Positions 1 through 64,000 are shown, counted from the first letter of the stretch. The stretch is DNA of 64,000 nt from Candidatus Hydrogenedentota bacterium (GCA_963668025.2 CAXXTH010000011.1:1-64000), one strand, 5' to 3'. Notes: generated from the letters alone by a model not told the origin. Numbers and translations are program-made.

Positions 1-1
1 G

Positions 2-445
2 ATTGCCGCGGTAATCGCTTCTATTCCCGAACCGATGGCTCCCGTGTGGCAGCCGCCCCGTCCCATGCCGGTGCTGATCATGAACGGAACAGCGGATCCT
101 ATTCTTCCTTGGGAAGGCGGGGAGATTCATATCCAGCGCCGAATTCTGGGGAGAGTTATCAGTACGCCCGCCACTGTAGCGTTCTGGGCGCAGTGGAATC
201 ACTGTACGTTAGGGCCAGACATATCATGGATTCCTGGCGATGAAGGCATGCGTGTCCGCCGTGAAGCCTATGATGGCGGGCTCCAGGGCGCTCCGGTCAC
301 CCTATACGCTATCGAAGGCGGCGGCCATACGTGGCCCGGCGGCGCGCAGTATTTGCCGGAGTGGATTATTGGAAAAGTATGTCGAAGTATAGACGCTACC
401 GAGATCATATGGAGCTTCTTTGATACCACCCGGCTTGGCGGCTGA
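2..445 (+). CDS. PHB depolymerase/LpqC-family alpha/beta-hydrolase esterase (C-terminal part, 5' end outside window)
   Basis: Frame open from base 2; GTADPILPWEGG (catalytic Asp) and GGGHTWPG (catalytic His) motifs. Confidence 0.8.
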   Translation: MAAVIASIPEPMAPVWQPPRPMPVLIMNGTADPILPWEGGEIHIQRRILGRVISTPATVAFWAQWNHCTLGPDISWIPGDEGMRVRREAYDGGLQGAPVTLYAIEGGGHTWPGGAQYLPEWIIGKVCRSIDATEIIWSFFDTTRLGG

Positions 446-493
446 ACCGCCGGATAGGATGCCGCCGCCATGAATGCGAGTCCATTCGCGCCT

Positions 494-522
494 TTGACAG
501 GAATAAGCGCAGATTCTACAAT
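494..522 (+). promoter_or_regulatory. sigma70-type promoter for the 566 gene
   Basis: TTGACA (494-499), 17-nt spacer, TACAAT (517-522). Confidence 0.7.
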
Positions 523-565
523 GCAACAGGCTAATGTTTAGCACAACCGAGGGAAGGATTCTCGT

Positions 566-3137
566 ATGAGTTCCCATGTTTGCCGTATCCTAGTGTTGTT
601 GGGGATGCTTGTGTGGGCGTTGCCAAGCCCCGCGGAGCCTGCGGAAGGTTCGGGAACACAGCGTATCTGGCTTGAATCTACTACGGATTTTTTAAGCGGG
701 CGCGTCGCGATCAACCTCGATTTGCCGGATGCCTATCTGCCGGACGCCTCCATCTCTTTTGATTGCCAAGTGCAGTCCGAGGAATCCCTCGAGCTTTGCC
801 ATATCGTATTCGAGGTGCTTGACGCCTCGAAAAATGTCATCTATACGGAAGACAAAGAAATACTCCTGCATCCTGGCGCCAACCCATTTCCGTTTGTGTG
901 GGATCCTGTCGGGGCGGCGGCCGGCGTCTATACCGCTCATTTTAAGATAGTGCATGAATTTGGGGGAACCATATCCTGGCGCAAGGCGCTCATACGCAAA
1001 CTGGCGTATGATGACATTCAAAATAACATCGATCAGGCGAAAGAAACAGTTAGGAGCATGCGCGCTCATCTGGAAGGACTGGCGGCAAAGCCCGCTCTAG
1101 CCGATGTGCGTATCGCCGTGGCGGAAGCTTTTTTGCCGGAAGCTCAAGAAGCATTTGACTCCGGTGATTGGCGGCGGGCGGACAGCCTTGCCGCATACGT
1201 TGAGAATACGGTGCAAAGTGTGCGCGCTTCCATGGCGTTTAGCGGTTCTGGATCGCGTGCGGTTTCCACTTATCCGAACACGAATCTGGCGCATCTGGAA
1301 TATCGTTCTGGACGCATTGAATCTGGCGGGCGTCCGGTTTATCTGGTGGGGCTTACCGGCGGCGGGTGGCTTGCGGAGGAGATGGCGCGGCTTAGGCGTT
1401 TTAATCTAGGGCTTGCCGTTTATACGCCAGGCCTGGGCCGTGAGGATGAAGCATCTCAAGTATTTGCCTCGGCTCAGAAGCAAAATATCAGCGTAGCCCT
1501 CAATATTGCGAATGCCGATGGCCAGGTTGATGAGGCGCTGGCTGGGGGGCAAAACACCGCTGAGACAGCCGCGCATTCCGCTCAAATTCGCGCCATGCTG
1601 GCGGATGCGGCCAAGCAGCCGATGTTGAATAGTTTTGTGTTGGGCTCGAAACTAGGAAACGTGCTTAGCGTGGAAAAGGCTCGGGCGGATTTCATATCAG
1701 CGATTGTCCCAGCAATATGGAGATGTGCATGCCATAAACGAGATGTGGCGTTCTAGATTTGTTGATTTTTCCGGTATCCGAACAGAATGGGATTATGCGG
1801 ATGCCCCGCCCCAATCCGTGCCCGCATATCTGAACCAGCCGCCTTACCGGTATGATTGGGAAATGTTCAAACAACAGCAAGAGACGGCGTATTTATCGCG
1901 CATATGCGGGGAAATCGGAGCTATCGCACCCGGCGCGCCTATCCAGCTTGTGACGGATGAGACCTTGTTTGAAACAGGCAAAGCAATGTGGCGCATTGAT
2001 CCCGAGGCGGAAGCCCGCATCATGAGCATCATGGGCAGCACGGCCGCCGCTTCGTCGCAAAACAATGGGCGGCTGTCGGTGTCTTTCCCGCTGCCTTCCA
2101 TGTATGTGGAGCTTCAGCGGAGCATAGCCCCTGATAAGCCCGTGTTTGCAACCGATCTCCAATTGCGTTTCGATGCGGGCCTCTATGCGGGCGGGCGATA
2201 TGGGTTTGTCCGCACGCTATTATGTGAAGCGGCCATTCGCGGCGCGAATGCCGTGGCCCTGCATGCAGGGGTGGGGGCGCACTCGATATTTGATCTTTCC
2301 GCAAGCCCTTTTGCTTATCCTGAATGCCTTGAAGCGGCGGGCGTGGCGTCACTTGATCTCAACCGTTTGGCCGATACACTGTCCGCTATGCAGGAAGCGC
2401 CTGCTGAGATTGCACTCTTGTGGAGCTTATCGTCAAAGATATATAAGGAAGGCGCTCCCTATTTGGAGTCGCTCACGAATGCCTATGAAGGCTGTTCCTA
2501 TTTTGGCTTGAAAGTGAGATTCATCACCGAACAGCAGTGCGTGGAAAATGGCCTCGAGGGCATCCGCTTGCTGATTCTACCGGACACGCCGTGCATCTTG
2601 GAACCGGCATACAAGGAAATCGTGCGTTTCGTCGAGGCGGGAGGCGCTCTCATCCGCCCCGTCCGGCCGACCATATACCAAGAACGCGGGATTACGCGCC
2701 ATATCATGTTGGAACAAACAAGCAAGACTATTCTGGTGGACAGCGGAGGAGGCGTCAAGGATTATTTGCATGCCGTGGACGTTGCATACGCGCAAGGATT
2801 TCTGGAGAAACATCCACATTTGGTGAATGAACTCGGTTATCCTTTCGACGGTGTTGTGAGCCGCGCCGTCAACGTGAATGGAGTGGAATACCTCTATGTG
2901 GCTAACCTCCGCAATGCGCCGCTTCAAGCCGGCTTGGCGGATGGGGCGGTATCAGGATTTGACGTGTTGAATGAAGAGCCCGTATCATTTCCGTTATTGT
3001 TAGAGCCGCTTTATCCGCGGCTTATTCGTTTTGATGAGTTACCGGAATCCCAGCCATCCGCGACAGAGGAAGAGGCAAGCGCACAGGCTTCTTCTAAGAC
3101 CGCGAGTGAATCGGGTGTTTCATCTTCGCGTGAATAA
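566..3137 (+). CDS. Secreted GH42/beta-galactosidase-like protein, split by one extra base near 1697
   Basis: Signal peptide; ORFs 566-1756 and 1704-3137 join as ..DFIQRLSQQYGDVHAINEMWRSRF..; GH42-like YGxxxAINxxW, YDWxxF and AEIALLWS segments. Confidence 0.6.
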
Positions 3138-3231
3138 TCCAGTGAAGCTGGGACGTTAAAATGAAAGAAGGCGGCATAGGCAAGGCTAAGGCCCACATGG
3201 TATTCTAGCCGCCGGTTTGAGGAGTGTGTGA

Positions 3232-3748
3232 ATGGCCATTTTAAAAGTAGTGGTATATCCGAATGAACCGTTGCGCCAGCGCGCGGAGCCCTATGGGCCT
3301 ATTGGCCCCGAAACTGCTAAATTGGCGCAAGATATGCTTGAAACCATGTACGCCAGCGAAGGCGTAGGGCTGGCCGGCCCCCAGATAGGCGTATCGAAGC
3401 GCATTTTCGTGGCCCACCCGCCAGAAGGAAAGCCCATGGTTTTCATTAACCCGGAGATCTATGAGCGGCAAGGTTCACAAGTGGGGGAGGAGGGGTGCCT
3501 CAGCCTGCCGGAACTGTATGCGCCGGTCGAGCGGGCCGCGCGCATTCGCGTGCGGGCCTATGACGCCCGGGGCCGCTTGCATGATATAAAAGCTTCTGGA
3601 TTCCTTGCGCGTATTGTCCAGCATGAGACCGATCATCTGGATGGGATTTGTTTTGTAGAGCGGCTAGACCTTGCTAACGCGCACGGAGAAGATGCAGGAA
3701 TGGCAAGAGATCCGCAGCCGCATATTGGCTTCGGTTAACAAGGATTAA
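3232..3748 (+). CDS. def: Peptide deformylase (C-terminus shifted by an extra C near 3670)
   Basis: GVGLAGPQ, EGCLS and HETDH motifs; +1 frame continues LLTRTEKMQEWQEIRSRILASVNKD to a stop at 3748. Confidence 0.93.
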
Positions 3749-3756
3749 CCGGCCTT

Positions 3757-4356
3757 ATGCTGCTTGGCGCACCTTCGGTTGAACGCCTGGTCGAAGCCTT
3801 TCGGCGGCTGCCAGGCATTGGCAAACGCACGGCGGAACGCTTGGCCCTGCATATTCTCAGTACGGCGGAATCGGAAGCATACGAGTTGAGCGCCGCCATT
3901 GACGCCGCCCGGCGCGTCGTCACCACCTGCTCCCAATGCCGCAACCTCACCGAAACGGATCCATGCCCCATTTGCGCCGATGAACGGCGCGATCATGCGG
4001 TTTTATGCGTTGTCGAACGGCCCAGCGGGGCCATGGCCATCGAGCGGGGAGGGGCCTATCGAGGCCTCTACCATGTCTTGCATGGCGTGATCAATCCCCT
4101 CGAAGGGATCGGCCCCTCGGAGCTGGGCATGGAGCGCCTGTTCGAGCGCATCCGCACGGGCGGCGTGCGCGAAGTCATCATTGCTACTAACGCCACCGTG
4201 GAAGGCGAAAGCACGGCCCTCTACCTTTCACGCCAGATCACGCCGCTCGGCGCTACTGTGTCCCGCATCGCCCACGGCGTGCCCATGGGAGGCGGCCTCG
4301 AATTCGCCGACGACGCCACCTTGTCCCATGCCCTCCAAGGCCGCACGCCCCTCTGA
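3757..4356 (+). CDS. recR: Recombination mediator RecR
   Basis: LPGIGKRTAERLA HhH motif, C4 zinc finger, TOPRIM CVVE, YHVLHG, EVIIATNATVEGE. Confidence 0.97.
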   Translation: MLLGAPSVERLVEAFRRLPGIGKRTAERLALHILSTAESEAYELSAAIDAARRVVTTCSQCRNLTETDPCPICADERRDHAVLCVVERPSGAMAIERGGAYRGLYHVLHGVINPLEGIGPSELGMERLFERIRTGGVREVIIATNATVEGESTALYLSRQITPLGATVSRIAHGVPMGGGLEFADDATLSHALQGRTPL

Positions 4357-4459
4357 CAGAGATATGATCACGCGCGGAATCGTGCTATTCTTAACTAAAC
4401 ACAGACGCAAAAGGCTGGAAATTCTACATGCCGTCGTTTCATGCTTGCGAGGGAGGGAG

Positions 4460-5752
4460 ATGCTTACAAGAATTCATGTGAAAGGTTATAAATCGCTTTG
4501 GGATGTCGAATTTTCCCCACGTCCTCTCTCCGTTCTTTTAGGTCCCAACGCAGCGGGAAAGAGTAATTTGCTGGATGCGTTGCAGCTCTTGTCACGCATG
4601 GCCATATGCTCAACCCTCACGGAAGCGTTTGCTCCCCCTTATCGAGGAAAGCCGCTGGAATCATTCACATTCGATTCGGAAGGTATTCGCGGGCTCCTCA
4701 ACCGTGAAAATGCCCGGTTTAGTATTGAGGTGGATGTGGAGCTTTCCCAATCCGTCATTGGTGCGGTTACTAAGCGGATTAAAGAGTGGAAGCGTGGAGA
4801 CAACGCGGATGATTCATCCTACATACGGGAGAACAAACTGCGTTATCGGCTGGAAGTCGAGATATTGCCGCGTTCGGGAATACTTCGTGTCGTAGACGAA
4901 TATTTGGCCGCGCTCAATGCGAAAGGACAGCCTAACGGCAAGAAGAAGGCGTTTATCGAGAAAGTGGGAGGCCGTATTCATCTGCGCATGGAGGGGCAAT
5001 CGCATCCTAGTTACTTCGAAACCGGCCTTGACCACACGATTTTATCACGGCCCCATCATTTGCCCCATTATCCCCATTTGACAGCCATGCGCCAGGAACT
5101 AGCAAGCTGGCTCTTCTTCTATTTTGAACCGCGCGAACGCATGCGGGAAGCCAATCCAGTGAAAGAAGTCCGCCATATTGGCTTGATGGGAGAAGATCTG
5201 GCCGCGTTTCTTAATACGCTGAAGACTTTGGAGCCACGGCAATTCCACGGGGTCGAGAACGCGCTGCATGCGTTAATTCCTTCTGTCACCGGATTGGATG
5301 TGGATGTTAATGACTTGGGCGAGGTGGAGTTGCGCATCAAAGAGGGCGGCTTGGCGATACCCGCACGAGTGGTGTCGGAAGGCACGCTACGCATGCTGGG
5401 CCTCCTTGCCTTGAGCGGTGCGAAGGAGCCGCCTTCCCTTATCGGATTCGAGGAGCCGGAAAACGGGATACATCCCCGCCGCATCCAGTTAATCAGTGAA
5501 TTGCTCAAAACGCGCGCTAGTACGGAAGACACCCAAGTTTTTATAACGACTCATTCTCCATTATTATCTGATTTACTTTCTCAAGAAGACCTATTTATAT
5601 GCAAAAAGTTAGAAGGAGCCACCAGCATTGTCCCTCTCCGCTCCGCTGGTGAATTGTTTCAATCCAGGGAAATAAATGAAGCGCTCAATTCCGAGGACGA
5701 TACCCCCACATCAATATCCGAGAGAATATTGCGGGGAGATTTTGATGATTGA
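4460..5752 (+). CDS. ABC-type (AAA_21-like) ATPase
   Basis: RBS GGAG then ATG 4460; Walker A GPNAAGKS, signature-like SEGT, Walker B IGFEEPENGIHP, H-loop ITTHS. Confidence 0.88.
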   Translation: MLTRIHVKGYKSLWDVEFSPRPLSVLLGPNAAGKSNLLDALQLLSRMAICSTLTEAFAPPYRGKPLESFTFDSEGIRGLLNRENARFSIEVDVELSQSVIGAVTKRIKEWKRGDNADDSSYIRENKLRYRLEVEILPRSGILRVVDEYLAALNAKGQPNGKKKAFIEKVGGRIHLRMEGQSHPSYFETGLDHTILSRPHHLPHYPHLTAMRQELASWLFFYFEPRERMREANPVKEVRHIGLMGEDLAAFLNTLKTLEPRQFHGVENALHALIPSVTGLDVDVNDLGEVELRIKEGGLAIPARVVSEGTLRMLGLLALSGAKEPPSLIGFEEPENGIHPRRIQLISELLKTRASTEDTQVFITTHSPLLSDLLSQEDLFICKKLEGATSIVPLRSAGELFQSREINEALNSEDDTPTSISERILRGDFDD

Positions 5753-6342
5753 TGTGATGCTTTTTTTAGAGGATTTGGGGCATGAATCTCTCATTAAAGC
5801 TCTCGTGGAACGGGTTGCGCGGGAAAAACGAGTAGCCATAAAAATCAAATCTAGAAGCGTCCGTGGGGGCCATGGCCGGGCGCTGGCGGAACTGCGGCAG
5901 TTTCTGCGTGACCTGCGCCGCGGGCATCAGGTGGGGATTCCCCAATTATTAGTTGTAGCCATAGATGCAAACTGCAAAGGATTAGGCACACGTAAGAAAG
6001 GAAATACGGGAATGTGTTCCCGAAAAATTGAGGCCATTGCTTCTGTGCGCGGTTCCCGATCCGCATATTGAGCGCTGGCTCCTCCTGGATTCAAGCGCTT
6101 TCCGCGCGGTCCTCGGCACGGGATGCCAAGCGCCGGATTATAAATGTGAACGGGATCGATACAAGAACTTGCTTGTTGCAGCGATACAACAAGCAGGCCT
6201 AACACCGCTCTTGGGCGGCATGGAATATGCCCAAGATATTGCCGATAAAATGGATTTGGATGGTATATGTTCCCGGGATGCATCGTTTAATGATTTTATA
6301 AGCGAGCTTCGACGGCAATTCAAGAATGCCGCGCCAAATTGA
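5745..6342 (+). CDS. DUF4276-like TOPRIM-fold protein, split by an extra G near 6000
   Basis: Overlaps the ATPase stop; LFLEDLGHE, VAIDAN and IERWLL motifs; ORFs 5676 and 6028 join as ..GTRKKEIRECVPEKLRPLL.. Confidence 0.65.
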
Positions 6343-6450
6343 TTCGATGGGTTGTTTTTGCTATTACGCTCCATTTTTTGTGAAGCTAGAAGAAAAATCA
6401 AATGCGGATGAATCCACGGAAACCGATTTTGGAAAACTATAGCCTTGAAT

Positions 6451-6472
6451 GGTGGGGCAAGCCCCACCCTAC
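6451..6472. repeat. GTAG-type REP palindrome, single copy
   Basis: GGTGGGGCAAGCCCCACCCTAC (GTAG foot on minus strand); same family at 24589-24645. Confidence 0.75.
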
Positions 6473-6533
6473 CAAGCATGTTTCGTTTATGTAGTGGCCA
6501 ATAAAATCCATATTTTACGCGGGAGGTTTCGGC

Positions 6534-8915
6534 GTGGCGGATGGTGAGGGGGAAAAGGATTCGTTTTTAGTTTACGCGCGGCCTTTGGCCTTGGTGGTGT
6601 TTCTGTTATTTCTCGTGAGGACGGCTTGGCTGTGCGATGACGCCTACATCACCCTTAGGACGGTGGACAACTTCGTCCATGGCTTCGGACTGCGCTGGAA
6701 TATCGCCGAGCGGGTCCAGTCGTATACGAATCCCGCATGGATGCTCTTGCTTTCCATATGCTATGCCGTTACGAATGAACCGTATTACACGACGCTTGCG
6801 CTGTGCATGGCCTTATCGCTCGCCGCAGTGGCGATCATTATTCTGCGGATTGCGCCCACGAACGGCGGGGCGGCGCTGGCGATGCTGGCGATGCTCTTCA
6901 GCCGCGCGTTCATGGACTACTCGACTTCCGGGCTCGAGAATCCGCTGACCCATTTGTTGCTCGCCTTGTTTCTGTGGCGGTATCTGCGTGGCGCGGAGGA
7001 GCCACCCCGTCCGCGCGAATCGCTGTTGCTGGGCCTGCTGGCGGGCCTGTCGGTGTTGAACCGCATGGATACGGCGCTTTTCTTCGTGTTTCCCCTGTCT
7101 GATGTGCTGTACCGTTCTCGTCCGCGCTTGCGCGCGATCTCGGCCATGGTTCCCGGGGCGGCGCTGGTGGTTGTCTGGCTGCTTTTCGCCACGCTTTATT
7201 ATGGCGCGCCGTTCCCCAACACGGCCTATGCGAAACTCGGTTCCGGCCTGCCGCAAACGTTGCTCTATGAATCCGGCGCGCTCTATTTGCTAAACGCCGT
7301 GAGCTGGGATCCCGTGACGGTCGTGGCGTTGCTCGCGAGCCTCGTCGTGTGCGCTGTACGGCGGCGGCGCGCCGAATGGGCGGTGGCGCTTGGAATGGTG
7401 CTGTATTTGGCGTATATCGTCCGCGTGGGCGGCGATTTCATGTCCGGGCGTTTTCTTGCCGCGCCATTTCTATGTGCGGTGGCGCTCCTGGCCCGGCTGG
7501 CCCGGGGGCCGCAAGGCGTTCTTGCCGCAGCGGGCGCGGTGATCGTGGGGCTGGGGTTGGTGTCGGCGTTTCCGCCGGTGCGCAGCGTGGAAAACTACAG
7601 TTCTTCCTACAGCTTGGGCGGGATGAACGAATCCTTCCGTGTCCGGGGCGTGAATGACGAGCGTGCATGGTACTACCCCAACCTTGGGCTGCTGCGCGCG
7701 GAACGGGGCGCATTGCTGCCCAGGGGGAAAGCGCGCAATACAGCGCGCGAGTATGCGTTACAAGGCGGCGGTGTCGTCCTTCACACCAATATGGGCATTC
7801 CAGGATTCTATGCCGGGCCTTACATTCACTTAGTGGACACAATGGCCTTAAGCGATCCTCTGCTGGCGCGGCTGCCTTCGAGCGCGGGACGCGCGTTTCT
7901 GGTGGGGCATTTCACGCGCGAGATTCCCGAGGGATACATCGAGGCGCTTGAAGGGTCAGGCGCGGTGGCTGATCCGTTTTTGGCCGAGTTTTGGGAACAG
8001 ATCAAGCTCATTACACGCGCGCCCATCTTCGCGCCGGGCCGCATCAAGGCTATTTGGAAACTCAATACCGGCGGGTATGACGGCCTTATTCGCGAGTATT
8101 GCTTGCGAGAGTATTATTACGCAGGACAAGTGCTCGAACAGGCCCCCGATGGCGCGCCGCCGGTGGTGAATGGAACGGAACCCGCGCCGGAAAATCCCTA
8201 TTTGGTGGGCCCCGGTGGATTTGTCCGCGCCATTCCTTGGGATGCGCCGGGGAACGTGCTGTCGAACGAATACGGCGTGGGTTTTCGGGTGGATGCAGCC
8301 GATTTGGAATGCCCCGAAATGCAATGCAGCCTGCTGGGCGGCTATCGCTACCAGATTCTCTATTTCCGGGGCCATGATATCGTGGCCTCGCAAGACCTGG
8401 ACCTGAATGATTCGCCGTATCCTGGCATGGTGTCGGCGCTCTTCAGCGTTCCAGACGATGCGATGTCCGCCGCCTTCGACCGGTTCCGCATATTGCCCGC
8501 CGATGGCGCAAAACGATTCGCCCTTGGCTATCTGCAAGCGCACCTGAAACCTGTGGTCGAACGCAGCTTTGAGAGTCTCGCCACTAAGCCCTACCGGGGC
8601 GCTCCCTGGTTTGTACATGAAGCGGCGATTCTCCATGAGGGCCAATCTTTACGGGTGGTTCTTCCCACGGAAGGACAAGCAAAGCATCTCGAATTGAGCG
8701 CGTTCAATTCCAGCGCCTACCAAGTGCGGTTCTTGCGTGAGGGTAATGTGCTGGCGTCGCATGAGCTGCCGGCCCAACAAGGCGAAGTATGGTTCATGCC
8801 GCACACCTTACCGTTTCCCGAAACGCCGGACGGCCAAAGGCCGGATTGCGTCGAAGTACAGCCCACTCAGCGACAGGGCGGATGCTCTATCGGACATATC
8901 CGTCTGATGCCATAA
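6534..8915 (+). CDS. GT-C membrane glycosyltransferase, AftB-like, with extra C-terminal domains
   Basis: Multiple TM segments; CDDAYITLR, ERVQSYTNP, TSGLENPL, PNTAYAK, GGDFMSGRF and GHFTR motifs. Confidence 0.75.
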   Translation: MADGEGEKDSFLVYARPLALVVFLLFLVRTAWLCDDAYITLRTVDNFVHGFGLRWNIAERVQSYTNPAWMLLLSICYAVTNEPYYTTLALCMALSLAAVAIIILRIAPTNGGAALAMLAMLFSRAFMDYSTSGLENPLTHLLLALFLWRYLRGAEEPPRPRESLLLGLLAGLSVLNRMDTALFFVFPLSDVLYRSRPRLRAISAMVPGAALVVVWLLFATLYYGAPFPNTAYAKLGSGLPQTLLYESGALYLLNAVSWDPVTVVALLASLVVCAVRRRRAEWAVALGMVLYLAYIVRVGGDFMSGRFLAAPFLCAVALLARLARGPQGVLAAAGAVIVGLGLVSAFPPVRSVENYSSSYSLGGMNESFRVRGVNDERAWYYPNLGLLRAERGALLPRGKARNTAREYALQGGGVVLHTNMGIPGFYAGPYIHLVDTMALSDPLLARLPSSAGRAFLVGHFTREIPEGYIEALEGSGAVADPFLAEFWEQIKLITRAPIFAPGRIKAIWKLNTGGYDGLIREYCLREYYYAGQVLEQAPDGAPPVVNGTEPAPENPYLVGPGGFVRAIPWDAPGNVLSNEYGVGFRVDAADLECPEMQCSLLGGYRYQILYFRGHDIVASQDLDLNDSPYPGMVSALFSVPDDAMSAAFDRFRILPADGAKRFALGYLQAHLKPVVERSFESLATKPYRGAPWFVHEAAILHEGQSLRVVLPTEGQAKHLELSAFNSSAYQVRFLREGNVLASHELPAQQGEVWFMPHTLPFPETPDGQRPDCVEVQPTQRQGGCSIGHIRLMP

Positions 8916-8927
8916 AATAGGCGTTTG

Positions 8928-10307
8928 CTAAACCGTAGGAGTAACGCCCAGTATCTCTTGTAGTTTGTCGAGATGCACCTCGCGCGGCTGGCGGCGGGCC
9001 TTGGCGGCCAACGCTGCGGCGGCTCCAGCGGCCGCGCCGACCGAGAGGCAGATGCATTGGACGCGGTAGGAGGCATGGGCCTCGTGGCTGCCGCTGATAC
9101 AGCGACCGGCCACCAGCAAGCCGTCCATGTTACGTGGCACCAGGCAGCCATACGGAATATCATACGGCTTAACCTGTTTTGATTCTTCCTCCGCCTGGCC
9201 AGCGCCTGCGGGATTGTGAATGTCGATAGGAAAATCAGCCCCTTGGACGACCGCGTCGGGCCAAGTGCGCCCGCTGGCCACGTCGTCGCGCGTCAAATAG
9301 CGTTCGCCCAGAATGCGGCGCGTCTCGCGTACGCCAATGACCGCAGGCATGGCGGAGATGTAGCTATTCTCGAAACCCGGCTCATGTTTTCGCAGAAACT
9401 CGGCAATTTGATAGGCTTGGCGGCGGCCCTCGAGCTCAGCGCGCGTCAGATCTTCCGCGCTTGTGCCGTCCACCTCATTAATTTGCGTCGCATTGATGAT
9501 GCGCTCGCCAGGACGGCGGGAAAGGTAGATGCGGATCACGCTGACCGTGGCGGGCAGTTCCCCGCTGGCCTGGGCTTCCGCGATGGCCTTCACATCCGGC
9601 GCCATCTGGTCCGGAGAGATATTCTTTAAGTGGCGCTCGGTGCCGAAGGCATAGTTGTCTTTGTTGCGCATGCGGCTCTCATCTACTCCGCCGATGGAAT
9701 ACATGATGGACATCGGCTGGAGCCGCCCATCGCCATCCCTGCCTAGTTCGAAGGGCGCTCCGGCCATCCAAGCGATGTCGCCGTCGCCGGTAGCGTCGAT
9801 TGTTATATCGGCCCGCACCTCGATTGTGCCGCCCTTGGTCAACAGGCGCGCGCCGACGAGCTGGTCGTGTTCGACCATTGCCTCGGCGGCCCAGGCGTGC
9901 AATAACAAACCTGCTCCCGACTCTTGAACCATCGTGGCGTATTCCAGGTCTAGTTTTTCGTAATAAAGCAGCGATTTACCGAGCCGGTCTATCATTTCCT
10001 TGAGGAACACGCTGTTTGAATTGCCCATCAGCGGCCCGACCATTCCTTGGACAGCCATTCCACCCAGCCGCCCATATCGCTCCACGAGCAGTACGCGCGC
10101 CCCGCCTCGGGCCGCCATGGTGGCAGCCGCCACACCCGCTGGCCCGCCGCCGCAAACGAGCACGCTGGTTTGGCATTTTTCCACGCATTTGCGCGGGGCG
10201 GTGTGTTTGGTCTTTGGAGAATCTGCGGCGGCGCTCAAGCCGCTCATTCCAATCAAGGTGGCTCCACCCAAGAGGGAGCCGCAGAATTCACGCCGGCGCA
10301 TGGCCAT
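8928..10307 (-). CDS. Tat-exported FAD-dependent oxidoreductase
   Basis: Twin-arginine RRREF signal; GGGPAG, IDATGDGD, GVRETRR and LLVAGRCIS motifs. Confidence 0.85.
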   Translation of the reverse strand: MAMRRREFCGSLLGGATLIGMSGLSAAADSPKTKHTAPRKCVEKCQTSVLVCGGGPAGVAAATMAARGGARVLLVERYGRLGGMAVQGMVGPLMGNSNSVFLKEMIDRLGKSLLYYEKLDLEYATMVQESGAGLLLHAWAAEAMVEHDQLVGARLLTKGGTIEVRADITIDATGDGDIAWMAGAPFELGRDGDGRLQPMSIMYSIGGVDESRMRNKDNYAFGTERHLKNISPDQMAPDVKAIAEAQASGELPATVSVIRIYLSRRPGERIINATQINEVDGTSAEDLTRAELEGRRQAYQIAEFLRKHEPGFENSYISAMPAVIGVRETRRILGERYLTRDDVASGRTWPDAVVQGADFPIDIHNPAGAGQAEEESKQVKPYDIPYGCLVPRNMDGLLVAGRCISGSHEAHASYRVQCICLSVGAAAGAAAALAAKARRQPREVHLDKLQEILGVTPTV

Positions 10308-10390
10308 ATCTCCTTTTCATGATAACTTGAACCATATACGCCTGCGGAAAAGGGGGCGCCATTTGCGAATCGCATCCTACAGGCGTATTT

Positions 10391-10419
10391 ACTATAAGGG
10401 TAAGCGCTTTCTTTGTCAA
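10391..10419 (-). promoter_or_regulatory. sigma70 promoter with a LacI-type operator in its spacer
   Basis: Minus strand TTGACA, 17 nt, TATAGT; near-palindrome GTAAGCGCTTTC at 10400-10411. Confidence 0.65.
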
Positions 10420-10651
10420 TAACTCTGGCTGCCCCGATTCGCCGGATAAGGAGGGGCAAATGCTCGCCCTTCCATTGAAGCTCTGGAGTATTGCATCGAG
10501 CTTTGCTTTCTTGGAGCAACCACAGACGAACGGCGTGGCGGTGAATTGGCGTCACGCACAACCAAAAATCCCTCATCGGATGATAGACCTGCTATGCCTC
10601 AAAAAAAGCACGAATCTGCACACAAACTTGTGTCCAAGGAACCGGGTGCGG

Positions 10652-10738
10652 TACAAGCATCGTTTTACACGCCAGTTCAGGAAGATCATGGGAGTTACGC
10701 CAACGGTGTTCCGCAGGCAATTGCCCCATTTCAAATAA
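10652..10738 (+). pseudogene. Remnant of an AraC-family regulator (C-terminal HTH only)
   Basis: YKHRFTRQFRKIMGVTPTVFRRQ matches the AraC F-x-R-x-F-x4-G-x-TP-x2-F-R signature; no upstream AraC domain visible. Confidence 0.6.
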
Positions 10739-10830
10739 GCTTCCACAAAGCGCTAGTCAAAGGGCGCATGGACGTGATAAAGTGAACTCTCCAAGCGAAG
10801 CGGTACACTCACTTAAGAAAGGCTTCCACA

Positions 10831-12654
10831 ATGATACTATTCAAAACAAAGCTGGAACATCACATTAGTGGGCAGATTAAGGTGTGTTTGCATGTGGCGC
10901 TATTATGCGGTCTGGTTCATTTTTGCGGAGCCGCGCAGAGCTCGCCCGGAGAGTTTTCCTCCGTCGATATGAGCAAGGTGAAAGTAGGCGGGGAGATTGG
11001 ACGCCGTATTGATCTAACCATTTATAATAATCTACTCGTCCTTGATGTCGAACGTGATTTTTTGAGTCCATTTCGTGAGCCGCATGACAAGCCCCGGGAG
11101 CATCCAGATAATTATTTTGGCCTGGGAAAACTGATCGACGCTTCCGTGAAATTCGCCTATTACTCGGGTGATGAAAAGGTGTTTGCGTTCAAAAATCACT
11201 TGATTAGTGAAGTCATTCAGTGTCAATTGGAGGATGGATACATCGGGGCGTTTCGTCCGGAAGACCGGTTGAAGATGGCATGGGACGGGCACGAGCTTGT
11301 CTATCTCATTTACGGATTAACAAGCGACTACCATTATTTCCATCATCAGAAGTCCTTGGACGCCGCCGTGAAGCTGGCCCGTTACCTGATGGAACACCGC
11401 CCGGTGGAAGCATATCATGGCACGGAGATAGGCCAGGAAGAGGCATTTGTCGCGTTGTATGAAGCTACAAATAATCAGGAATATTTGACGTATTTAGAGA
11501 AGAACGGTTTTTTGACGCTTGACCCCACCGTACGTGAAGGCGGCCCTGACAGCCATTCGTACACGCAAATGAGCCGGAGCCTTGCGCAGATTGAGTTGTA
11601 CACCCTTACTCAAGACCCATCGTTGCTAAATATGGCTCACAATATCGTCAAATTCTTGACCGGGCAAGATGGCATGCTCATCAATGGTTCTTGCAGCCTG
11701 GGAGAATGCTGGCATAGCAATCAAGCAGGCTATGGCGTCGAGACCTGTGCAACCGCTTGCGAAATCAAGCTTTTTAATAAACTGATTCAGCTCGAAGGTA
11801 ATTCCCTGTATGGCGACATCATGGAACGCGCCATATACAATGCGCTGTTCGCCGCGCAATCGCCGGATGGCCGCCATGTGCGATACTATACTTCCGTTGA
11901 AGGCCGGCGCGCCTATTACTATCGCGATACCTATTGCTGTCCATGCAATTTCCGCCGGATCATGGCGGAATTGCCCGGGATGATCTATTACAAGACCGAT
12001 AAGGGCGTGGCGATTAATCTCTATACGGCATCCCAAGCCGGTATGGCGTTGAACAACGGCCTCAAGCTGAAAATCAGCCAAGAGACGGATTATCCCTCTT
12101 CTGGTAACGTTTTGGTTCGTCTAGAGCCCGCTCGCGCGGCGGAATTCCCAGTGCTGCTGCGCATCCCCCGCTGGTGCCACGAGGTCAAGATTGCCGTGAA
12201 TGGCGCATACATCGATGACGCGATCATGCCCGGAACGTTTTTTGAATTGGCGCGGAAATGGAAGCGTGGCGATGAAATCCGGCTCGAGATGGCGATGGAC
12301 TGGCGGTTCGTCAAGGGGCGTAAAGTGAATGAAGGGCTTGTGGCGGTGATGCGGGGCCCGAGCCTGTTCTGTTTGGCGCAGCACCGGATTCGCCAATCGC
12401 ATCAATGCGATTATAACGATGCGGGCCCCATGTTCATCAAGCCGGATACGATCAAAGAGCCTTACGCCGACAACTCGTATCGTCCCGGCGGATTGGTGGG
12501 TGAAGTGGGCGGCATGCGCCAGGGCGAGGGCGATTTCCGGGATATCACCATGCCATTAACCGAATATATGGACCCCGCAGGGGAGATGGTGTTTTTTAAG
12601 CCGATAGAACCTGCAACGATTGCGCCGGTGGATGATGAGTTAATGGTGAAATAG
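10831..12654 (+). CDS. GH127-family glycoside hydrolase (beta-L-arabinofuranosidase-like)
   Basis: Signal-like N-terminus; ETCA, MERAIYN, CCPCN, TDYP, LLRIPRWC and VMRGP motifs. Confidence 0.85.
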   Translation: MILFKTKLEHHISGQIKVCLHVALLCGLVHFCGAAQSSPGEFSSVDMSKVKVGGEIGRRIDLTIYNNLLVLDVERDFLSPFREPHDKPREHPDNYFGLGKLIDASVKFAYYSGDEKVFAFKNHLISEVIQCQLEDGYIGAFRPEDRLKMAWDGHELVYLIYGLTSDYHYFHHQKSLDAAVKLARYLMEHRPVEAYHGTEIGQEEAFVALYEATNNQEYLTYLEKNGFLTLDPTVREGGPDSHSYTQMSRSLAQIELYTLTQDPSLLNMAHNIVKFLTGQDGMLINGSCSLGECWHSNQAGYGVETCATACEIKLFNKLIQLEGNSLYGDIMERAIYNALFAAQSPDGRHVRYYTSVEGRRAYYYRDTYCCPCNFRRIMAELPGMIYYKTDKGVAINLYTASQAGMALNNGLKLKISQETDYPSSGNVLVRLEPARAAEFPVLLRIPRWCHEVKIAVNGAYIDDAIMPGTFFELARKWKRGDEIRLEMAMDWRFVKGRKVNEGLVAVMRGPSLFCLAQHRIRQSHQCDYNDAGPMFIKPDTIKEPYADNSYRPGGLVGEVGGMRQGEGDFRDITMPLTEYMDPAGEMVFFKPIEPATIAPVDDELMVK

Positions 12655-12685
12655 GAATTATGATCCGGACGAGTTTTCATTAGAG

Positions 12686-12744
12686 GCCACAAGAGGCGCA
12701 AGGAACGCAAAGAGTATTTTGTGTCCCTTGCGCCCTTTTGTGGC
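12686..12744. repeat. Imperfect palindromic intergenic repeat (GCCACAA..TTGTGGC family)
   Basis: Inverted arms; reverse complement closely matches 31649-31712. Confidence 0.75.
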
Positions 12745-12995
12745 TATTGCAGCTAGATAGTCCGAAAAGACAGAATTCGTATATGCCGACCCGCCTTTAG
12801 GTTCAAAACAATTCGTGATATACTTTGAAATCTGCTTGGCAAGTATACTTGAGCCGGAATTCCTACTACATATAGCTTCCATAGCCTGGCAAAGGGCGCT
12901 ATCGTTGAAAATAGCACTTTCCCTTGTAGGCAATCTCTGGTATACTCTTTACAACTACAATATATGGTGGAAAAAATGCTTTCGGGAGAGATTGC

Positions 12996-14423
12996 TTGAA
13001 CGGTTTGAAACGGAAAGTGCATTTTGTGGCGGCGGGCGGCATTGGCATGAGCGGCCTGGCGGAGATCTTGCTTAATCTCGGGTATGAGGTGAGCGGGTCG
13101 GATATCCGCGCCTCCGAGATCACCGAGCGGCTCGAATCGCTGGGCATGAAATTCTACGAAGGCCATGACGCGGCGAATATCGGCGATGCGGGCATCTTAG
13201 TGGTGTCGTCGGCGGTGGCCCCGGATAACGCTGAAGTGCTTGCGGCGCGCCGCCGGGGCACGCCCGTGTTGCACCGCAGCGAATTGCTGGCCGACCTGAT
13301 GCGCCTCAAACCGAACGCCATCGCCGTGGGGGGCACCCATGGGAAGACCACCACTTCCTCGATGGTGAGCGCCATCTTGGATCATGCGAACATCGGCGCG
13401 ACGAGCATTATAGGCGGCATCTTGCACCGTAGCGGCACGAACGCACGGTGGGGAACGGGGGATTACCTCGTGGCGGAGGTGGACGAGCACGACGGCTCGT
13501 TCCTGCATCTCACGCCGACCATCAGCGTGGTGACGAATATCGATGCGGAGCATCTCGAATATTATGGCACCATCGACCGCATCAAGCGGGCGTTCACGGA
13601 TTACTGCAACCGCGTGCCGTTTTACGGCTACGCCATATTGTGTTTCGATGACGCTAACACGCGGGCCATCATGCCGGACATCGAGAGCGTCTGCATCACC
13701 TATGGCCTCGATGCGGGCGCGGGCGTCACGGCGGAAAATATCACACTTAAGCCGCCCCGACCCGGCGAACCGCTGGCGGCCCAAATCACGCGGATGCATA
13801 CGGTTTTTGACGTGGTGAGCCACGATGAGCGCTTGAAGGCCACCGGCCGCTTGGGCACGCTCGATATTAACGCCGTGGGGATTCACAACGTGTGCAACGC
13901 CTTGGCGGCCTGCGCCGTGGGCCTGTGCCTGGGCATGCCCTTCGATACGATCCGCCGGGGGTTGGCGTTATACGATGGGGTCCGGCGGCGCTTGCAGGTG
14001 TGCGGCGAATGCCGGGGCGTGACGGTGATCGAAGATTATGCCCACCATCCGACGGAGATAGCGGCGACGCTGGCGGCGGCGCGGTTGGTGAATCCCGGAC
14101 GCATCATATGCGTGTTCCAGCCCCATTTGTTCAGCCGGACGAAGTTTTTCTGTGAGGATTTCGCGCGGGTGTTGTGCGAGGCGGACCGGGCCATTGTCAC
14201 GGATATTTATCCCGCGCGCGAAGAGCCCATGCCGGGAGTGGACGCGGGCCTTATCGTGGACGCCGCGCCTGAACGCGGTAAATTGGAGCTGGTCAAGGAC
14301 ATGCATGCCGCGCCGCGCCTGCTCGCCCCGGAGCTTCGAGAGGGCGATTTGGTGTTGATTCTAGGCGCGGGTAACATTAACCGCATCGCCCCGGCGATGA
14401 TCGAGGAGCTGCGCGCGCGCTGA
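12996..14423 (+). CDS. murC: UDP-N-acetylmuramate--L-alanine ligase
   Basis: GGIGMSGLA, GTHGKTTT, NIDAEHL, DYAHHPTEI and FQPHLFSRT motifs. Confidence 0.96.
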   Translation: MNGLKRKVHFVAAGGIGMSGLAEILLNLGYEVSGSDIRASEITERLESLGMKFYEGHDAANIGDAGILVVSSAVAPDNAEVLAARRRGTPVLHRSELLADLMRLKPNAIAVGGTHGKTTTSSMVSAILDHANIGATSIIGGILHRSGTNARWGTGDYLVAEVDEHDGSFLHLTPTISVVTNIDAEHLEYYGTIDRIKRAFTDYCNRVPFYGYAILCFDDANTRAIMPDIESVCITYGLDAGAGVTAENITLKPPRPGEPLAAQITRMHTVFDVVSHDERLKATGRLGTLDINAVGIHNVCNALAACAVGLCLGMPFDTIRRGLALYDGVRRRLQVCGECRGVTVIEDYAHHPTEIAATLAAARLVNPGRIICVFQPHLFSRTKFFCEDFARVLCEADRAIVTDIYPAREEPMPGVDAGLIVDAAPERGKLELVKDMHAAPRLLAPELREGDLVLILGAGNINRIAPAMIEELRAR

Positions 14424-15220
14424 TGGCCCGCACGAAGGTGAACAAGCGAGGATGGCCCCATCCGAAGCGGAGACGCCCGCTCCGGCTTGGCCGGCGCTTG
14501 TTTTGGTGCATGTGCTTGCTCACGGCGGCGGCTGCGGCGGGGGGGATAGGCTATACGTTCCATTCGTACCTGGCGGGTACGGAAGAATTGCACGTGAGAA
14601 CTATCCGCATTAGCGGGGCCCATGTGCTTGAGCCCGAGCTGATCATCGCGGAATCGGGCGTCACGACGCAGGATAATGTGCTTTTTCTGGATGAGAGAAT
14701 TGTAGCGGGCCGCGTGAAAGGCATCCCCTACGTCAAGGACTGCAAAGTAACGCGTGTTTTCCCGGATATGGTCGTCATTGATGTGGTGGAGCGGGGCGGG
14801 GTGGCCACATTGATGGCGGATAATCGTTTTTTCTCGATTGATCCGGATGGCGTCGTGCTGGAGGAAATCAATCCAGCGGAATTGTATGCGGAGCCGTTCA
14901 TCACGGAAGTGGCGGGCGTGGGGCTGGTGCAGGTGGGCGATTATATCCAGTCGCAGGCGTTGCATGCCGCCCTCAAAGTTTTAGAGGCGTTCCGCGCGAC
15001 GGATATGTCGAAGGAAGTGACGGTGGCGGAAATCGCCGCGTATGACGAAAATGATGTGCGGATGTATTGCGATGAACTGCCCTTTGAAATTCGCTGGGGC
15101 AGGCGTGAATTTGATAAACAGGCGCAGCGATTGAATATTCTTTGGGCTCATGAGAACAAAGCCCCTGATTTTAAGGCGTATTGCGATTTGCGGTTTGGCA
15201 CGGACGTGGCGTGCCGGTGA
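14423..15220 (+). CDS. ftsQ: Cell division protein FtsQ/DivIB
   Basis: Basic N-terminus, single TM, POTRA-like PYVKDCKVTRVFPDMVVIDVVER, C-terminal YCDLRF; dcw context. Confidence 0.85.
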   Translation: MARTKVNKRGWPHPKRRRPLRLGRRLFWCMCLLTAAAAAGGIGYTFHSYLAGTEELHVRTIRISGAHVLEPELIIAESGVTTQDNVLFLDERIVAGRVKGIPYVKDCKVTRVFPDMVVIDVVERGGVATLMADNRFFSIDPDGVVLEEINPAELYAEPFITEVAGVGLVQVGDYIQSQALHAALKVLEAFRATDMSKEVTVAEIAAYDENDVRMYCDELPFEIRWGRREFDKQAQRLNILWAHENKAPDFKAYCDLRFGTDVACR

Positions 15221-15244
15221 AATGGGAAAAGGTTGCAGGCGGCA

Positions 15245-15739
15245 ATGAAAGCAGCATGGATAAAGCCGGTTTTTTATATATGGCTGGTCCCGGCTGCATG
15301 GGCGTTATGCGCGCTGGTGTCGTTTCAATATCCCGGCGACGAGTATGGATTGTGGGCCGCCAACGCATTGGCGGGGCTTTGGAGCCTTTTTCTCGTCGGA
15401 AATTCCGGGAGCCCTTCCGGCCTTGTCTTGCCGATAGTGCTGGGTGGTAGTTTAGTTATGGCGATTGCAGGTTTCATTTTAGACCGGCTCCGGGTTCGGT
15501 GCTGGCTGTTTGCAGGTTTATGGGCCATATCAGCGGCGGCGCTTTGTGTGACGACTATTCTGTCATATCCGTCGTATCAGAAGGCGATATCCAAGAATGG
15601 TTCGCTGGCGGCATATGTGCTCAATTCGCTGAACATGGGACTTTATATGGCCGTATTGGTGAGCATTGCCTTGGCGTTGATTATTTTGGCTGCTCATCGG
15701 CTGGGATTTATACAGACGAAAAAAAGCATAGTCGGATAA
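15245..15739 (+). CDS. Small multi-pass membrane protein of unknown function
   Basis: About five hydrophobic segments; fills the gap between ftsQ and ftsZ. Confidence 0.7.
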   Translation: MKAAWIKPVFYIWLVPAAWALCALVSFQYPGDEYGLWAANALAGLWSLFLVGNSGSPSGLVLPIVLGGSLVMAIAGFILDRLRVRCWLFAGLWAISAAALCVTTILSYPSYQKAISKNGSLAAYVLNSLNMGLYMAVLVSIALALIILAAHRLGFIQTKKSIVG

Positions 15740-15755
15740 CGTGGGAGACAGGGCG

Positions 15756-17117
15756 ATGAACGTAGGCATGTCAGACGAGTTTACGAACTTCGAACAGAAG
15801 GCTATCGTCAAGGTGTGCGGGATCGGTGGTGGCGGCGGCAACGCCGTGGGACGCATGATCGGGGCGGGAATGAAGGATGTCGAGTTCATCACGATCAATA
15901 CCGACGCCCAGGCCCTGCGCCATTCGCCCGCGGGCACGCGCCTCCAGATTGGCGGGGCAGGCCTTGGCGCGGGCGCGCGGCCAGAAGTGGCGCGCCAAGC
16001 CGCCATTGATGATCGGGAGCGCATTTCGGAAGCCTTGCGCGGCGCGGATATGATTTTCCTCACGGCGGGGCTCGGCGGCGGCACGGGGACTGGCGCCACG
16101 CCTATCGTGGCGGAAATCGCCCAGGAAACAGGCGCGCTGACCGTAGCCGTCGTGACGCTTCCTTTTGGATTCGAGGGCGGCGAACGCATGGAAAACGCCA
16201 TGCGCGGCCTCGATGCCCTGCAAGATTACGTGGATGCGGCCGTGGTGGTTCCCAATGACCGCTTGTCCATTCTTTGCCAGACCAACATCTCGTTTGTGAA
16301 CGCATTCCGCCTGGCGGATGAAGTGCTCCATGACGGCGTGCGCGCCATATCGGAATTGATTACGATTCCAGGGTTGATCAACCTGGACTTCGCGGATGTC
16401 CGCACGATTCTCAAGGAGAGCGGGCGGGCGTTGATGGGCATCGGCAGCGCGGAAGGGGAGAACCGCGCCGTGCGCGCCGCCGAAGAAGCTATTGTATGCC
16501 CGCTACTCGAGAACGCCACGATAGACGGCGCGACGCGGGTGATTGTGAATGTGCAAGGCGGTATTGATATCGGCATGCGCGAAGTGCATGACGCGGTATC
16601 GACGGTCCAGAAGGCGGCCCACCCGCAGGCGAACATCATTTTTGGCGCGGTAGTGGATGATAGCGAGCGGGCGGATCTGAAAATAACCGTTATCGCCGCT
16701 GGGTTTGCGGAAAAGCGCATCGTGAGCGTCCGGCCATTCACCGAAATTCCTGCTGAAGCCCAACTGGCGGCTGTGGCCGCGGGCGCGGCTAAACTGGCGG
16801 AATTAGCGCCTGAACTCACCAACGCCGCACCGGTAGTGGAAGATGAACTGGCTGCCGGCAAGGCGGAAGACGAACTGGTGCTGGAAGCGCCGGTATTCGC
16901 ACCAGCACCCGAAATGGAAGAAGGCAGCGCCCTTAGTTTTGCTCCGGATCAAGACGACGATGAAGAGTTGGATTGGATGAATCCTTCTGAACCGCCCATA
17001 CAAACCCTGTTTCCAGATGATGAACCGGAGATTGAGCCTTTCCCTGGCTTAGCGAAAAAGGGGGCGGAAGAGGATCTGAGCATACCAGCATTCATGCGGC
17101 GGCGCATGAACAAATGA
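15756..17117 (+). CDS. ftsZ: Cell division protein FtsZ
   Basis: GGGGGNAV, NTDAQAL, GGGTGTG, INLDFAD; acidic linker; C-terminal core DLSIPAFMRR. Confidence 0.97.
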   Translation: MNVGMSDEFTNFEQKAIVKVCGIGGGGGNAVGRMIGAGMKDVEFITINTDAQALRHSPAGTRLQIGGAGLGAGARPEVARQAAIDDRERISEALRGADMIFLTAGLGGGTGTGATPIVAEIAQETGALTVAVVTLPFGFEGGERMENAMRGLDALQDYVDAAVVVPNDRLSILCQTNISFVNAFRLADEVLHDGVRAISELITIPGLINLDFADVRTILKESGRALMGIGSAEGENRAVRAAEEAIVCPLLENATIDGATRVIVNVQGGIDIGMREVHDAVSTVQKAAHPQANIIFGAVVDDSERADLKITVIAAGFAEKRIVSVRPFTEIPAEAQLAAVAAGAAKLAELAPELTNAAPVVEDELAAGKAEDELVLEAPVFAPAPEMEEGSALSFAPDQDDDEELDWMNPSEPPIQTLFPDDEPEIEPFPGLAKKGAEEDLSIPAFMRRRMNK

Positions 17118-17310
17118 ACGTGTCTACTAGTAAGATGCAACGTTTAGCTGATCCGCGCAAGCCCTTGCCTGGCTCGCGCGGCGTCCGGGCGTTGCAACCT
17201 TTTGGATCATAAAGGCATAATACGAAAAGCTTTGAGAGGTGTTTCGCATCCAAAGGATGTTTTCCTCGATCTGAGACGCATCATCAAGAAACGGATAGGA
17301 GCGATGTGAG

Positions 17311-18066
17311 ATGGGTTTGGTGGCTCGCGTGATGTTGCTCGTGGCGCTAGTGATGGCAGGCGTTTGCGGCCTGGCTCTGGCGCAAGATCTTCCTGCGGCG
17401 GATCCGCCTGGCGCCGCCGCACCGGCTTCTGCTCCCCAGCAGATGACGCTCTGGATGATTATGCAGGCGGGTGGGTCGATCTTATGGGTCATCATAGTGC
17501 TCAGTATTGTGACCGTGATCATGGTCGTTTATTACTTGCTAACGGTCACCACGAGCCGTGAAGTGCCCGCGAATTTTGTCAAGCGCGCCATGAGCCAGCT
17601 TCAGGCGGGCGATTTGCGCGGGGCGTACCAAATGTGTGAGGGGCGCGACGAGATCATCGCGAACGTGCTGCGTGCGGGCTTGAAGGCGTCCGGGCATGAT
17701 CGCTATGTGATTCAAGAGGCGATGGAGAGCGAAGGCGAACGTTGCGCCACGGCGCTGTGGCAGCGCATTTCGTATCTTAACAACATTGGCGTGATTGCCC
17801 CATTGCTTGGATTGCTTGGCACGGTCTGGGGCATGATAGGCGCGTTCAGCGCTATCGCCTATAGCGACGCCAGTGCGCGCGGACTCACAATCGCCTCTGG
17901 CGTAGCCCAAGCCATGATTACCACCGCCGCAGGGCTCATCCTCGCCATTCCCACATTGGCTGTATATTACTTTCTTCGAGGCCGGGTCATCCGGATTATT
18001 TCGGTCGTTGAATCGCAAGCGACAGAGATGATTGACATATTGACATCAAGGAGCCGCGAGTCATGA
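17311..18066 (+). CDS. MotA/TolQ/ExbB proton channel protein
   Basis: APLLGLLGTVWGMI and AMITTAAGL motifs; N-terminal signal-like extension. Confidence 0.92.
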   Translation: MGLVARVMLLVALVMAGVCGLALAQDLPAADPPGAAAPASAPQQMTLWMIMQAGGSILWVIIVLSIVTVIMVVYYLLTVTTSREVPANFVKRAMSQLQAGDLRGAYQMCEGRDEIIANVLRAGLKASGHDRYVIQEAMESEGERCATALWQRISYLNNIGVIAPLLGLLGTVWGMIGAFSAIAYSDASARGLTIASGVAQAMITTAAGLILAIPTLAVYYFLRGRVIRIISVVESQATEMIDILTSRSRES

Positions 18067-18491
18067 AATTCGGACGCCGTACGGTGGAGGAGACCCAGGA
18101 GATCCAAATGGCTCCCCTCATCGACATCGTGTTCCTCACGCTGGTGTTCTTTATGACGACATCGGTCTATTCGACGCTCGAGCGTGAGATTGACATCACG
18201 CTCCCCACCGCCAGCGCCGCCCAGGCAAGCGAACGCACGCAGAGTGAGATTTACATCAATCTGCGCAATGACGGCCGGATTATTCTCAACAATCGCGAAT
18301 TGTCCATTCCAGAGCTGCAAGAGGTGTTGAATCGCGTGGCGGAGCATGCTCCCGGCGGGGCGGTGATTATCCGTGGAGACCGCGAGGCTGCTCTTGGCAG
18401 CGCTATTGCCGTGCTTAATTGCTGTAAAAACGCAGACATCCAGGATGTGGAATTCGCCGCATTGCCCGATGAGCCGGAAGGAGCCCAGTGA
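18063..18491 (+). CDS. ExbD/TolR family protein
   Basis: APLIDIVFLTLVFFM with the conserved TM Asp; VIIRGD. Confidence 0.92.
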   Translation: MKFGRRTVEETQEIQMAPLIDIVFLTLVFFMTTSVYSTLEREIDITLPTASAAQASERTQSEIYINLRNDGRIILNNRELSIPELQEVLNRVAEHAPGGAVIIRGDREAALGSAIAVLNCCKNADIQDVEFAALPDEPEGAQ

Positions 18492-20866
18492 GTATGTTCC
18501 GACTTGTGGCTGTTCTCTTGCTTGTTTCCACCGCCGCATGGGCCGCGGAGACCTCTGAGCAGGACCAAATTGATTTCGCAAACGGCCTCTTTGTCCGAGG
18601 CTATCATGATATGGCCGCTGAACAATACCGCGCCTATCTGAAGAGTTATCCGAACGGGCAATTTGCACCGGACGCCTTATACCGGCTTGGCGAATCGGAA
18701 TACGCCCAAGAGCATTATGAAGCCGCCTTGGAATCCCTTACGGATTATCTCGCCAAAGCCCCGGAAGGCGCTACGAAAGTGCAAGCCGTGCTTCGCCGGG
18801 GGGAAGTGCTGTATCGATTAAAAAAATACGATGAAGCCCGCGCGGCTCTTGAGCCGGTAAGCGCCGCGGGCGGCGATCCAAATGTGCGCGCTGGCGCACT
18901 GTACTATCTTGGTAAAGCAGCTTTTGAAACGAATGCCAGTGATGCCGCGGCTCGTTATTTCAAGGCGCTGGCCGAAGAAATACCGGATAATCCCTTGGCT
19001 CCATACGCCCGTTACCAGCTTGCATTTGCCTATCTGGCCAGCAAAGACTTTGAAAAAGCGGCTATCGAGTTCTCGGCGGTAGCCTCATCCAATGCCGACG
19101 CCGCCCTTCGGGCAGAGAGCCGATTTCGCGCGGGCGAAGCTTATGATCAGATTGGCTGGTTTGATGCGGCGGTCGGGGCGTATCAACAGCTCCAGCAGGA
19201 GCAGCCTGATTCGGAATACGCACAGCGGGCCCAATACGGCTATGCATGGGCGTTGTTCCATGCGGGGAAGTATAAGGAAGCCATCGACATAGCCAACGTG
19301 TTTTTGCAACAGCATGCGGATGCGCCAGACGCCGAGGGCGTCCGGTATTTGCTGGCCAATTGCTTGCAGCAACAGAGTGATTATCAAGGGGCTATTGACG
19401 CCTATCAAGCCTTGCGCAAGGCCAATCCGGATTCCGATTTCGCGGCGCGCGCCCGGTATAAAATCGCCTGGGCGCTTTATCAAATGGGCAAGCAGGATGA
19501 GGCGGAGCTAGAAGTGACCGCCTTTCTTTCCGAAAGCAAGGCTTCCCCCTTGCGGGGCGATGCCGGTTTTCTGCGGGGCGCTATCCTCATGGCTAAAGGC
19601 AATAACGAGGATGCGTATCAAGAATTCCGCCTGGTGGCCGAGAAGTATTCCGACAGCGAGTTCGCCCCTGAAGCGCTCTTCCGTGCAGGGGAATGCTTAA
19701 CGCGTATGAATCGCACGGAAGAAGCGGGAAAGGTCTTCGAGGCCTTCGCCACCAAATATCCGGATAACATCCTGGCGGAGCAGGCCATCATGCGTGTCGG
19801 CGATGCCCAGTTTGCATCAGCCGCTTTCACCCAGGCTATCGAGCGTTACAAGAAGATTCTCGAATCGCCGCCCCAGCCCGGCGTTGAAGAGCAAGCGCTG
19901 TACCGGCTGGCGATTACCTATCATAATATGCAGAACTACCAAGCGAGCGCGGACGCATTCCGGCAGTTGCTTCAAAAGTGCCCCCAAAGCGCTCATGTGC
20001 AGGAAGCCCACTTGCGCATAGGCGATTTTATGCTTCGGGATGGGAATAAGGCGGTGGAATCCATCGACGAATACCAGGCGGCTTTTGATGCGGACCCGAA
20101 AGGCGCTTATGCCGCGCGCGCCCTTAAAGGCCTTGCGCTTGCGCGGTATGAAATCAATGATAAAGAAGGCGCCGCACAACTCTTTTCCCGCTTGATATCT
20201 GAATTCCCCTCGGAAAAGCTCAACGAAAAGACATATGCCTGGGTGGGGCAGAAGTATTTTGATGAGCAAAAATGGCCGGAGGCTTCCGCGATATTTGAGG
20301 CCATGCTGGCCGCATTGCCGGATTATCCCAATCCCGAGCGCATCCGCTTCAGTATCGCCCAATGCCGGGAAAACGCCCAAAAGCCCGATGAAGCGTTGAA
20401 ACTCTACCAGGCCGTGGTGGACCAAGCGCCCCAAAGCGCCACGGCGGTCGAAGCGTTATTCCGCATGGCCGCGATCCAGGAAAGCCGCAACGATATGGAC
20501 AAAGCTTTCCAGCTTTATGAGGCCGCCGCACGCTCGAATACGAGTGAAACGGCCGCCAGGGCGCGGTTTCGCCTGGGCGAGTTGAATGAGGCCAAAGGCC
20601 AGTTCGACGCCGCAGCCAAGGATTTTATGCTGGTGGCGCTGTTGTTCCTGCACGAGGAGTTGTCACCGAAATCCTACTATCAAGCCGGGCAGTGCTTTGA
20701 AAAGGCAGGCAAGCCTGCTGAAGCCAGGAAAGCCTACCAGGACTTATTGAAAGATTTTCCGCAGAGCCCGCTGGCCGCCCAGGCCACGCAGGCCCTCGAT
20801 AAACTGAATGCCGCACCGGCGGCGGCCGGTGCCGCGCCGAGTACGGATACCGGACAGGGAACATGA
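18488..20866 (+). CDS. Large periplasmic TPR-repeat protein (CpoB/BamD-like repeats)
   Basis: Signal peptide; many TPR helix pairs with YP-x-S/G turns across 792 aa; overlaps exbD stop. Confidence 0.88.
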   Translation: MSMFRLVAVLLLVSTAAWAAETSEQDQIDFANGLFVRGYHDMAAEQYRAYLKSYPNGQFAPDALYRLGESEYAQEHYEAALESLTDYLAKAPEGATKVQAVLRRGEVLYRLKKYDEARAALEPVSAAGGDPNVRAGALYYLGKAAFETNASDAAARYFKALAEEIPDNPLAPYARYQLAFAYLASKDFEKAAIEFSAVASSNADAALRAESRFRAGEAYDQIGWFDAAVGAYQQLQQEQPDSEYAQRAQYGYAWALFHAGKYKEAIDIANVFLQQHADAPDAEGVRYLLANCLQQQSDYQGAIDAYQALRKANPDSDFAARARYKIAWALYQMGKQDEAELEVTAFLSESKASPLRGDAGFLRGAILMAKGNNEDAYQEFRLVAEKYSDSEFAPEALFRAGECLTRMNRTEEAGKVFEAFATKYPDNILAEQAIMRVGDAQFASAAFTQAIERYKKILESPPQPGVEEQALYRLAITYHNMQNYQASADAFRQLLQKCPQSAHVQEAHLRIGDFMLRDGNKAVESIDEYQAAFDADPKGAYAARALKGLALARYEINDKEGAAQLFSRLISEFPSEKLNEKTYAWVGQKYFDEQKWPEASAIFEAMLAALPDYPNPERIRFSIAQCRENAQKPDEALKLYQAVVDQAPQSATAVEALFRMAAIQESRNDMDKAFQLYEAAARSNTSETAARARFRLGELNEAKGQFDAAAKDFMLVALLFLHEELSPKSYYQAGQCFEKAGKPAEARKAYQDLLKDFPQSPLAAQATQALDKLNAAPAAAGAAPSTDTGQGT

Positions 20867-22619
20867 GCCGCGGATCGCTGCTAACATTGAGCATCATCGT
20901 ATCGCTCGTGCTGCACGGCGTGCTCATCGCCGTGTCGCCCCGCATTTCCCTGCTGAGCCCAATTACCCAAAAAGATGAAGTGCTGCGGACCTTTCGCGTG
21001 AAACTGCTAGATGCGAAGAGCGTCGAGGCCAGGCGGGAAGAAGTTAAAGAAAAGTCGCGGAGCCTTACGACCCGGCCGGGCTCAGTGGAGGAACTCCTGG
21101 CGCGTGAGTCGGAGATGCTGCAACCTGCAAGCGAGGAAAATGAGCCGCTTGCGGCAGTTCCCAGCCTGGATCAACGGCTCGCCGCGGAAGACCGGCTTGA
21201 ACGGGAGCATCATTTTGAAGCGGATTCGGCCATGCTGCAAGCGGTCGATACGAAGATTATCGAGATCGACCGCAGTGCGATGCGTGAAGACATCCAGATC
21301 GCGCGGCGAATCGTCCAGCCAAGTACGGAACGCATACTCGATGCGGATATATTGCCCACCTTGCGCGGCGATATGGAGCTTGATGAACGGGAGATTCTAG
21401 CATTCACGCCTGCGGGCGGCGCTGGCGGCGAAGGAATACTGGGCGGACAAGGCGATACCTCCACACTTCCGCTGCCCGAGCCGGAAGTAGTAGCCCCTGC
21501 TAAACCTAGCGACGCCATACCTCTCCAGCCAGTGGAGCGTGAAGTAGCCACCAGTAACGCGGAGGAGGCGCTTAAGCAAGATGCGCCTAAGTTCCAGTTC
21601 ATGGACGATATGCTGGATATGATCCTGGACACCTATGTGCCGCCAGGTGAAGAAAAAGGGTATTTCCGGCTGCGCATCGTACCCAAAAAAGGGGAAGACA
21701 TCCCTGTCTTGCCCAAGGACGTGACACTTGTCATTGATGCATCCCGGAGTATTCAACAACGCAGGCTAGATGGCTCGGTTCAAGGAGTGAATGCAATCAT
21801 TAATGCGTTGCGCCCGGAAGATCGTTTTAATATCGTGGTGTTCCGCGAGAATCCCTCCTTTTTCCAAGAAGGGCTTGTGCTTGCCTCTCCCGAGGTGAAA
21901 GCCGCCGCGCAGAGCTTCCTCACCGGCATGGAATCCAAAGGCGAAACGGATGTCTATCAAGGCGTGCGCCCCGTGGTGCAAGCGCCGCCGCGCGAGGATG
22001 CCGCAGGTGGTAGTGCTGGTGATTTCGGATGGACGGCCTACCGCAGGCGTGCGTGATGGGCGAACCATTATCAACGCCCTCACCAGTGAAAACCAGCTTC
22101 GCAACGCTATTTTCGCCTTCGGCGGCGGCAAGACCGCCAATCGCCCATTGCTCGATCTACTGGCGTACCGCAATAAGGGCGAAGCGTATATATCGCCCAG
22201 CACGGACCGCATTAACACGGATCTTCCCGGCTTTTTCGACCGGGTGAGCGACCCCATTCTTGTGGACTGCAACGCCCGGTTTGGCCGCATCGACGAAAAA
22301 AGCGTATTCCCCCAGTGATATTCCGGATTTCTACAAAGGCCTGGCCGTCACGCTTTACGGCCGTTTTGATCCCGCTACAGACAAGCTGTTCGCGTTCCGC
22401 CTTACCGGCCGCGCGGCCGATAAAAAGAAGGAAGTCATTTTCGCGAAAGACTTTAGCGAAGCCGAAAAAGGCACTGAAGACATCGCCCGGAAATGGGCGT
22501 TCGCCAAGATTTACCACCTGATTGGCGAAACGACGCGCCTGGGGGAGACCCCGGAACTCCAGGCGGAAATCCGCGGTTTAAGCAAGCAATTCGGCATCCA
22601 AACCAGTTATGATGAATAA
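20863..22619 (+). CDS. Membrane-anchored vWA-domain protein with a TonB/TolA-like anchor, split by extra bases near 21995 and 22313
   Basis: TM with SLVLH; Pro-rich linker; MIDAS DASRS..GETD..ISDG; three ORFs (20863, 21950, 22260) each in the next +1 frame. Confidence 0.75.
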
Positions 22620-22769
22620 GTGCGCCATGGTTCCTTCTGAACGCTATTTTGTGGTACCCTTTGTATCATGTTTATTTGCGGATTGGATGTTTTCGGCGTT
22701 TCATATTAGCGGATGGAGGCGCGGTATTCCTGGCAGCCGGAACGCGCTTTTTCATGATGGGGATTCGGC

Positions 22770-23261
22770 ATGACGAGGCTGAAAGCAGAATATGTCAATC
22801 CATTCCTGGAAAGTGTATATCATTTCTATTCTACTATGATGTCATGCAAGGTGCGCCGGGGCGCGCCGGGCTTGTCCGACGGCAGCAAACGTCCCCGCGA
22901 AGTGATGACATTGATCGGCCTGAGCGGCCCTGTACGCGGCACCGTAGCGTTATCTTTCCCCATCGAAACCGCCCTTGCCATGGCCGGCAAGCTTCTCATG
23001 ACGGAAATGCCGGAATTCGATGAAACCGTCTCGGACGCCATTTCCGAGATCGTCAATATCGTGGCCGGTGGCGCTAAAGCGAAAATCTCCGAGCATGTGG
23101 GCTCGACTCTCGACCTCACCCTGCCCACCATCATCCATGGCGATGAATACCGTGTCTTTTCTCCATCCCGCGCCCTCTGGCTCGAAGTGCCCTTCAGCAG
23201 CGAATTGGGGGCATTCACTCTCCGAGTCACCTTCGATATTGCCCTGAACACTACACACTAG
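22770..23261 (+). CDS. cheX: CheX-family phosphatase
   Basis: YVNPFLES, IGLSG, SEIVNIVAG (E-x2-N) and LPTII motifs. Confidence 0.85.
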   Translation: MTRLKAEYVNPFLESVYHFYSTMMSCKVRRGAPGLSDGSKRPREVMTLIGLSGPVRGTVALSFPIETALAMAGKLLMTEMPEFDETVSDAISEIVNIVAGGAKAKISEHVGSTLDLTLPTIIHGDEYRVFSPSRALWLEVPFSSELGAFTLRVTFDIALNTTH

Positions 23262-23324
23262 GGATGCATATACATGCATTGATTTTTTCTGGAATTCCTT
23301 TATCCAATAAGTGTAAGATAATAC

Positions 23325-23445
23325 ATACGCCTTCGGGGCAGGGTGCAATCCCCGACCGGCGGTAAAAGCCCGCGAGCGCCTTTTTTGGTGCTGATCCGGT
23401 GGAATTCCGGGGCCGACGGTTAGAGTCCGGATGATAGAAGGTGTG
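23325..23445 (+). ncRNA. FMN riboswitch (RFN element)
   Basis: CTTCGGGGCAGGGTGCAATCCCGACCGGCGGT..AGCCCGCGA..GATCCGGTGGAATTCCGGGGCCGACGGT..AGTCCGGATG..AGAAG, upstream of ribD. Confidence 0.95.
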
Positions 23446-23470
23446 GCGCAACTGTTTGTTGCATGCTCTG

Positions 23471-23504
23471 TCCCGAAAGCATACCTGTTTTCGGGGCTTT
23501 TTTT
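23471..23504 (+). terminator. Riboswitch expression-platform hairpin with U-tract
   Basis: TCCCGAAAGCA..TGTTTTCGGGG followed by a T run directly before the ribD ATG. Confidence 0.65.
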
Positions 23505-24587
23505 ATGCATGTCGATGAAACTTATATGCGGCGCGCCCTCGAGCTGGCGGCTCGCGGGCGAGGGCGGACCAGCCCGAATCCGATGGTCGGGTGCGTGATC
23601 GTGCGCGATGGCGCTGTGATTGGCGAGGGCTTCCATGCAAAAGCCGGGGAGCCGCACGCCGAGGTGAACGCCGTGCGCGCGGCGGGCCGCGACATCACGG
23701 GCGCAACCGTTTATGTGTCTCTCGAGCCATGCTGCCACGAAGGCCGCACGCCTCCCTGTACGGATCTCCTGATTCAACACCATCCTGCCCGCGTCGTGGT
23801 GGCCATGCATGACCCGAATCCAAAAGTGGCCGGACAGGGCATCTTCTTGTTGCGCGCCGCAGGCATCGAGGTCGAAGCAGGCCTGCTGGAAAATGAAGCG
23901 CGGCAGCTTAATGAAGTCTTCATCAAGTACATCACCACGGGCATGCCGTTTGTCATTGGCAAATGCGGCATGACGCTCGATGGCAAGATCGCCACGCGAG
24001 CGGGCGACTCGAAATGGGTGACATGCGAGGCGTCGCGCCGCATGGTGCATGAGCTGCGCAACGAGGTGGACGCTATTCTCGTGGGCAGCCGCACGGTGAT
24101 GCTTGATGATCCGAGCCTTACGACGCGCCTGGATGCGGGAAAGACCAAAGATCCCGTGCGGGTTATCGTCGATGCGGATGATTATCTGGATTCCGGGCGG
24201 CGCGTGTTCCACATCGAGAGCGCCGCGCCCACCTGGGTGGTGATTCCGGAAGGGCGCACGTTTCACGGGGCGGATGAGGTGCTGCATGTGCCCGCCGCAC
24301 CGGGCGGGGTTAATATGCGCGTGCTCATGCAACAGCTTGCGTCGCGCGAGATCACATCCGTCCTTATCGAGGGCGGCGGCACGACCCACGCCAGCGCGTT
24401 TGAGGCGGGCATCGTCGATAAAATCCTGTTCTTCGTAGCTCCCAAGATCATTGGCGGGCGCGATGCGGTCACGGCGGTCGAGGGCGAGGGCGCTGAGAAG
24501 ATGAATGAAGCCATCTTGCTGGAGCGCATGGCGGCGCGTCCGGTGGGAGAAGATATCTTGATTGAGGCGTATGTAAAGAAGATTTGA
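23505..24587 (+). CDS. ribD: Riboflavin biosynthesis deaminase/reductase
   Basis: PNPMVG, HAE, LEPCCH..TPPC, TLDGKIA and IEGG motifs. Confidence 0.96.
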   Translation: MHVDETYMRRALELAARGRGRTSPNPMVGCVIVRDGAVIGEGFHAKAGEPHAEVNAVRAAGRDITGATVYVSLEPCCHEGRTPPCTDLLIQHHPARVVVAMHDPNPKVAGQGIFLLRAAGIEVEAGLLENEARQLNEVFIKYITTGMPFVIGKCGMTLDGKIATRAGDSKWVTCEASRRMVHELRNEVDAILVGSRTVMLDDPSLTTRLDAGKTKDPVRVIVDADDYLDSGRRVFHIESAAPTWVVIPEGRTFHGADEVLHVPAAPGGVNMRVLMQQLASREITSVLIEGGGTTHASAFEAGIVDKILFFVAPKIIGGRDAVTAVEGEGAEKMNEAILLERMAARPVGEDILIEAYVKKI

Positions 24588-24588
24588 G

Positions 24589-24645
24589 CAGGGTGGGGTT
24601 TGCCCCGCCATTTCCAGGTAGAAGGTGGGGCAAGCCCCACTCTAC
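24589..24645. repeat. Inverted doublet of GTAG-type REPs (REPIN-like)
   Basis: CAGGGTGGGGTTTGCCCCGCC, spacer, GGTGGGGCAAGCCCCACTCTAC. Confidence 0.75.
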
Positions 24646-24660
24646 GGCAAAAAGGCAAGC

Positions 24661-25290
24661 ATGTTTACAGGGATTATCGAAGAAGCCGGTGCGGTATCGC
24701 GCCGCTCGGGCGCGGACTTGGCCATTATGGCCCACGTCGTCCTCGGTGATTTGAAAGAGGGCGACAGCGTGGCGGTCAACGGCGTATGCCTGACGGCGGT
24801 GGCCGTCGAGCATGACCGGTTCGTCGTGCAAATGTCTCCCGAGACGCTCGAACGCACGACCCTCGCCAAGCTGCGCGTGGGCGATGTGGTGAATCTCGAA
24901 CGCGCCATGGCGGCGGGCGGGCGGTTTGGCGGACATTTCGTGCAAGGCCATGTCGACGGCGTTGGGCGGGTCCACTCGGTGCAGCCTCAAGGCGAGTTCG
25001 CGTTGTGGCGCTTTCAAGCCCCGGCTGAAGTGGCGCGTTATCTCGTGCCCAAAGGGTCCGTAGCGGTGGATGGAATTAGCCTCACTGTTGTTGAGCAGAT
25101 GGGGGACGTTTTCGGCGTCGCGGTGATTCCGGCGACTATCCAGAACACGACACTGGCCAGCAAGCGGCCGGGAGATTCCGTGAATCTCGAAGCGGATCTG
25201 ATCGGCAAGCATATTTACCATTATGTAACCCGTGGAAAAGAAGGAGGCCTTACGCTCGATTTCCTCACACGCCATGGGTTCGCAGGTTAG
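24661..25290 (+). CDS. ribE: Riboflavin synthase alpha chain
   Basis: MFTGII start; GDSVAVNGVCLT, GGHFVQGHVDG, KGSVAVDGISLT. Confidence 0.96.
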   Translation: MFTGIIEEAGAVSRRSGADLAIMAHVVLGDLKEGDSVAVNGVCLTAVAVEHDRFVVQMSPETLERTTLAKLRVGDVVNLERAMAAGGRFGGHFVQGHVDGVGRVHSVQPQGEFALWRFQAPAEVARYLVPKGSVAVDGISLTVVEQMGDVFGVAVIPATIQNTTLASKRPGDSVNLEADLIGKHIYHYVTRGKEGGLTLDFLTRHGFAG

Positions 25291-25299
25291 GAGCATCAT

Positions 25300-26493
25300 A
25301 TGTTTTCACCTATTCCAGAAGTGCTAGAAGAATTGCGCGCGGGGCGCATGGTGATCCTGGTGGACGACGAAGACCGGGAAAACGAGGGCGATCTCGTCAT
25401 CGCCGCGGAAAAAGTAACGCCTGAAGCGATCAACTTCATGGCTAAGTACGCCCGGGGCTTGGTCTGTCTTGCCCTTACGCCGGAGCGGATGGATGCGTTG
25501 CGCCTGCCGCCCATGACGCAGAATAACCGCTCCTCGTTCAACACGGCTTTCCATGTATCCATCGAAGCTGCTAAAGGAGTTACGACGGGCATCAGCGCAT
25601 ATGACCGCGCCCATACGATTAAAGTGTCTATTGATCTCCAAACCACGCCGGACGACCTTGTCCAACCAGGCCATGTGTTTCCGCTGCAGGCGCGTCCGGG
25701 TGGCGTTCTTGTGCGGGCAGGGCAAACGGAAGGGTCCGTGGATTTATGCCGCATGGCGGGGCTGTATCCCGCCGGCGTGATTTGCGAGGTCATGGATGAA
25801 GACGGCACGATGGCGCGTCTGCCGAAACTCGAGGAATTCTCCGCCGAGCATGGCGTGAAGATCTGCTCCGTGGCGAGCATCATTCAATACCGGCGGGAGC
25901 ATGAATGCATGGTGCGCCGCAGCGCCGAGACCACCTTGCCCCTTGATTATGGCGAATTCGGCCTGCTCGTTTACGAGACCGATATAGACGACAGCCATCA
26001 CCTCGCCCTGGTATATGGCGATGTGGCTAATGCGGACAATGTCCTCGTGCGCGTGCATAGCGAATGCCTCACAGGCGATGTATTCGGGTCACACCGGTGC
26101 GATTGCGGCCAGCAGCTCGATAAGGCGCTGGAAATGATCGCCGAGGAAGGCTGCGGCGTGCTGGTCTACATGCGGCAGGAAGGGCGCGGCATTGGGCTGG
26201 TGAACAAGATTCGCGCGTATGCCCTTCAGGACCATGGCATGGACACCGTGGAAGCGAATATTCATCTTGGCTTCCAGCCTGATCCGCGTGAATACGGCAT
26301 GGGTGCGCAGATTCTGGCCGATCTGGGGGTGAAACGCATGCGCCTGCTGACGAACAACCCCAATAAGCGGGTGGGCCTGGAAGCCTATGGGCTTGTCGTC
26401 ACCGAGCGTGTGCCCATTATCATCCCGCCCAATGAATACAACGAGCGGTATATCCGCACCAAGAAGGAGAAATTGGGGCATTTGTTCGCGTGA
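25300..26493 (+). CDS. ribBA: Bifunctional DHBP synthase / GTP cyclohydrolase II
   Basis: DDEDRENEGD, PGHVFPL, RVHSECLTGD..RCDC and QEGRGIGL motifs. Confidence 0.97.
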   Translation: MFSPIPEVLEELRAGRMVILVDDEDRENEGDLVIAAEKVTPEAINFMAKYARGLVCLALTPERMDALRLPPMTQNNRSSFNTAFHVSIEAAKGVTTGISAYDRAHTIKVSIDLQTTPDDLVQPGHVFPLQARPGGVLVRAGQTEGSVDLCRMAGLYPAGVICEVMDEDGTMARLPKLEEFSAEHGVKICSVASIIQYRREHECMVRRSAETTLPLDYGEFGLLVYETDIDDSHHLALVYGDVANADNVLVRVHSECLTGDVFGSHRCDCGQQLDKALEMIAEEGCGVLVYMRQEGRGIGLVNKIRAYALQDHGMDTVEANIHLGFQPDPREYGMGAQILADLGVKRMRLLTNNPNKRVGLEAYGLVVTERVPIIIPPNEYNERYIRTKKEKLGHLFA

Positions 26494-26554
26494 TGAATAA
26501 TGGATGTACCCTTTGTGCATTTTGTAGCAAATATTTCAGGAAAGGAAAAATGGC

Positions 26555-27019
26555 ATGCCTACGATAGTGCAAGGCAACCTGATATCCCAAGGAAAGAAGT
26601 ACGGCATTGTCGCCGCCCGTTTCAACGAGTTTATCTCGTCGAAACTCTTAGGCGGTGCGCTGGACGCCCTCGAGCGCCACGGTGTGAAGGATGATGAAAT
26701 CACCGTAGCATGGACGCCGGGCTCGTATGAAATCCCGCTGGTGGCCAAGAAGATGGCTCTTTCGGGCAAATACGATGCTATTATCGCCCTCGGCGCGGTG
26801 ATCCGGGGCAACACGCCGCACTTTGATTATGTGGCCGCCGAAGCCGCCAAAGGCGTGGCCATGGCGGGATTGGAATCGGGCAAGCCGGTGATTTTCGGCA
26901 TCCTGACCACGGACACCATCGAGCAGGCCGTCGAGCGTGCGGGCACGAAAGCCGGAAATAAAGGTTTCGACGCCGCTGTGTCGGCCATTGAAATGGCGAA
27001 CCTGATGGAGCAGCTATAA
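26555..27019 (+). CDS. ribH: 6,7-dimethyl-8-ribityllumazine synthase
   Basis: [38 protein letters not shown]. Confidence 0.97.
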
Positions 27020-27020
27020 C

Positions 27021-27503
27021 GTGGCGCAACAAGGCTCGAACACCCATGATCCGCAGACGCGGCGGCGCGCCCGCGAACGGGCAGTCCAGTTTCTATTTGG
27101 CCTGGATTTCACATTGTATGAATGGGAATCCGCTATCGAGGATTTCTGGGCGGAAAACCCGTCGAAGCCCGGTGTGCGCCAGTATGCGGATTATCTGATC
27201 GAGGGCGTCATCGACCACAGGGAAGCGCTCGATACGGAGATCGCCGCCTCGCTCGATAACTGGAATCCAGACCGCGTGGGCCGCATCGAGCGGAACATTA
27301 TCCGCATAGCGTTATTCGAGATCCGATATGGTTTGAATATGCCGCCTAATGTGGCGATCAACGAAGCAATTGAGGTGGCGAAACGGTATGGCGCGGATGA
27401 AGCGCCCCGGTTTGTGAACGGCGTGCTCGACCGTCTGCGCAAAGGTCGAGGCGCTCAAACATCAGAAAAGGATGAAGACGAGTTGGGAATGGACGCGCCT
27501 TGA
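27021..27503 (+). CDS. nusB: Transcription antitermination factor NusB
   Basis: RRRARE, VAINEAIEVAK, FVNGVLD; follows ribH. Confidence 0.95.
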   Translation: MAQQGSNTHDPQTRRRARERAVQFLFGLDFTLYEWESAIEDFWAENPSKPGVRQYADYLIEGVIDHREALDTEIAASLDNWNPDRVGRIERNIIRIALFEIRYGLNMPPNVAINEAIEVAKRYGADEAPRFVNGVLDRLRKGRGAQTSEKDEDELGMDAP

Positions 27504-28363
27504 GCCTATATGCCGATCTGCACCTGCACACACGGTTTTCTGACGGCACGTATGCCCCGGAAGAAGTCGCGCGGCAGGCCGCTGCCCTGGGTTTTAGCGC
27601 CATCGCCGTGACAGACCATGACACCGTGAATGGCGTAGCCGCCACGGAAGCGGCATGCGCGGCGCAAGGGCTGAGCTTCTTGCATGGCGTCGAGATCAGC
27701 GCCCAATTTGACCGGATGGAAGTGCATATCACCGGCCTGGGCATACGGCTGGATTGCCCGCATCTGATGGAATGCCTTGGCCGGTTGCGCCGTGGCCGGC
27801 TCGAGCGGGGCCGCCTCATCATCGAGCGGCTCAAAGCCGAAGGTGTAACGCTCGATGTGTTTTCGATGGATGCGCGGATGGAAAGCGAGGGCGCGTTGGG
27901 CCGCATGCACATTGCCCGGGCGCTTGCCCAGCAAGGCTACGCTAAGACGGTCCAGCAGGCGTTTGATAAGTTTTTGAATCCTGGACGCCGCGCCTATGTG
28001 CCGAAAGCGCGGATGGAATGCGTCGCGGCCATCGAAGCCATTCATGCGGCAGGAGGCCTTGCGTTCTTGGCGCATCCTGGAATCGGCACGGTGTATAAAA
28101 GTCTTGCACGCATTCTGCGGCATTCCTTTGATGGAATTGAAGCGTATCATAGCAAGCATTCACCTGGGCAAACCGAAGAGTTTCTGGAGCTGGCGCGTGA
28201 ACGGAATTGCCTGGTGGCTGGCGGCTCCGACTGCCATGGCCATGCAAAAGGCGTAACGCCTGAAATGGGCAAGGTGCATGTGCCCATCGTTTATATCGAA
28301 CGGATTCAAGAGGCCTTGGCTGCCCGTGGGGCGGGGGCCGTTGACAATCAGGAACGAGCGTGA
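27500..28363 (+). CDS. PHP-domain phosphoesterase (TrpH/YciV-like)
   Basis: DLHLHT..SDG, TDHD, GVEIS, LAHP and GGSDCHG motifs. Confidence 0.9.
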   Translation: MSLYADLHLHTRFSDGTYAPEEVARQAAALGFSAIAVTDHDTVNGVAATEAACAAQGLSFLHGVEISAQFDRMEVHITGLGIRLDCPHLMECLGRLRRGRLERGRLIIERLKAEGVTLDVFSMDARMESEGALGRMHIARALAQQGYAKTVQQAFDKFLNPGRRAYVPKARMECVAAIEAIHAAGGLAFLAHPGIGTVYKSLARILRHSFDGIEAYHSKHSPGQTEEFLELARERNCLVAGGSDCHGHAKGVTPEMGKVHVPIVYIERIQEALAARGAGAVDNQERA

Positions 28364-28483
28364 TACCGTTTGCCCATATCTTCTGTATGGGCCTGCGCAC
28401 TGCCGGGAGAAGCCTATTTCCTCCAGAAGCATGCGCTGGACTCTATCCGCGCCGTTCATTTTCTTCTGCGAATCGGCCTGTGA

Positions 28484-30238
<1,755 letters not shown>

Positions 30239-30273
30239 TACGGTTGATTCGGGCGTTTCTGAGGAGCTTGTGT

Positions 30274-30621
30274 ATGAGCCTATTTTCATCCAATGGCGTG
30301 ATGGAGTGTTCTTCAGTGGAGCTTGCCCAGATGCGCGGGGCGGGCGAGGATTTTCTTTTGCTGGATGTGCGGACAGGGGGTGAATACGCCGCCGCCCATA
30401 TCGAGCCGTCACTGCTCATACCACTCCAGGAACTCGATAAGCGCATGACGGAGCTGGAAGCGTGGCGCGAGCGCTCAATTGTGGTGATGTGCCACTCCGG
30501 CGCGCGCTCTCGTTCTGCTTGCGCGCAACTGGCGAAGGCAGGTTTCACCAACGTGCGCAGTTTATCCGGGGGCCTGTCCGCTTACATGAACACCGGACAG
30601 GAAGGCATTATCCGGGCGTAA
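30274..30621 (+). CDS. Single-domain rhodanese-like protein
   Basis: LLDVR..EY..HI; active-site loop CHSGARS; RBS GAGGAG. Confidence 0.88.
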   Translation: MSLFSSNGVMECSSVELAQMRGAGEDFLLLDVRTGGEYAAAHIEPSLLIPLQELDKRMTELEAWRERSIVVMCHSGARSRSACAQLAKAGFTNVRSLSGGLSAYMNTGQEGIIRA

Positions 30622-30649
30622 CGCCCCCAGCAAATACGGACTGCATGGC

Positions 30650-31639
30650 ATGCGAATCGGAACCATCGAACTCGATACGCCGCTGGCCCTCGCGCCCATG
30701 GAGGATGTGACGGATCTGCCCTTCCGCCTGATCTGTAAAGAACTGGGAGCGGATCTGCTCTACACGGAATTTGCCAGCAGCGAGGCCTTGATCCGCGACG
30801 CGGAGAAGACGCTTCGCAAAATCCAAGTGTCCGACGCTGAACGCCCCGTGGCGGTGCAAATTTTCGGCGGCGTCGAAACGTCCATGTCAGAGGCCGCCGC
30901 CGTGGCGGAGCGCGCCAGGCCGGATTTCATTGATATCAACTGCGGCTGTTGGGTTAGAAAAGTGGCCCTGCGCGATGCGGGGGCCGGGCTGCTCCGGGAT
31001 ATCCATCGCTTCGAAGCCATCGTCCGCTCCGTCATGCAAGGCACGAGCCTGCCCGTTACCGTTAAGACGCGGCTGGGCTGGGATCCGAAAAGCATCGTGA
31101 TTCTTGACGTAGCGCGCATGCTCGAACAGTGCGGCGTGCAAGCGCTGACGGTTCACTGCCGCACGCGCGAGCAGGCCCATCGCGGCGGCGCGGACTGGCA
31201 TTGGCTCGAACGCCTGAAGGGTGCGGTGTCCATGCCCATTCTGGGCAATGGCGATGTGAACACCCCCGAGGATGTGAAGCGCATGCTCGAAACGGGATGC
31301 GACGGCGTAATGATTGGCCGTAGCGCCATCCATAATCCCTGGATTTTCCGTGAAGCCAAGCATTATCTCGCCACCGGTGAATCTCTTCCACCACCCGCGC
31401 CCGTTGCACGTATCGAGATGTGTATCAAGCATCTCCGCCTTTCCGTCGAGTATAAAGGAGAGCGCAAAGGCGTCATCGAATTCCGGAAGCACTATTCGGG
31501 CTATTTGCATAGCCTGCCGCGCGCGGCGAAAGTGCGGGGAGAACTGAATCAGTACACAGAGATTGCCCCGGTGCTGGAACGGCTGGAAGCCTATGCTGGG
31601 GAATGTAAGGACGGCGCGGCTGGCTGGGCAATCGCATAA
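30650..31639 (+). CDS. dusB: tRNA-dihydrouridine synthase (DusB-like)
   Basis: LAPMEDVTD, IDINCGC, TVKTRLGW, GNGDV and GVMIGR motifs. Confidence 0.9.
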   Translation: MRIGTIELDTPLALAPMEDVTDLPFRLICKELGADLLYTEFASSEALIRDAEKTLRKIQVSDAERPVAVQIFGGVETSMSEAAAVAERARPDFIDINCGCWVRKVALRDAGAGLLRDIHRFEAIVRSVMQGTSLPVTVKTRLGWDPKSIVILDVARMLEQCGVQALTVHCRTREQAHRGGADWHWLERLKGAVSMPILGNGDVNTPEDVKRMLETGCDGVMIGRSAIHNPWIFREAKHYLATGESLPPPAPVARIEMCIKHLRLSVEYKGERKGVIEFRKHYSGYLHSLPRAAKVRGELNQYTEIAPVLERLEAYAGECKDGAAGWAIA

Positions 31640-31648
31640 ATACCAATA

Positions 31649-31712
31649 GCCACAAAAAGCGCAAGAAACACAAGGGGGAATGGATTTTTGAGTCTTTTGC
31701 GCCTCTTGTGGC
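31649..31712. repeat. Imperfect palindromic repeat, same family as 12686-12744
   Basis: GCCACAAAAAGCGCAAGAAACACAAG..TTTTGCGCCTCTTGTGGC just after the dusB stop. Confidence 0.75.
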
Positions 31713-31792
31713 AAATAAAAGGCGATAGTTCCAGATGGCGTGGCGGCTGCGTGATAGATTGCGCCAGTGTTAGGAAGAGAGTTCGTAGAAGC

Positions 31793-31984
31793 ATGAATAT
31801 TGTAGAGCTATTGGTTTTTATCTTGATTATATGGGGCGGCGTTTATGGCGCAAAGCTCGGTAATTCATTTTTCGGCATCATTGGGGGAATTGTTGGGGCT
31901 ATTCTGGGTGGCGCGGTGGTTGTTTTTCTGATATGGATTTCGCTCAGGATTATCTGGTATTCGGATATAAAAAAGAAGCAATAA
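31793..31984 (+). CDS. 63-aa glycine-rich two-TM membrane protein
   Basis: Two hydrophobic stretches, GxxxG-type series GIIGGIVGAILGG, basic C-terminal tail. Confidence 0.55.
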   Translation: MNIVELLVFILIIWGGVYGAKLGNSFFGIIGGIVGAILGGAVVVFLIWISLRIIWYSDIKKKQ

Positions 31985-32026
31985 GAGTTATTTGTGTTTA
32001 GCGCCCACGCCACATAGGGAGGTTAT

Positions 32027-32716
32027 ATGCTCGAAGCACTCAAGCAAGCGGTATGTGAAGCGAATCTGGAGCTCGTGGCCAAGGGGCTTGTGCTGATGAC
32101 CTGGGGCAACGCCAGCGGCATCGACCGGGAACGCGGCCTTGTCGTGATCAAGCCTAGCGGTGTGCCGTATGACGAGATGGCTCCCGGGCACATGGCCGTG
32201 GTGGACCTGGAGGGCCGTGCGGTTGAAGGCGCGCTCAAACCCTCTGTGGACCTGCCCACCCATTTGGCGCTATACCGCGCATTTCCCGCCATCGGCGGTA
32301 TCGTACATACCCACAGCCATTTCGCCACCGTTTTTGCGCAAGCCGGAAGGCCCATCCCTTGTTTCGGCACGACCCACGCCGATTATTTCTACGGCGAAGT
32401 GCCCGTGTCGGATGGGCTTACCGAGGCGGAAGTGGCCGTAGACTACGAACGCCATATCGGCGAGGTGATCATCCGCCGCTTTGAAAACCTTGATCCCATG
32501 CGATATCCAGGCGTCTTGGCGGCGAACCACGCGCCGTTCGCCTGGGGAGCCGCCCCCGCCAAGGCGGTCGAGAATGCGTATGTGCTCGAGGAGTTAGCCC
32601 GCATGGCCCTGCATACGCTGCAACTAGCCCCCGAATGCCCGCCCATTCCCGGATATCTCCTCGACAAGCATTTTCTTCGAAAACACGGCGCAGGGGCGTA
32701 TTATGGCCAGCGATGA
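32027..32716 (+). CDS. araD: L-ribulose-5-phosphate 4-epimerase
   Basis: TWGNASG, IKPSG, HTHS, GTTHADYF, LLDKHFLRKHG..AYYGQ. Confidence 0.93.
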   Translation: MLEALKQAVCEANLELVAKGLVLMTWGNASGIDRERGLVVIKPSGVPYDEMAPGHMAVVDLEGRAVEGALKPSVDLPTHLALYRAFPAIGGIVHTHSHFATVFAQAGRPIPCFGTTHADYFYGEVPVSDGLTEAEVAVDYERHIGEVIIRRFENLDPMRYPGVLAANHAPFAWGAAPAKAVENAYVLEELARMALHTLQLAPECPPIPGYLLDKHFLRKHGAGAYYGQR

Positions 32717-32868
32717 CGTGCGGGGGAGGTCTGATGCGGCGGGAGCTTTTTCATTTGATTTTATGGGTATAGATATCCGCCTGGTTCGTGAGCATTTTCC
32801 ATTGTGAGTTGGCGTATACAAGATGAGCAGGTAGTCACAAAATCTGTTTAGGCGAGTTCGGTATATTC

Positions 32869-33262
32869 GTGTCCCGAAGGGACACCCCATAATAGCCCAG
32901 GGCCGACCGCCGCCCGAAGGGCAAGGGAGCCCCTGGGTATGGATGAATCTCTGAATATGCCCTGTAAGGGCATCCCAAAAGCGAGCCATTTCACGCTATT
33001 GATACCTGGAAGTATCTGGCGGTGGAGCTTCTTTAACGCAGAGAACGCAAAGGGCGCGGAGTTTCGCGGAGCAGACATCCCCTCCGCGAAACTCCGCGTC
33101 CTCAGCGCCTTGCGATGATCTACAACACATTGATGGCGTGAAAAGAATGACTCTTGAGATGTCCCTTCAGGGCGCATATAGGGTCTGTTTGTACCCAGGG
33201 ACTCCCTTGCCCTTCGGGCGGCAGTCGGCCCTGGGCTGTGGTGGGTTGTCCCTTTGGGACAC
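32869..33262. repeat. Composite inverted-repeat element (about 105-bp arms) with a nested hairpin; non-autonomous MITE/REPIN-like
   Basis: Arms 32869-32974 and 33158-33262 are reverse complements (outer 72 nt with about 8 mismatches); perfect 17-bp IR at 33055-33071 / 33082-33098. Confidence 0.85.
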
Positions 33263-33429
33263 CCGCTCTCGATAAGGGGAAGGATTTTCGGCGTACTGGT
33301 TAATGTGGGAGATAAGCATATAAGTCTGTTCTCGGAGGCTTTCACCATGATTGAGCATATACAAAAGCCAACAGAGATGAACCGGCAATAGTTGTAACCG
33401 CATTCTTACCCAAGAAAGGACAGCACGAG

Positions 33430-35445
33430 ATGAAGATGCACCAATGTTTTTTTCTACTGGGAGTATTGGTTTGGGGTGGCGTTTCGGCATTCGCGGAGAC
33501 GCTCTCGTATGCTGATTTGGCCGGAAGACTCGCCGATCTCAAAGGATTGGCGGTGTTGCCCGTTCCTGGCGAGAGGTGCGCACAGGCGTCCAGTTATGAC
33601 CGGGCGAGTGTCTATAATGTGGAAAGCAAAGCTTATGAGAATTGGGACGCGAATGGAGATGGAGAAGGCATTATACGAGAAGAAGAAGGCCTTCAAGTGC
33701 TCGCCGAGATGAATGGCCCTGGCGTGATTTGGCGCATATGGTCGGCCGCGCCAGAAGGCGGCAAACTCGTATTCATCCTGGATGGCAAGCGGGAGCCGAT
33801 GCTGAATCTGCCGTTTGTCCAGTTTTTTGACGCCAAAACGCCGCCGTTTGATTTTCCAGAGCTGAGTTTTCGCGTCGCGGGGGACGGAGCCAATTGTTAT
33901 GTGCCCATTCCGTTCAATCATTCCTGCAAAGTGCTCGCGGAACCGGGATGGGGGAAGTATTACCATTTCACCTATAGCCAATTCCCGGAAGGAACGCAAT
34001 TGCCTGCCGTTAGTGAGATGAATTCTCCGGTATCACGCACGGCTTTGCAGCAAGCGAATGATGCATTCGCACAACGCGGCAAGGTTTTCCCCGAGCCAAG
34101 CATCCGCAAAACAACATGCCTTTCCAAGGGCCAGTCGAACGACGTTGCGCAGCTTGAGGGTGCGGGCGCTATTACGTGTTTGCGCGCACGGATTCACGGC
34201 TTGCCCGAGGACCAGCTCGAACAGCGGCGGCTGTTGCGCGCGCTGACGGTTGCGATGTATTGGGATGGTGATAAATCGCCTTCCGTGTGGGCGCCTTTCG
34301 GCGATTTCTTTGGCACTTCGGCGGGTGCAAATGCGTATGCCAGTTATCCCATGGGACTCACGGAGGACGGCTGGTGGTATTCGTGCTGGTACATGCCGTA
34401 TGCGGATGGCGCGCGTGTGGCATGTACAAATGACGCGGATCAGTCAGTAAAGATCGATTGGGAAATCACGTCGGAACCGTTCGAGCGGACACCGCCGGAG
34501 CTGGGACGCTTCCACGCGAAGTGGCATCGCGATGCCTTGTTGCCTCAAGACCCCGCACGGGCGATTGACTGGACGTTGCTGTCTACGGAAGGCCGGGGGC
34601 GCTATGTGGGAACCATGCTGTATGTGTATAATCCCAAAGGCTCCTGGTGGGGGGAAGGCGACGAGAAGTTTTTCGTGGATGGCGAAACATTTCCCTCGAC
34701 GTTTGGCACGGGTTCGGAAGATTACTTTGGTTACGCCTGGTGCAATCCAGCATTATTTAGCCGGGCGGTGATCAATCAAACGATCTCCGGTGGCAACATC
34801 GGGCATATCTCCGTGAACCGCTGGCATATCGCCGATAATATCCCCTTTCAGACGCGGTTTGATGGATATATCGAAAAGTATTTCCCGAATGACCGCCCCA
34901 CCCAGTACGCCGCCATGGCCTATTGGTATCTGGAAGCGGGCAAGGCCGATGCCTATTCCCCGGTTCCTGTTGAGAAGCGTATCGAGTTTATGGATTGGGA
35001 ATCTGGCGATTTTCACGTGAAGGGCGCGATCGAGGGAGAAGAGATGAAGGTGCTCTCTGTCTCCAATACTTCCATACAGGAAATGTCGACCTATGGCGCG
35101 CAATGGTCTTCTCTTCAGCAACTATTTATAACCGATGAACAAGGCGCTGTAGTTGAGCTGGAATTCCCGGTGAAGGAATCGGGATTGTACGAGGTGCGTG
35201 CTGCTTTCACTACTTCGTATGATTATGGCATTGTGCAAGCGCTGCTCGACGGCGAACCTATCGGGAAGCCATTCGATGGATACAGTCCCAACGTCGCGCA
35301 TTCCGGAGAACTCAGCCTGGGCGCGCGACAATTGGAAAAAGGCGGGCATGTGCTGTCGCTCAAGATGCTGGACAAGAATGAGCAATCCAGCGATTATTAT
35401 GCGGGCCTGGATTACCTGAAGCTGAATAAAGCCTCAAAGAAATGA
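33430..35445 (+). CDS. Secreted DUF2961 / GH172-like glycoside hydrolase with a C-terminal CBM-like domain
   Basis: Signal peptide; SSYDR, GPGVIWRIW, WWGEGDEKFFVDGE and GTGSEDYF motifs. Confidence 0.8.
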   Translation: MKMHQCFFLLGVLVWGGVSAFAETLSYADLAGRLADLKGLAVLPVPGERCAQASSYDRASVYNVESKAYENWDANGDGEGIIREEEGLQVLAEMNGPGVIWRIWSAAPEGGKLVFILDGKREPMLNLPFVQFFDAKTPPFDFPELSFRVAGDGANCYVPIPFNHSCKVLAEPGWGKYYHFTYSQFPEGTQLPAVSEMNSPVSRTALQQANDAFAQRGKVFPEPSIRKTTCLSKGQSNDVAQLEGAGAITCLRARIHGLPEDQLEQRRLLRALTVAMYWDGDKSPSVWAPFGDFFGTSAGANAYASYPMGLTEDGWWYSCWYMPYADGARVACTNDADQSVKIDWEITSEPFERTPPELGRFHAKWHRDALLPQDPARAIDWTLLSTEGRGRYVGTMLYVYNPKGSWWGEGDEKFFVDGETFPSTFGTGSEDYFGYAWCNPALFSRAVINQTISGGNIGHISVNRWHIADNIPFQTRFDGYIEKYFPNDRPTQYAAMAYWYLEAGKADAYSPVPVEKRIEFMDWESGDFHVKGAIEGEEMKVLSVSNTSIQEMSTYGAQWSSLQQLFITDEQGAVVELEFPVKESGLYEVRAAFTTSYDYGIVQALLDGEPIGKPFDGYSPNVAHSGELSLGARQLEKGGHVLSLKMLDKNEQSSDYYAGLDYLKLNKASKK

Positions 35446-35604
35446 TGGAGCATTCTATCCATCTGATACAACAGCATTTGGACGGCTTCTAAACCGCGTG
35501 GGTTAGCCCTCTTCTATTGGGGACTCCCGTAGAAGCAGCGGCTGTTATCCTTGTGTTGAAAAGTTGTTGTATATGCAAAGCCTATAAATGAAGGGAGCAG
35601 AACC

Positions 35605-37629
35605 ATGCGTGAAAACCGTGCCGAAGAGGTCATGAGACTTTTGCGAGTTACAGCCGTGTGGTTGGCGTTGAGTACTTGGGTTCTAGGCGTGGCCTCCGCC
35701 CAGGAATCCAGCCAGGAGACAGGGCCTATGTTGGAAAAATTTCTCTCTTCATCTATTTCGGTTTCCGGGCGTCCGTGCGGTAGTTTTGTGTACGATGGCC
35801 AGCCTTCTTCGCAATTCCTGGGCCAGTGGCACCGGGAAGAAAAGAAAATGAACAACCCGCAAGGCTCTGAAGAGCTCCAAATCACCTGGCATGAACCGGG
35901 GGGTGGGTTGGCGGCCACCTGGACCTCGAAAACCATCATCGAACAGGGCGCCGTGGAGTTTGGCTGGTCTTTCGCGAACGAGGGGCGGCAGCCGACCCGC
36001 ATTCTTTCCGATGTGCTGAGCCTGGATTGGGATGTCGTCAATGGCGTTCTGTTGAGCTATAGCTCCGGCGGCGGCCCAGGCGATTTCAATGGCGACGATT
36101 TGGGGCTCGAGTTGTCGCAAGTGACCTTGGCCGACTACTCGCTGGGGAATCGTATGACGCTGGGGAGTTTGAACGGCCGCTCATCCACGCAATTTCTCCC
36201 CTTTTTCACGCTTTCCGCTCCCGATCAATCCGGCGGCGTATTCGTGGGCATTGGCTGGACGGGGGAATGGCGGGCTAACTTCGAGATTCAGCGCGCCCAG
36301 AAAACCGTGCGCATGACCGCCCAAATGCCGGGCATTCATCTGATACTGGAGCCGGGAGAGAAAATCACCACTCCCACTATCTTGCTTGGAAGCTACCAGG
36401 GCGGCCCGGCCGCCGGGGCCCGCGCGCTGCGCCGGACCTTGTATGAGCGCTATATGCCCCGCTTGGGATCCGAGCGTCCCGAGCCGCCGGTTTCCTGGAA
36501 TTCCTGGTTTCAATTTGGCAATGGCATCACCGAGGAGTTGCTGCGCCCGCAGATCGATATCGCGGCGACGCTGGGAATCGAGTATTTTTGCATCGACGGC
36601 GGATGGTACGAGGGCGATTTCCCGGAGGGCGTCGGCAATTGGATCGCGGACCCTAAAAAATTTCCGGACGGATTCGGCTCATTGGGGCGATATGTGGCTT
36701 CCAAAGGCATGAAAATGGGCCTATGGTTCGAACCGGAACGCGTCGCGACCGGTACGCGCCTGCTCCGTGAACACCCCGAGTGGGTCCACGGAAATCTGCT
36801 GGACCTGGGCAACAAAGACGCCCGCGAATGGGCGTTTCAAATGATGAGCCGCTTCATCAAGGAAGGGCAGGTGGGATGGATACGCTTTGATTTCAACATC
36901 GATCCCCTCGTCACGTGGGAACAGATGGACACCGGGAATCGCCGCGGGATGGCCCAGATCGCCCACATCGAAGGGGTCTATGAACTCGAGGACCGCTTGC
37001 GCGCGGCGTTTCCGGAACTGCTCATCGAGAACTGCGCCAGCGGCGGGCGGCGCATGGATCTGGAGATCATCAAGCGTTCGCACACCTATTGGAAGAGTGA
37101 TCAGACATACCTCCTGCCCGTCATGACGTTTCATGAGACGGGCGGGAATTGTTTCTTGCCGGGCGTTCTGTTGAACGCCAACCTGCTCGGAATCGAGCAC
37201 GCGCCTTTCGATATACACAGCCTTTTTGGTGGGCCCTTGGGTTTTGGGGTCGATTGGGTGAAGCTATCCGAGCCGCTTCGGGAGCAAACACGCCAGCAGA
37301 TCGCCCTTTATAAACAAGTGCGGCGTCTGTTGAACGAGGATTACTATCCTCTTTTCCCTCAAGCCCGCAATCAGGCCGGCTGGACGGGCTGGCAGTTCCA
37401 CGATCCGGAGGCCGACGAGGGATTCGTGGTCTTGCTGCGTCCGGCCGAGTCGGCCTATGAAAAGGCATCCATTCGCCTGCACGGCGTGCGGGATGAAAGG
37501 AGTTATCGTCTGACAGAAACCGCCACGGACAGTTCTAGCGTGATGACGGGCCAGGCGCTCAAGGCTGGCTGGCCGCTCGACTTGCAGCCTGCCGCTTCGC
37601 AGGTGATTCGGTACGCCCCGGCGCCTTAG
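35605..37629 (+). CDS. Secreted GH36 alpha-galactosidase
   Basis: WNSW, IDGGWY, GLWFEPE, IRFDFN, IENCASGGRR and WKSD motifs. Confidence 0.88.
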   Translation: MRENRAEEVMRLLRVTAVWLALSTWVLGVASAQESSQETGPMLEKFLSSSISVSGRPCGSFVYDGQPSSQFLGQWHREEKKMNNPQGSEELQITWHEPGGGLAATWTSKTIIEQGAVEFGWSFANEGRQPTRILSDVLSLDWDVVNGVLLSYSSGGGPGDFNGDDLGLELSQVTLADYSLGNRMTLGSLNGRSSTQFLPFFTLSAPDQSGGVFVGIGWTGEWRANFEIQRAQKTVRMTAQMPGIHLILEPGEKITTPTILLGSYQGGPAAGARALRRTLYERYMPRLGSERPEPPVSWNSWFQFGNGITEELLRPQIDIAATLGIEYFCIDGGWYEGDFPEGVGNWIADPKKFPDGFGSLGRYVASKGMKMGLWFEPERVATGTRLLREHPEWVHGNLLDLGNKDAREWAFQMMSRFIKEGQVGWIRFDFNIDPLVTWEQMDTGNRRGMAQIAHIEGVYELEDRLRAAFPELLIENCASGGRRMDLEIIKRSHTYWKSDQTYLLPVMTFHETGGNCFLPGVLLNANLLGIEHAPFDIHSLFGGPLGFGVDWVKLSEPLREQTRQQIALYKQVRRLLNEDYYPLFPQARNQAGWTGWQFHDPEADEGFVVLLRPAESAYEKASIRLHGVRDERSYRLTETATDSSSVMTGQALKAGWPLDLQPAASQVIRYAPAP

Positions 37630-37690
37630 CCGGAGCAACGCCGCCTTTGGGTAGGGAACTTTTCGCATGCCGCGGGAGATAGCATTCATC

Positions 37691-38329
37691 ATGCGGAAGA
37701 AATGGATGATTATGGGAATAGCGGTGGTATGCGCAAGCGCCGCCGCCATCCTTTTGTCGGCTTGGGTGGTGCAGCGCGCCGCGCAGGGCCGGACCTTTTC
37801 GGATATCAACACCATGCCCTGCCAGCGGGTGGGATTGGTGCTGGGCTGTTCCAAGCAATTGCCTGATGGCCGATACAACCTGTTTTACCGGTATCGCATC
37901 GCCGCCGCTGCAGAACTATACCACGCCGGGAAAGTGAGTTATCTGATTGTGAGCGGTGACAATCATAGCAAGGATTACGACGAATCCAGCGCCATGAAAG
38001 ACAGTCTCATCGAAGCGGGGGTGCCTTCGGAACGGATCTATTGCGACTATGCGGGATTCCGCACCTTCGATTCAGTCGTCCGGGCCAAAGCGATCTTCGG
38101 CCAGGAGAGCCTGGCGATCATCTCCCAGAAATTCCAAAACCAGCGCGCCATCTTCATCGCCAGGCACTCCGGCATAGACGCCATCGGCTTCAACGCCCAG
38201 GAAGTCGCCATGTACTACAGCTTCAAAACCCGGTGCCGCGAACTATTCGCCCGCGTCAAGACGGTCCTGGATGTGTACGTGCTCCATGCCCGGCCTAAGT
38301 TTTTAGGGCCGCCTGTTTCCATTGAGTAA
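37691..38329 (+). CDS. sanA: SanA/DUF218 family protein
   Basis: N-terminal TM; GLVLG, VSGDN, YDE, DYAGFRTFDS and RELFARVK motifs. Confidence 0.85.
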   Translation: MRKKWMIMGIAVVCASAAAILLSAWVVQRAAQGRTFSDINTMPCQRVGLVLGCSKQLPDGRYNLFYRYRIAAAAELYHAGKVSYLIVSGDNHSKDYDESSAMKDSLIEAGVPSERIYCDYAGFRTFDSVVRAKAIFGQESLAIISQKFQNQRAIFIARHSGIDAIGFNAQEVAMYYSFKTRCRELFARVKTVLDVYVLHARPKFLGPPVSIE

Positions 38330-38559
38330 ACGCCGTATGCTCCGTGCTGTTTATTGCTTGCCGCAGCTTTCTCGAACGCAGCCAAGAGTTTTTCACCAGG
38401 CGGAGATAGGCAAGCGTACTCTTCTGATCTGTTGCATGCAGCACCGAGCTTCAGTCACACCAGCGACGCGCTATTTTCCTGGGTCTTTTGAATCCAAGCT
38501 TTCCCCTCTGTTACTCTGTGAATGGGATTATTTAGCAAAAGATCCATACAGGAGGCTAT

Positions 38560-40068
38560 ATGGCTGAGCGAGTTGAGATTTTTGACACCACCCTGCGCGA
38601 TGGCGAGCAGTCGCCCGGCGCGAGCATGAATGTCGCCGAGAAACTCGAAATGGCGGCGCAGCTCGAACGGCTGGGCGTGGATATTATGGAAGCGGGTTTT
38701 CCCATTGCCTCCGAGCAGGAATTCGAATGCGTCCGCAAGGTGGCGTCCATGATGACGAACAGCCGCGTGGCCGCGCTGGCCCGCACGGTCACGGCTGACA
38801 TCGAACGCGCCGCTAAAGCCTTGGAGCCCGCCAAGCGCCCCGTGCTGCATACCTTCATCGCCACGTCGGACATCCACCTCGAGCACAAGCTCCGCATGAC
38901 CCGCGAGCAGGTGCTTGAACGTACCGACCAAGCGGTGCGCCTCGCCAAGAGCCTTACGGAACGCGTCGAGTTTTCCGCTGAAGACGCCACCCGGAGCGAT
39001 TTGGCGTATTTGGCGGAAGTGGCCAAGGCCGCCATCGACGCGGGAGCCGATGTCATCAATCTGCCTGATACGGTGGGCTACACCACGCCGCACGAGATCG
39101 AGGAAATGTTCCGGTTCGTCATTCAGCATTGTGGCGCGCCGAAGCATGTCGTGTTTTCCAGCCACAATCATAATGACTTGGGCCTTGCCGTGGCCAACGC
39201 GCTCGCGGCGGTCTTGGGCGGCGCACGGCAGATTGAATGCACCGTGAACGGCATTGGCGAACGCGCCGGGAATACCTCGCTGGAAGAGGCCGTCATGGCC
39301 ATGAAAGTCCGCAACCAGGTATTCCCGTTCGAGACAGGTATTGTAACCGAGGAAATAGTCAACGCCAGCCAGATGCTCTGTAATCTGACGGGCCTGGTGG
39401 TGCCGTATAACAAGCCCATCGTGGGGCGCAACGCCTTCGCCCATGAAGCCGGCATCCACCAGCATGGCGTTATCGCCAGCCGCATTACGTATGAAATCAT
39501 GACGCCGGAATCAGTGGGCTGCATCCGCAGCGAGCTCGTACTCGGCAAACACTCCGGCAAACACGGCCTGAGCAAGCGATGCGAAGATTTGGGATATAAG
39601 CTGTCGCCCGACGAGCTTTCTCAGTTATACGACAAATTCATCCAGCTTGCGGACCGGAAGAAGGAAGTGTTCGAGGATGATTTGCGCGTTCTGATCACAA
39701 GTATCCGGGACGAGAGCTTCGTCACGTACAGCCTGGAGCAGGTCCGCACATCCGGCTACGACCCCACCATGGCGCTGGTGAAGCTCTTGAAGGGCGAAAC
39801 GCCTATTGTCGAAACCAGCATCGGCGACGGCCCCGTGGACGCGGCTTGCCAGGCGATCGAACATGCCGTGGGCGTTTCCGGTAAACTCGAGCAATTCAAT
39901 ATCCGCGCAGTCACATCCGGCAAAGACGCCCTTGGCGAAGCCCATGTCAGCGTGCGCTTTGATGAACGGCTATTCAACGGCTCCGGGGCCAGCACGGATA
40001 TCATCGAGGCGGCCGTCCGCGCATACCTCAATGCGGTCAACAAATACCTTGCGCTAAAAGCGGGATGA
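38560..40068 (+). CDS. leuA: 2-isopropylmalate synthase
   Basis: FDTTLRDGEQSPG, HNHNDLG, GIGERAGN, HEAGIHQ; regulatory domain GDGPVDA. Confidence 0.95.
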   Translation: MAERVEIFDTTLRDGEQSPGASMNVAEKLEMAAQLERLGVDIMEAGFPIASEQEFECVRKVASMMTNSRVAALARTVTADIERAAKALEPAKRPVLHTFIATSDIHLEHKLRMTREQVLERTDQAVRLAKSLTERVEFSAEDATRSDLAYLAEVAKAAIDAGADVINLPDTVGYTTPHEIEEMFRFVIQHCGAPKHVVFSSHNHNDLGLAVANALAAVLGGARQIECTVNGIGERAGNTSLEEAVMAMKVRNQVFPFETGIVTEEIVNASQMLCNLTGLVVPYNKPIVGRNAFAHEAGIHQHGVIASRITYEIMTPESVGCIRSELVLGKHSGKHGLSKRCEDLGYKLSPDELSQLYDKFIQLADRKKEVFEDDLRVLITSIRDESFVTYSLEQVRTSGYDPTMALVKLLKGETPIVETSIGDGPVDAACQAIEHAVGVSGKLEQFNIRAVTSGKDALGEAHVSVRFDERLFNGSGASTDIIEAAVRAYLNAVNKYLALKAG

Positions 40069-40143
40069 GGCCGGGGCGTATATTGATAAGGTCATCGAAG
40101 ATGCCTCATCCCTTGTGAATGTTTATGTAATGGAGGGCGATAC

Positions 40144-40641
40144 ATGACGAATAGCAATCAGAAAGAGCAATTCAGTGTCGCCTATACTCGTGCCGTTATT
40201 GCAACAGCGGGATTCAAGGTATACCGGGAAGATGTGGATGATGACAGTGTGGATATTGGTGTCGCGCGTAGGGGAGGAAATGGAACTGTCCGCTCACCAC
40301 ACTGTGACATTCAATTGAAATGCACATCCCAGCATGTATTAAAAGAAACTGACATTCACTTTCCGTTGCCTTTGAAAAACTACGATGACCTTCGCGCCAC
40401 GGACTTGCATGTGCCGCGTATTCTTGTGATTATGCTTGTACCAGAGCCCGTGTCAGAATGGCTAGAGCAAGATGAAACAGCTTTACGGTTGCATCGTTGC
40501 GCCTACTGGCGGTCGCTTCGCGGTGAACCTGAAACAAATAACAGTACTTCAGTCACCATTTCTGTCCCTTGTGGTAACATATTTGGTGTGGCTGCACTTG
40601 AAGATATCATGAACCGCATCGGACAGGGAGATCAGCCATGA
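40144..40641 (+). CDS. DUF4365-like PD-(D/E)xK-fold nuclease
   Basis: KEQFS..DDDSVD..IQLK pattern, PRILV, CAYWRSL; AT-richer than flanks. Confidence 0.7.
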   Translation: MTNSNQKEQFSVAYTRAVIATAGFKVYREDVDDDSVDIGVARRGGNGTVRSPHCDIQLKCTSQHVLKETDIHFPLPLKNYDDLRATDLHVPRILVIMLVPEPVSEWLEQDETALRLHRCAYWRSLRGEPETNNSTSVTISVPCGNIFGVAALEDIMNRIGQGDQP

Positions 40642-41792
40642 AAGCAACAATACACGATCTGGATGCAATTCATAATGTCCGTCCTTTAGATGTTACGGCC
40701 TATTTGCGGCAGAAAGAATGGACTGAACAATCACGTGATGGAAACCGGGTTATCTGGACTCATGAGGATTTTGAGTTGCTTGTTCCACTAAACAGCAACT
40801 ATAGGGACTATGCTGTACGAATGGCGGAACTGCTTCAGACGTTGTCGGTAGCCGAAGATCGTTCGCAGTTGGAGGTATTTGAGGATCTTACAATGTCAGG
40901 TGTTGATGTCGTTCGATTGCGCCTGATAGACGCCGAGGTGGAGGCGGGCAGCCTTCCTCTGGAAGAAGCTGCGCTCATGGGAGGCAGAGCTAAAGAACTT
41001 ATGTCCGCGGCAGCTTGTTCGGTGAAGTCCCTAAAATCGGTGTATGGTCCAAGGCGTTCCGAAGAGGCTAACGAATATGTACGTAGCGTAAGGATGGGCC
41101 AAACCGAACATGGTAGTTTTGTACTAAAGCTTCTTTCGCCGGTGCCACCTCGCTTGATGCAAGAAAGGCTCGCTAATACCCAAATGGAACTGGAAGGAGT
41201 GCCAAGTGTGCCAACTGAAGAGCCTTTTGCACGCAAAGTCACCCTACAACTTGCAAAGGCTATTCATGCAATGCACGATGCGGCCCTTAGCGCCGCAGGC
41301 AGTGGCAGTATCGAAGCCTTCGAAAAGGCCGTTTCTTCGGGTGTTAGTGCAAACCTATGTGATGCCATCACGGGGCTTGCATCACCAATGGATTTAGGGC
41401 GAAAACTGGAGATTTCGATTTCGTGGGCGCTTAGTCGGCCGTTGCTTGAGCCGGTTGCAGCGCAGGTTATGTTCGCTCCAGATACATTTCCCATAATAGC
41501 GGAAGCCGCTCGGGTGTTCCGGGAATCTGCGCCTCGTGAAGAGTTTGAGGTGTATGGCCCTGTCGTCCGGCTTGAGCGAACTGAAGGAGCAGAGGAAGGC
41601 CAGGTTACTGTGCATGCATTTGTCGAGGAACGCCCCATGAAAATTACGATCGTGCTCGATAGCAACGAATATGGGAAGGCTGTTGACGCCCATGGATCTC
41701 AGAAAGTCATTCGTTGCTCAGGCACACTTATCAAGGACGGAAAGAGTTACAAGCTCCGTAATCCTTCGGCGGTAGAAGTGGATGAAGAATAG
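40638..41792 (+). CDS. Hypothetical 384-aa protein coupled to the nuclease gene
   Basis: ATGA overlap with the upstream stop; GQTEHGSF and GVSANLCDA segments; beta-rich C-terminus. Confidence 0.8.
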   Translation: MKATIHDLDAIHNVRPLDVTAYLRQKEWTEQSRDGNRVIWTHEDFELLVPLNSNYRDYAVRMAELLQTLSVAEDRSQLEVFEDLTMSGVDVVRLRLIDAEVEAGSLPLEEAALMGGRAKELMSAAACSVKSLKSVYGPRRSEEANEYVRSVRMGQTEHGSFVLKLLSPVPPRLMQERLANTQMELEGVPSVPTEEPFARKVTLQLAKAIHAMHDAALSAAGSGSIEAFEKAVSSGVSANLCDAITGLASPMDLGRKLEISISWALSRPLLEPVAAQVMFAPDTFPIIAEAARVFRESAPREEFEVYGPVVRLERTEGAEEGQVTVHAFVEERPMKITIVLDSNEYGKAVDAHGSQKVIRCSGTLIKDGKSYKLRNPSAVEVDEE

Positions 41793-41933
41793 TAGCTGTA
41801 ATGGCTCTCTCCAGAGCAGAAAGATCCAGGATCTCGAATTTTTGTAAGAAAATGCATAGGATATCCGGCCAAGATAGAAAATAAATGGCGGCTTCACATA
41901 CTTACAGAGTACTTAACTCTTAGGTTGAAAGAC

Positions 41934-41973
41934 AAAGCCCAACAGGCACGCATCGCATAACCTGTTGGGCTTT
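41934..41973. terminator. Bidirectional terminator-like hairpin between convergent units
   Basis: AAAGCCCAACAGG, loop, CCTGTTGGGCTTT (perfect 13-bp arms) just past the tRNA 3' end. Confidence 0.75.
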
Positions 41974-41985
41974 AAGTGTTTACAT

Positions 41986-42061
41986 TGGTGGAGCTGAGGG
42001 GGATCGAACCCCTGGCCTCTGCATTGCGAACGCAGCGCTCTCCCAGCTGAGCTACAGCCCC
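41986..42061 (-). tRNA. tRNA-Ala, anticodon CGC
   Basis: GGGGCTGTAGCTCAGCTGGGAGAGCGCTGCGTTCGCAATGCAGAGGCCAGGGGTTCGATCCCCCTCAGCTCCACCA; 76 nt, G3:U70 pair, encoded CCA. Confidence 0.97.
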
Positions 42062-42109
42062 ATCGGATTGTCTTTAGCGCTCGCGGCGTATTTCGTCGCG
42101 AGCGCTAAG

Positions 42110-42138
42110 ACAATACCAGAATACGCCATTCATTTCAA
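42110..42138 (-). promoter_or_regulatory. Probable tRNA promoter
   Basis: Minus strand TTGAAA, 17 nt, TATTGT with an extended TG. Confidence 0.55.
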
Positions 42139-42178
42139 ATTTTCTGCATCGTTTTTCGATTAATGTGCTCTTCCATAC

Positions 42179-45364
<3,186 letters not shown>

Positions 45365-45483
45365 TTATCAGCCAGAATCGAAGAGCGCAAGCAGTGGCGT
45401 TTCCAGGAAATGATCGGTGCAGTATTATAAATACTCTAAATATATAAAATATATAGTAAATTAGCTATAAAGGATACTTAAAA

Positions 45484-45546
45484 TTTACCACAAAGACACG
45501 AAGACACAAAGAGTCATTCCTGGTGTCTTTGTGTCTTAGTGGTAAA
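45484..45546. repeat. Palindromic repeat (ACCACAAAGACAC..GTGTCTTAGTGGT type)
   Basis: TTTACCACAAAGACACGAAGACAC, loop, GTGTCTTTGTGTCTTAGTGGTAAA. Confidence 0.8.
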
Positions 45547-45671
45547 ATAATAGATAAATCCCACAACAATGTTCTCTATATGTTCAGCGCCAAATCGATA
45601 TGCTTGTTTTAGGGCTATTTCATAGTATAATCCATTTGCTTTCATACACAGAAAGAGGGATGTGTGATGCT
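45514..45671 (+). repeat. Direct repeat copy 1 (promoter, RBS and start codon cassette)
   Basis: Aligns with 47368-47517; carries TTGTTT..TATAAT, GAAAGAGGGA and GTGATGCT. Confidence 0.9.
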
Positions 45672-45697
45672 CCGAAGATGCCCGGCTGGGCGTCACG

Positions 45698-46117
45698 ATG
45701 GCGATGGGCGGGCACCAAACGCAAGCGGCCATGGATGCCTTGTTGAAACTGGCGCATGATCCGGACAGGGACGTGCGCGACTGGGCCGTCTTCGCGCTTG
45801 GTTCACTCAGTCAAGCGCACAACGAGGCGATACGCACCGTTCTGTGGACTCGGGTTTCCGATCCGGACGCCGAGATACGCGCCGAGGCGTTGATGGGCCT
45901 TGCCGTGCGTAAAGCGCCAGGGGCTGCGGCTGCTATTTTGGAGGAACTCAAAAAGGGCGATCCGATAGCCCTGCTGATTGAAGCGGTCGGAGAGACCGGC
46001 GATCCCTTCTTGTATGAAGCACTTTTCGCCGATAAGGCCCAGATCGAGCCGGGCGACGATGAAGTGTATTGCATCACGCTGGACGATGCCATTGAAAAAT
46101 GCACACCAAAGATATGA
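45698..46117 (+). CDS. HEAT-repeat protein, probably 5'-truncated
   Basis: DPDRDVRDWAVFALG and DPDAEIRAEALMGLA repeats. Confidence 0.7.
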   Translation: MAMGGHQTQAAMDALLKLAHDPDRDVRDWAVFALGSLSQAHNEAIRTVLWTRVSDPDAEIRAEALMGLAVRKAPGAAAAILEELKKGDPIALLIEAVGETGDPFLYEALFADKAQIEPGDDEVYCITLDDAIEKCTPKI

Positions 46118-46201
46118 AGACTGATCCATGTCATTTTTGTGTAATGGTATAGTAATTTTGTATATGTATTAATGTGGCTTGCTAGAAATGGAGTGTAACT
46201 G

Positions 46202-47281
46202 ATGCAACAATTTAACATTCGGCCCATAACCTTGTCTATTTATCTTGTCTTGTGCGCTGCCTTCTCATACTTTCAAGCCTCCGCCCAGAATACACCGCCG
46301 GAAACGGTTTCAGGTTACGATTTGCCCATCTCTAGCCGTTCGTATACAGAGCCCCTTTCTCCTGAACCTATTTCAGGTTCCATTACAGAGGAGACAGAGA
46401 TACATAATGTGATAAGCGCCACTGATGTCAGTGAAATTCGATTTGCCATTGGTGCCGAAGGGAATGCTTGTTTTATCATGTCTCACCAAGACAATCGGAC
46501 AGAAATGTTGCTCCTTTCTCCATCGGAAGCCATATGGTTTTCTTCCATGTCTGAAGCTGTTATCAAGATTTCCTCCCTGCTTGCGTTGCAAGATGATCGC
46601 TTAATGCATACTGTGTATAACGTTTGTTCCTTCTTGTTCCCATTACAGTATCAGAGTAAAGAAAGCATGCGCCTAAAGACATTTTCAAAAACAACCACAA
46701 GCGAGGGCGTTGTTTATAAGGAAATAGAGAGCGATTCCAGTAAAAAGCAGGCCGAAGAATACAACATATACACATTTAAAAAGAATCTGGATCGCTACTT
46801 AATATGTGATGTATGTTCGGGCTCTAAATTTGGAACGTCACATAACGCATGGGAATATATGGATGAAGTTCCTGGTCTGGGTTTTGTTCCTAGGAGTTAC
46901 ACCTGTACGTTTTCCAGCGATAAGCGCTCAGGCAGAATGAATAGCCTGGAAATGGACTCGGCTGTAGTTAAGCTTACACTAGCTAGTATGACCCAAGAAA
47001 TCCATGATGCTATACAGAATGCTCCAACCTACGATTATACTTCTCCGCTAACCGCCCTCATATGGAGGGCTCTTGGTTCCGTGGATGAAGAGGATTTCTA
47101 TTTTGTAGATGATTGCGCCAATTGGGAACGAGGACGCACCTATTTTTGCTTGCCTATTGTTATTCAATGGCTCGTTTTACTCATTATACTCATTCTCACG
47201 GGAAGCATTACGCTTGTTGTTGTAAAGACGATGCGAAAGAGGCAGTGTAATATCAAAGCAGCGACGAATGGGATTCATTGA
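46202..47281 (+). CDS. AT-rich exported protein with a C-terminal membrane anchor
   Basis: Signal peptide ending ASA-Q; C-terminal hydrophobic stretch followed by KTMRKR. Confidence 0.7.
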   Translation: MQQFNIRPITLSIYLVLCAAFSYFQASAQNTPPETVSGYDLPISSRSYTEPLSPEPISGSITEETEIHNVISATDVSEIRFAIGAEGNACFIMSHQDNRTEMLLLSPSEAIWFSSMSEAVIKISSLLALQDDRLMHTVYNVCSFLFPLQYQSKESMRLKTFSKTTTSEGVVYKEIESDSSKKQAEEYNIYTFKKNLDRYLICDVCSGSKFGTSHNAWEYMDEVPGLGFVPRSYTCTFSSDKRSGRMNSLEMDSAVVKLTLASMTQEIHDAIQNAPTYDYTSPLTALIWRALGSVDEEDFYFVDDCANWERGRTYFCLPIVIQWLVLLIILILTGSITLVVVKTMRKRQCNIKAATNGIH

Positions 47282-47367
47282 TAGGAGTACAATGAAAATG
47301 GAATGGTGATGCATTTATGCATTTAGGTGTATATTAATATTATTGATTACAAGGAAGGCGCCAATTA

Positions 47368-47517
47368 TCATTCCTGGTTTCTTAGTGGTAAAATAATAGC
47401 AAAATCTTACAACAATGATCCCTTCAAGTTCCGCGCCAAATCGATATGCTTGTTTTAGGGCTATCTCATAGTATAATCCATCTGCTTCTTTATACGGAAA
47501 GAGGGATGTGTGATGCT
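47368..47517 (+). repeat. Direct repeat copy 2
   Basis: See 45514-45671; retains only the right half of the hairpin. Confidence 0.9.
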
Positions 47518-47555
47518 TCCTATTCAGAATAACTTATCAATGCTGATGGTGTGCG

Positions 47556-48089
47556 GTGTTCGGCCGTAGCCACAGGCGTGAGCGGAGGAAAAAGGCGGCC
47601 GTGGCGGCCAGTATAGCCCTATTCGCTATATTGTTGTTGGTTGTGGTACGCGTCATCAGGGAGAACGCTTTTTCTTCTGGGGGATTCAACCTGCCTACAT
47701 TAAGCGTGGGGCCTCAAGATGTGGGGGAGGCGTCGGACTTAATCGAGGCCCTTGGCCCCGAGCCTAATGATGACAAAGTGATCGAGGCGGTTAAGAATCC
47801 GAATCTACCCGGGCGGCTTCTCGCGATCGAATTTTTGGGGGAAGGTGGGTATGGCGATGCGATTCCGGTGCTCGAGCGCATCGTGCGCAGTTCAACCGAC
47901 ACCGCGAGCATGCGCGCCGCCGCGCTCGAATCCATTTTTCTTATCGCTGAACACAAAGGCCGCTGGCTGGCGGAAGAATTCAAGCAGCATCCTCAACTCA
48001 AGGACGCCGCGCAACGTATTATAAACGATCCCGACTCTATTCGTAACCGTCCATCACGCTGCCGGGCGCTTATACGGCTGGCAAAGTAG
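47556..48089 (+). CDS. Membrane-anchored HEAT-repeat protein (true start may be ATG 47513 if one base is extra)
   Basis: Basic stretch then TM; HEAT-like AIPVLERIV..MRAAALESI. Confidence 0.6.
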   Translation: MFGRSHRRERRKKAAVAASIALFAILLLVVVRVIRENAFSSGGFNLPTLSVGPQDVGEASDLIEALGPEPNDDKVIEAVKNPNLPGRLLAIEFLGEGGYGDAIPVLERIVRSSTDTASMRAAALESIFLIAEHKGRWLAEEFKQHPQLKDAAQRIINDPDSIRNRPSRCRALIRLAK

Positions 48090-48093
48090 CGCG

Positions 48094-49071
48094 TTAGCCT
48101 CGTTCGGGTTTGGCGTCCCGGCGCATTAGGGTACGCACAGCGCTCGATATGTCCGCGCCATCGAACAGGATATGGTGGACTTGCTCGGTGATAGGCATTT
48201 CGACATCGTATCGTTGCGCTAAGGCATACGCGGAACGGGCCGTGCGGACGCCTTCCGCCACCATGGCGGTCGCGCCCAGAATCTCGTTGAGCGTATGGCC
48301 CTTGGCGATTTTTTCACCCACCGAGCGGTTGCGTGAGTGGCGGCTTTCACACGTGACAATGAGGTCGCCCATGCCGCTCAACCCTGCGAATGTCAGCGAC
48401 TCCGCACCCATAGCCACACCCAGCCGTGCGATCTCCGCCAGGCCTCGCGTGATGAGGGCCGCTTTGGCGTTATCGCCCAACGCAAATCCATCACAAACGC
48501 CCGCTGCGATGGCGATAACATTTTTTAGGGAGCCGCCGAGTTCAACGCCCGCCAAATCGCCGCTGGTGTACACCCGGAAGGTGTCGGACATGAACGCCCG
48601 CTGGACCTTCTCACAATGGGCAGGTTCGTCGCCCGCCACCACCACGGAAGCAGGCAGATCCCGCGCCACTTCTTCCGCATGGCTCGGGCCAGACAATGCC
48701 ATCACCGGGCATGGCCCGCAGACGGAACGGATCACCTCGCTCATGCGCAGCAGGCTGTCATTCTCGATGCCCTTGGCCACACTAACCCGCAAGGTGTCTG
48801 GCGAGAAGCGCAATTGGGACACCACGGCGCGCATGGCATGGGAAGGCACGGCCAGCACAGCTATCTCGGCGCTGGGATCGGCTTCCCGCACCACCTCCAC
48901 CGATTCAGGCAGCAGCACATCTGGCAGAAAAAGCGGACTCTGCCGCGTGGTGCGCAATGCATCCGGGCCATCCTCTTCGCGGCACCATAAGCGCACGGAA
49001 TGGCCATTATTGCCCAGCAGGCGCGCCAGCGCCAGCCCCCAGCTTCCAGAACCTATCACTTGAATATTCAT
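48094..49071 (-). CDS. gpsA: NAD(P)H-dependent glycerol-3-phosphate dehydrogenase
   Basis: GSGSWG, KGIE, SGPSHAEEV, LKNVIAIAAG, GMGDLIVTC..SRN, AEGV. Confidence 0.96.
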   Translation of the reverse strand: MNIQVIGSGSWGLALARLLGNNGHSVRLWCREEDGPDALRTTRQSPLFLPDVLLPESVEVVREADPSAEIAVLAVPSHAMRAVVSQLRFSPDTLRVSVAKGIENDSLLRMSEVIRSVCGPCPVMALSGPSHAEEVARDLPASVVVAGDEPAHCEKVQRAFMSDTFRVYTSGDLAGVELGGSLKNVIAIAAGVCDGFALGDNAKAALITRGLAEIARLGVAMGAESLTFAGLSGMGDLIVTCESRHSRNRSVGEKIAKGHTLNEILGATAMVAEGVRTARSAYALAQRYDVEMPITEQVHHILFDGADISSAVRTLMRRDAKPERG

Positions 49072-49355
49072 AGTGCAAGGTTATACATCATTTTTGAGGA
49101 GAAATCGAGTAAAGGATGGCGCTCACGGCTGTTCCATGAGCTCCCTGCATTTTTGAAATCTTCACCGGCCAGATTTGATCAATGACGTTCAACTATGATA
49201 GCTTCAACTCTTATTGCATGGCAAAAAAAATGAAAAGAAGCTTTCTGTAAATGCAATGATACCGCATGCCACTTAGGGGGTGTAAAACTCGCCGGGGTAT
49301 TTAAATCGGGGGTATCCTTCAACAGAGGCAGGATAGGGAAAAGGATCTTCAATTC

Positions 49356-50045
49356 ATGAATGAGTATGCTTCTTTCATCAAAACGAAGTTTGACCAGTTC
49401 AAAAGGAAAAGCGCCTTTGCTCCGCTGGTCTGCTGGCCAGTATGCGATGATGACGGCATGATCCGCGCTTTCTTGCGGCCGGTGACGGCGGATTTCCGTA
49501 TCACCTCGCCTCATTATGTATCGTTATTCAGCCAATGGCGGCGGGAAAATCCCACCGTGTCGCGGGGCGTATTCGAGATTACCGACGAGAGAACCGAGCG
49601 CTGGCTGGATAATCTCGTCATCAATAGGGATGACCGTATCCTCTTCATGGTTGTAGATTTAAACGGAAAAGAGCTAGGCCACCTCGGTTTTTCCACTTTC
49701 AAATACGATGAGCGTGAAGCAGAGGTGGATTATGTGCTTCGAGGCGTGAAGGATACGCTCCCCGGCCTCATGTATTATGCGATGATCGCACTTATGCGCC
49801 TGGGCTTATCCGAGCTGGATCTGCGAGTCATTTCCTTGCGGGTTTTCGCGGATAATGAGCACGCGGTGAAGTTTTATGAACGGTGCGGCTTTTCCATCAC
49901 GGGGCGTATTCCTTTGTATTGGAGTGTATTGCCGGATGGGGAAGAACGTTGGGAAGAAGAACCTGCCCATGCAGGCCAGGAGCCGGGACGTTTCTATAGT
50001 GAGATGATATTGAACAATGCCTTCATTCAGTCCAAGATGGCTTAA
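49356..50045 (+). CDS. GNAT family N-acetyltransferase
   Basis: LRVFADNEHAVKFYERCGF motif. Confidence 0.8.
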   Translation: MNEYASFIKTKFDQFKRKSAFAPLVCWPVCDDDGMIRAFLRPVTADFRITSPHYVSLFSQWRRENPTVSRGVFEITDERTERWLDNLVINRDDRILFMVVDLNGKELGHLGFSTFKYDEREAEVDYVLRGVKDTLPGLMYYAMIALMRLGLSELDLRVISLRVFADNEHAVKFYERCGFSITGRIPLYWSVLPDGEERWEEEPAHAGQEPGRFYSEMILNNAFIQSKMA

Positions 50046-50065
50046 TCTGGGGAGGCTGTTAAATT

Positions 50066-51121
50066 TTGAACGTGCAACCGCCGAATAATCATGGCGTAGT
50101 GGCTGGCGCGGAAAGCGAAGCGGATTCGCTTTTCCGGCCTGTGATTAGCATTGTGACGCCTTGCTATAACGAGCAGGGAAATATTCATCGCGTTGTTAGC
50201 GCCGTACGGGATATCTTTCAGAACTTGCCTGCCGTGGCGTATGAGCACATTTTCGCCGACAATTGCTCCACCGATGAAACCCTTCCCATGCTGCGGGAGC
50301 TTGCCCGCACGGATAAACGGATAAAAATTATTGCGAACGCCCGGAATTTCGGCGCTTCCCGTTCCGTGTTCAATGCTTTGCTGGCCAGCAAAGGCAACGC
50401 GGCTATTCTATTGGCGGCCGATCTCGAGGATCCGGCGGAACTGATTCCCCTGTTCATTGAAAAATGGCGGGAAGGGAATCCCATCGTGTTCGGTGTCCGC
50501 GAAAAACGAAGCGGCTCGAAGCTCATGGCGTTGTTGCGGAAAATCTACTACCGGGTGTTGAATGCCGTTTCGGAAGATGAACTCCTGAATGATGCAGGCG
50601 ATTTTGTTCTTATTGATCAACGGGTGATCGAAGTATTGCGGCATGTCAATCATCAAGAACCCTACCTGCGGGGCATCTTGACATCCCTCGGATTTCCCTA
50701 TACTGGCATCAAGTATTGTATGAGTAAACGGACCTGGGGTAAATCCAAGACTAATCCCATCTATTTGATTATGTATTCGCTCAATGCCTTGGTAGCCCAT
50801 TCCCGTTTTCCGATAAAATTAGCGACGCTTGGCGGGCTGGTGGTTGCTTTTTTTTCGCTGTTGTATGCAGTAGTCACGTTTGCGGTAAAACTGTTTGTAG
50901 GCAGTTCTGCCCCGCCTGGTCTAGTTACTGTCGCGATAGGGGTTTTCTTTTTAGGCGGCTGCCAGTTATTTACATTAGGCTTCATAGGTGAATATATCGC
51001 TTCCATGCACCGGCTGATGAAAAATCACCCGCTCGTGATCGAACGGGAGCGGATAAATTTCGATGGCAATACAGGCGATGAAGCAGAAGCTAGTTCAGAA
51101 TCTAGCATGAAAAGAGAGTAG
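50066..51121 (+). CDS. GT2 polyprenyl-phosphate glycosyltransferase (GtrB/ArnC-like)
   Basis: PCYNE, DNCSTD, RNFG, ADLEDP, GDFVLID; two C-terminal TMs and IGEYI. Confidence 0.88.
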   Translation: MNVQPPNNHGVVAGAESEADSLFRPVISIVTPCYNEQGNIHRVVSAVRDIFQNLPAVAYEHIFADNCSTDETLPMLRELARTDKRIKIIANARNFGASRSVFNALLASKGNAAILLAADLEDPAELIPLFIEKWREGNPIVFGVREKRSGSKLMALLRKIYYRVLNAVSEDELLNDAGDFVLIDQRVIEVLRHVNHQEPYLRGILTSLGFPYTGIKYCMSKRTWGKSKTNPIYLIMYSLNALVAHSRFPIKLATLGGLVVAFFSLLYAVVTFAVKLFVGSSAPPGLVTVAIGVFFLGGCQLFTLGFIGEYIASMHRLMKNHPLVIERERINFDGNTGDEAEASSESSMKRE

Positions 51122-51126
51122 AAGAT

Positions 51127-52282
51127 ATGGCTTTAAGCATTGGCAAACGTACGGATTCCATCGTTCAGTCCGAAATCCGCAACATGTCGATCGAATGTGA
51201 TCGGGCAGGCGGCATCAACCTATCTCAAGGCATATGTGATCTTCCCGTGCCGGAACCAGTCAGGCAAGGCGCGCATGACGCTATCGAGGCGGGCGTAAAC
51301 CAATATACGCGCTATGATGGGCTGGCGGAGTTGCGTGCCGCCATCGCGGAAAAGCTTGTTTCATACAACCGCATTCCCGCCGATCCCGCGAAAAATATCA
51401 CCGTATCCAGCGGCTCGACGGGGGCGTTGTATTCGGCAGGGCTGGCGCTGATGAATCCTGGCGATGAAGTCATTCTTTTCGAGCCGTATTACGGATACCA
51501 TCTCAACACGATTCTGGCGCTTGATCTCGTACCGCGCTATGTCCGTTTAACGCCGCCCCATTGGACTTTCGACGCGGCTGACCTGGAAGCAGTGGTGACG
51601 CCCCGGACGCGCGCCATCATGATCTGCACGCCATCCAATCCCTGCGGCAAAGTGATGACATGCGAAGAGCTGGAATTCCTGGGCAATTTCGCCATTAAGC
51701 ATAATATCTTCGTGTTCACGGATGAGATTTATGAATACTTCGTCTACGATGGCCGTGAGCACATCAGCCCCGCGTCGTTGGAGTGTATCCGTGACCGCAC
51801 GATTTCGATCTCAGGCTATTCGAAAACCTTCAGCATCACGGGCTGGCGCATCGGATATGCGCATTGCGATGAACGCTGGACGCAGATGATCGGTTATGTG
51901 AACGATTTGGTGTATGTCTGCGCGCCTGCTCCCTTGCAGTTAGGCGTGGCGCGTGGCATCCGCGAACTGCCGCATGCGTATTATGAACAGCTTTGCCAAA
52001 CCTACGCCCATAAACGCGCCATGATTTGCACGACCTTGGAGGAATGCGGCATAACGCCCTATCCGCCACAGGGCGCTTATTATGTGCTGGCGGATGTTTC
52101 CCGCCTTCCGGGCGGCACAAGCAAAGAAAAAGCCCATGTATTTGCTGAAGCAAACAGGTGTGGCTTCTGTTCCAGGGAGCGCTTTCTATCATGATGGCGC
52201 TGGTGAAAAGCTGGTGCGTTTCTGTTTCGCCAAGGATGAGGAAGTATTGTCGGAAGCCTGCGAACGGCTCCGAAAACTGTAG
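51127..52282 (+). CDS. Class I/II PLP aminotransferase (extra C near 52135)
   Basis: INLSQG, TPSNPCG, DEIY, SKTFSITGWRIG; +1 frame supplies VPGSAF..VRFCFAK. Confidence 0.88.
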
Positions 52283-52293
52283 GAAGTGAAGAG

Positions 52294-53397
52294 ATGCGCA
52301 AGAAGATAGCATTTGCTGGACCATGGATTACGCAAAAAGAAATTGATTATGTCACCGACGCGACATGGAACGGTTTCTACGAAACATATGACCAGCATGC
52401 AAAAAAACTAGAAAAGACTATTTGTGAATATCTAGGCGTCAAGCATGCTATTGCGACGCATTGCTGCACGCTGGCGCTGCATCTTGCGTGCGCCAGCCTC
52501 GGCCTCAAGGAAGGCGACGAGGTCATCTGCACGGATTTCAGTTGGATCGCCACGGCGTACGCCATCAAATACACGGGAGCAGAGCCGGTATTGGTGGACA
52601 TCGACCCGGATACCTGGTGCATTTCGCCCGCAGCTATCCGCGCCGCCATCACGCCCAAGACGAAAGCGATCATGCTGGTGCATTGTTTTGGCCATCCCGC
52701 CCAGATGGATGAGATCATGGCCATTGCCCGTGAACACCGCCTCCGGGTGATTGAAGACGCTGCACCCGCGCTGGGCGCGGAATTCAACGGCCAAAAGACC
52801 GGAACCTTCGGCGATTTCGCCTGTTTCAGCTTCCAAGGCGCCAAGCTGACCGTCAGCGGCGAAGGCGGCGTGGTTGTCACTAATGACGATGAGCTTTATG
52901 AGAAGGCCGCGCTGCTGGCCTCGATGGGCCGGACGGATTCGCAGGCGGTCTTCTGGTCGGACGCCCTTGGATTCCAATATACTATCGCGAATTTGACCGC
53001 CGCACTGGCGCTGGCGCAAGTCGAGCGCATCGACGAACTACTTTGGAAAAAGCGCCAAATCTTCAATTGGTATCTTGAGCGCCTGAAAGACGTGCCAGGA
53101 ATTCATCTCATCGTCGAGAAGGAAGGCTGCAAGAGCAATTACTGTTATCCATCCATGTTGCTCGATGAGGATGTACGCACGCCCCGCGATGAGATTTTGC
53201 GGCAATTCCGGGAGCGCAATATTCATTGCCGGCCTGGATTCCCGCGCATGAGCCGTTTCCCCACACTCGAACAGCGGTATCCCAATCCGGCCGCCCAGGC
53301 CGTCGAGGAACGGGGTATATCGCTGGCAGCCGCGGCAAATCTGAATGAAGAAGACATTGATTTCGTCTGTGAAAGCTTAAAGGAACTTGTACTCTGA
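52294..53397 (+). CDS. DegT/DnrJ/EryC1/StrS sugar aminotransferase
   Basis: CTLALHLA, IEDAA, FSFQGAK (PLP lysine present), GEGG. Confidence 0.9.
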   Translation: MRKKIAFAGPWITQKEIDYVTDATWNGFYETYDQHAKKLEKTICEYLGVKHAIATHCCTLALHLACASLGLKEGDEVICTDFSWIATAYAIKYTGAEPVLVDIDPDTWCISPAAIRAAITPKTKAIMLVHCFGHPAQMDEIMAIAREHRLRVIEDAAPALGAEFNGQKTGTFGDFACFSFQGAKLTVSGEGGVVVTNDDELYEKAALLASMGRTDSQAVFWSDALGFQYTIANLTAALALAQVERIDELLWKKRQIFNWYLERLKDVPGIHLIVEKEGCKSNYCYPSMLLDEDVRTPRDEILRQFRERNIHCRPGFPRMSRFPTLEQRYPNPAAQAVEERGISLAAAANLNEEDIDFVCESLKELVL

Positions 53398-53425
53398 AAG
53401 TCGGAAGAAGGGCACAATAAATAAC

Positions 53426-55210
53426 ATGCGTGTAGCGGATTATATAACGGACCAGATTTACAAAGCGGGCGGCGAGGATGTATTTCTCATCACTGGCGGC
53501 ATGATCATGCATCTCATGGATGCGCTTTTACTACATCCGCATCAGCGGTATGTATGCTGCCATCACGAGCAGGCCGCCGCCATGGCGGCGGAAGCTTATG
53601 GACGATATACCGGGCGTTTGGGCGCGGCTTATGTCACGGCGGGGCCAGGCGCCTTGAACACCTTGACTGGCGTCGTGGGAGCGTATTTAGACGGTGCGCC
53701 GTGTATTATCGTGGCGGGACAATCGAAAATCTCGCAGGCAAAAGTAGTTGGGCCCCGCCAATTCGCGCATCAAGGTTTTCATACGCTTCCTATTTTCCAG
53801 CAAGTGACGAAATACGCCGTGATGCTGGATGATATTACCCGTGTGCGGTATGAAGTAGAGAAGGCGATCTACATGGCCACCTCGCACCGGGTAGGGCCGG
53901 TGTGGCTCGAGGTGCCCATCGACATTCAAGGCGCGCCTTTTGAGCCAAGCCAATATGAAGGATACACACCCGAGCCTTCGGAACAGGCCTTATTCAAGCC
54001 GGATAGCGCGGATGTCGCCCGTGTGGCGGAAGCCCTTCGTAACAGCCGCCGCCCCAGTATTATCGCGGGCGCGGGCGTCCGGGCTTCGGGCGCGGTGGAG
54101 GCCTTGCAGCGGTTTATCGAGAAACGCAATATCCCAATGATGACCTCCCGCCTTGGCATGGATCTGATTAGTGTTGATCATCCTCTATATGTGGGCAGGC
54201 CCGGCACTTACGGTGATCGCCCCGCTAATTTTACGGTGCAGAATTCTGACTTGCTTATTGTGCTTGGCTGTCGACTTGCCATTGGCTTGGTTGGTTATGA
54301 TTATCAAGGATTCGCTCCTAACGCCACAAAAATCATGGTGGACGTGGACGTAAAAGAACTAGAGAAGCCTTCGGTCGTGCCCGATATCCCTGTGCTCGCG
54401 GATGTCGATTTGTTTTTACGCGCGTTGGAGGAGGCGTTAGGCGATTTCCGATTTGACAATCAACCATGGGTGGAACAAACCCAGCACTGGAAACACACAT
54501 ATCCAACGGCATTGCCTGAGTATGCGGAAGAAACAGAAGGCGTGAATTCCTATCATTTTACGGATGTTTTTTCACGCAAATTGCCAGAAGACGCCGTTTT
54601 TTCGTGTGATACGGGTTCTTGCTTCCACGTGCATGCCCAGGCCTTTCGAGTGAAATACGGCCAGCGCCATATCATCACCGGCGGGCTTTCGACCATGGGA
54701 TATTTTCCAGGATCGGTTGGCGTAGCTGTCGCGAGGAAAGATCGTGATGTGTATTGCATCACGGGCGATGGGTCTTTCCAAATGAACCTTCAAGAGCTGC
54801 AAACTATCGCACATCACCATCTTCCAGTAAAAATAGTGATGTATCATAATAGCGGTTATTTGCTCATTCGCCTGACGCAAGTAAATTTCCAGGAAAGCCG
54901 CTTCATGGGCATCGATACGCCTACGGGCATGAGCACGCCGGATATGGAAAAGATCGCCGACGCGTATGGCATTCATTTCATCCGCATCGCGTCACGAGAT
55001 GAACTAGACGCCAAGCTGGATGAGTTAATTGCGTACAAAGGGCCGGTTATTTGTGAAGTGCGCATGCCCAGTGACCAGCTTTTAGGCCCTCGCGTAGCAT
55101 CCCGAAAACTAGATGATGGCAGCATGGTCTCTTGCCCATATGATGACATGTTCCCATTTTTACCCCGGGATGAATATGAACAAAACAATGTGTGTGGGCG
55201 TATTGTATAA
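53426..55210 (+). CDS. ThDP-dependent acetolactate-synthase-like enzyme (YerE-like carboligase)
   Basis: HHEQAAAMAAE, TAGPG, GDGSFQMNLQEL..HNSGY ThDP motif; sugar cluster context. Confidence 0.85.
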   Translation: MRVADYITDQIYKAGGEDVFLITGGMIMHLMDALLLHPHQRYVCCHHEQAAAMAAEAYGRYTGRLGAAYVTAGPGALNTLTGVVGAYLDGAPCIIVAGQSKISQAKVVGPRQFAHQGFHTLPIFQQVTKYAVMLDDITRVRYEVEKAIYMATSHRVGPVWLEVPIDIQGAPFEPSQYEGYTPEPSEQALFKPDSADVARVAEALRNSRRPSIIAGAGVRASGAVEALQRFIEKRNIPMMTSRLGMDLISVDHPLYVGRPGTYGDRPANFTVQNSDLLIVLGCRLAIGLVGYDYQGFAPNATKIMVDVDVKELEKPSVVPDIPVLADVDLFLRALEEALGDFRFDNQPWVEQTQHWKHTYPTALPEYAEETEGVNSYHFTDVFSRKLPEDAVFSCDTGSCFHVHAQAFRVKYGQRHIITGGLSTMGYFPGSVGVAVARKDRDVYCITGDGSFQMNLQELQTIAHHHLPVKIVMYHNSGYLLIRLTQVNFQESRFMGIDTPTGMSTPDMEKIADAYGIHFIRIASRDELDAKLDELIAYKGPVICEVRMPSDQLLGPRVASRKLDDGSMVSCPYDDMFPFLPRDEYEQNNVCGRIV

Positions 55211-55240
55211 CTAAATGCCAAGATCGAGGAGACTTGCTTC

Positions 55241-56155
55241 GTGACACAGCCAGCGCCACGAAAAATGAATGTCGCGATTCTCGGCAGCGGCAATATAGGC
55301 ACGGATCTGCTGATTAAAGTGATGCGGTCGCCCTATTTGCATTGCTCTTTGTTTATCGGCAGGCGATTTGATTCGCCTGGCATGGCCAAGGCGATGAGCC
55401 TCGGGGTGCGCGTGTCGGACAAAAGCATCCACGCCCTCGAAGAAGAGCCGGATTGCTGCGAATTAGCCTTTGACGCTACATCCGCCCAAGACCATCTGCG
55501 CCATTGGCCCATTTTGCAACGCCTGGGCATTCGCGCCATTGATCTGACGCCCGCGAAGCTGGGTGTTCTATGCGTGCCCGCCGTGAATCTCGCGGATTGC
55601 CTGGATGCGCCTAACGTGAACACCATCAGTTGCGGCGGCCAGACATCCATCCCGATAGCGCATGCCATCGGGCAAGTTCATGACGAAGTGGAATATATCG
55701 AGGTGGTTTCCACGATTGCCTCCAGAAGCGCTGGCCCGGGCACGCGCGTGAATATCGATGAATACATCAACACCACAGAAACGGGCATTCTCGCGTTCTC
55801 GAACTGCAAGCGTGCGAAAGTGATTTTGAATCTGAATCCGGCTGTACCGCCCATCATCATGCAGACAACGGTTTTCGCCAAAGTGGCCCATCCCAACATG
55901 CCCGCACTGCAAACTGCCGTTGAGGCCATGGTGCAGAAAATCCGCACCTATGTGCCTGGGTATCAGCTTGTGCTCGGGCCGTTGATCGAAGATGGACGCA
56001 TCATTACCATGGTTCGCGTGCAAGGCCTCGGCGATTATCTCCAAAAATATGCCGGCAACCTGGATATTATCAATTGCGCCGCATTGACGGCCGCGGAAGC
56101 GTTTGCCCAGCATCATCAAAGTGGGGGAAAGGAAGCGGATGCATGCCCAAGGTAA
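55241..56155 (+). CDS. mhpF: Acetaldehyde dehydrogenase (acylating), DmpF/MhpF family
   Basis: GSGNIGTDL, DATSA, IDLTPA, SCGGQ (catalytic Cys), SAGPGTR, YAGNLDII. Confidence 0.9.
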   Translation: MTQPAPRKMNVAILGSGNIGTDLLIKVMRSPYLHCSLFIGRRFDSPGMAKAMSLGVRVSDKSIHALEEEPDCCELAFDATSAQDHLRHWPILQRLGIRAIDLTPAKLGVLCVPAVNLADCLDAPNVNTISCGGQTSIPIAHAIGQVHDEVEYIEVVSTIASRSAGPGTRVNIDEYINTTETGILAFSNCKRAKVILNLNPAVPPIIMQTTVFAKVAHPNMPALQTAVEAMVQKIRTYVPGYQLVLGPLIEDGRIITMVRVQGLGDYLQKYAGNLDIINCAALTAAEAFAQHHQSGGKEADACPR

Positions 56156-57168
56156 TTGTTCATGACCCCACGCTGCGCGATGGCAACCATGCCGTGAAGC
56201 ACCAGATCACTGCGGAACAAACGGCCATATACGCCGAAGCCGCGGATGCGGCGGGCATTCCCATCGTCGAAGTAGGGCACGGCAACGGCTTGGGCGCTTC
56301 ATCGCTTCAAGTGGGCTTAAGCCCGCTTGATGACGCCACGCGCCTGCGCGTTGCGCGGGAGAAGCTGCGCCATTCCAAGCTGGGCGTCCATGACATACCC
56401 GGCTTCTCGACCATCGAACGCGATCTCGGACCGGCCCTCGATTTAGGTGTCGATGTGGTCCGCGTCGCCTGCCACTGCACCGAGGCGGACATCACCCAGC
56501 GCCACATCGGATATGTGCGTGAACGGGGCAAGGAAGCGTATGGCACGCTCATGATGAGCCATATGGCCTCCGATGAGGTGCTGTTGGAAGAATGCCAAAA
56601 GCTGGAATCTTATGGGGCGGACGGCGTCGTGCTGATGGACTCGGCGGGCGCGTCGTTGCCGTCGGACGTGCGGTCCCGCATCGGGTTGCTGGTCCGCAAT
56701 CTGTCTATCCCTGTTTTTTTCCATGCCCATAATAATCTGGGAATGGCCATCGCCAACTCGCTGGCGGCGTTGGAAGCCGGCGCTTCCGGAGTGGATGGAT
56801 GCGCCTGCGGTTTTGGTGCGGGAGCGGGCAACGCCCAGCTCGAAGTGCTGGTCGCCGTCCTCGAAAAGTCCGGCTATTCCACGGGGATAGACCTGTATAA
56901 GGTGCTGGATTTGAGCGATATCGCCCGAAAATATCTTGTGACGGAGCTGCCAAGCATCAAGCCGGTCAGCATCGTTAGCGGGCTTGCCGGGGTGTTCTCG
57001 GCCTTTGCCAAACACGTGGAACGCGCCGCGAAAGAATATGACGTGGACCCGCGCGATATCTTCTTCCGGCTCGGTGAAATGCGCGTGGTTGCGGGCCAGG
57101 AAGACCTGATCATCGAGGTGGCCGAACAGCTCCATGCCGCGAAAAAAGAAAAGGGAGGGCGCTCATGA
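56143..57168 (+). CDS. mhpE: 4-hydroxy-2-oxovalerate aldolase, DmpG/MhpE family
   Basis: DPTLRDGNH, EVGHGNGLG, HCTEAD, HAHNNLG, GAGAGN, GQEDLI. Confidence 0.9.
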   Translation: MPKVIVHDPTLRDGNHAVKHQITAEQTAIYAEAADAAGIPIVEVGHGNGLGASSLQVGLSPLDDATRLRVAREKLRHSKLGVHDIPGFSTIERDLGPALDLGVDVVRVACHCTEADITQRHIGYVRERGKEAYGTLMMSHMASDEVLLEECQKLESYGADGVVLMDSAGASLPSDVRSRIGLLVRNLSIPVFFHAHNNLGMAIANSLAALEAGASGVDGCACGFGAGAGNAQLEVLVAVLEKSGYSTGIDLYKVLDLSDIARKYLVTELPSIKPVSIVSGLAGVFSAFAKHVERAAKEYDVDPRDIFFRLGEMRVVAGQEDLIIEVAEQLHAAKKEKGGRS

Positions 57169-58226
57169 TCACCGAACAACGGCGGATTGTGGCGGAAGAC
57201 TGCGCCCAAGCGCTCGATAAAGGACACGAAGCGCTGCGCGAGTTGCATGGGGCGGTGCTGCTCGCCACGGGAGGCACGGGATTTCTCGGCGCATGGCTCG
57301 CCGAGATGATCACGCGCCTGAACGACAGTTATGGGTTTGGCTGCAAGCTATACTTGTTATCAAGCCGCGCCAGCGCTTTCGCGGAACGGCTGCCCTATCT
57401 GGCCGCACGCAAGGAAATCACCCTCATCGAGCGCGATGTTCGAAGCGTAATCGAGCTGCCCAGCGATATCACCCATATCATCCACGCCGCCGCATCGCCG
57501 GATAGCCGCTTGCATGTTTCCGATCCGCTTCGCACCATTCAAGTGATAGTCCAAGGCGCCACGGCCGTACTCGAGGCGGCGGTCCGCTTGCCGGAGTTGC
57601 AACGCATCCTCCACATTAGTTCGGGCCAAGTGTATGGGCATCAGCCTTATGAATTGCCCAATTTGCCGGAAGAATTCTGGGGGGCGCTCGATCCCAATGC
57701 CATAGGCGCGGCTTACCCAGAAGCCAAGCGGTGCGCCGAAACCATCTGCGCCGCCTACCGGCACGGATACCGCATGCATATCGCCATCGCCAGGCCATTC
57801 GCCTATATCGGGCCTCATCAGCCCCTCGACAAGCCATGGGCCGTGAATAATTTCCTGCGGGATGGCCTGCTTGGCGGCCCTATCCGCATCCTAGGCGCTC
57901 CCGAAACCGTGCGCAGCTATTTATATGCCAGCGATATGGCGTTTTGGATGCTGCGCATGCTTGCATCGTCGAAAACAAGCCAATGCTTCAATATTGGCAG
58001 TCCCGAAGGCGTAACACTGCATGACTTGGCGCGGCGCATCGCGGCCCAGTGTGGCGGCCAAGTGGAAGTGCAACTGCCGGTTCTGCCAGCGGAGGCCCCG
58101 CCCCCGACGCGTTTCGTGCCCGATACGAGCCTGGCGAAAAAGACCCTCGGCTTGGAGGCCACTGTTGGCTTGGACGACGCCATCACCCGCACCCTGCGGT
58201 GGCACCGGAGCGCCGCGCCATGCTGA
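57165..58226 (+). CDS. NAD-dependent epimerase/dehydratase (extended SDR)
   Basis: TGGTGFLG, HAAA, SSGQVYG and YPEAK (YxxxK) motifs. Confidence 0.88.
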   Translation: MITEQRRIVAEDCAQALDKGHEALRELHGAVLLATGGTGFLGAWLAEMITRLNDSYGFGCKLYLLSSRASAFAERLPYLAARKEITLIERDVRSVIELPSDITHIIHAAASPDSRLHVSDPLRTIQVIVQGATAVLEAAVRLPELQRILHISSGQVYGHQPYELPNLPEEFWGALDPNAIGAAYPEAKRCAETICAAYRHGYRMHIAIARPFAYIGPHQPLDKPWAVNNFLRDGLLGGPIRILGAPETVRSYLYASDMAFWMLRMLASSKTSQCFNIGSPEGVTLHDLARRIAAQCGGQVEVQLPVLPAEAPPPTRFVPDTSLAKKTLGLEATVGLDDAITRTLRWHRSAAPC

Positions 58227-58744
58227 TAGCCGGGTGGAGCGCGGTGTTTTTTCTTGCCGCGCTGCTTGCATCAATCGTGCGCTGGCGGGGCCTGCCGGTG
58301 CGCCAGCGCGCCATGTGCATCCTTTCCAGCTCACTGGCGGTTATTCCTGTGCTAGCCGCATTGCTGTGCGGTTTGCAATTTTTAGGACTGCCTTGGCGTT
58401 TTTTGGCATTATCTTGGGTGGAGGTGATATATGTCTTCATCGCTTCAGGAGCGTTTTCCTACGTGAGCATGGTGGTGGTATCCCTCGCGTCCGATGGCGA
58501 AAGCCCCACCTTGCGGCTAGTGGCCGCACTCGAGGCCGCCGCCCCTGATGGGCTGTCCATGGCCGATGCCCGGGAGCGGTTATCCGTTCGTGGTGAAGTA
58601 ATGGCCCGCCTTGATACGCTGCTGGCGGATGGATGGGCGGAGATGCGGGGAGAGCGTTGCATGCTCACTTCAAAAGGGCGGTTTCCGCTTCAATTAGCGC
58701 GTTGGGTCCGGCGTATTGCAGGCCTATCGAACGGGCTTGGATGA
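58220..58744 (+). CDS. Membrane protein with a C-terminal winged-helix-like domain (paralog 1)
   Basis: About three TMs then SPTLRLV..DGLS..RLDTLLADGW..LTSKG. Confidence 0.65.
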   Translation: MLIAGWSAVFFLAALLASIVRWRGLPVRQRAMCILSSSLAVIPVLAALLCGLQFLGLPWRFLALSWVEVIYVFIASGAFSYVSMVVVSLASDGESPTLRLVAALEAAAPDGLSMADARERLSVRGEVMARLDTLLADGWAEMRGERCMLTSKGRFPLQLARWVRRIAGLSNGLG

Positions 58745-58751
58745 CCACACG

Positions 58752-59264
58752 ATGCAAAGTGAATATTTAATACATGCATTATGCCTGGCGTGCGGCTTGG
58801 CCTGCCACATCGTGGCGCTTCTACTATTGGCGCGAATGTCTAATGCGGTTTTTCGCAATATATTGCTCGCATTTTCGTCGGGATTAATAGTGTTAGCCCT
58901 TTCCCAAACAGCAACTTTTTTCCTATTCCGGCTTAACGTAGCCGATTTCCTGGCAATGGCTATCTTGAATCTGGCGCTATATGGGATATTAGCGTTTCTT
59001 GTGTGCCATTTTCTTCTTCTAGGCCTCTGCTCATTGCGGTTGCGCATTCTTGAGGTGCTGGACGAATATCCCGAAGGCCTTACGGGAGAAGCGCTTTGTG
59101 AAGCACTCGGGGTGGAAGAGCTTACTCAACGCCGCCTTGACCGCCTCCAGGCAAGCGGGGCAGTCAAGAACAACAATGATCACATCCAGCTTGGGCGCAG
59201 TTATCTGATATTGATCTCTCATACAATACTGTTTTTAAGGCGGTATATTGGAAAGTGTTGCTAA
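58752..59264 (+). CDS. Membrane protein with a C-terminal winged-helix-like domain (paralog 2)
   Basis: About three TMs then SLRLRIL..EGLT..RRLDRLQASGAV. Confidence 0.65.
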   Translation: MQSEYLIHALCLACGLACHIVALLLLARMSNAVFRNILLAFSSGLIVLALSQTATFFLFRLNVADFLAMAILNLALYGILAFLVCHFLLLGLCSLRLRILEVLDEYPEGLTGEALCEALGVEELTQRRLDRLQASGAVKNNNDHIQLGRSYLILISHTILFLRRYIGKCC

Positions 59265-59412
59265 CTCTGGTTGTTGGACTGTAACGAGTAAAGCTGTTAC
59301 GATGAATAGATTGATGCCTCGGGGAGCATGGGCTAACCCAATATAATGCGGCATAAGGCAAAAAACTGAGGATTGAATAACGTGCAATTACACCTCGCCA
59401 AACTTAGGATTA

Positions 59413-60105
59413 GTGAATGATATAATGGACAAAGTGAAATCATATTTGTCTAGTGCTATTTTCGCTAGATTTCCGGCCTCGATAGCGCTCGGGCTTTCCT
59501 TTGTACTTTTAATTACGCCTATGGATGCGCTATGGAAGAGTCATAAATACAATTATTGGGGTATTGACAAACCGAATATCTATCTCGATATAGATCCCGT
59601 TTTGAGCATGATGTCTACAAATGGCTATTGTGGGCCTACTGGCGCATTGTGGTACATTCTGCGCAAATACACGCCTGAACGAGAGCAGATGCCCATTATC
59701 ATTTTCCCGCCTATTAATCCAGGAACAATGGGTAAAGCAGACGCTAGAATTTATGGAATGCTCGAGCCTAATCCCGAAGGCTGGTCTATCGAAGATGCCG
59801 CGGCGCCCAATTTATCTAAAGAGCAAGTGGAAGCGTTATTCTCTATCATCGATTATGATATGGTTAGAATGCCGACGAAACCTTCCGGCATAAAAGGGTG
59901 GATAATAAAAAATAGGCAAATGCCGCAATGTATTTTTTGCATCCCTAGCAATTTGTTGAAACTATATGCCGGCAATATGGCGTCTGCCCCAGGAATAGAC
60001 GCGCGTTTGAAGCTTTATGTCCGGTATGCCGAATATGGAAAAATGAAAAGGTATATATTGCTGGTGCCATTGAACTACCTAGAATTACTAGATGAAAAAT
60101 CCTGA
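59413..60105 (+). CDS. Hypothetical protein with an N-terminal membrane anchor, AT-rich
   Basis: 230-aa ORF with one hydrophobic segment. Confidence 0.6.
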   Translation: MNDIMDKVKSYLSSAIFARFPASIALGLSFVLLITPMDALWKSHKYNYWGIDKPNIYLDIDPVLSMMSTNGYCGPTGALWYILRKYTPEREQMPIIIFPPINPGTMGKADARIYGMLEPNPEGWSIEDAAAPNLSKEQVEALFSIIDYDMVRMPTKPSGIKGWIIKNRQMPQCIFCIPSNLLKLYAGNMASAPGIDARLKLYVRYAEYGKMKRYILLVPLNYLELLDEKS

Positions 60106-60192
60106 ATTCCGGTGCAAAAGAAAACACTGCTGAATGGTTAATATACGCATAATGTTTTTCCATGAATAGCAGTATATGTTAGGGGAGACTAA

Positions 60193-61758
60193 ATGGAGCC
60201 AAATATTCCATATTGGTTCGCATCCACGCTGTATTATAATATATTGCTGTTATCAGGGATCTCTTCCGCTTGCATTCTAAATGTAAAATTTAAAACGATT
60301 CCGATGATGGTTTTTTGCCATTTTGCAGGGCTTGTATATATTTCATTAATAGCCACCCTCTCTTTGCTTTGCCTGGATCAAATTCATTTGCCTGTGCTTA
60401 TCTGCATGTCATTTATTCCAATAACGATTTTTATATACAAAAACAATGAGAATAATGACTTTTTGAAGCGGTTGTTCTACATGCTTATTCTCGGTAATCT
60501 CATGCACATATTCTCAGATGAAATCGGCCAGCTTACGCATGTCATGCAAGCAGATTCCGTACACTCGTATTTTGCAGGCTTTGCCATAAGCAAGCATGGA
60601 GTGTCCATGCTCAAATCGTATACGGCTGACGATCCGTTTCTCAATCCTGGCGCTATACTCTGCTTCATCCGATGGCCATTTATCGTATTAAATATCGCGG
60701 CTGCCGCTTCTTGCGGGCTTTTTACGCTCCCGTGGCTCCTTCCCCTTCTTGCCATGCAAATAGGCCTTTTGATTTATTGGGGAATATCGCAAATCTGTTG
60801 CCAGAAAAAAAACACCTTGTTTTTTTCAGTGCTTGCGGCAGCCGCTTTCGGAGCTGCGTTTTTTACGCCGGAATCTAAGTTTCTACTGGCTAATTTGAGG
60901 GCAAACATGGTTTCATCCTGTTTCACCATGGCAGGCCTCATCTTTTTCGTTGTGGGCGAATCCAAAAAGAAAATTTCGTATTCAAACGTGGGCCTTATTT
61001 TACTGGGAGCATGCATTTCCATCCGGCCTTCAGGAGTTGGCATGATGCTGCCCTTGTATATGTATTGCATTCTTACATCCGAAACAATGGCCTCAAGAAA
61101 CCTTATGATGAATATTTTCATTGTATTGGTGACTATTATCAATATACCCGTTTTTCAATGGATGCTCTTCCATGGGGTCAAACTGAATGGGAATGAAGCC
61201 AGTTTCTCTTCATTATTTTATACATTCCCCGTATGTGTATGCGGTATGTTGTTCGCGTTGTGTTTCCGGTTTTTCCGAAAATGGATAAGCCACTTAGCGC
61301 TGCCAGTAGGACTGCTAATCATTTTCGAACTGGCCATTCTTTTCTTCTTATTTGCTCCGCATTTATGGCCCGTTTATAAGTTTTTATTTTTATACGTGTT
61401 TGACTGCAAATATATGTCTTATCTAGGCATTCTTCTCACAGCTTCTTCCGTGGCGTGCCTTTTTCTCCCCGATTCACATGCAGCCAAGAGATTTGGCGTT
61501 TTGATGCTAGTGGCGTTCATTTCGTTTCTTGGGTTTTACTTCATGGTGCTCTCCATGACGAATCCCGAATGGTTTTATTATACGGAAAAAATAACTACGG
61601 CGACGAAGTTCTCGGAATTTCGCGGCGCCTCAATCATGCGGGATTACTCGACAATCACCCAGTTGCTGCCGGTTTTCATCGTGTTTACTATTTGCGGATA
61701 CTGGGAAAAAGCTTTTACCAAAAAACAGGATAACTTAGCTATTTGTACGGGAAATTAG
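60193..61758 (+). CDS. Polytopic membrane protein, AT-rich (possible GT-C glycosyltransferase or polymerase)
   Basis: Roughly 12-14 hydrophobic segments; RBS GGGGAG; QADS acidic loop motif. Confidence 0.6.
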   Translation: MEPNIPYWFASTLYYNILLLSGISSACILNVKFKTIPMMVFCHFAGLVYISLIATLSLLCLDQIHLPVLICMSFIPITIFIYKNNENNDFLKRLFYMLILGNLMHIFSDEIGQLTHVMQADSVHSYFAGFAISKHGVSMLKSYTADDPFLNPGAILCFIRWPFIVLNIAAAASCGLFTLPWLLPLLAMQIGLLIYWGISQICCQKKNTLFFSVLAAAAFGAAFFTPESKFLLANLRANMVSSCFTMAGLIFFVVGESKKKISYSNVGLILLGACISIRPSGVGMMLPLYMYCILTSETMASRNLMMNIFIVLVTIINIPVFQWMLFHGVKLNGNEASFSSLFYTFPVCVCGMLFALCFRFFRKWISHLALPVGLLIIFELAILFFLFAPHLWPVYKFLFLYVFDCKYMSYLGILLTASSVACLFLPDSHAAKRFGVLMLVAFISFLGFYFMVLSMTNPEWFYYTEKITTATKFSEFRGASIMRDYSTITQLLPVFIVFTICGYWEKAFTKKQDNLAICTGN

Positions 61759-61789
61759 TGTGTGGATTTGCATATAATCGTGAGCTTAA

Positions 61790-62368
61790 ATGCTAATGGG
61801 CAAACGCGCGTGGATTACTCTCGATAGCCGGGAAGCCTATTCGGATCGCGGATTCACGGTAGTCGAAAACCAAGTGGCCCGCCCAGATGGAGCGGTTGCT
61901 CCATACGGCGTGGTTCATGCCTTGCCGGGAACATCCGTCGTTGTGTTGTCTTCTTCTTTAGAAGTCACGCTTGTGCGCCAGTATCGTTACCCGCTAGACC
62001 GGTATACATGGGAGCTGCCGGGTGGTGGTGTTGAAGAAAACGAAACTCCATTATGCGGCGTCCAACGGGAACTCTGGGAAGAAACAGGCATTACCGCCCG
62101 GCGCTGGATGCCCCTGGGAGACGTGGTTCACGTGAACAGCAGCATTTCCACCCAAACGAGTTTTGCTTTTCTTGCGTGGGATCTAGTAGGCAGAAGCGGC
62201 CCGAAAGACGAAATGGAGATATCGGATATTCAACTTGTTACAATCGAGGCAGCGATAGAGATGGCGGAGCGCGGCGTAATTTCCGATGCGCTCAGCCAGA
62301 TAGCTTTATTGCGCGCCTACAATGTCATCCGAGATGCGAACTGGCGGGACACCGTTTTTGCGAAATAA
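61790..62368 (+). CDS. NUDIX hydrolase (ADP-ribose/NDP-sugar pyrophosphatase-like)
   Basis: Nudix box GGGVEENETPLCGVQRELWEETG; RQYRYP. Confidence 0.9.
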   Translation: MLMGKRAWITLDSREAYSDRGFTVVENQVARPDGAVAPYGVVHALPGTSVVVLSSSLEVTLVRQYRYPLDRYTWELPGGGVEENETPLCGVQRELWEETGITARRWMPLGDVVHVNSSISTQTSFAFLAWDLVGRSGPKDEMEISDIQLVTIEAAIEMAERGVISDALSQIALLRAYNVIRDANWRDTVFAK

Positions 62369-62395
62369 TGCGAATGAGCTTATAAGGGGACTATA

Positions 62396-63163
62396 ATGAA
62401 GTGCGTGATTTTAGCTGGTGGATATGGCACGCGTATCAGCGAGTATACGGATGTGCGCCCTAAGCCGATGATCGAGATCGGGAATATGCCCATTTTGTGG
62501 CATATCATGAAAACCTATTCGGCTCATGGCATCAATGATTTTGTCATCTGCCTCGGATACAAATCCTATGTGATAAAAGAATATTTCTCGAATTACTATC
62601 TCCACATGTCCGATGTCACCTTCGATATGTCCAACAATAATATGACCATTCACCACAGTTATTCTGAACCATGGCGTGTGACGCTGATCGACACGGGGAT
62701 CAACACCATGACGGGAGGCCGCCTCAAGCGCGCGGAGGATTTCCTGGATGAGGATGATTTCTGTTTCACCTACGGCGATGGGGTGAGCGATATCAATATA
62801 ACGGATTTGATCGCCTTTCATAAAAAGCACGGCGGGCTTGCGACCTTGACCGCCGTGCAGCCGCCTGGCCGTTTCGGCGGGCTCCGGCTGGATAAAGGGC
62901 GGGTATGCGAATTCCGTGAGAAGCCCGCGGGTGATGGCGGCTGGATCAACGGCGGCTTCTTTGTGCTGTCGCCCAAGGTACTCGAGTATATTGATGATGA
63001 CGCCACTGTCTGGGAGCGGGAGCCTTTGGAACGCCTTGCGGCGGAACGGCAGCTCCATGCCTACAAGCATCTCGGTTTCTGGCATGCGATGGACACGTTG
63101 CGCGATAAAATTGCATTGGACAAGCTCTGGGACAACGGACAAGCGCCGTGGAAACAGTGGTAA
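62396..63163 (+). CDS. rfbF: Glucose-1-phosphate cytidylyltransferase
   Basis: LAGGYGTRISE..PKPM, TMTGGRLKR, TYGDG, WINGGFF, GFWHAMDTLRDK. Confidence 0.96.
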   Translation: MKCVILAGGYGTRISEYTDVRPKPMIEIGNMPILWHIMKTYSAHGINDFVICLGYKSYVIKEYFSNYYLHMSDVTFDMSNNNMTIHHSYSEPWRVTLIDTGINTMTGGRLKRAEDFLDEDDFCFTYGDGVSDINITDLIAFHKKHGGLATLTAVQPPGRFGGLRLDKGRVCEFREKPAGDGGWINGGFFVLSPKVLEYIDDDATVWEREPLERLAAERQLHAYKHLGFWHAMDTLRDKIALDKLWDNGQAPWKQW

Positions 63164-63172
63164 GGAGCGCGG

Positions 63173-64000
63173 ATGAACACGGAGATCTATCGCGGGGCGC
63201 GCGTCCTGCTGACGGGGCATACCGGATTCAAAGGGTCATGGCTTAGCATTTGGCTTCAACGCCTTGGCTCGAAAGTCACCGGTTTAGCCCTCGATCCACC
63301 CACCCAGCCTAATCTGTTTACAGAAGCCAACGTCGGTGGGCTTGTCACCGATCTGCGGGGAGACATCCGAAATCTGGATGACGTGGCGGAAGCCGTCCGC
63401 CAGGCCGAACCGGATGTGGTTTTCCATCTGGCCGCCCAGCCGCTCGTCCGGTTGTCGTACAACGAACCTAAGTACACGTTTGACACCAATGTGGGTGGAA
63501 CAGTCAACGTGCTCGAGGCGTTGCGCGCCAGCAAGTCGGTGCGCGCCATCGTTGTCGTGACATCGGATAAATGTTACGAAAACCGGGAATGGCCCTATGC
63601 CTACCGCGAGTCCGATCCGCTTGGCGGACGTGATCCGTATAGCGCATCTAAAGGAGCGGCGGAGATCGTCGCGGCATCATATGCCCGCTCGTTTTTTGAT
63701 GGGGTTGGCGTTCCGTTGGCTACGGCCCGCGCAGGCAATGTCATCGGCGGCGGCGACTGGGCCGCCGACCGCATCATCCCAGACGCCGTGCGGGCATTGC
63801 AGGATGGCCAGCCCGTGCCCGTGCGCAATCCCGATGCCGTCCGGCCTTGGCAGCATGTATTGGAGCCGCTGTGCGGCTATCTGGCGCTGGGAGCATGCTT
63901 GTTGGCCCGTCCAGACGGCATCCATTACGCGGAAGCGTGGAACTTCGCGCCTGCGGCCAGCTCTTGCCAGCCGGTGCGCGCACTGATTTCGGCCTTTATC
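63173..64000 (+). CDS. rfbG: CDP-glucose 4,6-dehydratase (runs off the window end)
   Basis: Translated by eye: TGHTGFKGSWL, FHLAAQPLV, TSDKCYEN, DPYSASK, RAGNVIGGGDW, RPWQHVLEPL. Confidence 0.95.
   Translation, partial: MNTEIYRGARVLLTGHTGFKGSWLSIWLQRLGSKVTGLALDPPTQPNLFTEANVGGLVTDLRGDIRNLDDVAEAVRQAEPDVVFHLAAQPLVRLSYNEPKYTFDTNVGGTVNVLEALRASKSVRAIVVVTSDKCYENREWPYAYRESDPLGGRDPYSASKGAAEIVAASYARSFFDGVGVPLATARAGNVIGGGDWAADRIIPDAVRALQDGQPVPVRNPDAVRPWQHVLEPLCGYLALGACLLARPDGIHYAEAWNFAPAASSCQPVRALISAFI

Follow-up and report, generated by a model that had tools for sequence, protein, structure and literature searches.

The gene cluster analyzed here probably directs the synthesis of a CDP-activated sugar of the erwiniose type, in which C-4 of a 3,6-dideoxyhexose bears a 1,3-dihydroxybutyl branch of four carbons, for a total of ten. 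It lies toward the end of a 64,000-nucleotide stretch of Candidatus Hydrogenedentota DNA (the window). The original prediction, that an aldolase and dehydrogenase of the DmpFG type work in the biosynthetic direction to feed a four-carbon branch into a C10 sugar, is supported and corresponds to the published erwiniose scheme (PMC9306805). The idea appears right but is not new: the route was described for the plant pathogen Pectobacterium in 2022, and the operon is most likely one more instance of it.

The ThDP, DmpF, DmpG and SDR genes of the cassette were all found on the plus strand, at the positions first assigned to them. A ThDP carboligase that resembles YerE and JanthE, and that is predicted to attach the branch, is encoded at 53426..55210 and has three TPP_enzyme Pfam domains and a canonical GDG motif. 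It is followed by an acylating acetaldehyde dehydrogenase of the DmpF/BphJ/ErwJ type (55241..56155; TIGR03215, 369.5 bits against a cut-off of 282) and a class II pyruvate aldolase of the DmpG/BphI/ErwI type (56143..57168; TIGR03217, 370.7 bits against a cut-off of 286). The last gene (57165..58226) encodes an extended SDR with Epimerase and GDP_Man_Dehyd Pfam matches, whose nearest solved proteins are UDP-glucuronate decarboxylases (113 bits) and whose predicted role, like that of YerF or ErwF, is reduction of the branch C-1′ ketone. From the ORF coordinates, the ThDP and DmpF genes are separated by a 30-bp gap, DmpF and DmpG overlap by 13 bp, and DmpG and the SDR gene overlap by 4 bp. Tight packing applies to these four genes but not to the rfbF/rfbG cluster as a whole, because about 4.2 kb, occupied by family-less genes and a Nudix gene, separates the SDR gene from rfbF.

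We compared the cassette with 80 metagenome loci retained from 342 relatives. DmpF is present in 75 of these loci and DmpG in 70. Among loci that extend 2200 bp or more downstream from the ThDP gene, 57 of 60 have the order ThDP-DmpF-DmpG, as do 34 of the 35 whose flanks are long on either side. One locus, L027, has DmpF and lacks DmpG despite ample flank. An SDR gene follows DmpG in most loci (homologue of at least 38% identity in 56/80), and at least two of RfbF, RfbG and RfbH are encoded in 38 of the 45 loci that span at least 12 kb. ThDP-DmpF-DmpG-SDR cassettes with GT2 and RfbF/G/H genes also occur in a planctomycete MAG (L008) and a Silvanigrella MAG (L009), and the cassette is present in three genomes of the same phylum (L108-L110). 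Linkage of DmpFG to such clusters in other genomes, on which the original prediction depended, was therefore seen in two distant genomes, three same-phylum genomes and 70 to 75 of the 80 metagenome loci. Because the gene order is repeated in 57 of 60 metagenome loci, the arrangement of the cassette is not due to chance.

Genes for the sugar acceptor lie in the same plus-strand run as the cassette. A glucose-1-phosphate cytidylyltransferase, RfbF/DdhA (62396..63163, plus strand; TIGR02623, 451.5 bits; cut-off, 300), precedes a CDP-glucose 4,6-dehydratase, RfbG/DdhB (63173..64000, continuing to C11:64243; TIGR02622, 458 bits for the complete gene). RfbH, which the original prediction proposed to look for past the window end, is indeed encoded there (C11:64240-65553; NF011936, 698.7 bits; cut-off, 423). 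RfbF, RfbG and RfbH all exceed their cut-offs, so the cytidylyltransferase, 4,6-dehydratase and E1 dehydrase are accounted for. The next gene (C11:65556-66281), at the E3 position, encodes a 241-aa flavin reductase in which a domain search found NAD_binding_1 only and no ferredoxin domain. The classical E3 reductase has a ferredoxin domain, so the gene at this position corresponds to it only in part.

True AHAS identity of the ThDP enzyme was tried and rejected: it scores ~366.5-366.7 bits on TIGR00118, whose cut-off is 538. That model is the best of the acetolactate-synthase models among the 25 NCBIfam matches listed, and the enzyme falls below the cut-off of every one of them. Two genuine AHAS genes are found elsewhere in the genome (683 and 665 bits), and their proteins are 28-31% identical to the window enzyme. 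Among solved proteins it is closest to JanthE of Janthinobacterium sp. HH01 (PDB 8rph, 412 bits; also 8rpi and 8rpj), whereas PpYerE (5ahk) reaches only 231 bits, about as much as AHAS (~230). The predicted separation of the ThDP enzyme from true AHAS thus holds on both scores. In PMC12188165, JanthE is described as a YerE-like enzyme that takes ketone acceptors, with 4-hydroxy-2-oxovalerate among its donors, a broad donor range and natural substrates that are unknown; its ThDP motif is given there as CDG, in contrast to the GDG of the window enzyme. CDG is also the motif of the DmpFG-linked ThDP enzyme of L110, from the window's own phylum. Since JanthE takes pyruvate as well as other donors, the donor assigned to the window enzyme is a prediction from gene linkage.

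Three diverged ThDP lineages share the DmpFG cassette: the window clade, L108/L109 (41-44% identity) and L110 (33-36%). Relatives 61-71% identical to the window enzyme occur in cyanobacteria, Geomonas, Anaeromyxobacter and a planctomycete, where their sources label them acetolactate synthase. On visual inspection, ErwE (WP_011093010; supplement of PMC9306805) appears, in the stretch around its ThDP motif, nearer to the L108/L109 lineage than to the window's, and the window enzyme may not be a narrow ErwE orthologue.

The aldolase and dehydrogenase share fold and families with the catabolic DmpG/DmpF, BphI/BphJ and HsaF/HsaG complexes, and both exceed the equivalog cut-offs. The aldolase keeps the residues aligned with DmpG Arg17, Asp18, His21, His200 and His202 (the last two forming His-x-His), which we take to have catalytic and metal-binding roles. 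The GSGNIGTDL nucleotide loop and CGGQ stretch of the dehydrogenase align with solved homologues, and the CGGQ cysteine is presumably the catalytic one. The window pair differs from these complexes in its direction, which is predicted to be synthetic, in having no partner catabolic genes, and in the aldolase residues that correspond to those governing stereochemistry. In the alignment, DmpG Tyr291 is replaced by Phe285, Leu88 by His83 and Leu90 by Ile85. The Tyr (DmpG 291/BphI 290) and Leu (DmpG 88/BphI 87) that determine 4S selectivity in catabolic enzymes are thus absent; the solved DmpG-type aldolases 1nvm, 4lrs and 8ih7 have both. Phe occupies the Tyr291 position in all 67 related loci that cover it, and the Leu88 position across 70 loci is His in 51, Phe in 16, Leu in 2 and not covered in 1. 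A tree places the window aldolase clade apart from representatives of the Leu/Tyr type (support 0.998). The Phe signature is not confined to sugar clusters: a DmpG encoded on a Streptomyces plasmid, where the gene context is fatty-acid-like, has it as well.

The roles of BphI Leu87 and Tyr290 in stereochemistry are treated in PMC3962088: stereocontrol is lost in Y290F, and the double variants L87N/Y290F and L87W/Y290F act on the 4R acid only. The Phe and His of the window aldolase resemble these variants, engineered for the 4R acid, and not the natural 4S enzymes. ErwE favors the 4R donor (PMC9306805). The substitutions in the aldolase clade, Phe at one position and mostly His or Phe at the other, mirror those of BphI variants restricted to the enantiomer that ErwE prefers, and the bulky Ile85, at the position of BphI Leu89, would fit a short aldehyde. 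This residue pattern is a point that goes beyond PMC9306805.

Gene families, gene order, conservation of the cassette and active-site residues together suggest the following pathway. RfbF, RfbG and RfbH, together with a reductase, would convert glucose-1-phosphate to CDP-4-keto-3,6-dideoxy-D-glucose. The DmpF-like enzyme would reduce acetyl-CoA to acetaldehyde, which the DmpG-like aldolase would join to pyruvate; the product would be 4-hydroxy-2-oxopentanoate, probably as the 4R enantiomer. The ThDP enzyme is predicted to decarboxylate this acid and to transfer the acyl-anion equivalent so formed to the sugar, at its C-4 ketone, and the SDR to reduce the new branch ketone. A GT2 glycosyltransferase of the polyprenyl-phosphate type (PgfS/ArnC-like; 50066..51121, plus strand; Pfam Glycos_transf_2) would probably load the sugar onto polyprenyl phosphate, from which it would pass to a glycan at the cell surface. 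The GT2 enzyme matches PgfS (167 bits) and ArnC (93 bits) in NCBIfam, both under the cut-off, and has homologues in L008, L009, L108-L110 and 22 of the 80 metagenome loci.

The erwiniose cluster of P. atrosepticum SCRI1043 encodes ErwE (ThDP), ErwF (reductase), ErwJ (acetaldehyde dehydrogenase) and ErwI (aldolase) together with the enzymes that make CDP-4-keto-3,6-dideoxyglucose (Steitz et al. 2022, PMC9306805). The window has the same four kinds of enzyme, the SDR being the putative counterpart of ErwF, adjacent to one another and beside rfbF/G/H-type genes, and the same predicted logic, in which the aldolase product, 4-hydroxy-2-oxopentanoate, would be the ThDP donor and the branch ketone would then be reduced. 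The two differ in gene order, which is E-J-I-F in the window, whereas consecutive accession numbers suggest E-F-J-I in the erwiniose cluster (PMC9306805). They differ also in the ThDP enzyme, which in the window belongs to a large, separate-looking lineage, compared with ErwE only visually; in the host, which comes from a small phylum (135 species genomes); and in the genes that the window adds, for a GNAT, two aminotransferases, the polyprenyl-phosphate-type GT2, a Nudix hydrolase and membrane proteins of unknown function. The GNAT and the two aminotransferases beside the cassette are a second point beyond PMC9306805.

That the pair is an ordinary catabolic DmpFG, serving the end of aromatic meta-cleavage or a similar degradation and placed beside sugar genes by chance, we regard as scarcely credible, even though both proteins exceed curated cut-offs of catabolic equivalog models. 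The genome, 93.75% complete, holds a single DmpG and a single DmpF over cut-off, and neither the DmpE hydratase model TIGR03220 nor the catechol 2,3-dioxygenase model TIGR03211 found a match in it; by these profiles, the absence of meta-cleavage genes first seen in the window extends to the whole genome. The single-copy pair is moreover embedded in the sugar operon and overlaps it, synteny between the cassette and CDP-sugar genes is seen in many loci, and the aldolase falls outside the Leu/Tyr-type clade and lacks Tyr291. Very improbable, too, is a yersiniose-type branching, in which the ThDP enzyme adds a two-carbon acetyl branch from pyruvate and DmpFG acts later or elsewhere, for example in branch extension or acetaldehyde handling. 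YerE of Yersinia pseudotuberculosis resembles the predicted enzyme in acting on CDP-4-keto-3,6-dideoxy-D-glucose ahead of an NAD(P)H reductase, YerF, on the way to yersiniose A; it does take pyruvate, from which a branch of two carbons results, and is not described as having an aldolase/dehydrogenase pair (PMC9306805). Pyruvate is also among the many donors of the nearest solved relative, JanthE (PMC12188165). Against this, donor specificity has been shown in vitro for ErwE only, the sole DmpFG-linked enzyme tested, and ErwE accepted 4-hydroxy-2-oxopentanoate and rejected pyruvate; aldol extension after branching was ruled out by the authors (PMC9306805). The conserved order of ThDP, DmpF and DmpG genes would also be hard to explain unless the aldolase product is the donor.

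The GNAT and the two aminotransferases (the trio) may change the end product of the cluster. The GNAT N-acetyltransferase (49356..50045, plus strand) matches Acetyltransf_3 (4e-11) and, weakly, PseH (32 bits; cut-off, 93). The class I/II, amino-acid-type aminotransferase (51127..52194, plus strand; Aminotran_1_2, 4e-54) has aspartate, aromatic and kynurenine aminotransferases and YbdL as its best solved relatives, at no more than 176 bits. The DegT-type nucleotide-sugar aminotransferase (52294..53397, plus strand; DegT_DnrJ_EryC1, 9e-105) has perosamine synthetase (3bn1, 250 bits) as its best solved relative. In 5 of the 80 metagenome loci, the cassette has a GNAT homologue of 31-41% identity next to it, and these loci also hold the class I/II (61-67%) and DegT (66-79%) enzymes. 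Possible, although unlikely, is a pathway that makes the same branch and in which DegT and GNAT then put an acetamido group in place of a ketone, for which the branch C-1′ carbonyl is a candidate, or draw on the shared CDP-4-keto intermediate to form a second sugar with a 4-amino group; the outcome would be an undescribed amino-branched sugar or sugar pair and not erwiniose itself. Such a pathway is favored by the trio standing immediately 5′ of the ThDP gene in the window and after the SDR gene in the five loci (both aminotransferases 61-79% identical), by the closeness of DegT to a C-4 sugar aminotransferase and by the ability of transaminases to modify branch ketones (PMC9306805). However, the trio is missing from 75 of the 80 loci, and the class I/II aminotransferase would be left without a role. 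The window and each of the five trio loci retain the SDR; therefore, the trio is no simple substitute for the reductase.

Three further plus-strand genes lie between the cassette and rfbF. The first, at 58716..59264 (a similar ORF ends at 58744), encodes a small protein, predicted to lie in the membrane, whose tail weakly resembles a winged helix. It matched no Pfam family at 0.001 (MarR_2 at 0.024 only) and has no homologue among 82 related loci, and its membership in the pathway is uncertain. A 521-aa polytopic membrane protein, encoded in a 43% GC stretch (60193..61758), had no match in Pfam or NCBIfam; as a lead only, it is a possible GT-C-type transferase or polymerase, and 7 of its 30 nearest atlas clusters have GT39/PMT_2, on 20% of members. 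The Nudix hydrolase (61790..62368; NUDIX, 3e-17) was not found among related loci.

Beyond the erwiniose-type pathway that we prefer, we entertain one extended reading tentatively, at about one chance in four in our own estimation. The trio and the branch reductase would together give an undescribed amino or acetamido ten-carbon branched sugar, or a related pair, placed at the surface by a polyprenyl-phosphate carrier and the GT-C-like membrane enzyme; separately, the DmpG-like aldolases of the cassette would be natural 4R-selective pyruvate aldolases. If so, their Phe/His pair would mirror the substitutions engineered at the same two BphI positions to invert stereochemistry.

We identified a single run of plus-strand genes, by ORF calls and family matches, that extends from ~49.3 kb to beyond the end of the window (contig C11:1-64000) in a source genome of 6.1 Mb (93.75% complete). 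Family matches assign a GNAT acetyltransferase (49356-50045), a PgfS/ArnC-like GT2 glycosyltransferase (50066-51121), a class I/II aminotransferase (51127-52194), a DegT aminotransferase (52294-53397), and a ThDP enzyme (53426-55210), all on the plus strand. These are followed on the same strand by an acylating acetaldehyde dehydrogenase, DmpF (55241-56155; TIGR03215, 369.5 bits, cut-off 282), a 4-hydroxy-2-oxovalerate aldolase, DmpG (56143-57168; TIGR03217, 370.7 bits, cut-off 286), and an extended SDR (57165-58226; family match). Several plus-strand ORFs without a family match (58.0-61.8 kb, ORF calls) precede a Nudix hydrolase (61790-62368), RfbF (62396-63163), and RfbG (63173 onward, ending past the window at C11:64243), all three plus-strand family matches. 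The packing of a ThDP enzyme, DmpFG, and an SDR into a cluster with rfbF and rfbG, as originally described, was thus borne out by ORFs, families, and neighborhood. The original prediction also suggested a search for E1 beyond the window; in a further 20 kb of contig, RfbH was found directly after RfbG (698.7 bits, cut-off 423). It is followed by a flavin reductase of 241 aa (G000:C11:65556-66281; L007:3556-4281). The classical E3 carries a 2Fe–2S ferredoxin domain; a domain search of the 241-aa protein found NAD_binding_1 only and no 2Fe–2S ferredoxin domain. The cluster ends beyond this reductase, where a MacAB-TolC efflux operon runs on the opposite strand; gpsA (minus strand, 48094-49071) lies on the other flank. 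A promoter and terminator scan of 48000-64000 gave 16 versus 16.1 and 22 versus 18.7 in shuffles, respectively, with no excess, and is therefore uninformative on operon limits.

This cluster is most likely a further example, in a little-studied phylum, of a pathway already published for erwiniose. By its systematic name erwiniose is a 4-C-(1,3-dihydroxybutyl)-3,6-dideoxyhexose; this compound is read as ten-carbon because PMC9306805 speaks of a "C4 branch." In Pectobacterium atrosepticum, the ThDP enzyme ErwE, the branch reductase ErwF, the acetaldehyde dehydrogenase ErwJ, and the aldolase ErwI adjoin genes for CDP-4-keto-3,6-dideoxyglucose (Steitz et al. 2022, PMC9306805), so that the same kinds of enzyme lie beside the same keto-sugar genes as in our cassette. 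ErwE accepts 4-hydroxy-2-oxopentanoate as donor, with a preference for the R enantiomer, and does not accept pyruvate; the proposed route runs from acetyl-CoA to acetaldehyde, through aldol addition to pyruvate and ThDP-dependent branching, to reduction (PMC9306805). The original prediction that DmpFG runs in reverse to supply a four-carbon branch donor to the ThDP enzyme equals this scheme. The interpretation of the cluster is therefore supported, yet the pathway was already published, and its understanding is unchanged by the present findings.

Two more familiar roles for these enzymes were weighed. Were the DmpFG pair catabolic, it would belong to aromatic degradation, as public records label it. 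The genome holds one DmpF and one DmpG over cut-off, and neither the DmpE hydratase nor catechol 2,3-dioxygenase was matched in the 93.75%-complete assembly; together these results rule out the catabolic reading. Likewise, the ThDP enzyme, labeled "acetolactate synthase" in public records, could be a housekeeping AHAS. It scores 366.5 bits on the AHAS large-subunit model, below the cut-off of 538, whereas two genuine large subunits elsewhere in the genome score 683 and 665 bits and share 28 to 31% identity with it; the housekeeping reading is thereby ruled out. Among solved structures, the best match to the ThDP enzyme is JanthE (8rph, 412 bits); PpYerE (5ahk) scores 231 bits and AHAS entries ~230 bits. 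JanthE is a YerE-like carboligase, according to PMC12188165.

A protein search with the ThDP enzyme returned 7811 proteins at E ≤ 1e-60. Identity is 61 to 71% among the top 120, whose names, where given, are "acetolactate synthase," "thiamine pyrophosphate-binding protein," or, once, "hypothetical protein." Named sources among the matches listed include Planktothrix, Limnothrix, Geomonas, and Anaeromyxobacter; the names of close relatives thus cover cyanobacteria, Geomonas, Anaeromyxobacter, and a planctomycete. At least three diverged ThDP lineages accompany one DmpFG–SDR cassette, namely the window clade and those of three genomes of its own phylum, L108 and L109 (41–44% identity) and L110 (33–36%). 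The ThDP genes of these relatives lie at L108:7878-9650, L109:8173-9936, and L110:266-2044, and a separate comparison puts their products at 36 to 42% identity to the window's enzyme. Unlike its ThDP partners, DmpG of L108 to L110 stays 67 to 75% identical to that of the window. JanthE is the best solved match for both lineages tested, the window's and that of L108. The L110 enzyme has a CDG ThDP motif, which PMC12188165 reports as unusual for JanthE. One related locus has a tandem pair of ThDP genes (L087:1153-4703), with 45% and 63% identity to that of the window.

Linkage of DmpFG to such sugar clusters recurs in other genomes, as the original prediction anticipated. A scan of genome contigs with the ThDP enzyme returned three loci only: a planctomycete MAG and a Silvanigrella MAG, with ThDP identities of 69% and 63%, each with ThDP–DmpF–DmpG–SDR, GT2, and RfbF/G/H, and a Pseudobutyrivibrio locus in which the ThDP enzyme is 32% identical and DmpFG is not nearby. 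Within the window's phylum (135 species genomes), three others carry the cassette. A metagenome scan from a 15-sequence alignment yielded 342 relatives, of which the best 80 (54–69% identity) were kept and their gene content was determined by tblastn with the window's proteins. DmpF was found in 75 and DmpG in 70 of these 80 loci, and ThDP, DmpF, and DmpG are directly consecutive in 57 of the 60 with at least 2200 bp downstream; being the nearest relatives, the 80 loci leave these linkage counts silent on more distant YerE-like enzymes. The three exceptions to the order are L033 and L088, with DmpF–DmpG–SDR upstream, and L027, with other genes after DmpF. Twelve loci lack one or both genes: in 10 the downstream flank is too short to hold them, DmpF of L088 is not visible because the locus ends just upstream of its DmpG, and L027 is the sole real exception. 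At least two of RfbF, RfbG, and RfbH occur in 38 of the 45 loci of at least 12 kb. The 241-aa flavin reductase has homologues in the Silvanigrella MAG and in only 10 of the 80 loci. In L022 and L084, ~1.3 kb of additional DNA separates DmpF from DmpG.

The GNAT, class I/II aminotransferase, and DegT trio lies beside the cassette in 5 of the best 80 metagenome loci. DegT is nearest to perosamine synthetase and the class I/II enzyme to amino-acid aminotransferases. That the trio stands in for the predicted branch reductase does not fit here, because the SDR is retained in the window and in all five trio loci. PgfS/ArnC-type GT2 genes are present in the window, the planctomycete and Silvanigrella MAGs, L108 to L110, and 22 of the 80 metagenome loci; plausibly, a lipid carrier would deliver the sugar to a surface glycan. 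Between the SDR and rfbF, the stretch 58049-61758 holds two small ORFs that begin with hydrophobic stretches and have a tail weakly resembling a winged helix, as well as an ORF of 230 aa and a polytopic membrane protein of 521 aa (60193-61758), and GC falls to about 43% across 60 to 62 kb. The ORFs of 58.0 to 61.8 kb have no Pfam or NCBIfam match and no homologue in any of 82 related loci; for the 521-aa protein, the Atlas gave a weak lead to GT39/PMT_2-like clusters.

Alignment of the window's aldolase to solved DmpG (1nvm) places Phe285 at DmpG Tyr291 (BphI Tyr290), His83 at DmpG Leu88 (BphI Leu87), and Ile85 at BphI Leu89. Residues aligned with DmpG Arg17, Asp18, His21, His200, and His202, presumably catalytic and metal-binding, are kept. 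Phe occupies position 285 in all 67 related loci covering it, and at position 83, of 70 related loci, 51 carry His, 16 Phe, and 2 Leu, while one leaves the position uncovered. According to a review by the originating laboratory (PMC3962088), wild-type BphI makes the 4S acid only, Y290F loses stereocontrol, L87N/Y290F and L87W/Y290F are active on the 4R acid only, and L89A admits longer aldehydes. From the natural pairing of Phe with His or Phe, the window's aldolase is predicted to make the 4R acid, in agreement with the 4R donor preference of ErwE, and Ile85 would fit a short aldehyde substrate. Natural 4R selectivity from aldolase residues is unmentioned in the main text or supplement text of PMC9306805, many supplement pages of which are pictures; it is a testable prediction of relevance to biocatalysis.

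The window's aldolase was placed in a tree with 122 representatives of 50%-identity clusters (123 sequences in all), where it falls within a 24-leaf clade (support 0.998) with Phe in 20 and Tyr in none at position 285; an adjacent 18-leaf clade has Tyr in 10 at this position and Leu in 14 at position 83. A plasmid search with the aldolase found its closest plasmid-borne relatives on Streptomyces plasmids (54–58% identity) and no named sugar cluster, context being read for one plasmid. On this S. venezuelae plasmid (L117, NZ_CP018075.1, record 50344-69342), DmpF and DmpG lie in a run with FAH-family, KAS III, ACP, CoA ester lyase, and MaoC genes. Positions 83, 85, and 285 of its DmpG hold Phe, Ala, and Phe, and with this non-sugar setting the Phe signature extends beyond sugar operons; Ala at the BphI Leu89 position would suit a longer aldehyde. 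Separately, an HMGL-like protein 34 to 39% identical to the window's aldolase occurs in 14 of 135 genomes of the phylum (L094–L107), and proteins of this type make up 77 of the 123 tree sequences. Its open frame is 670 to 710 aa in most (363–709 aa overall), Tyr and His stand at the DmpG His21 and Tyr291 positions, and some copies adjoin GT2 or DegT genes.

With 342 metagenome relatives of its ThDP enzyme, the cassette is far wider spread than the single plant pathogen of its first description. The findings are of value for annotation: where public records read "acetolactate synthase" and "aromatic catabolism," such ThDP and DmpFG genes in a sugar-cluster context most likely point to a rare branched sugar at the cell surface.
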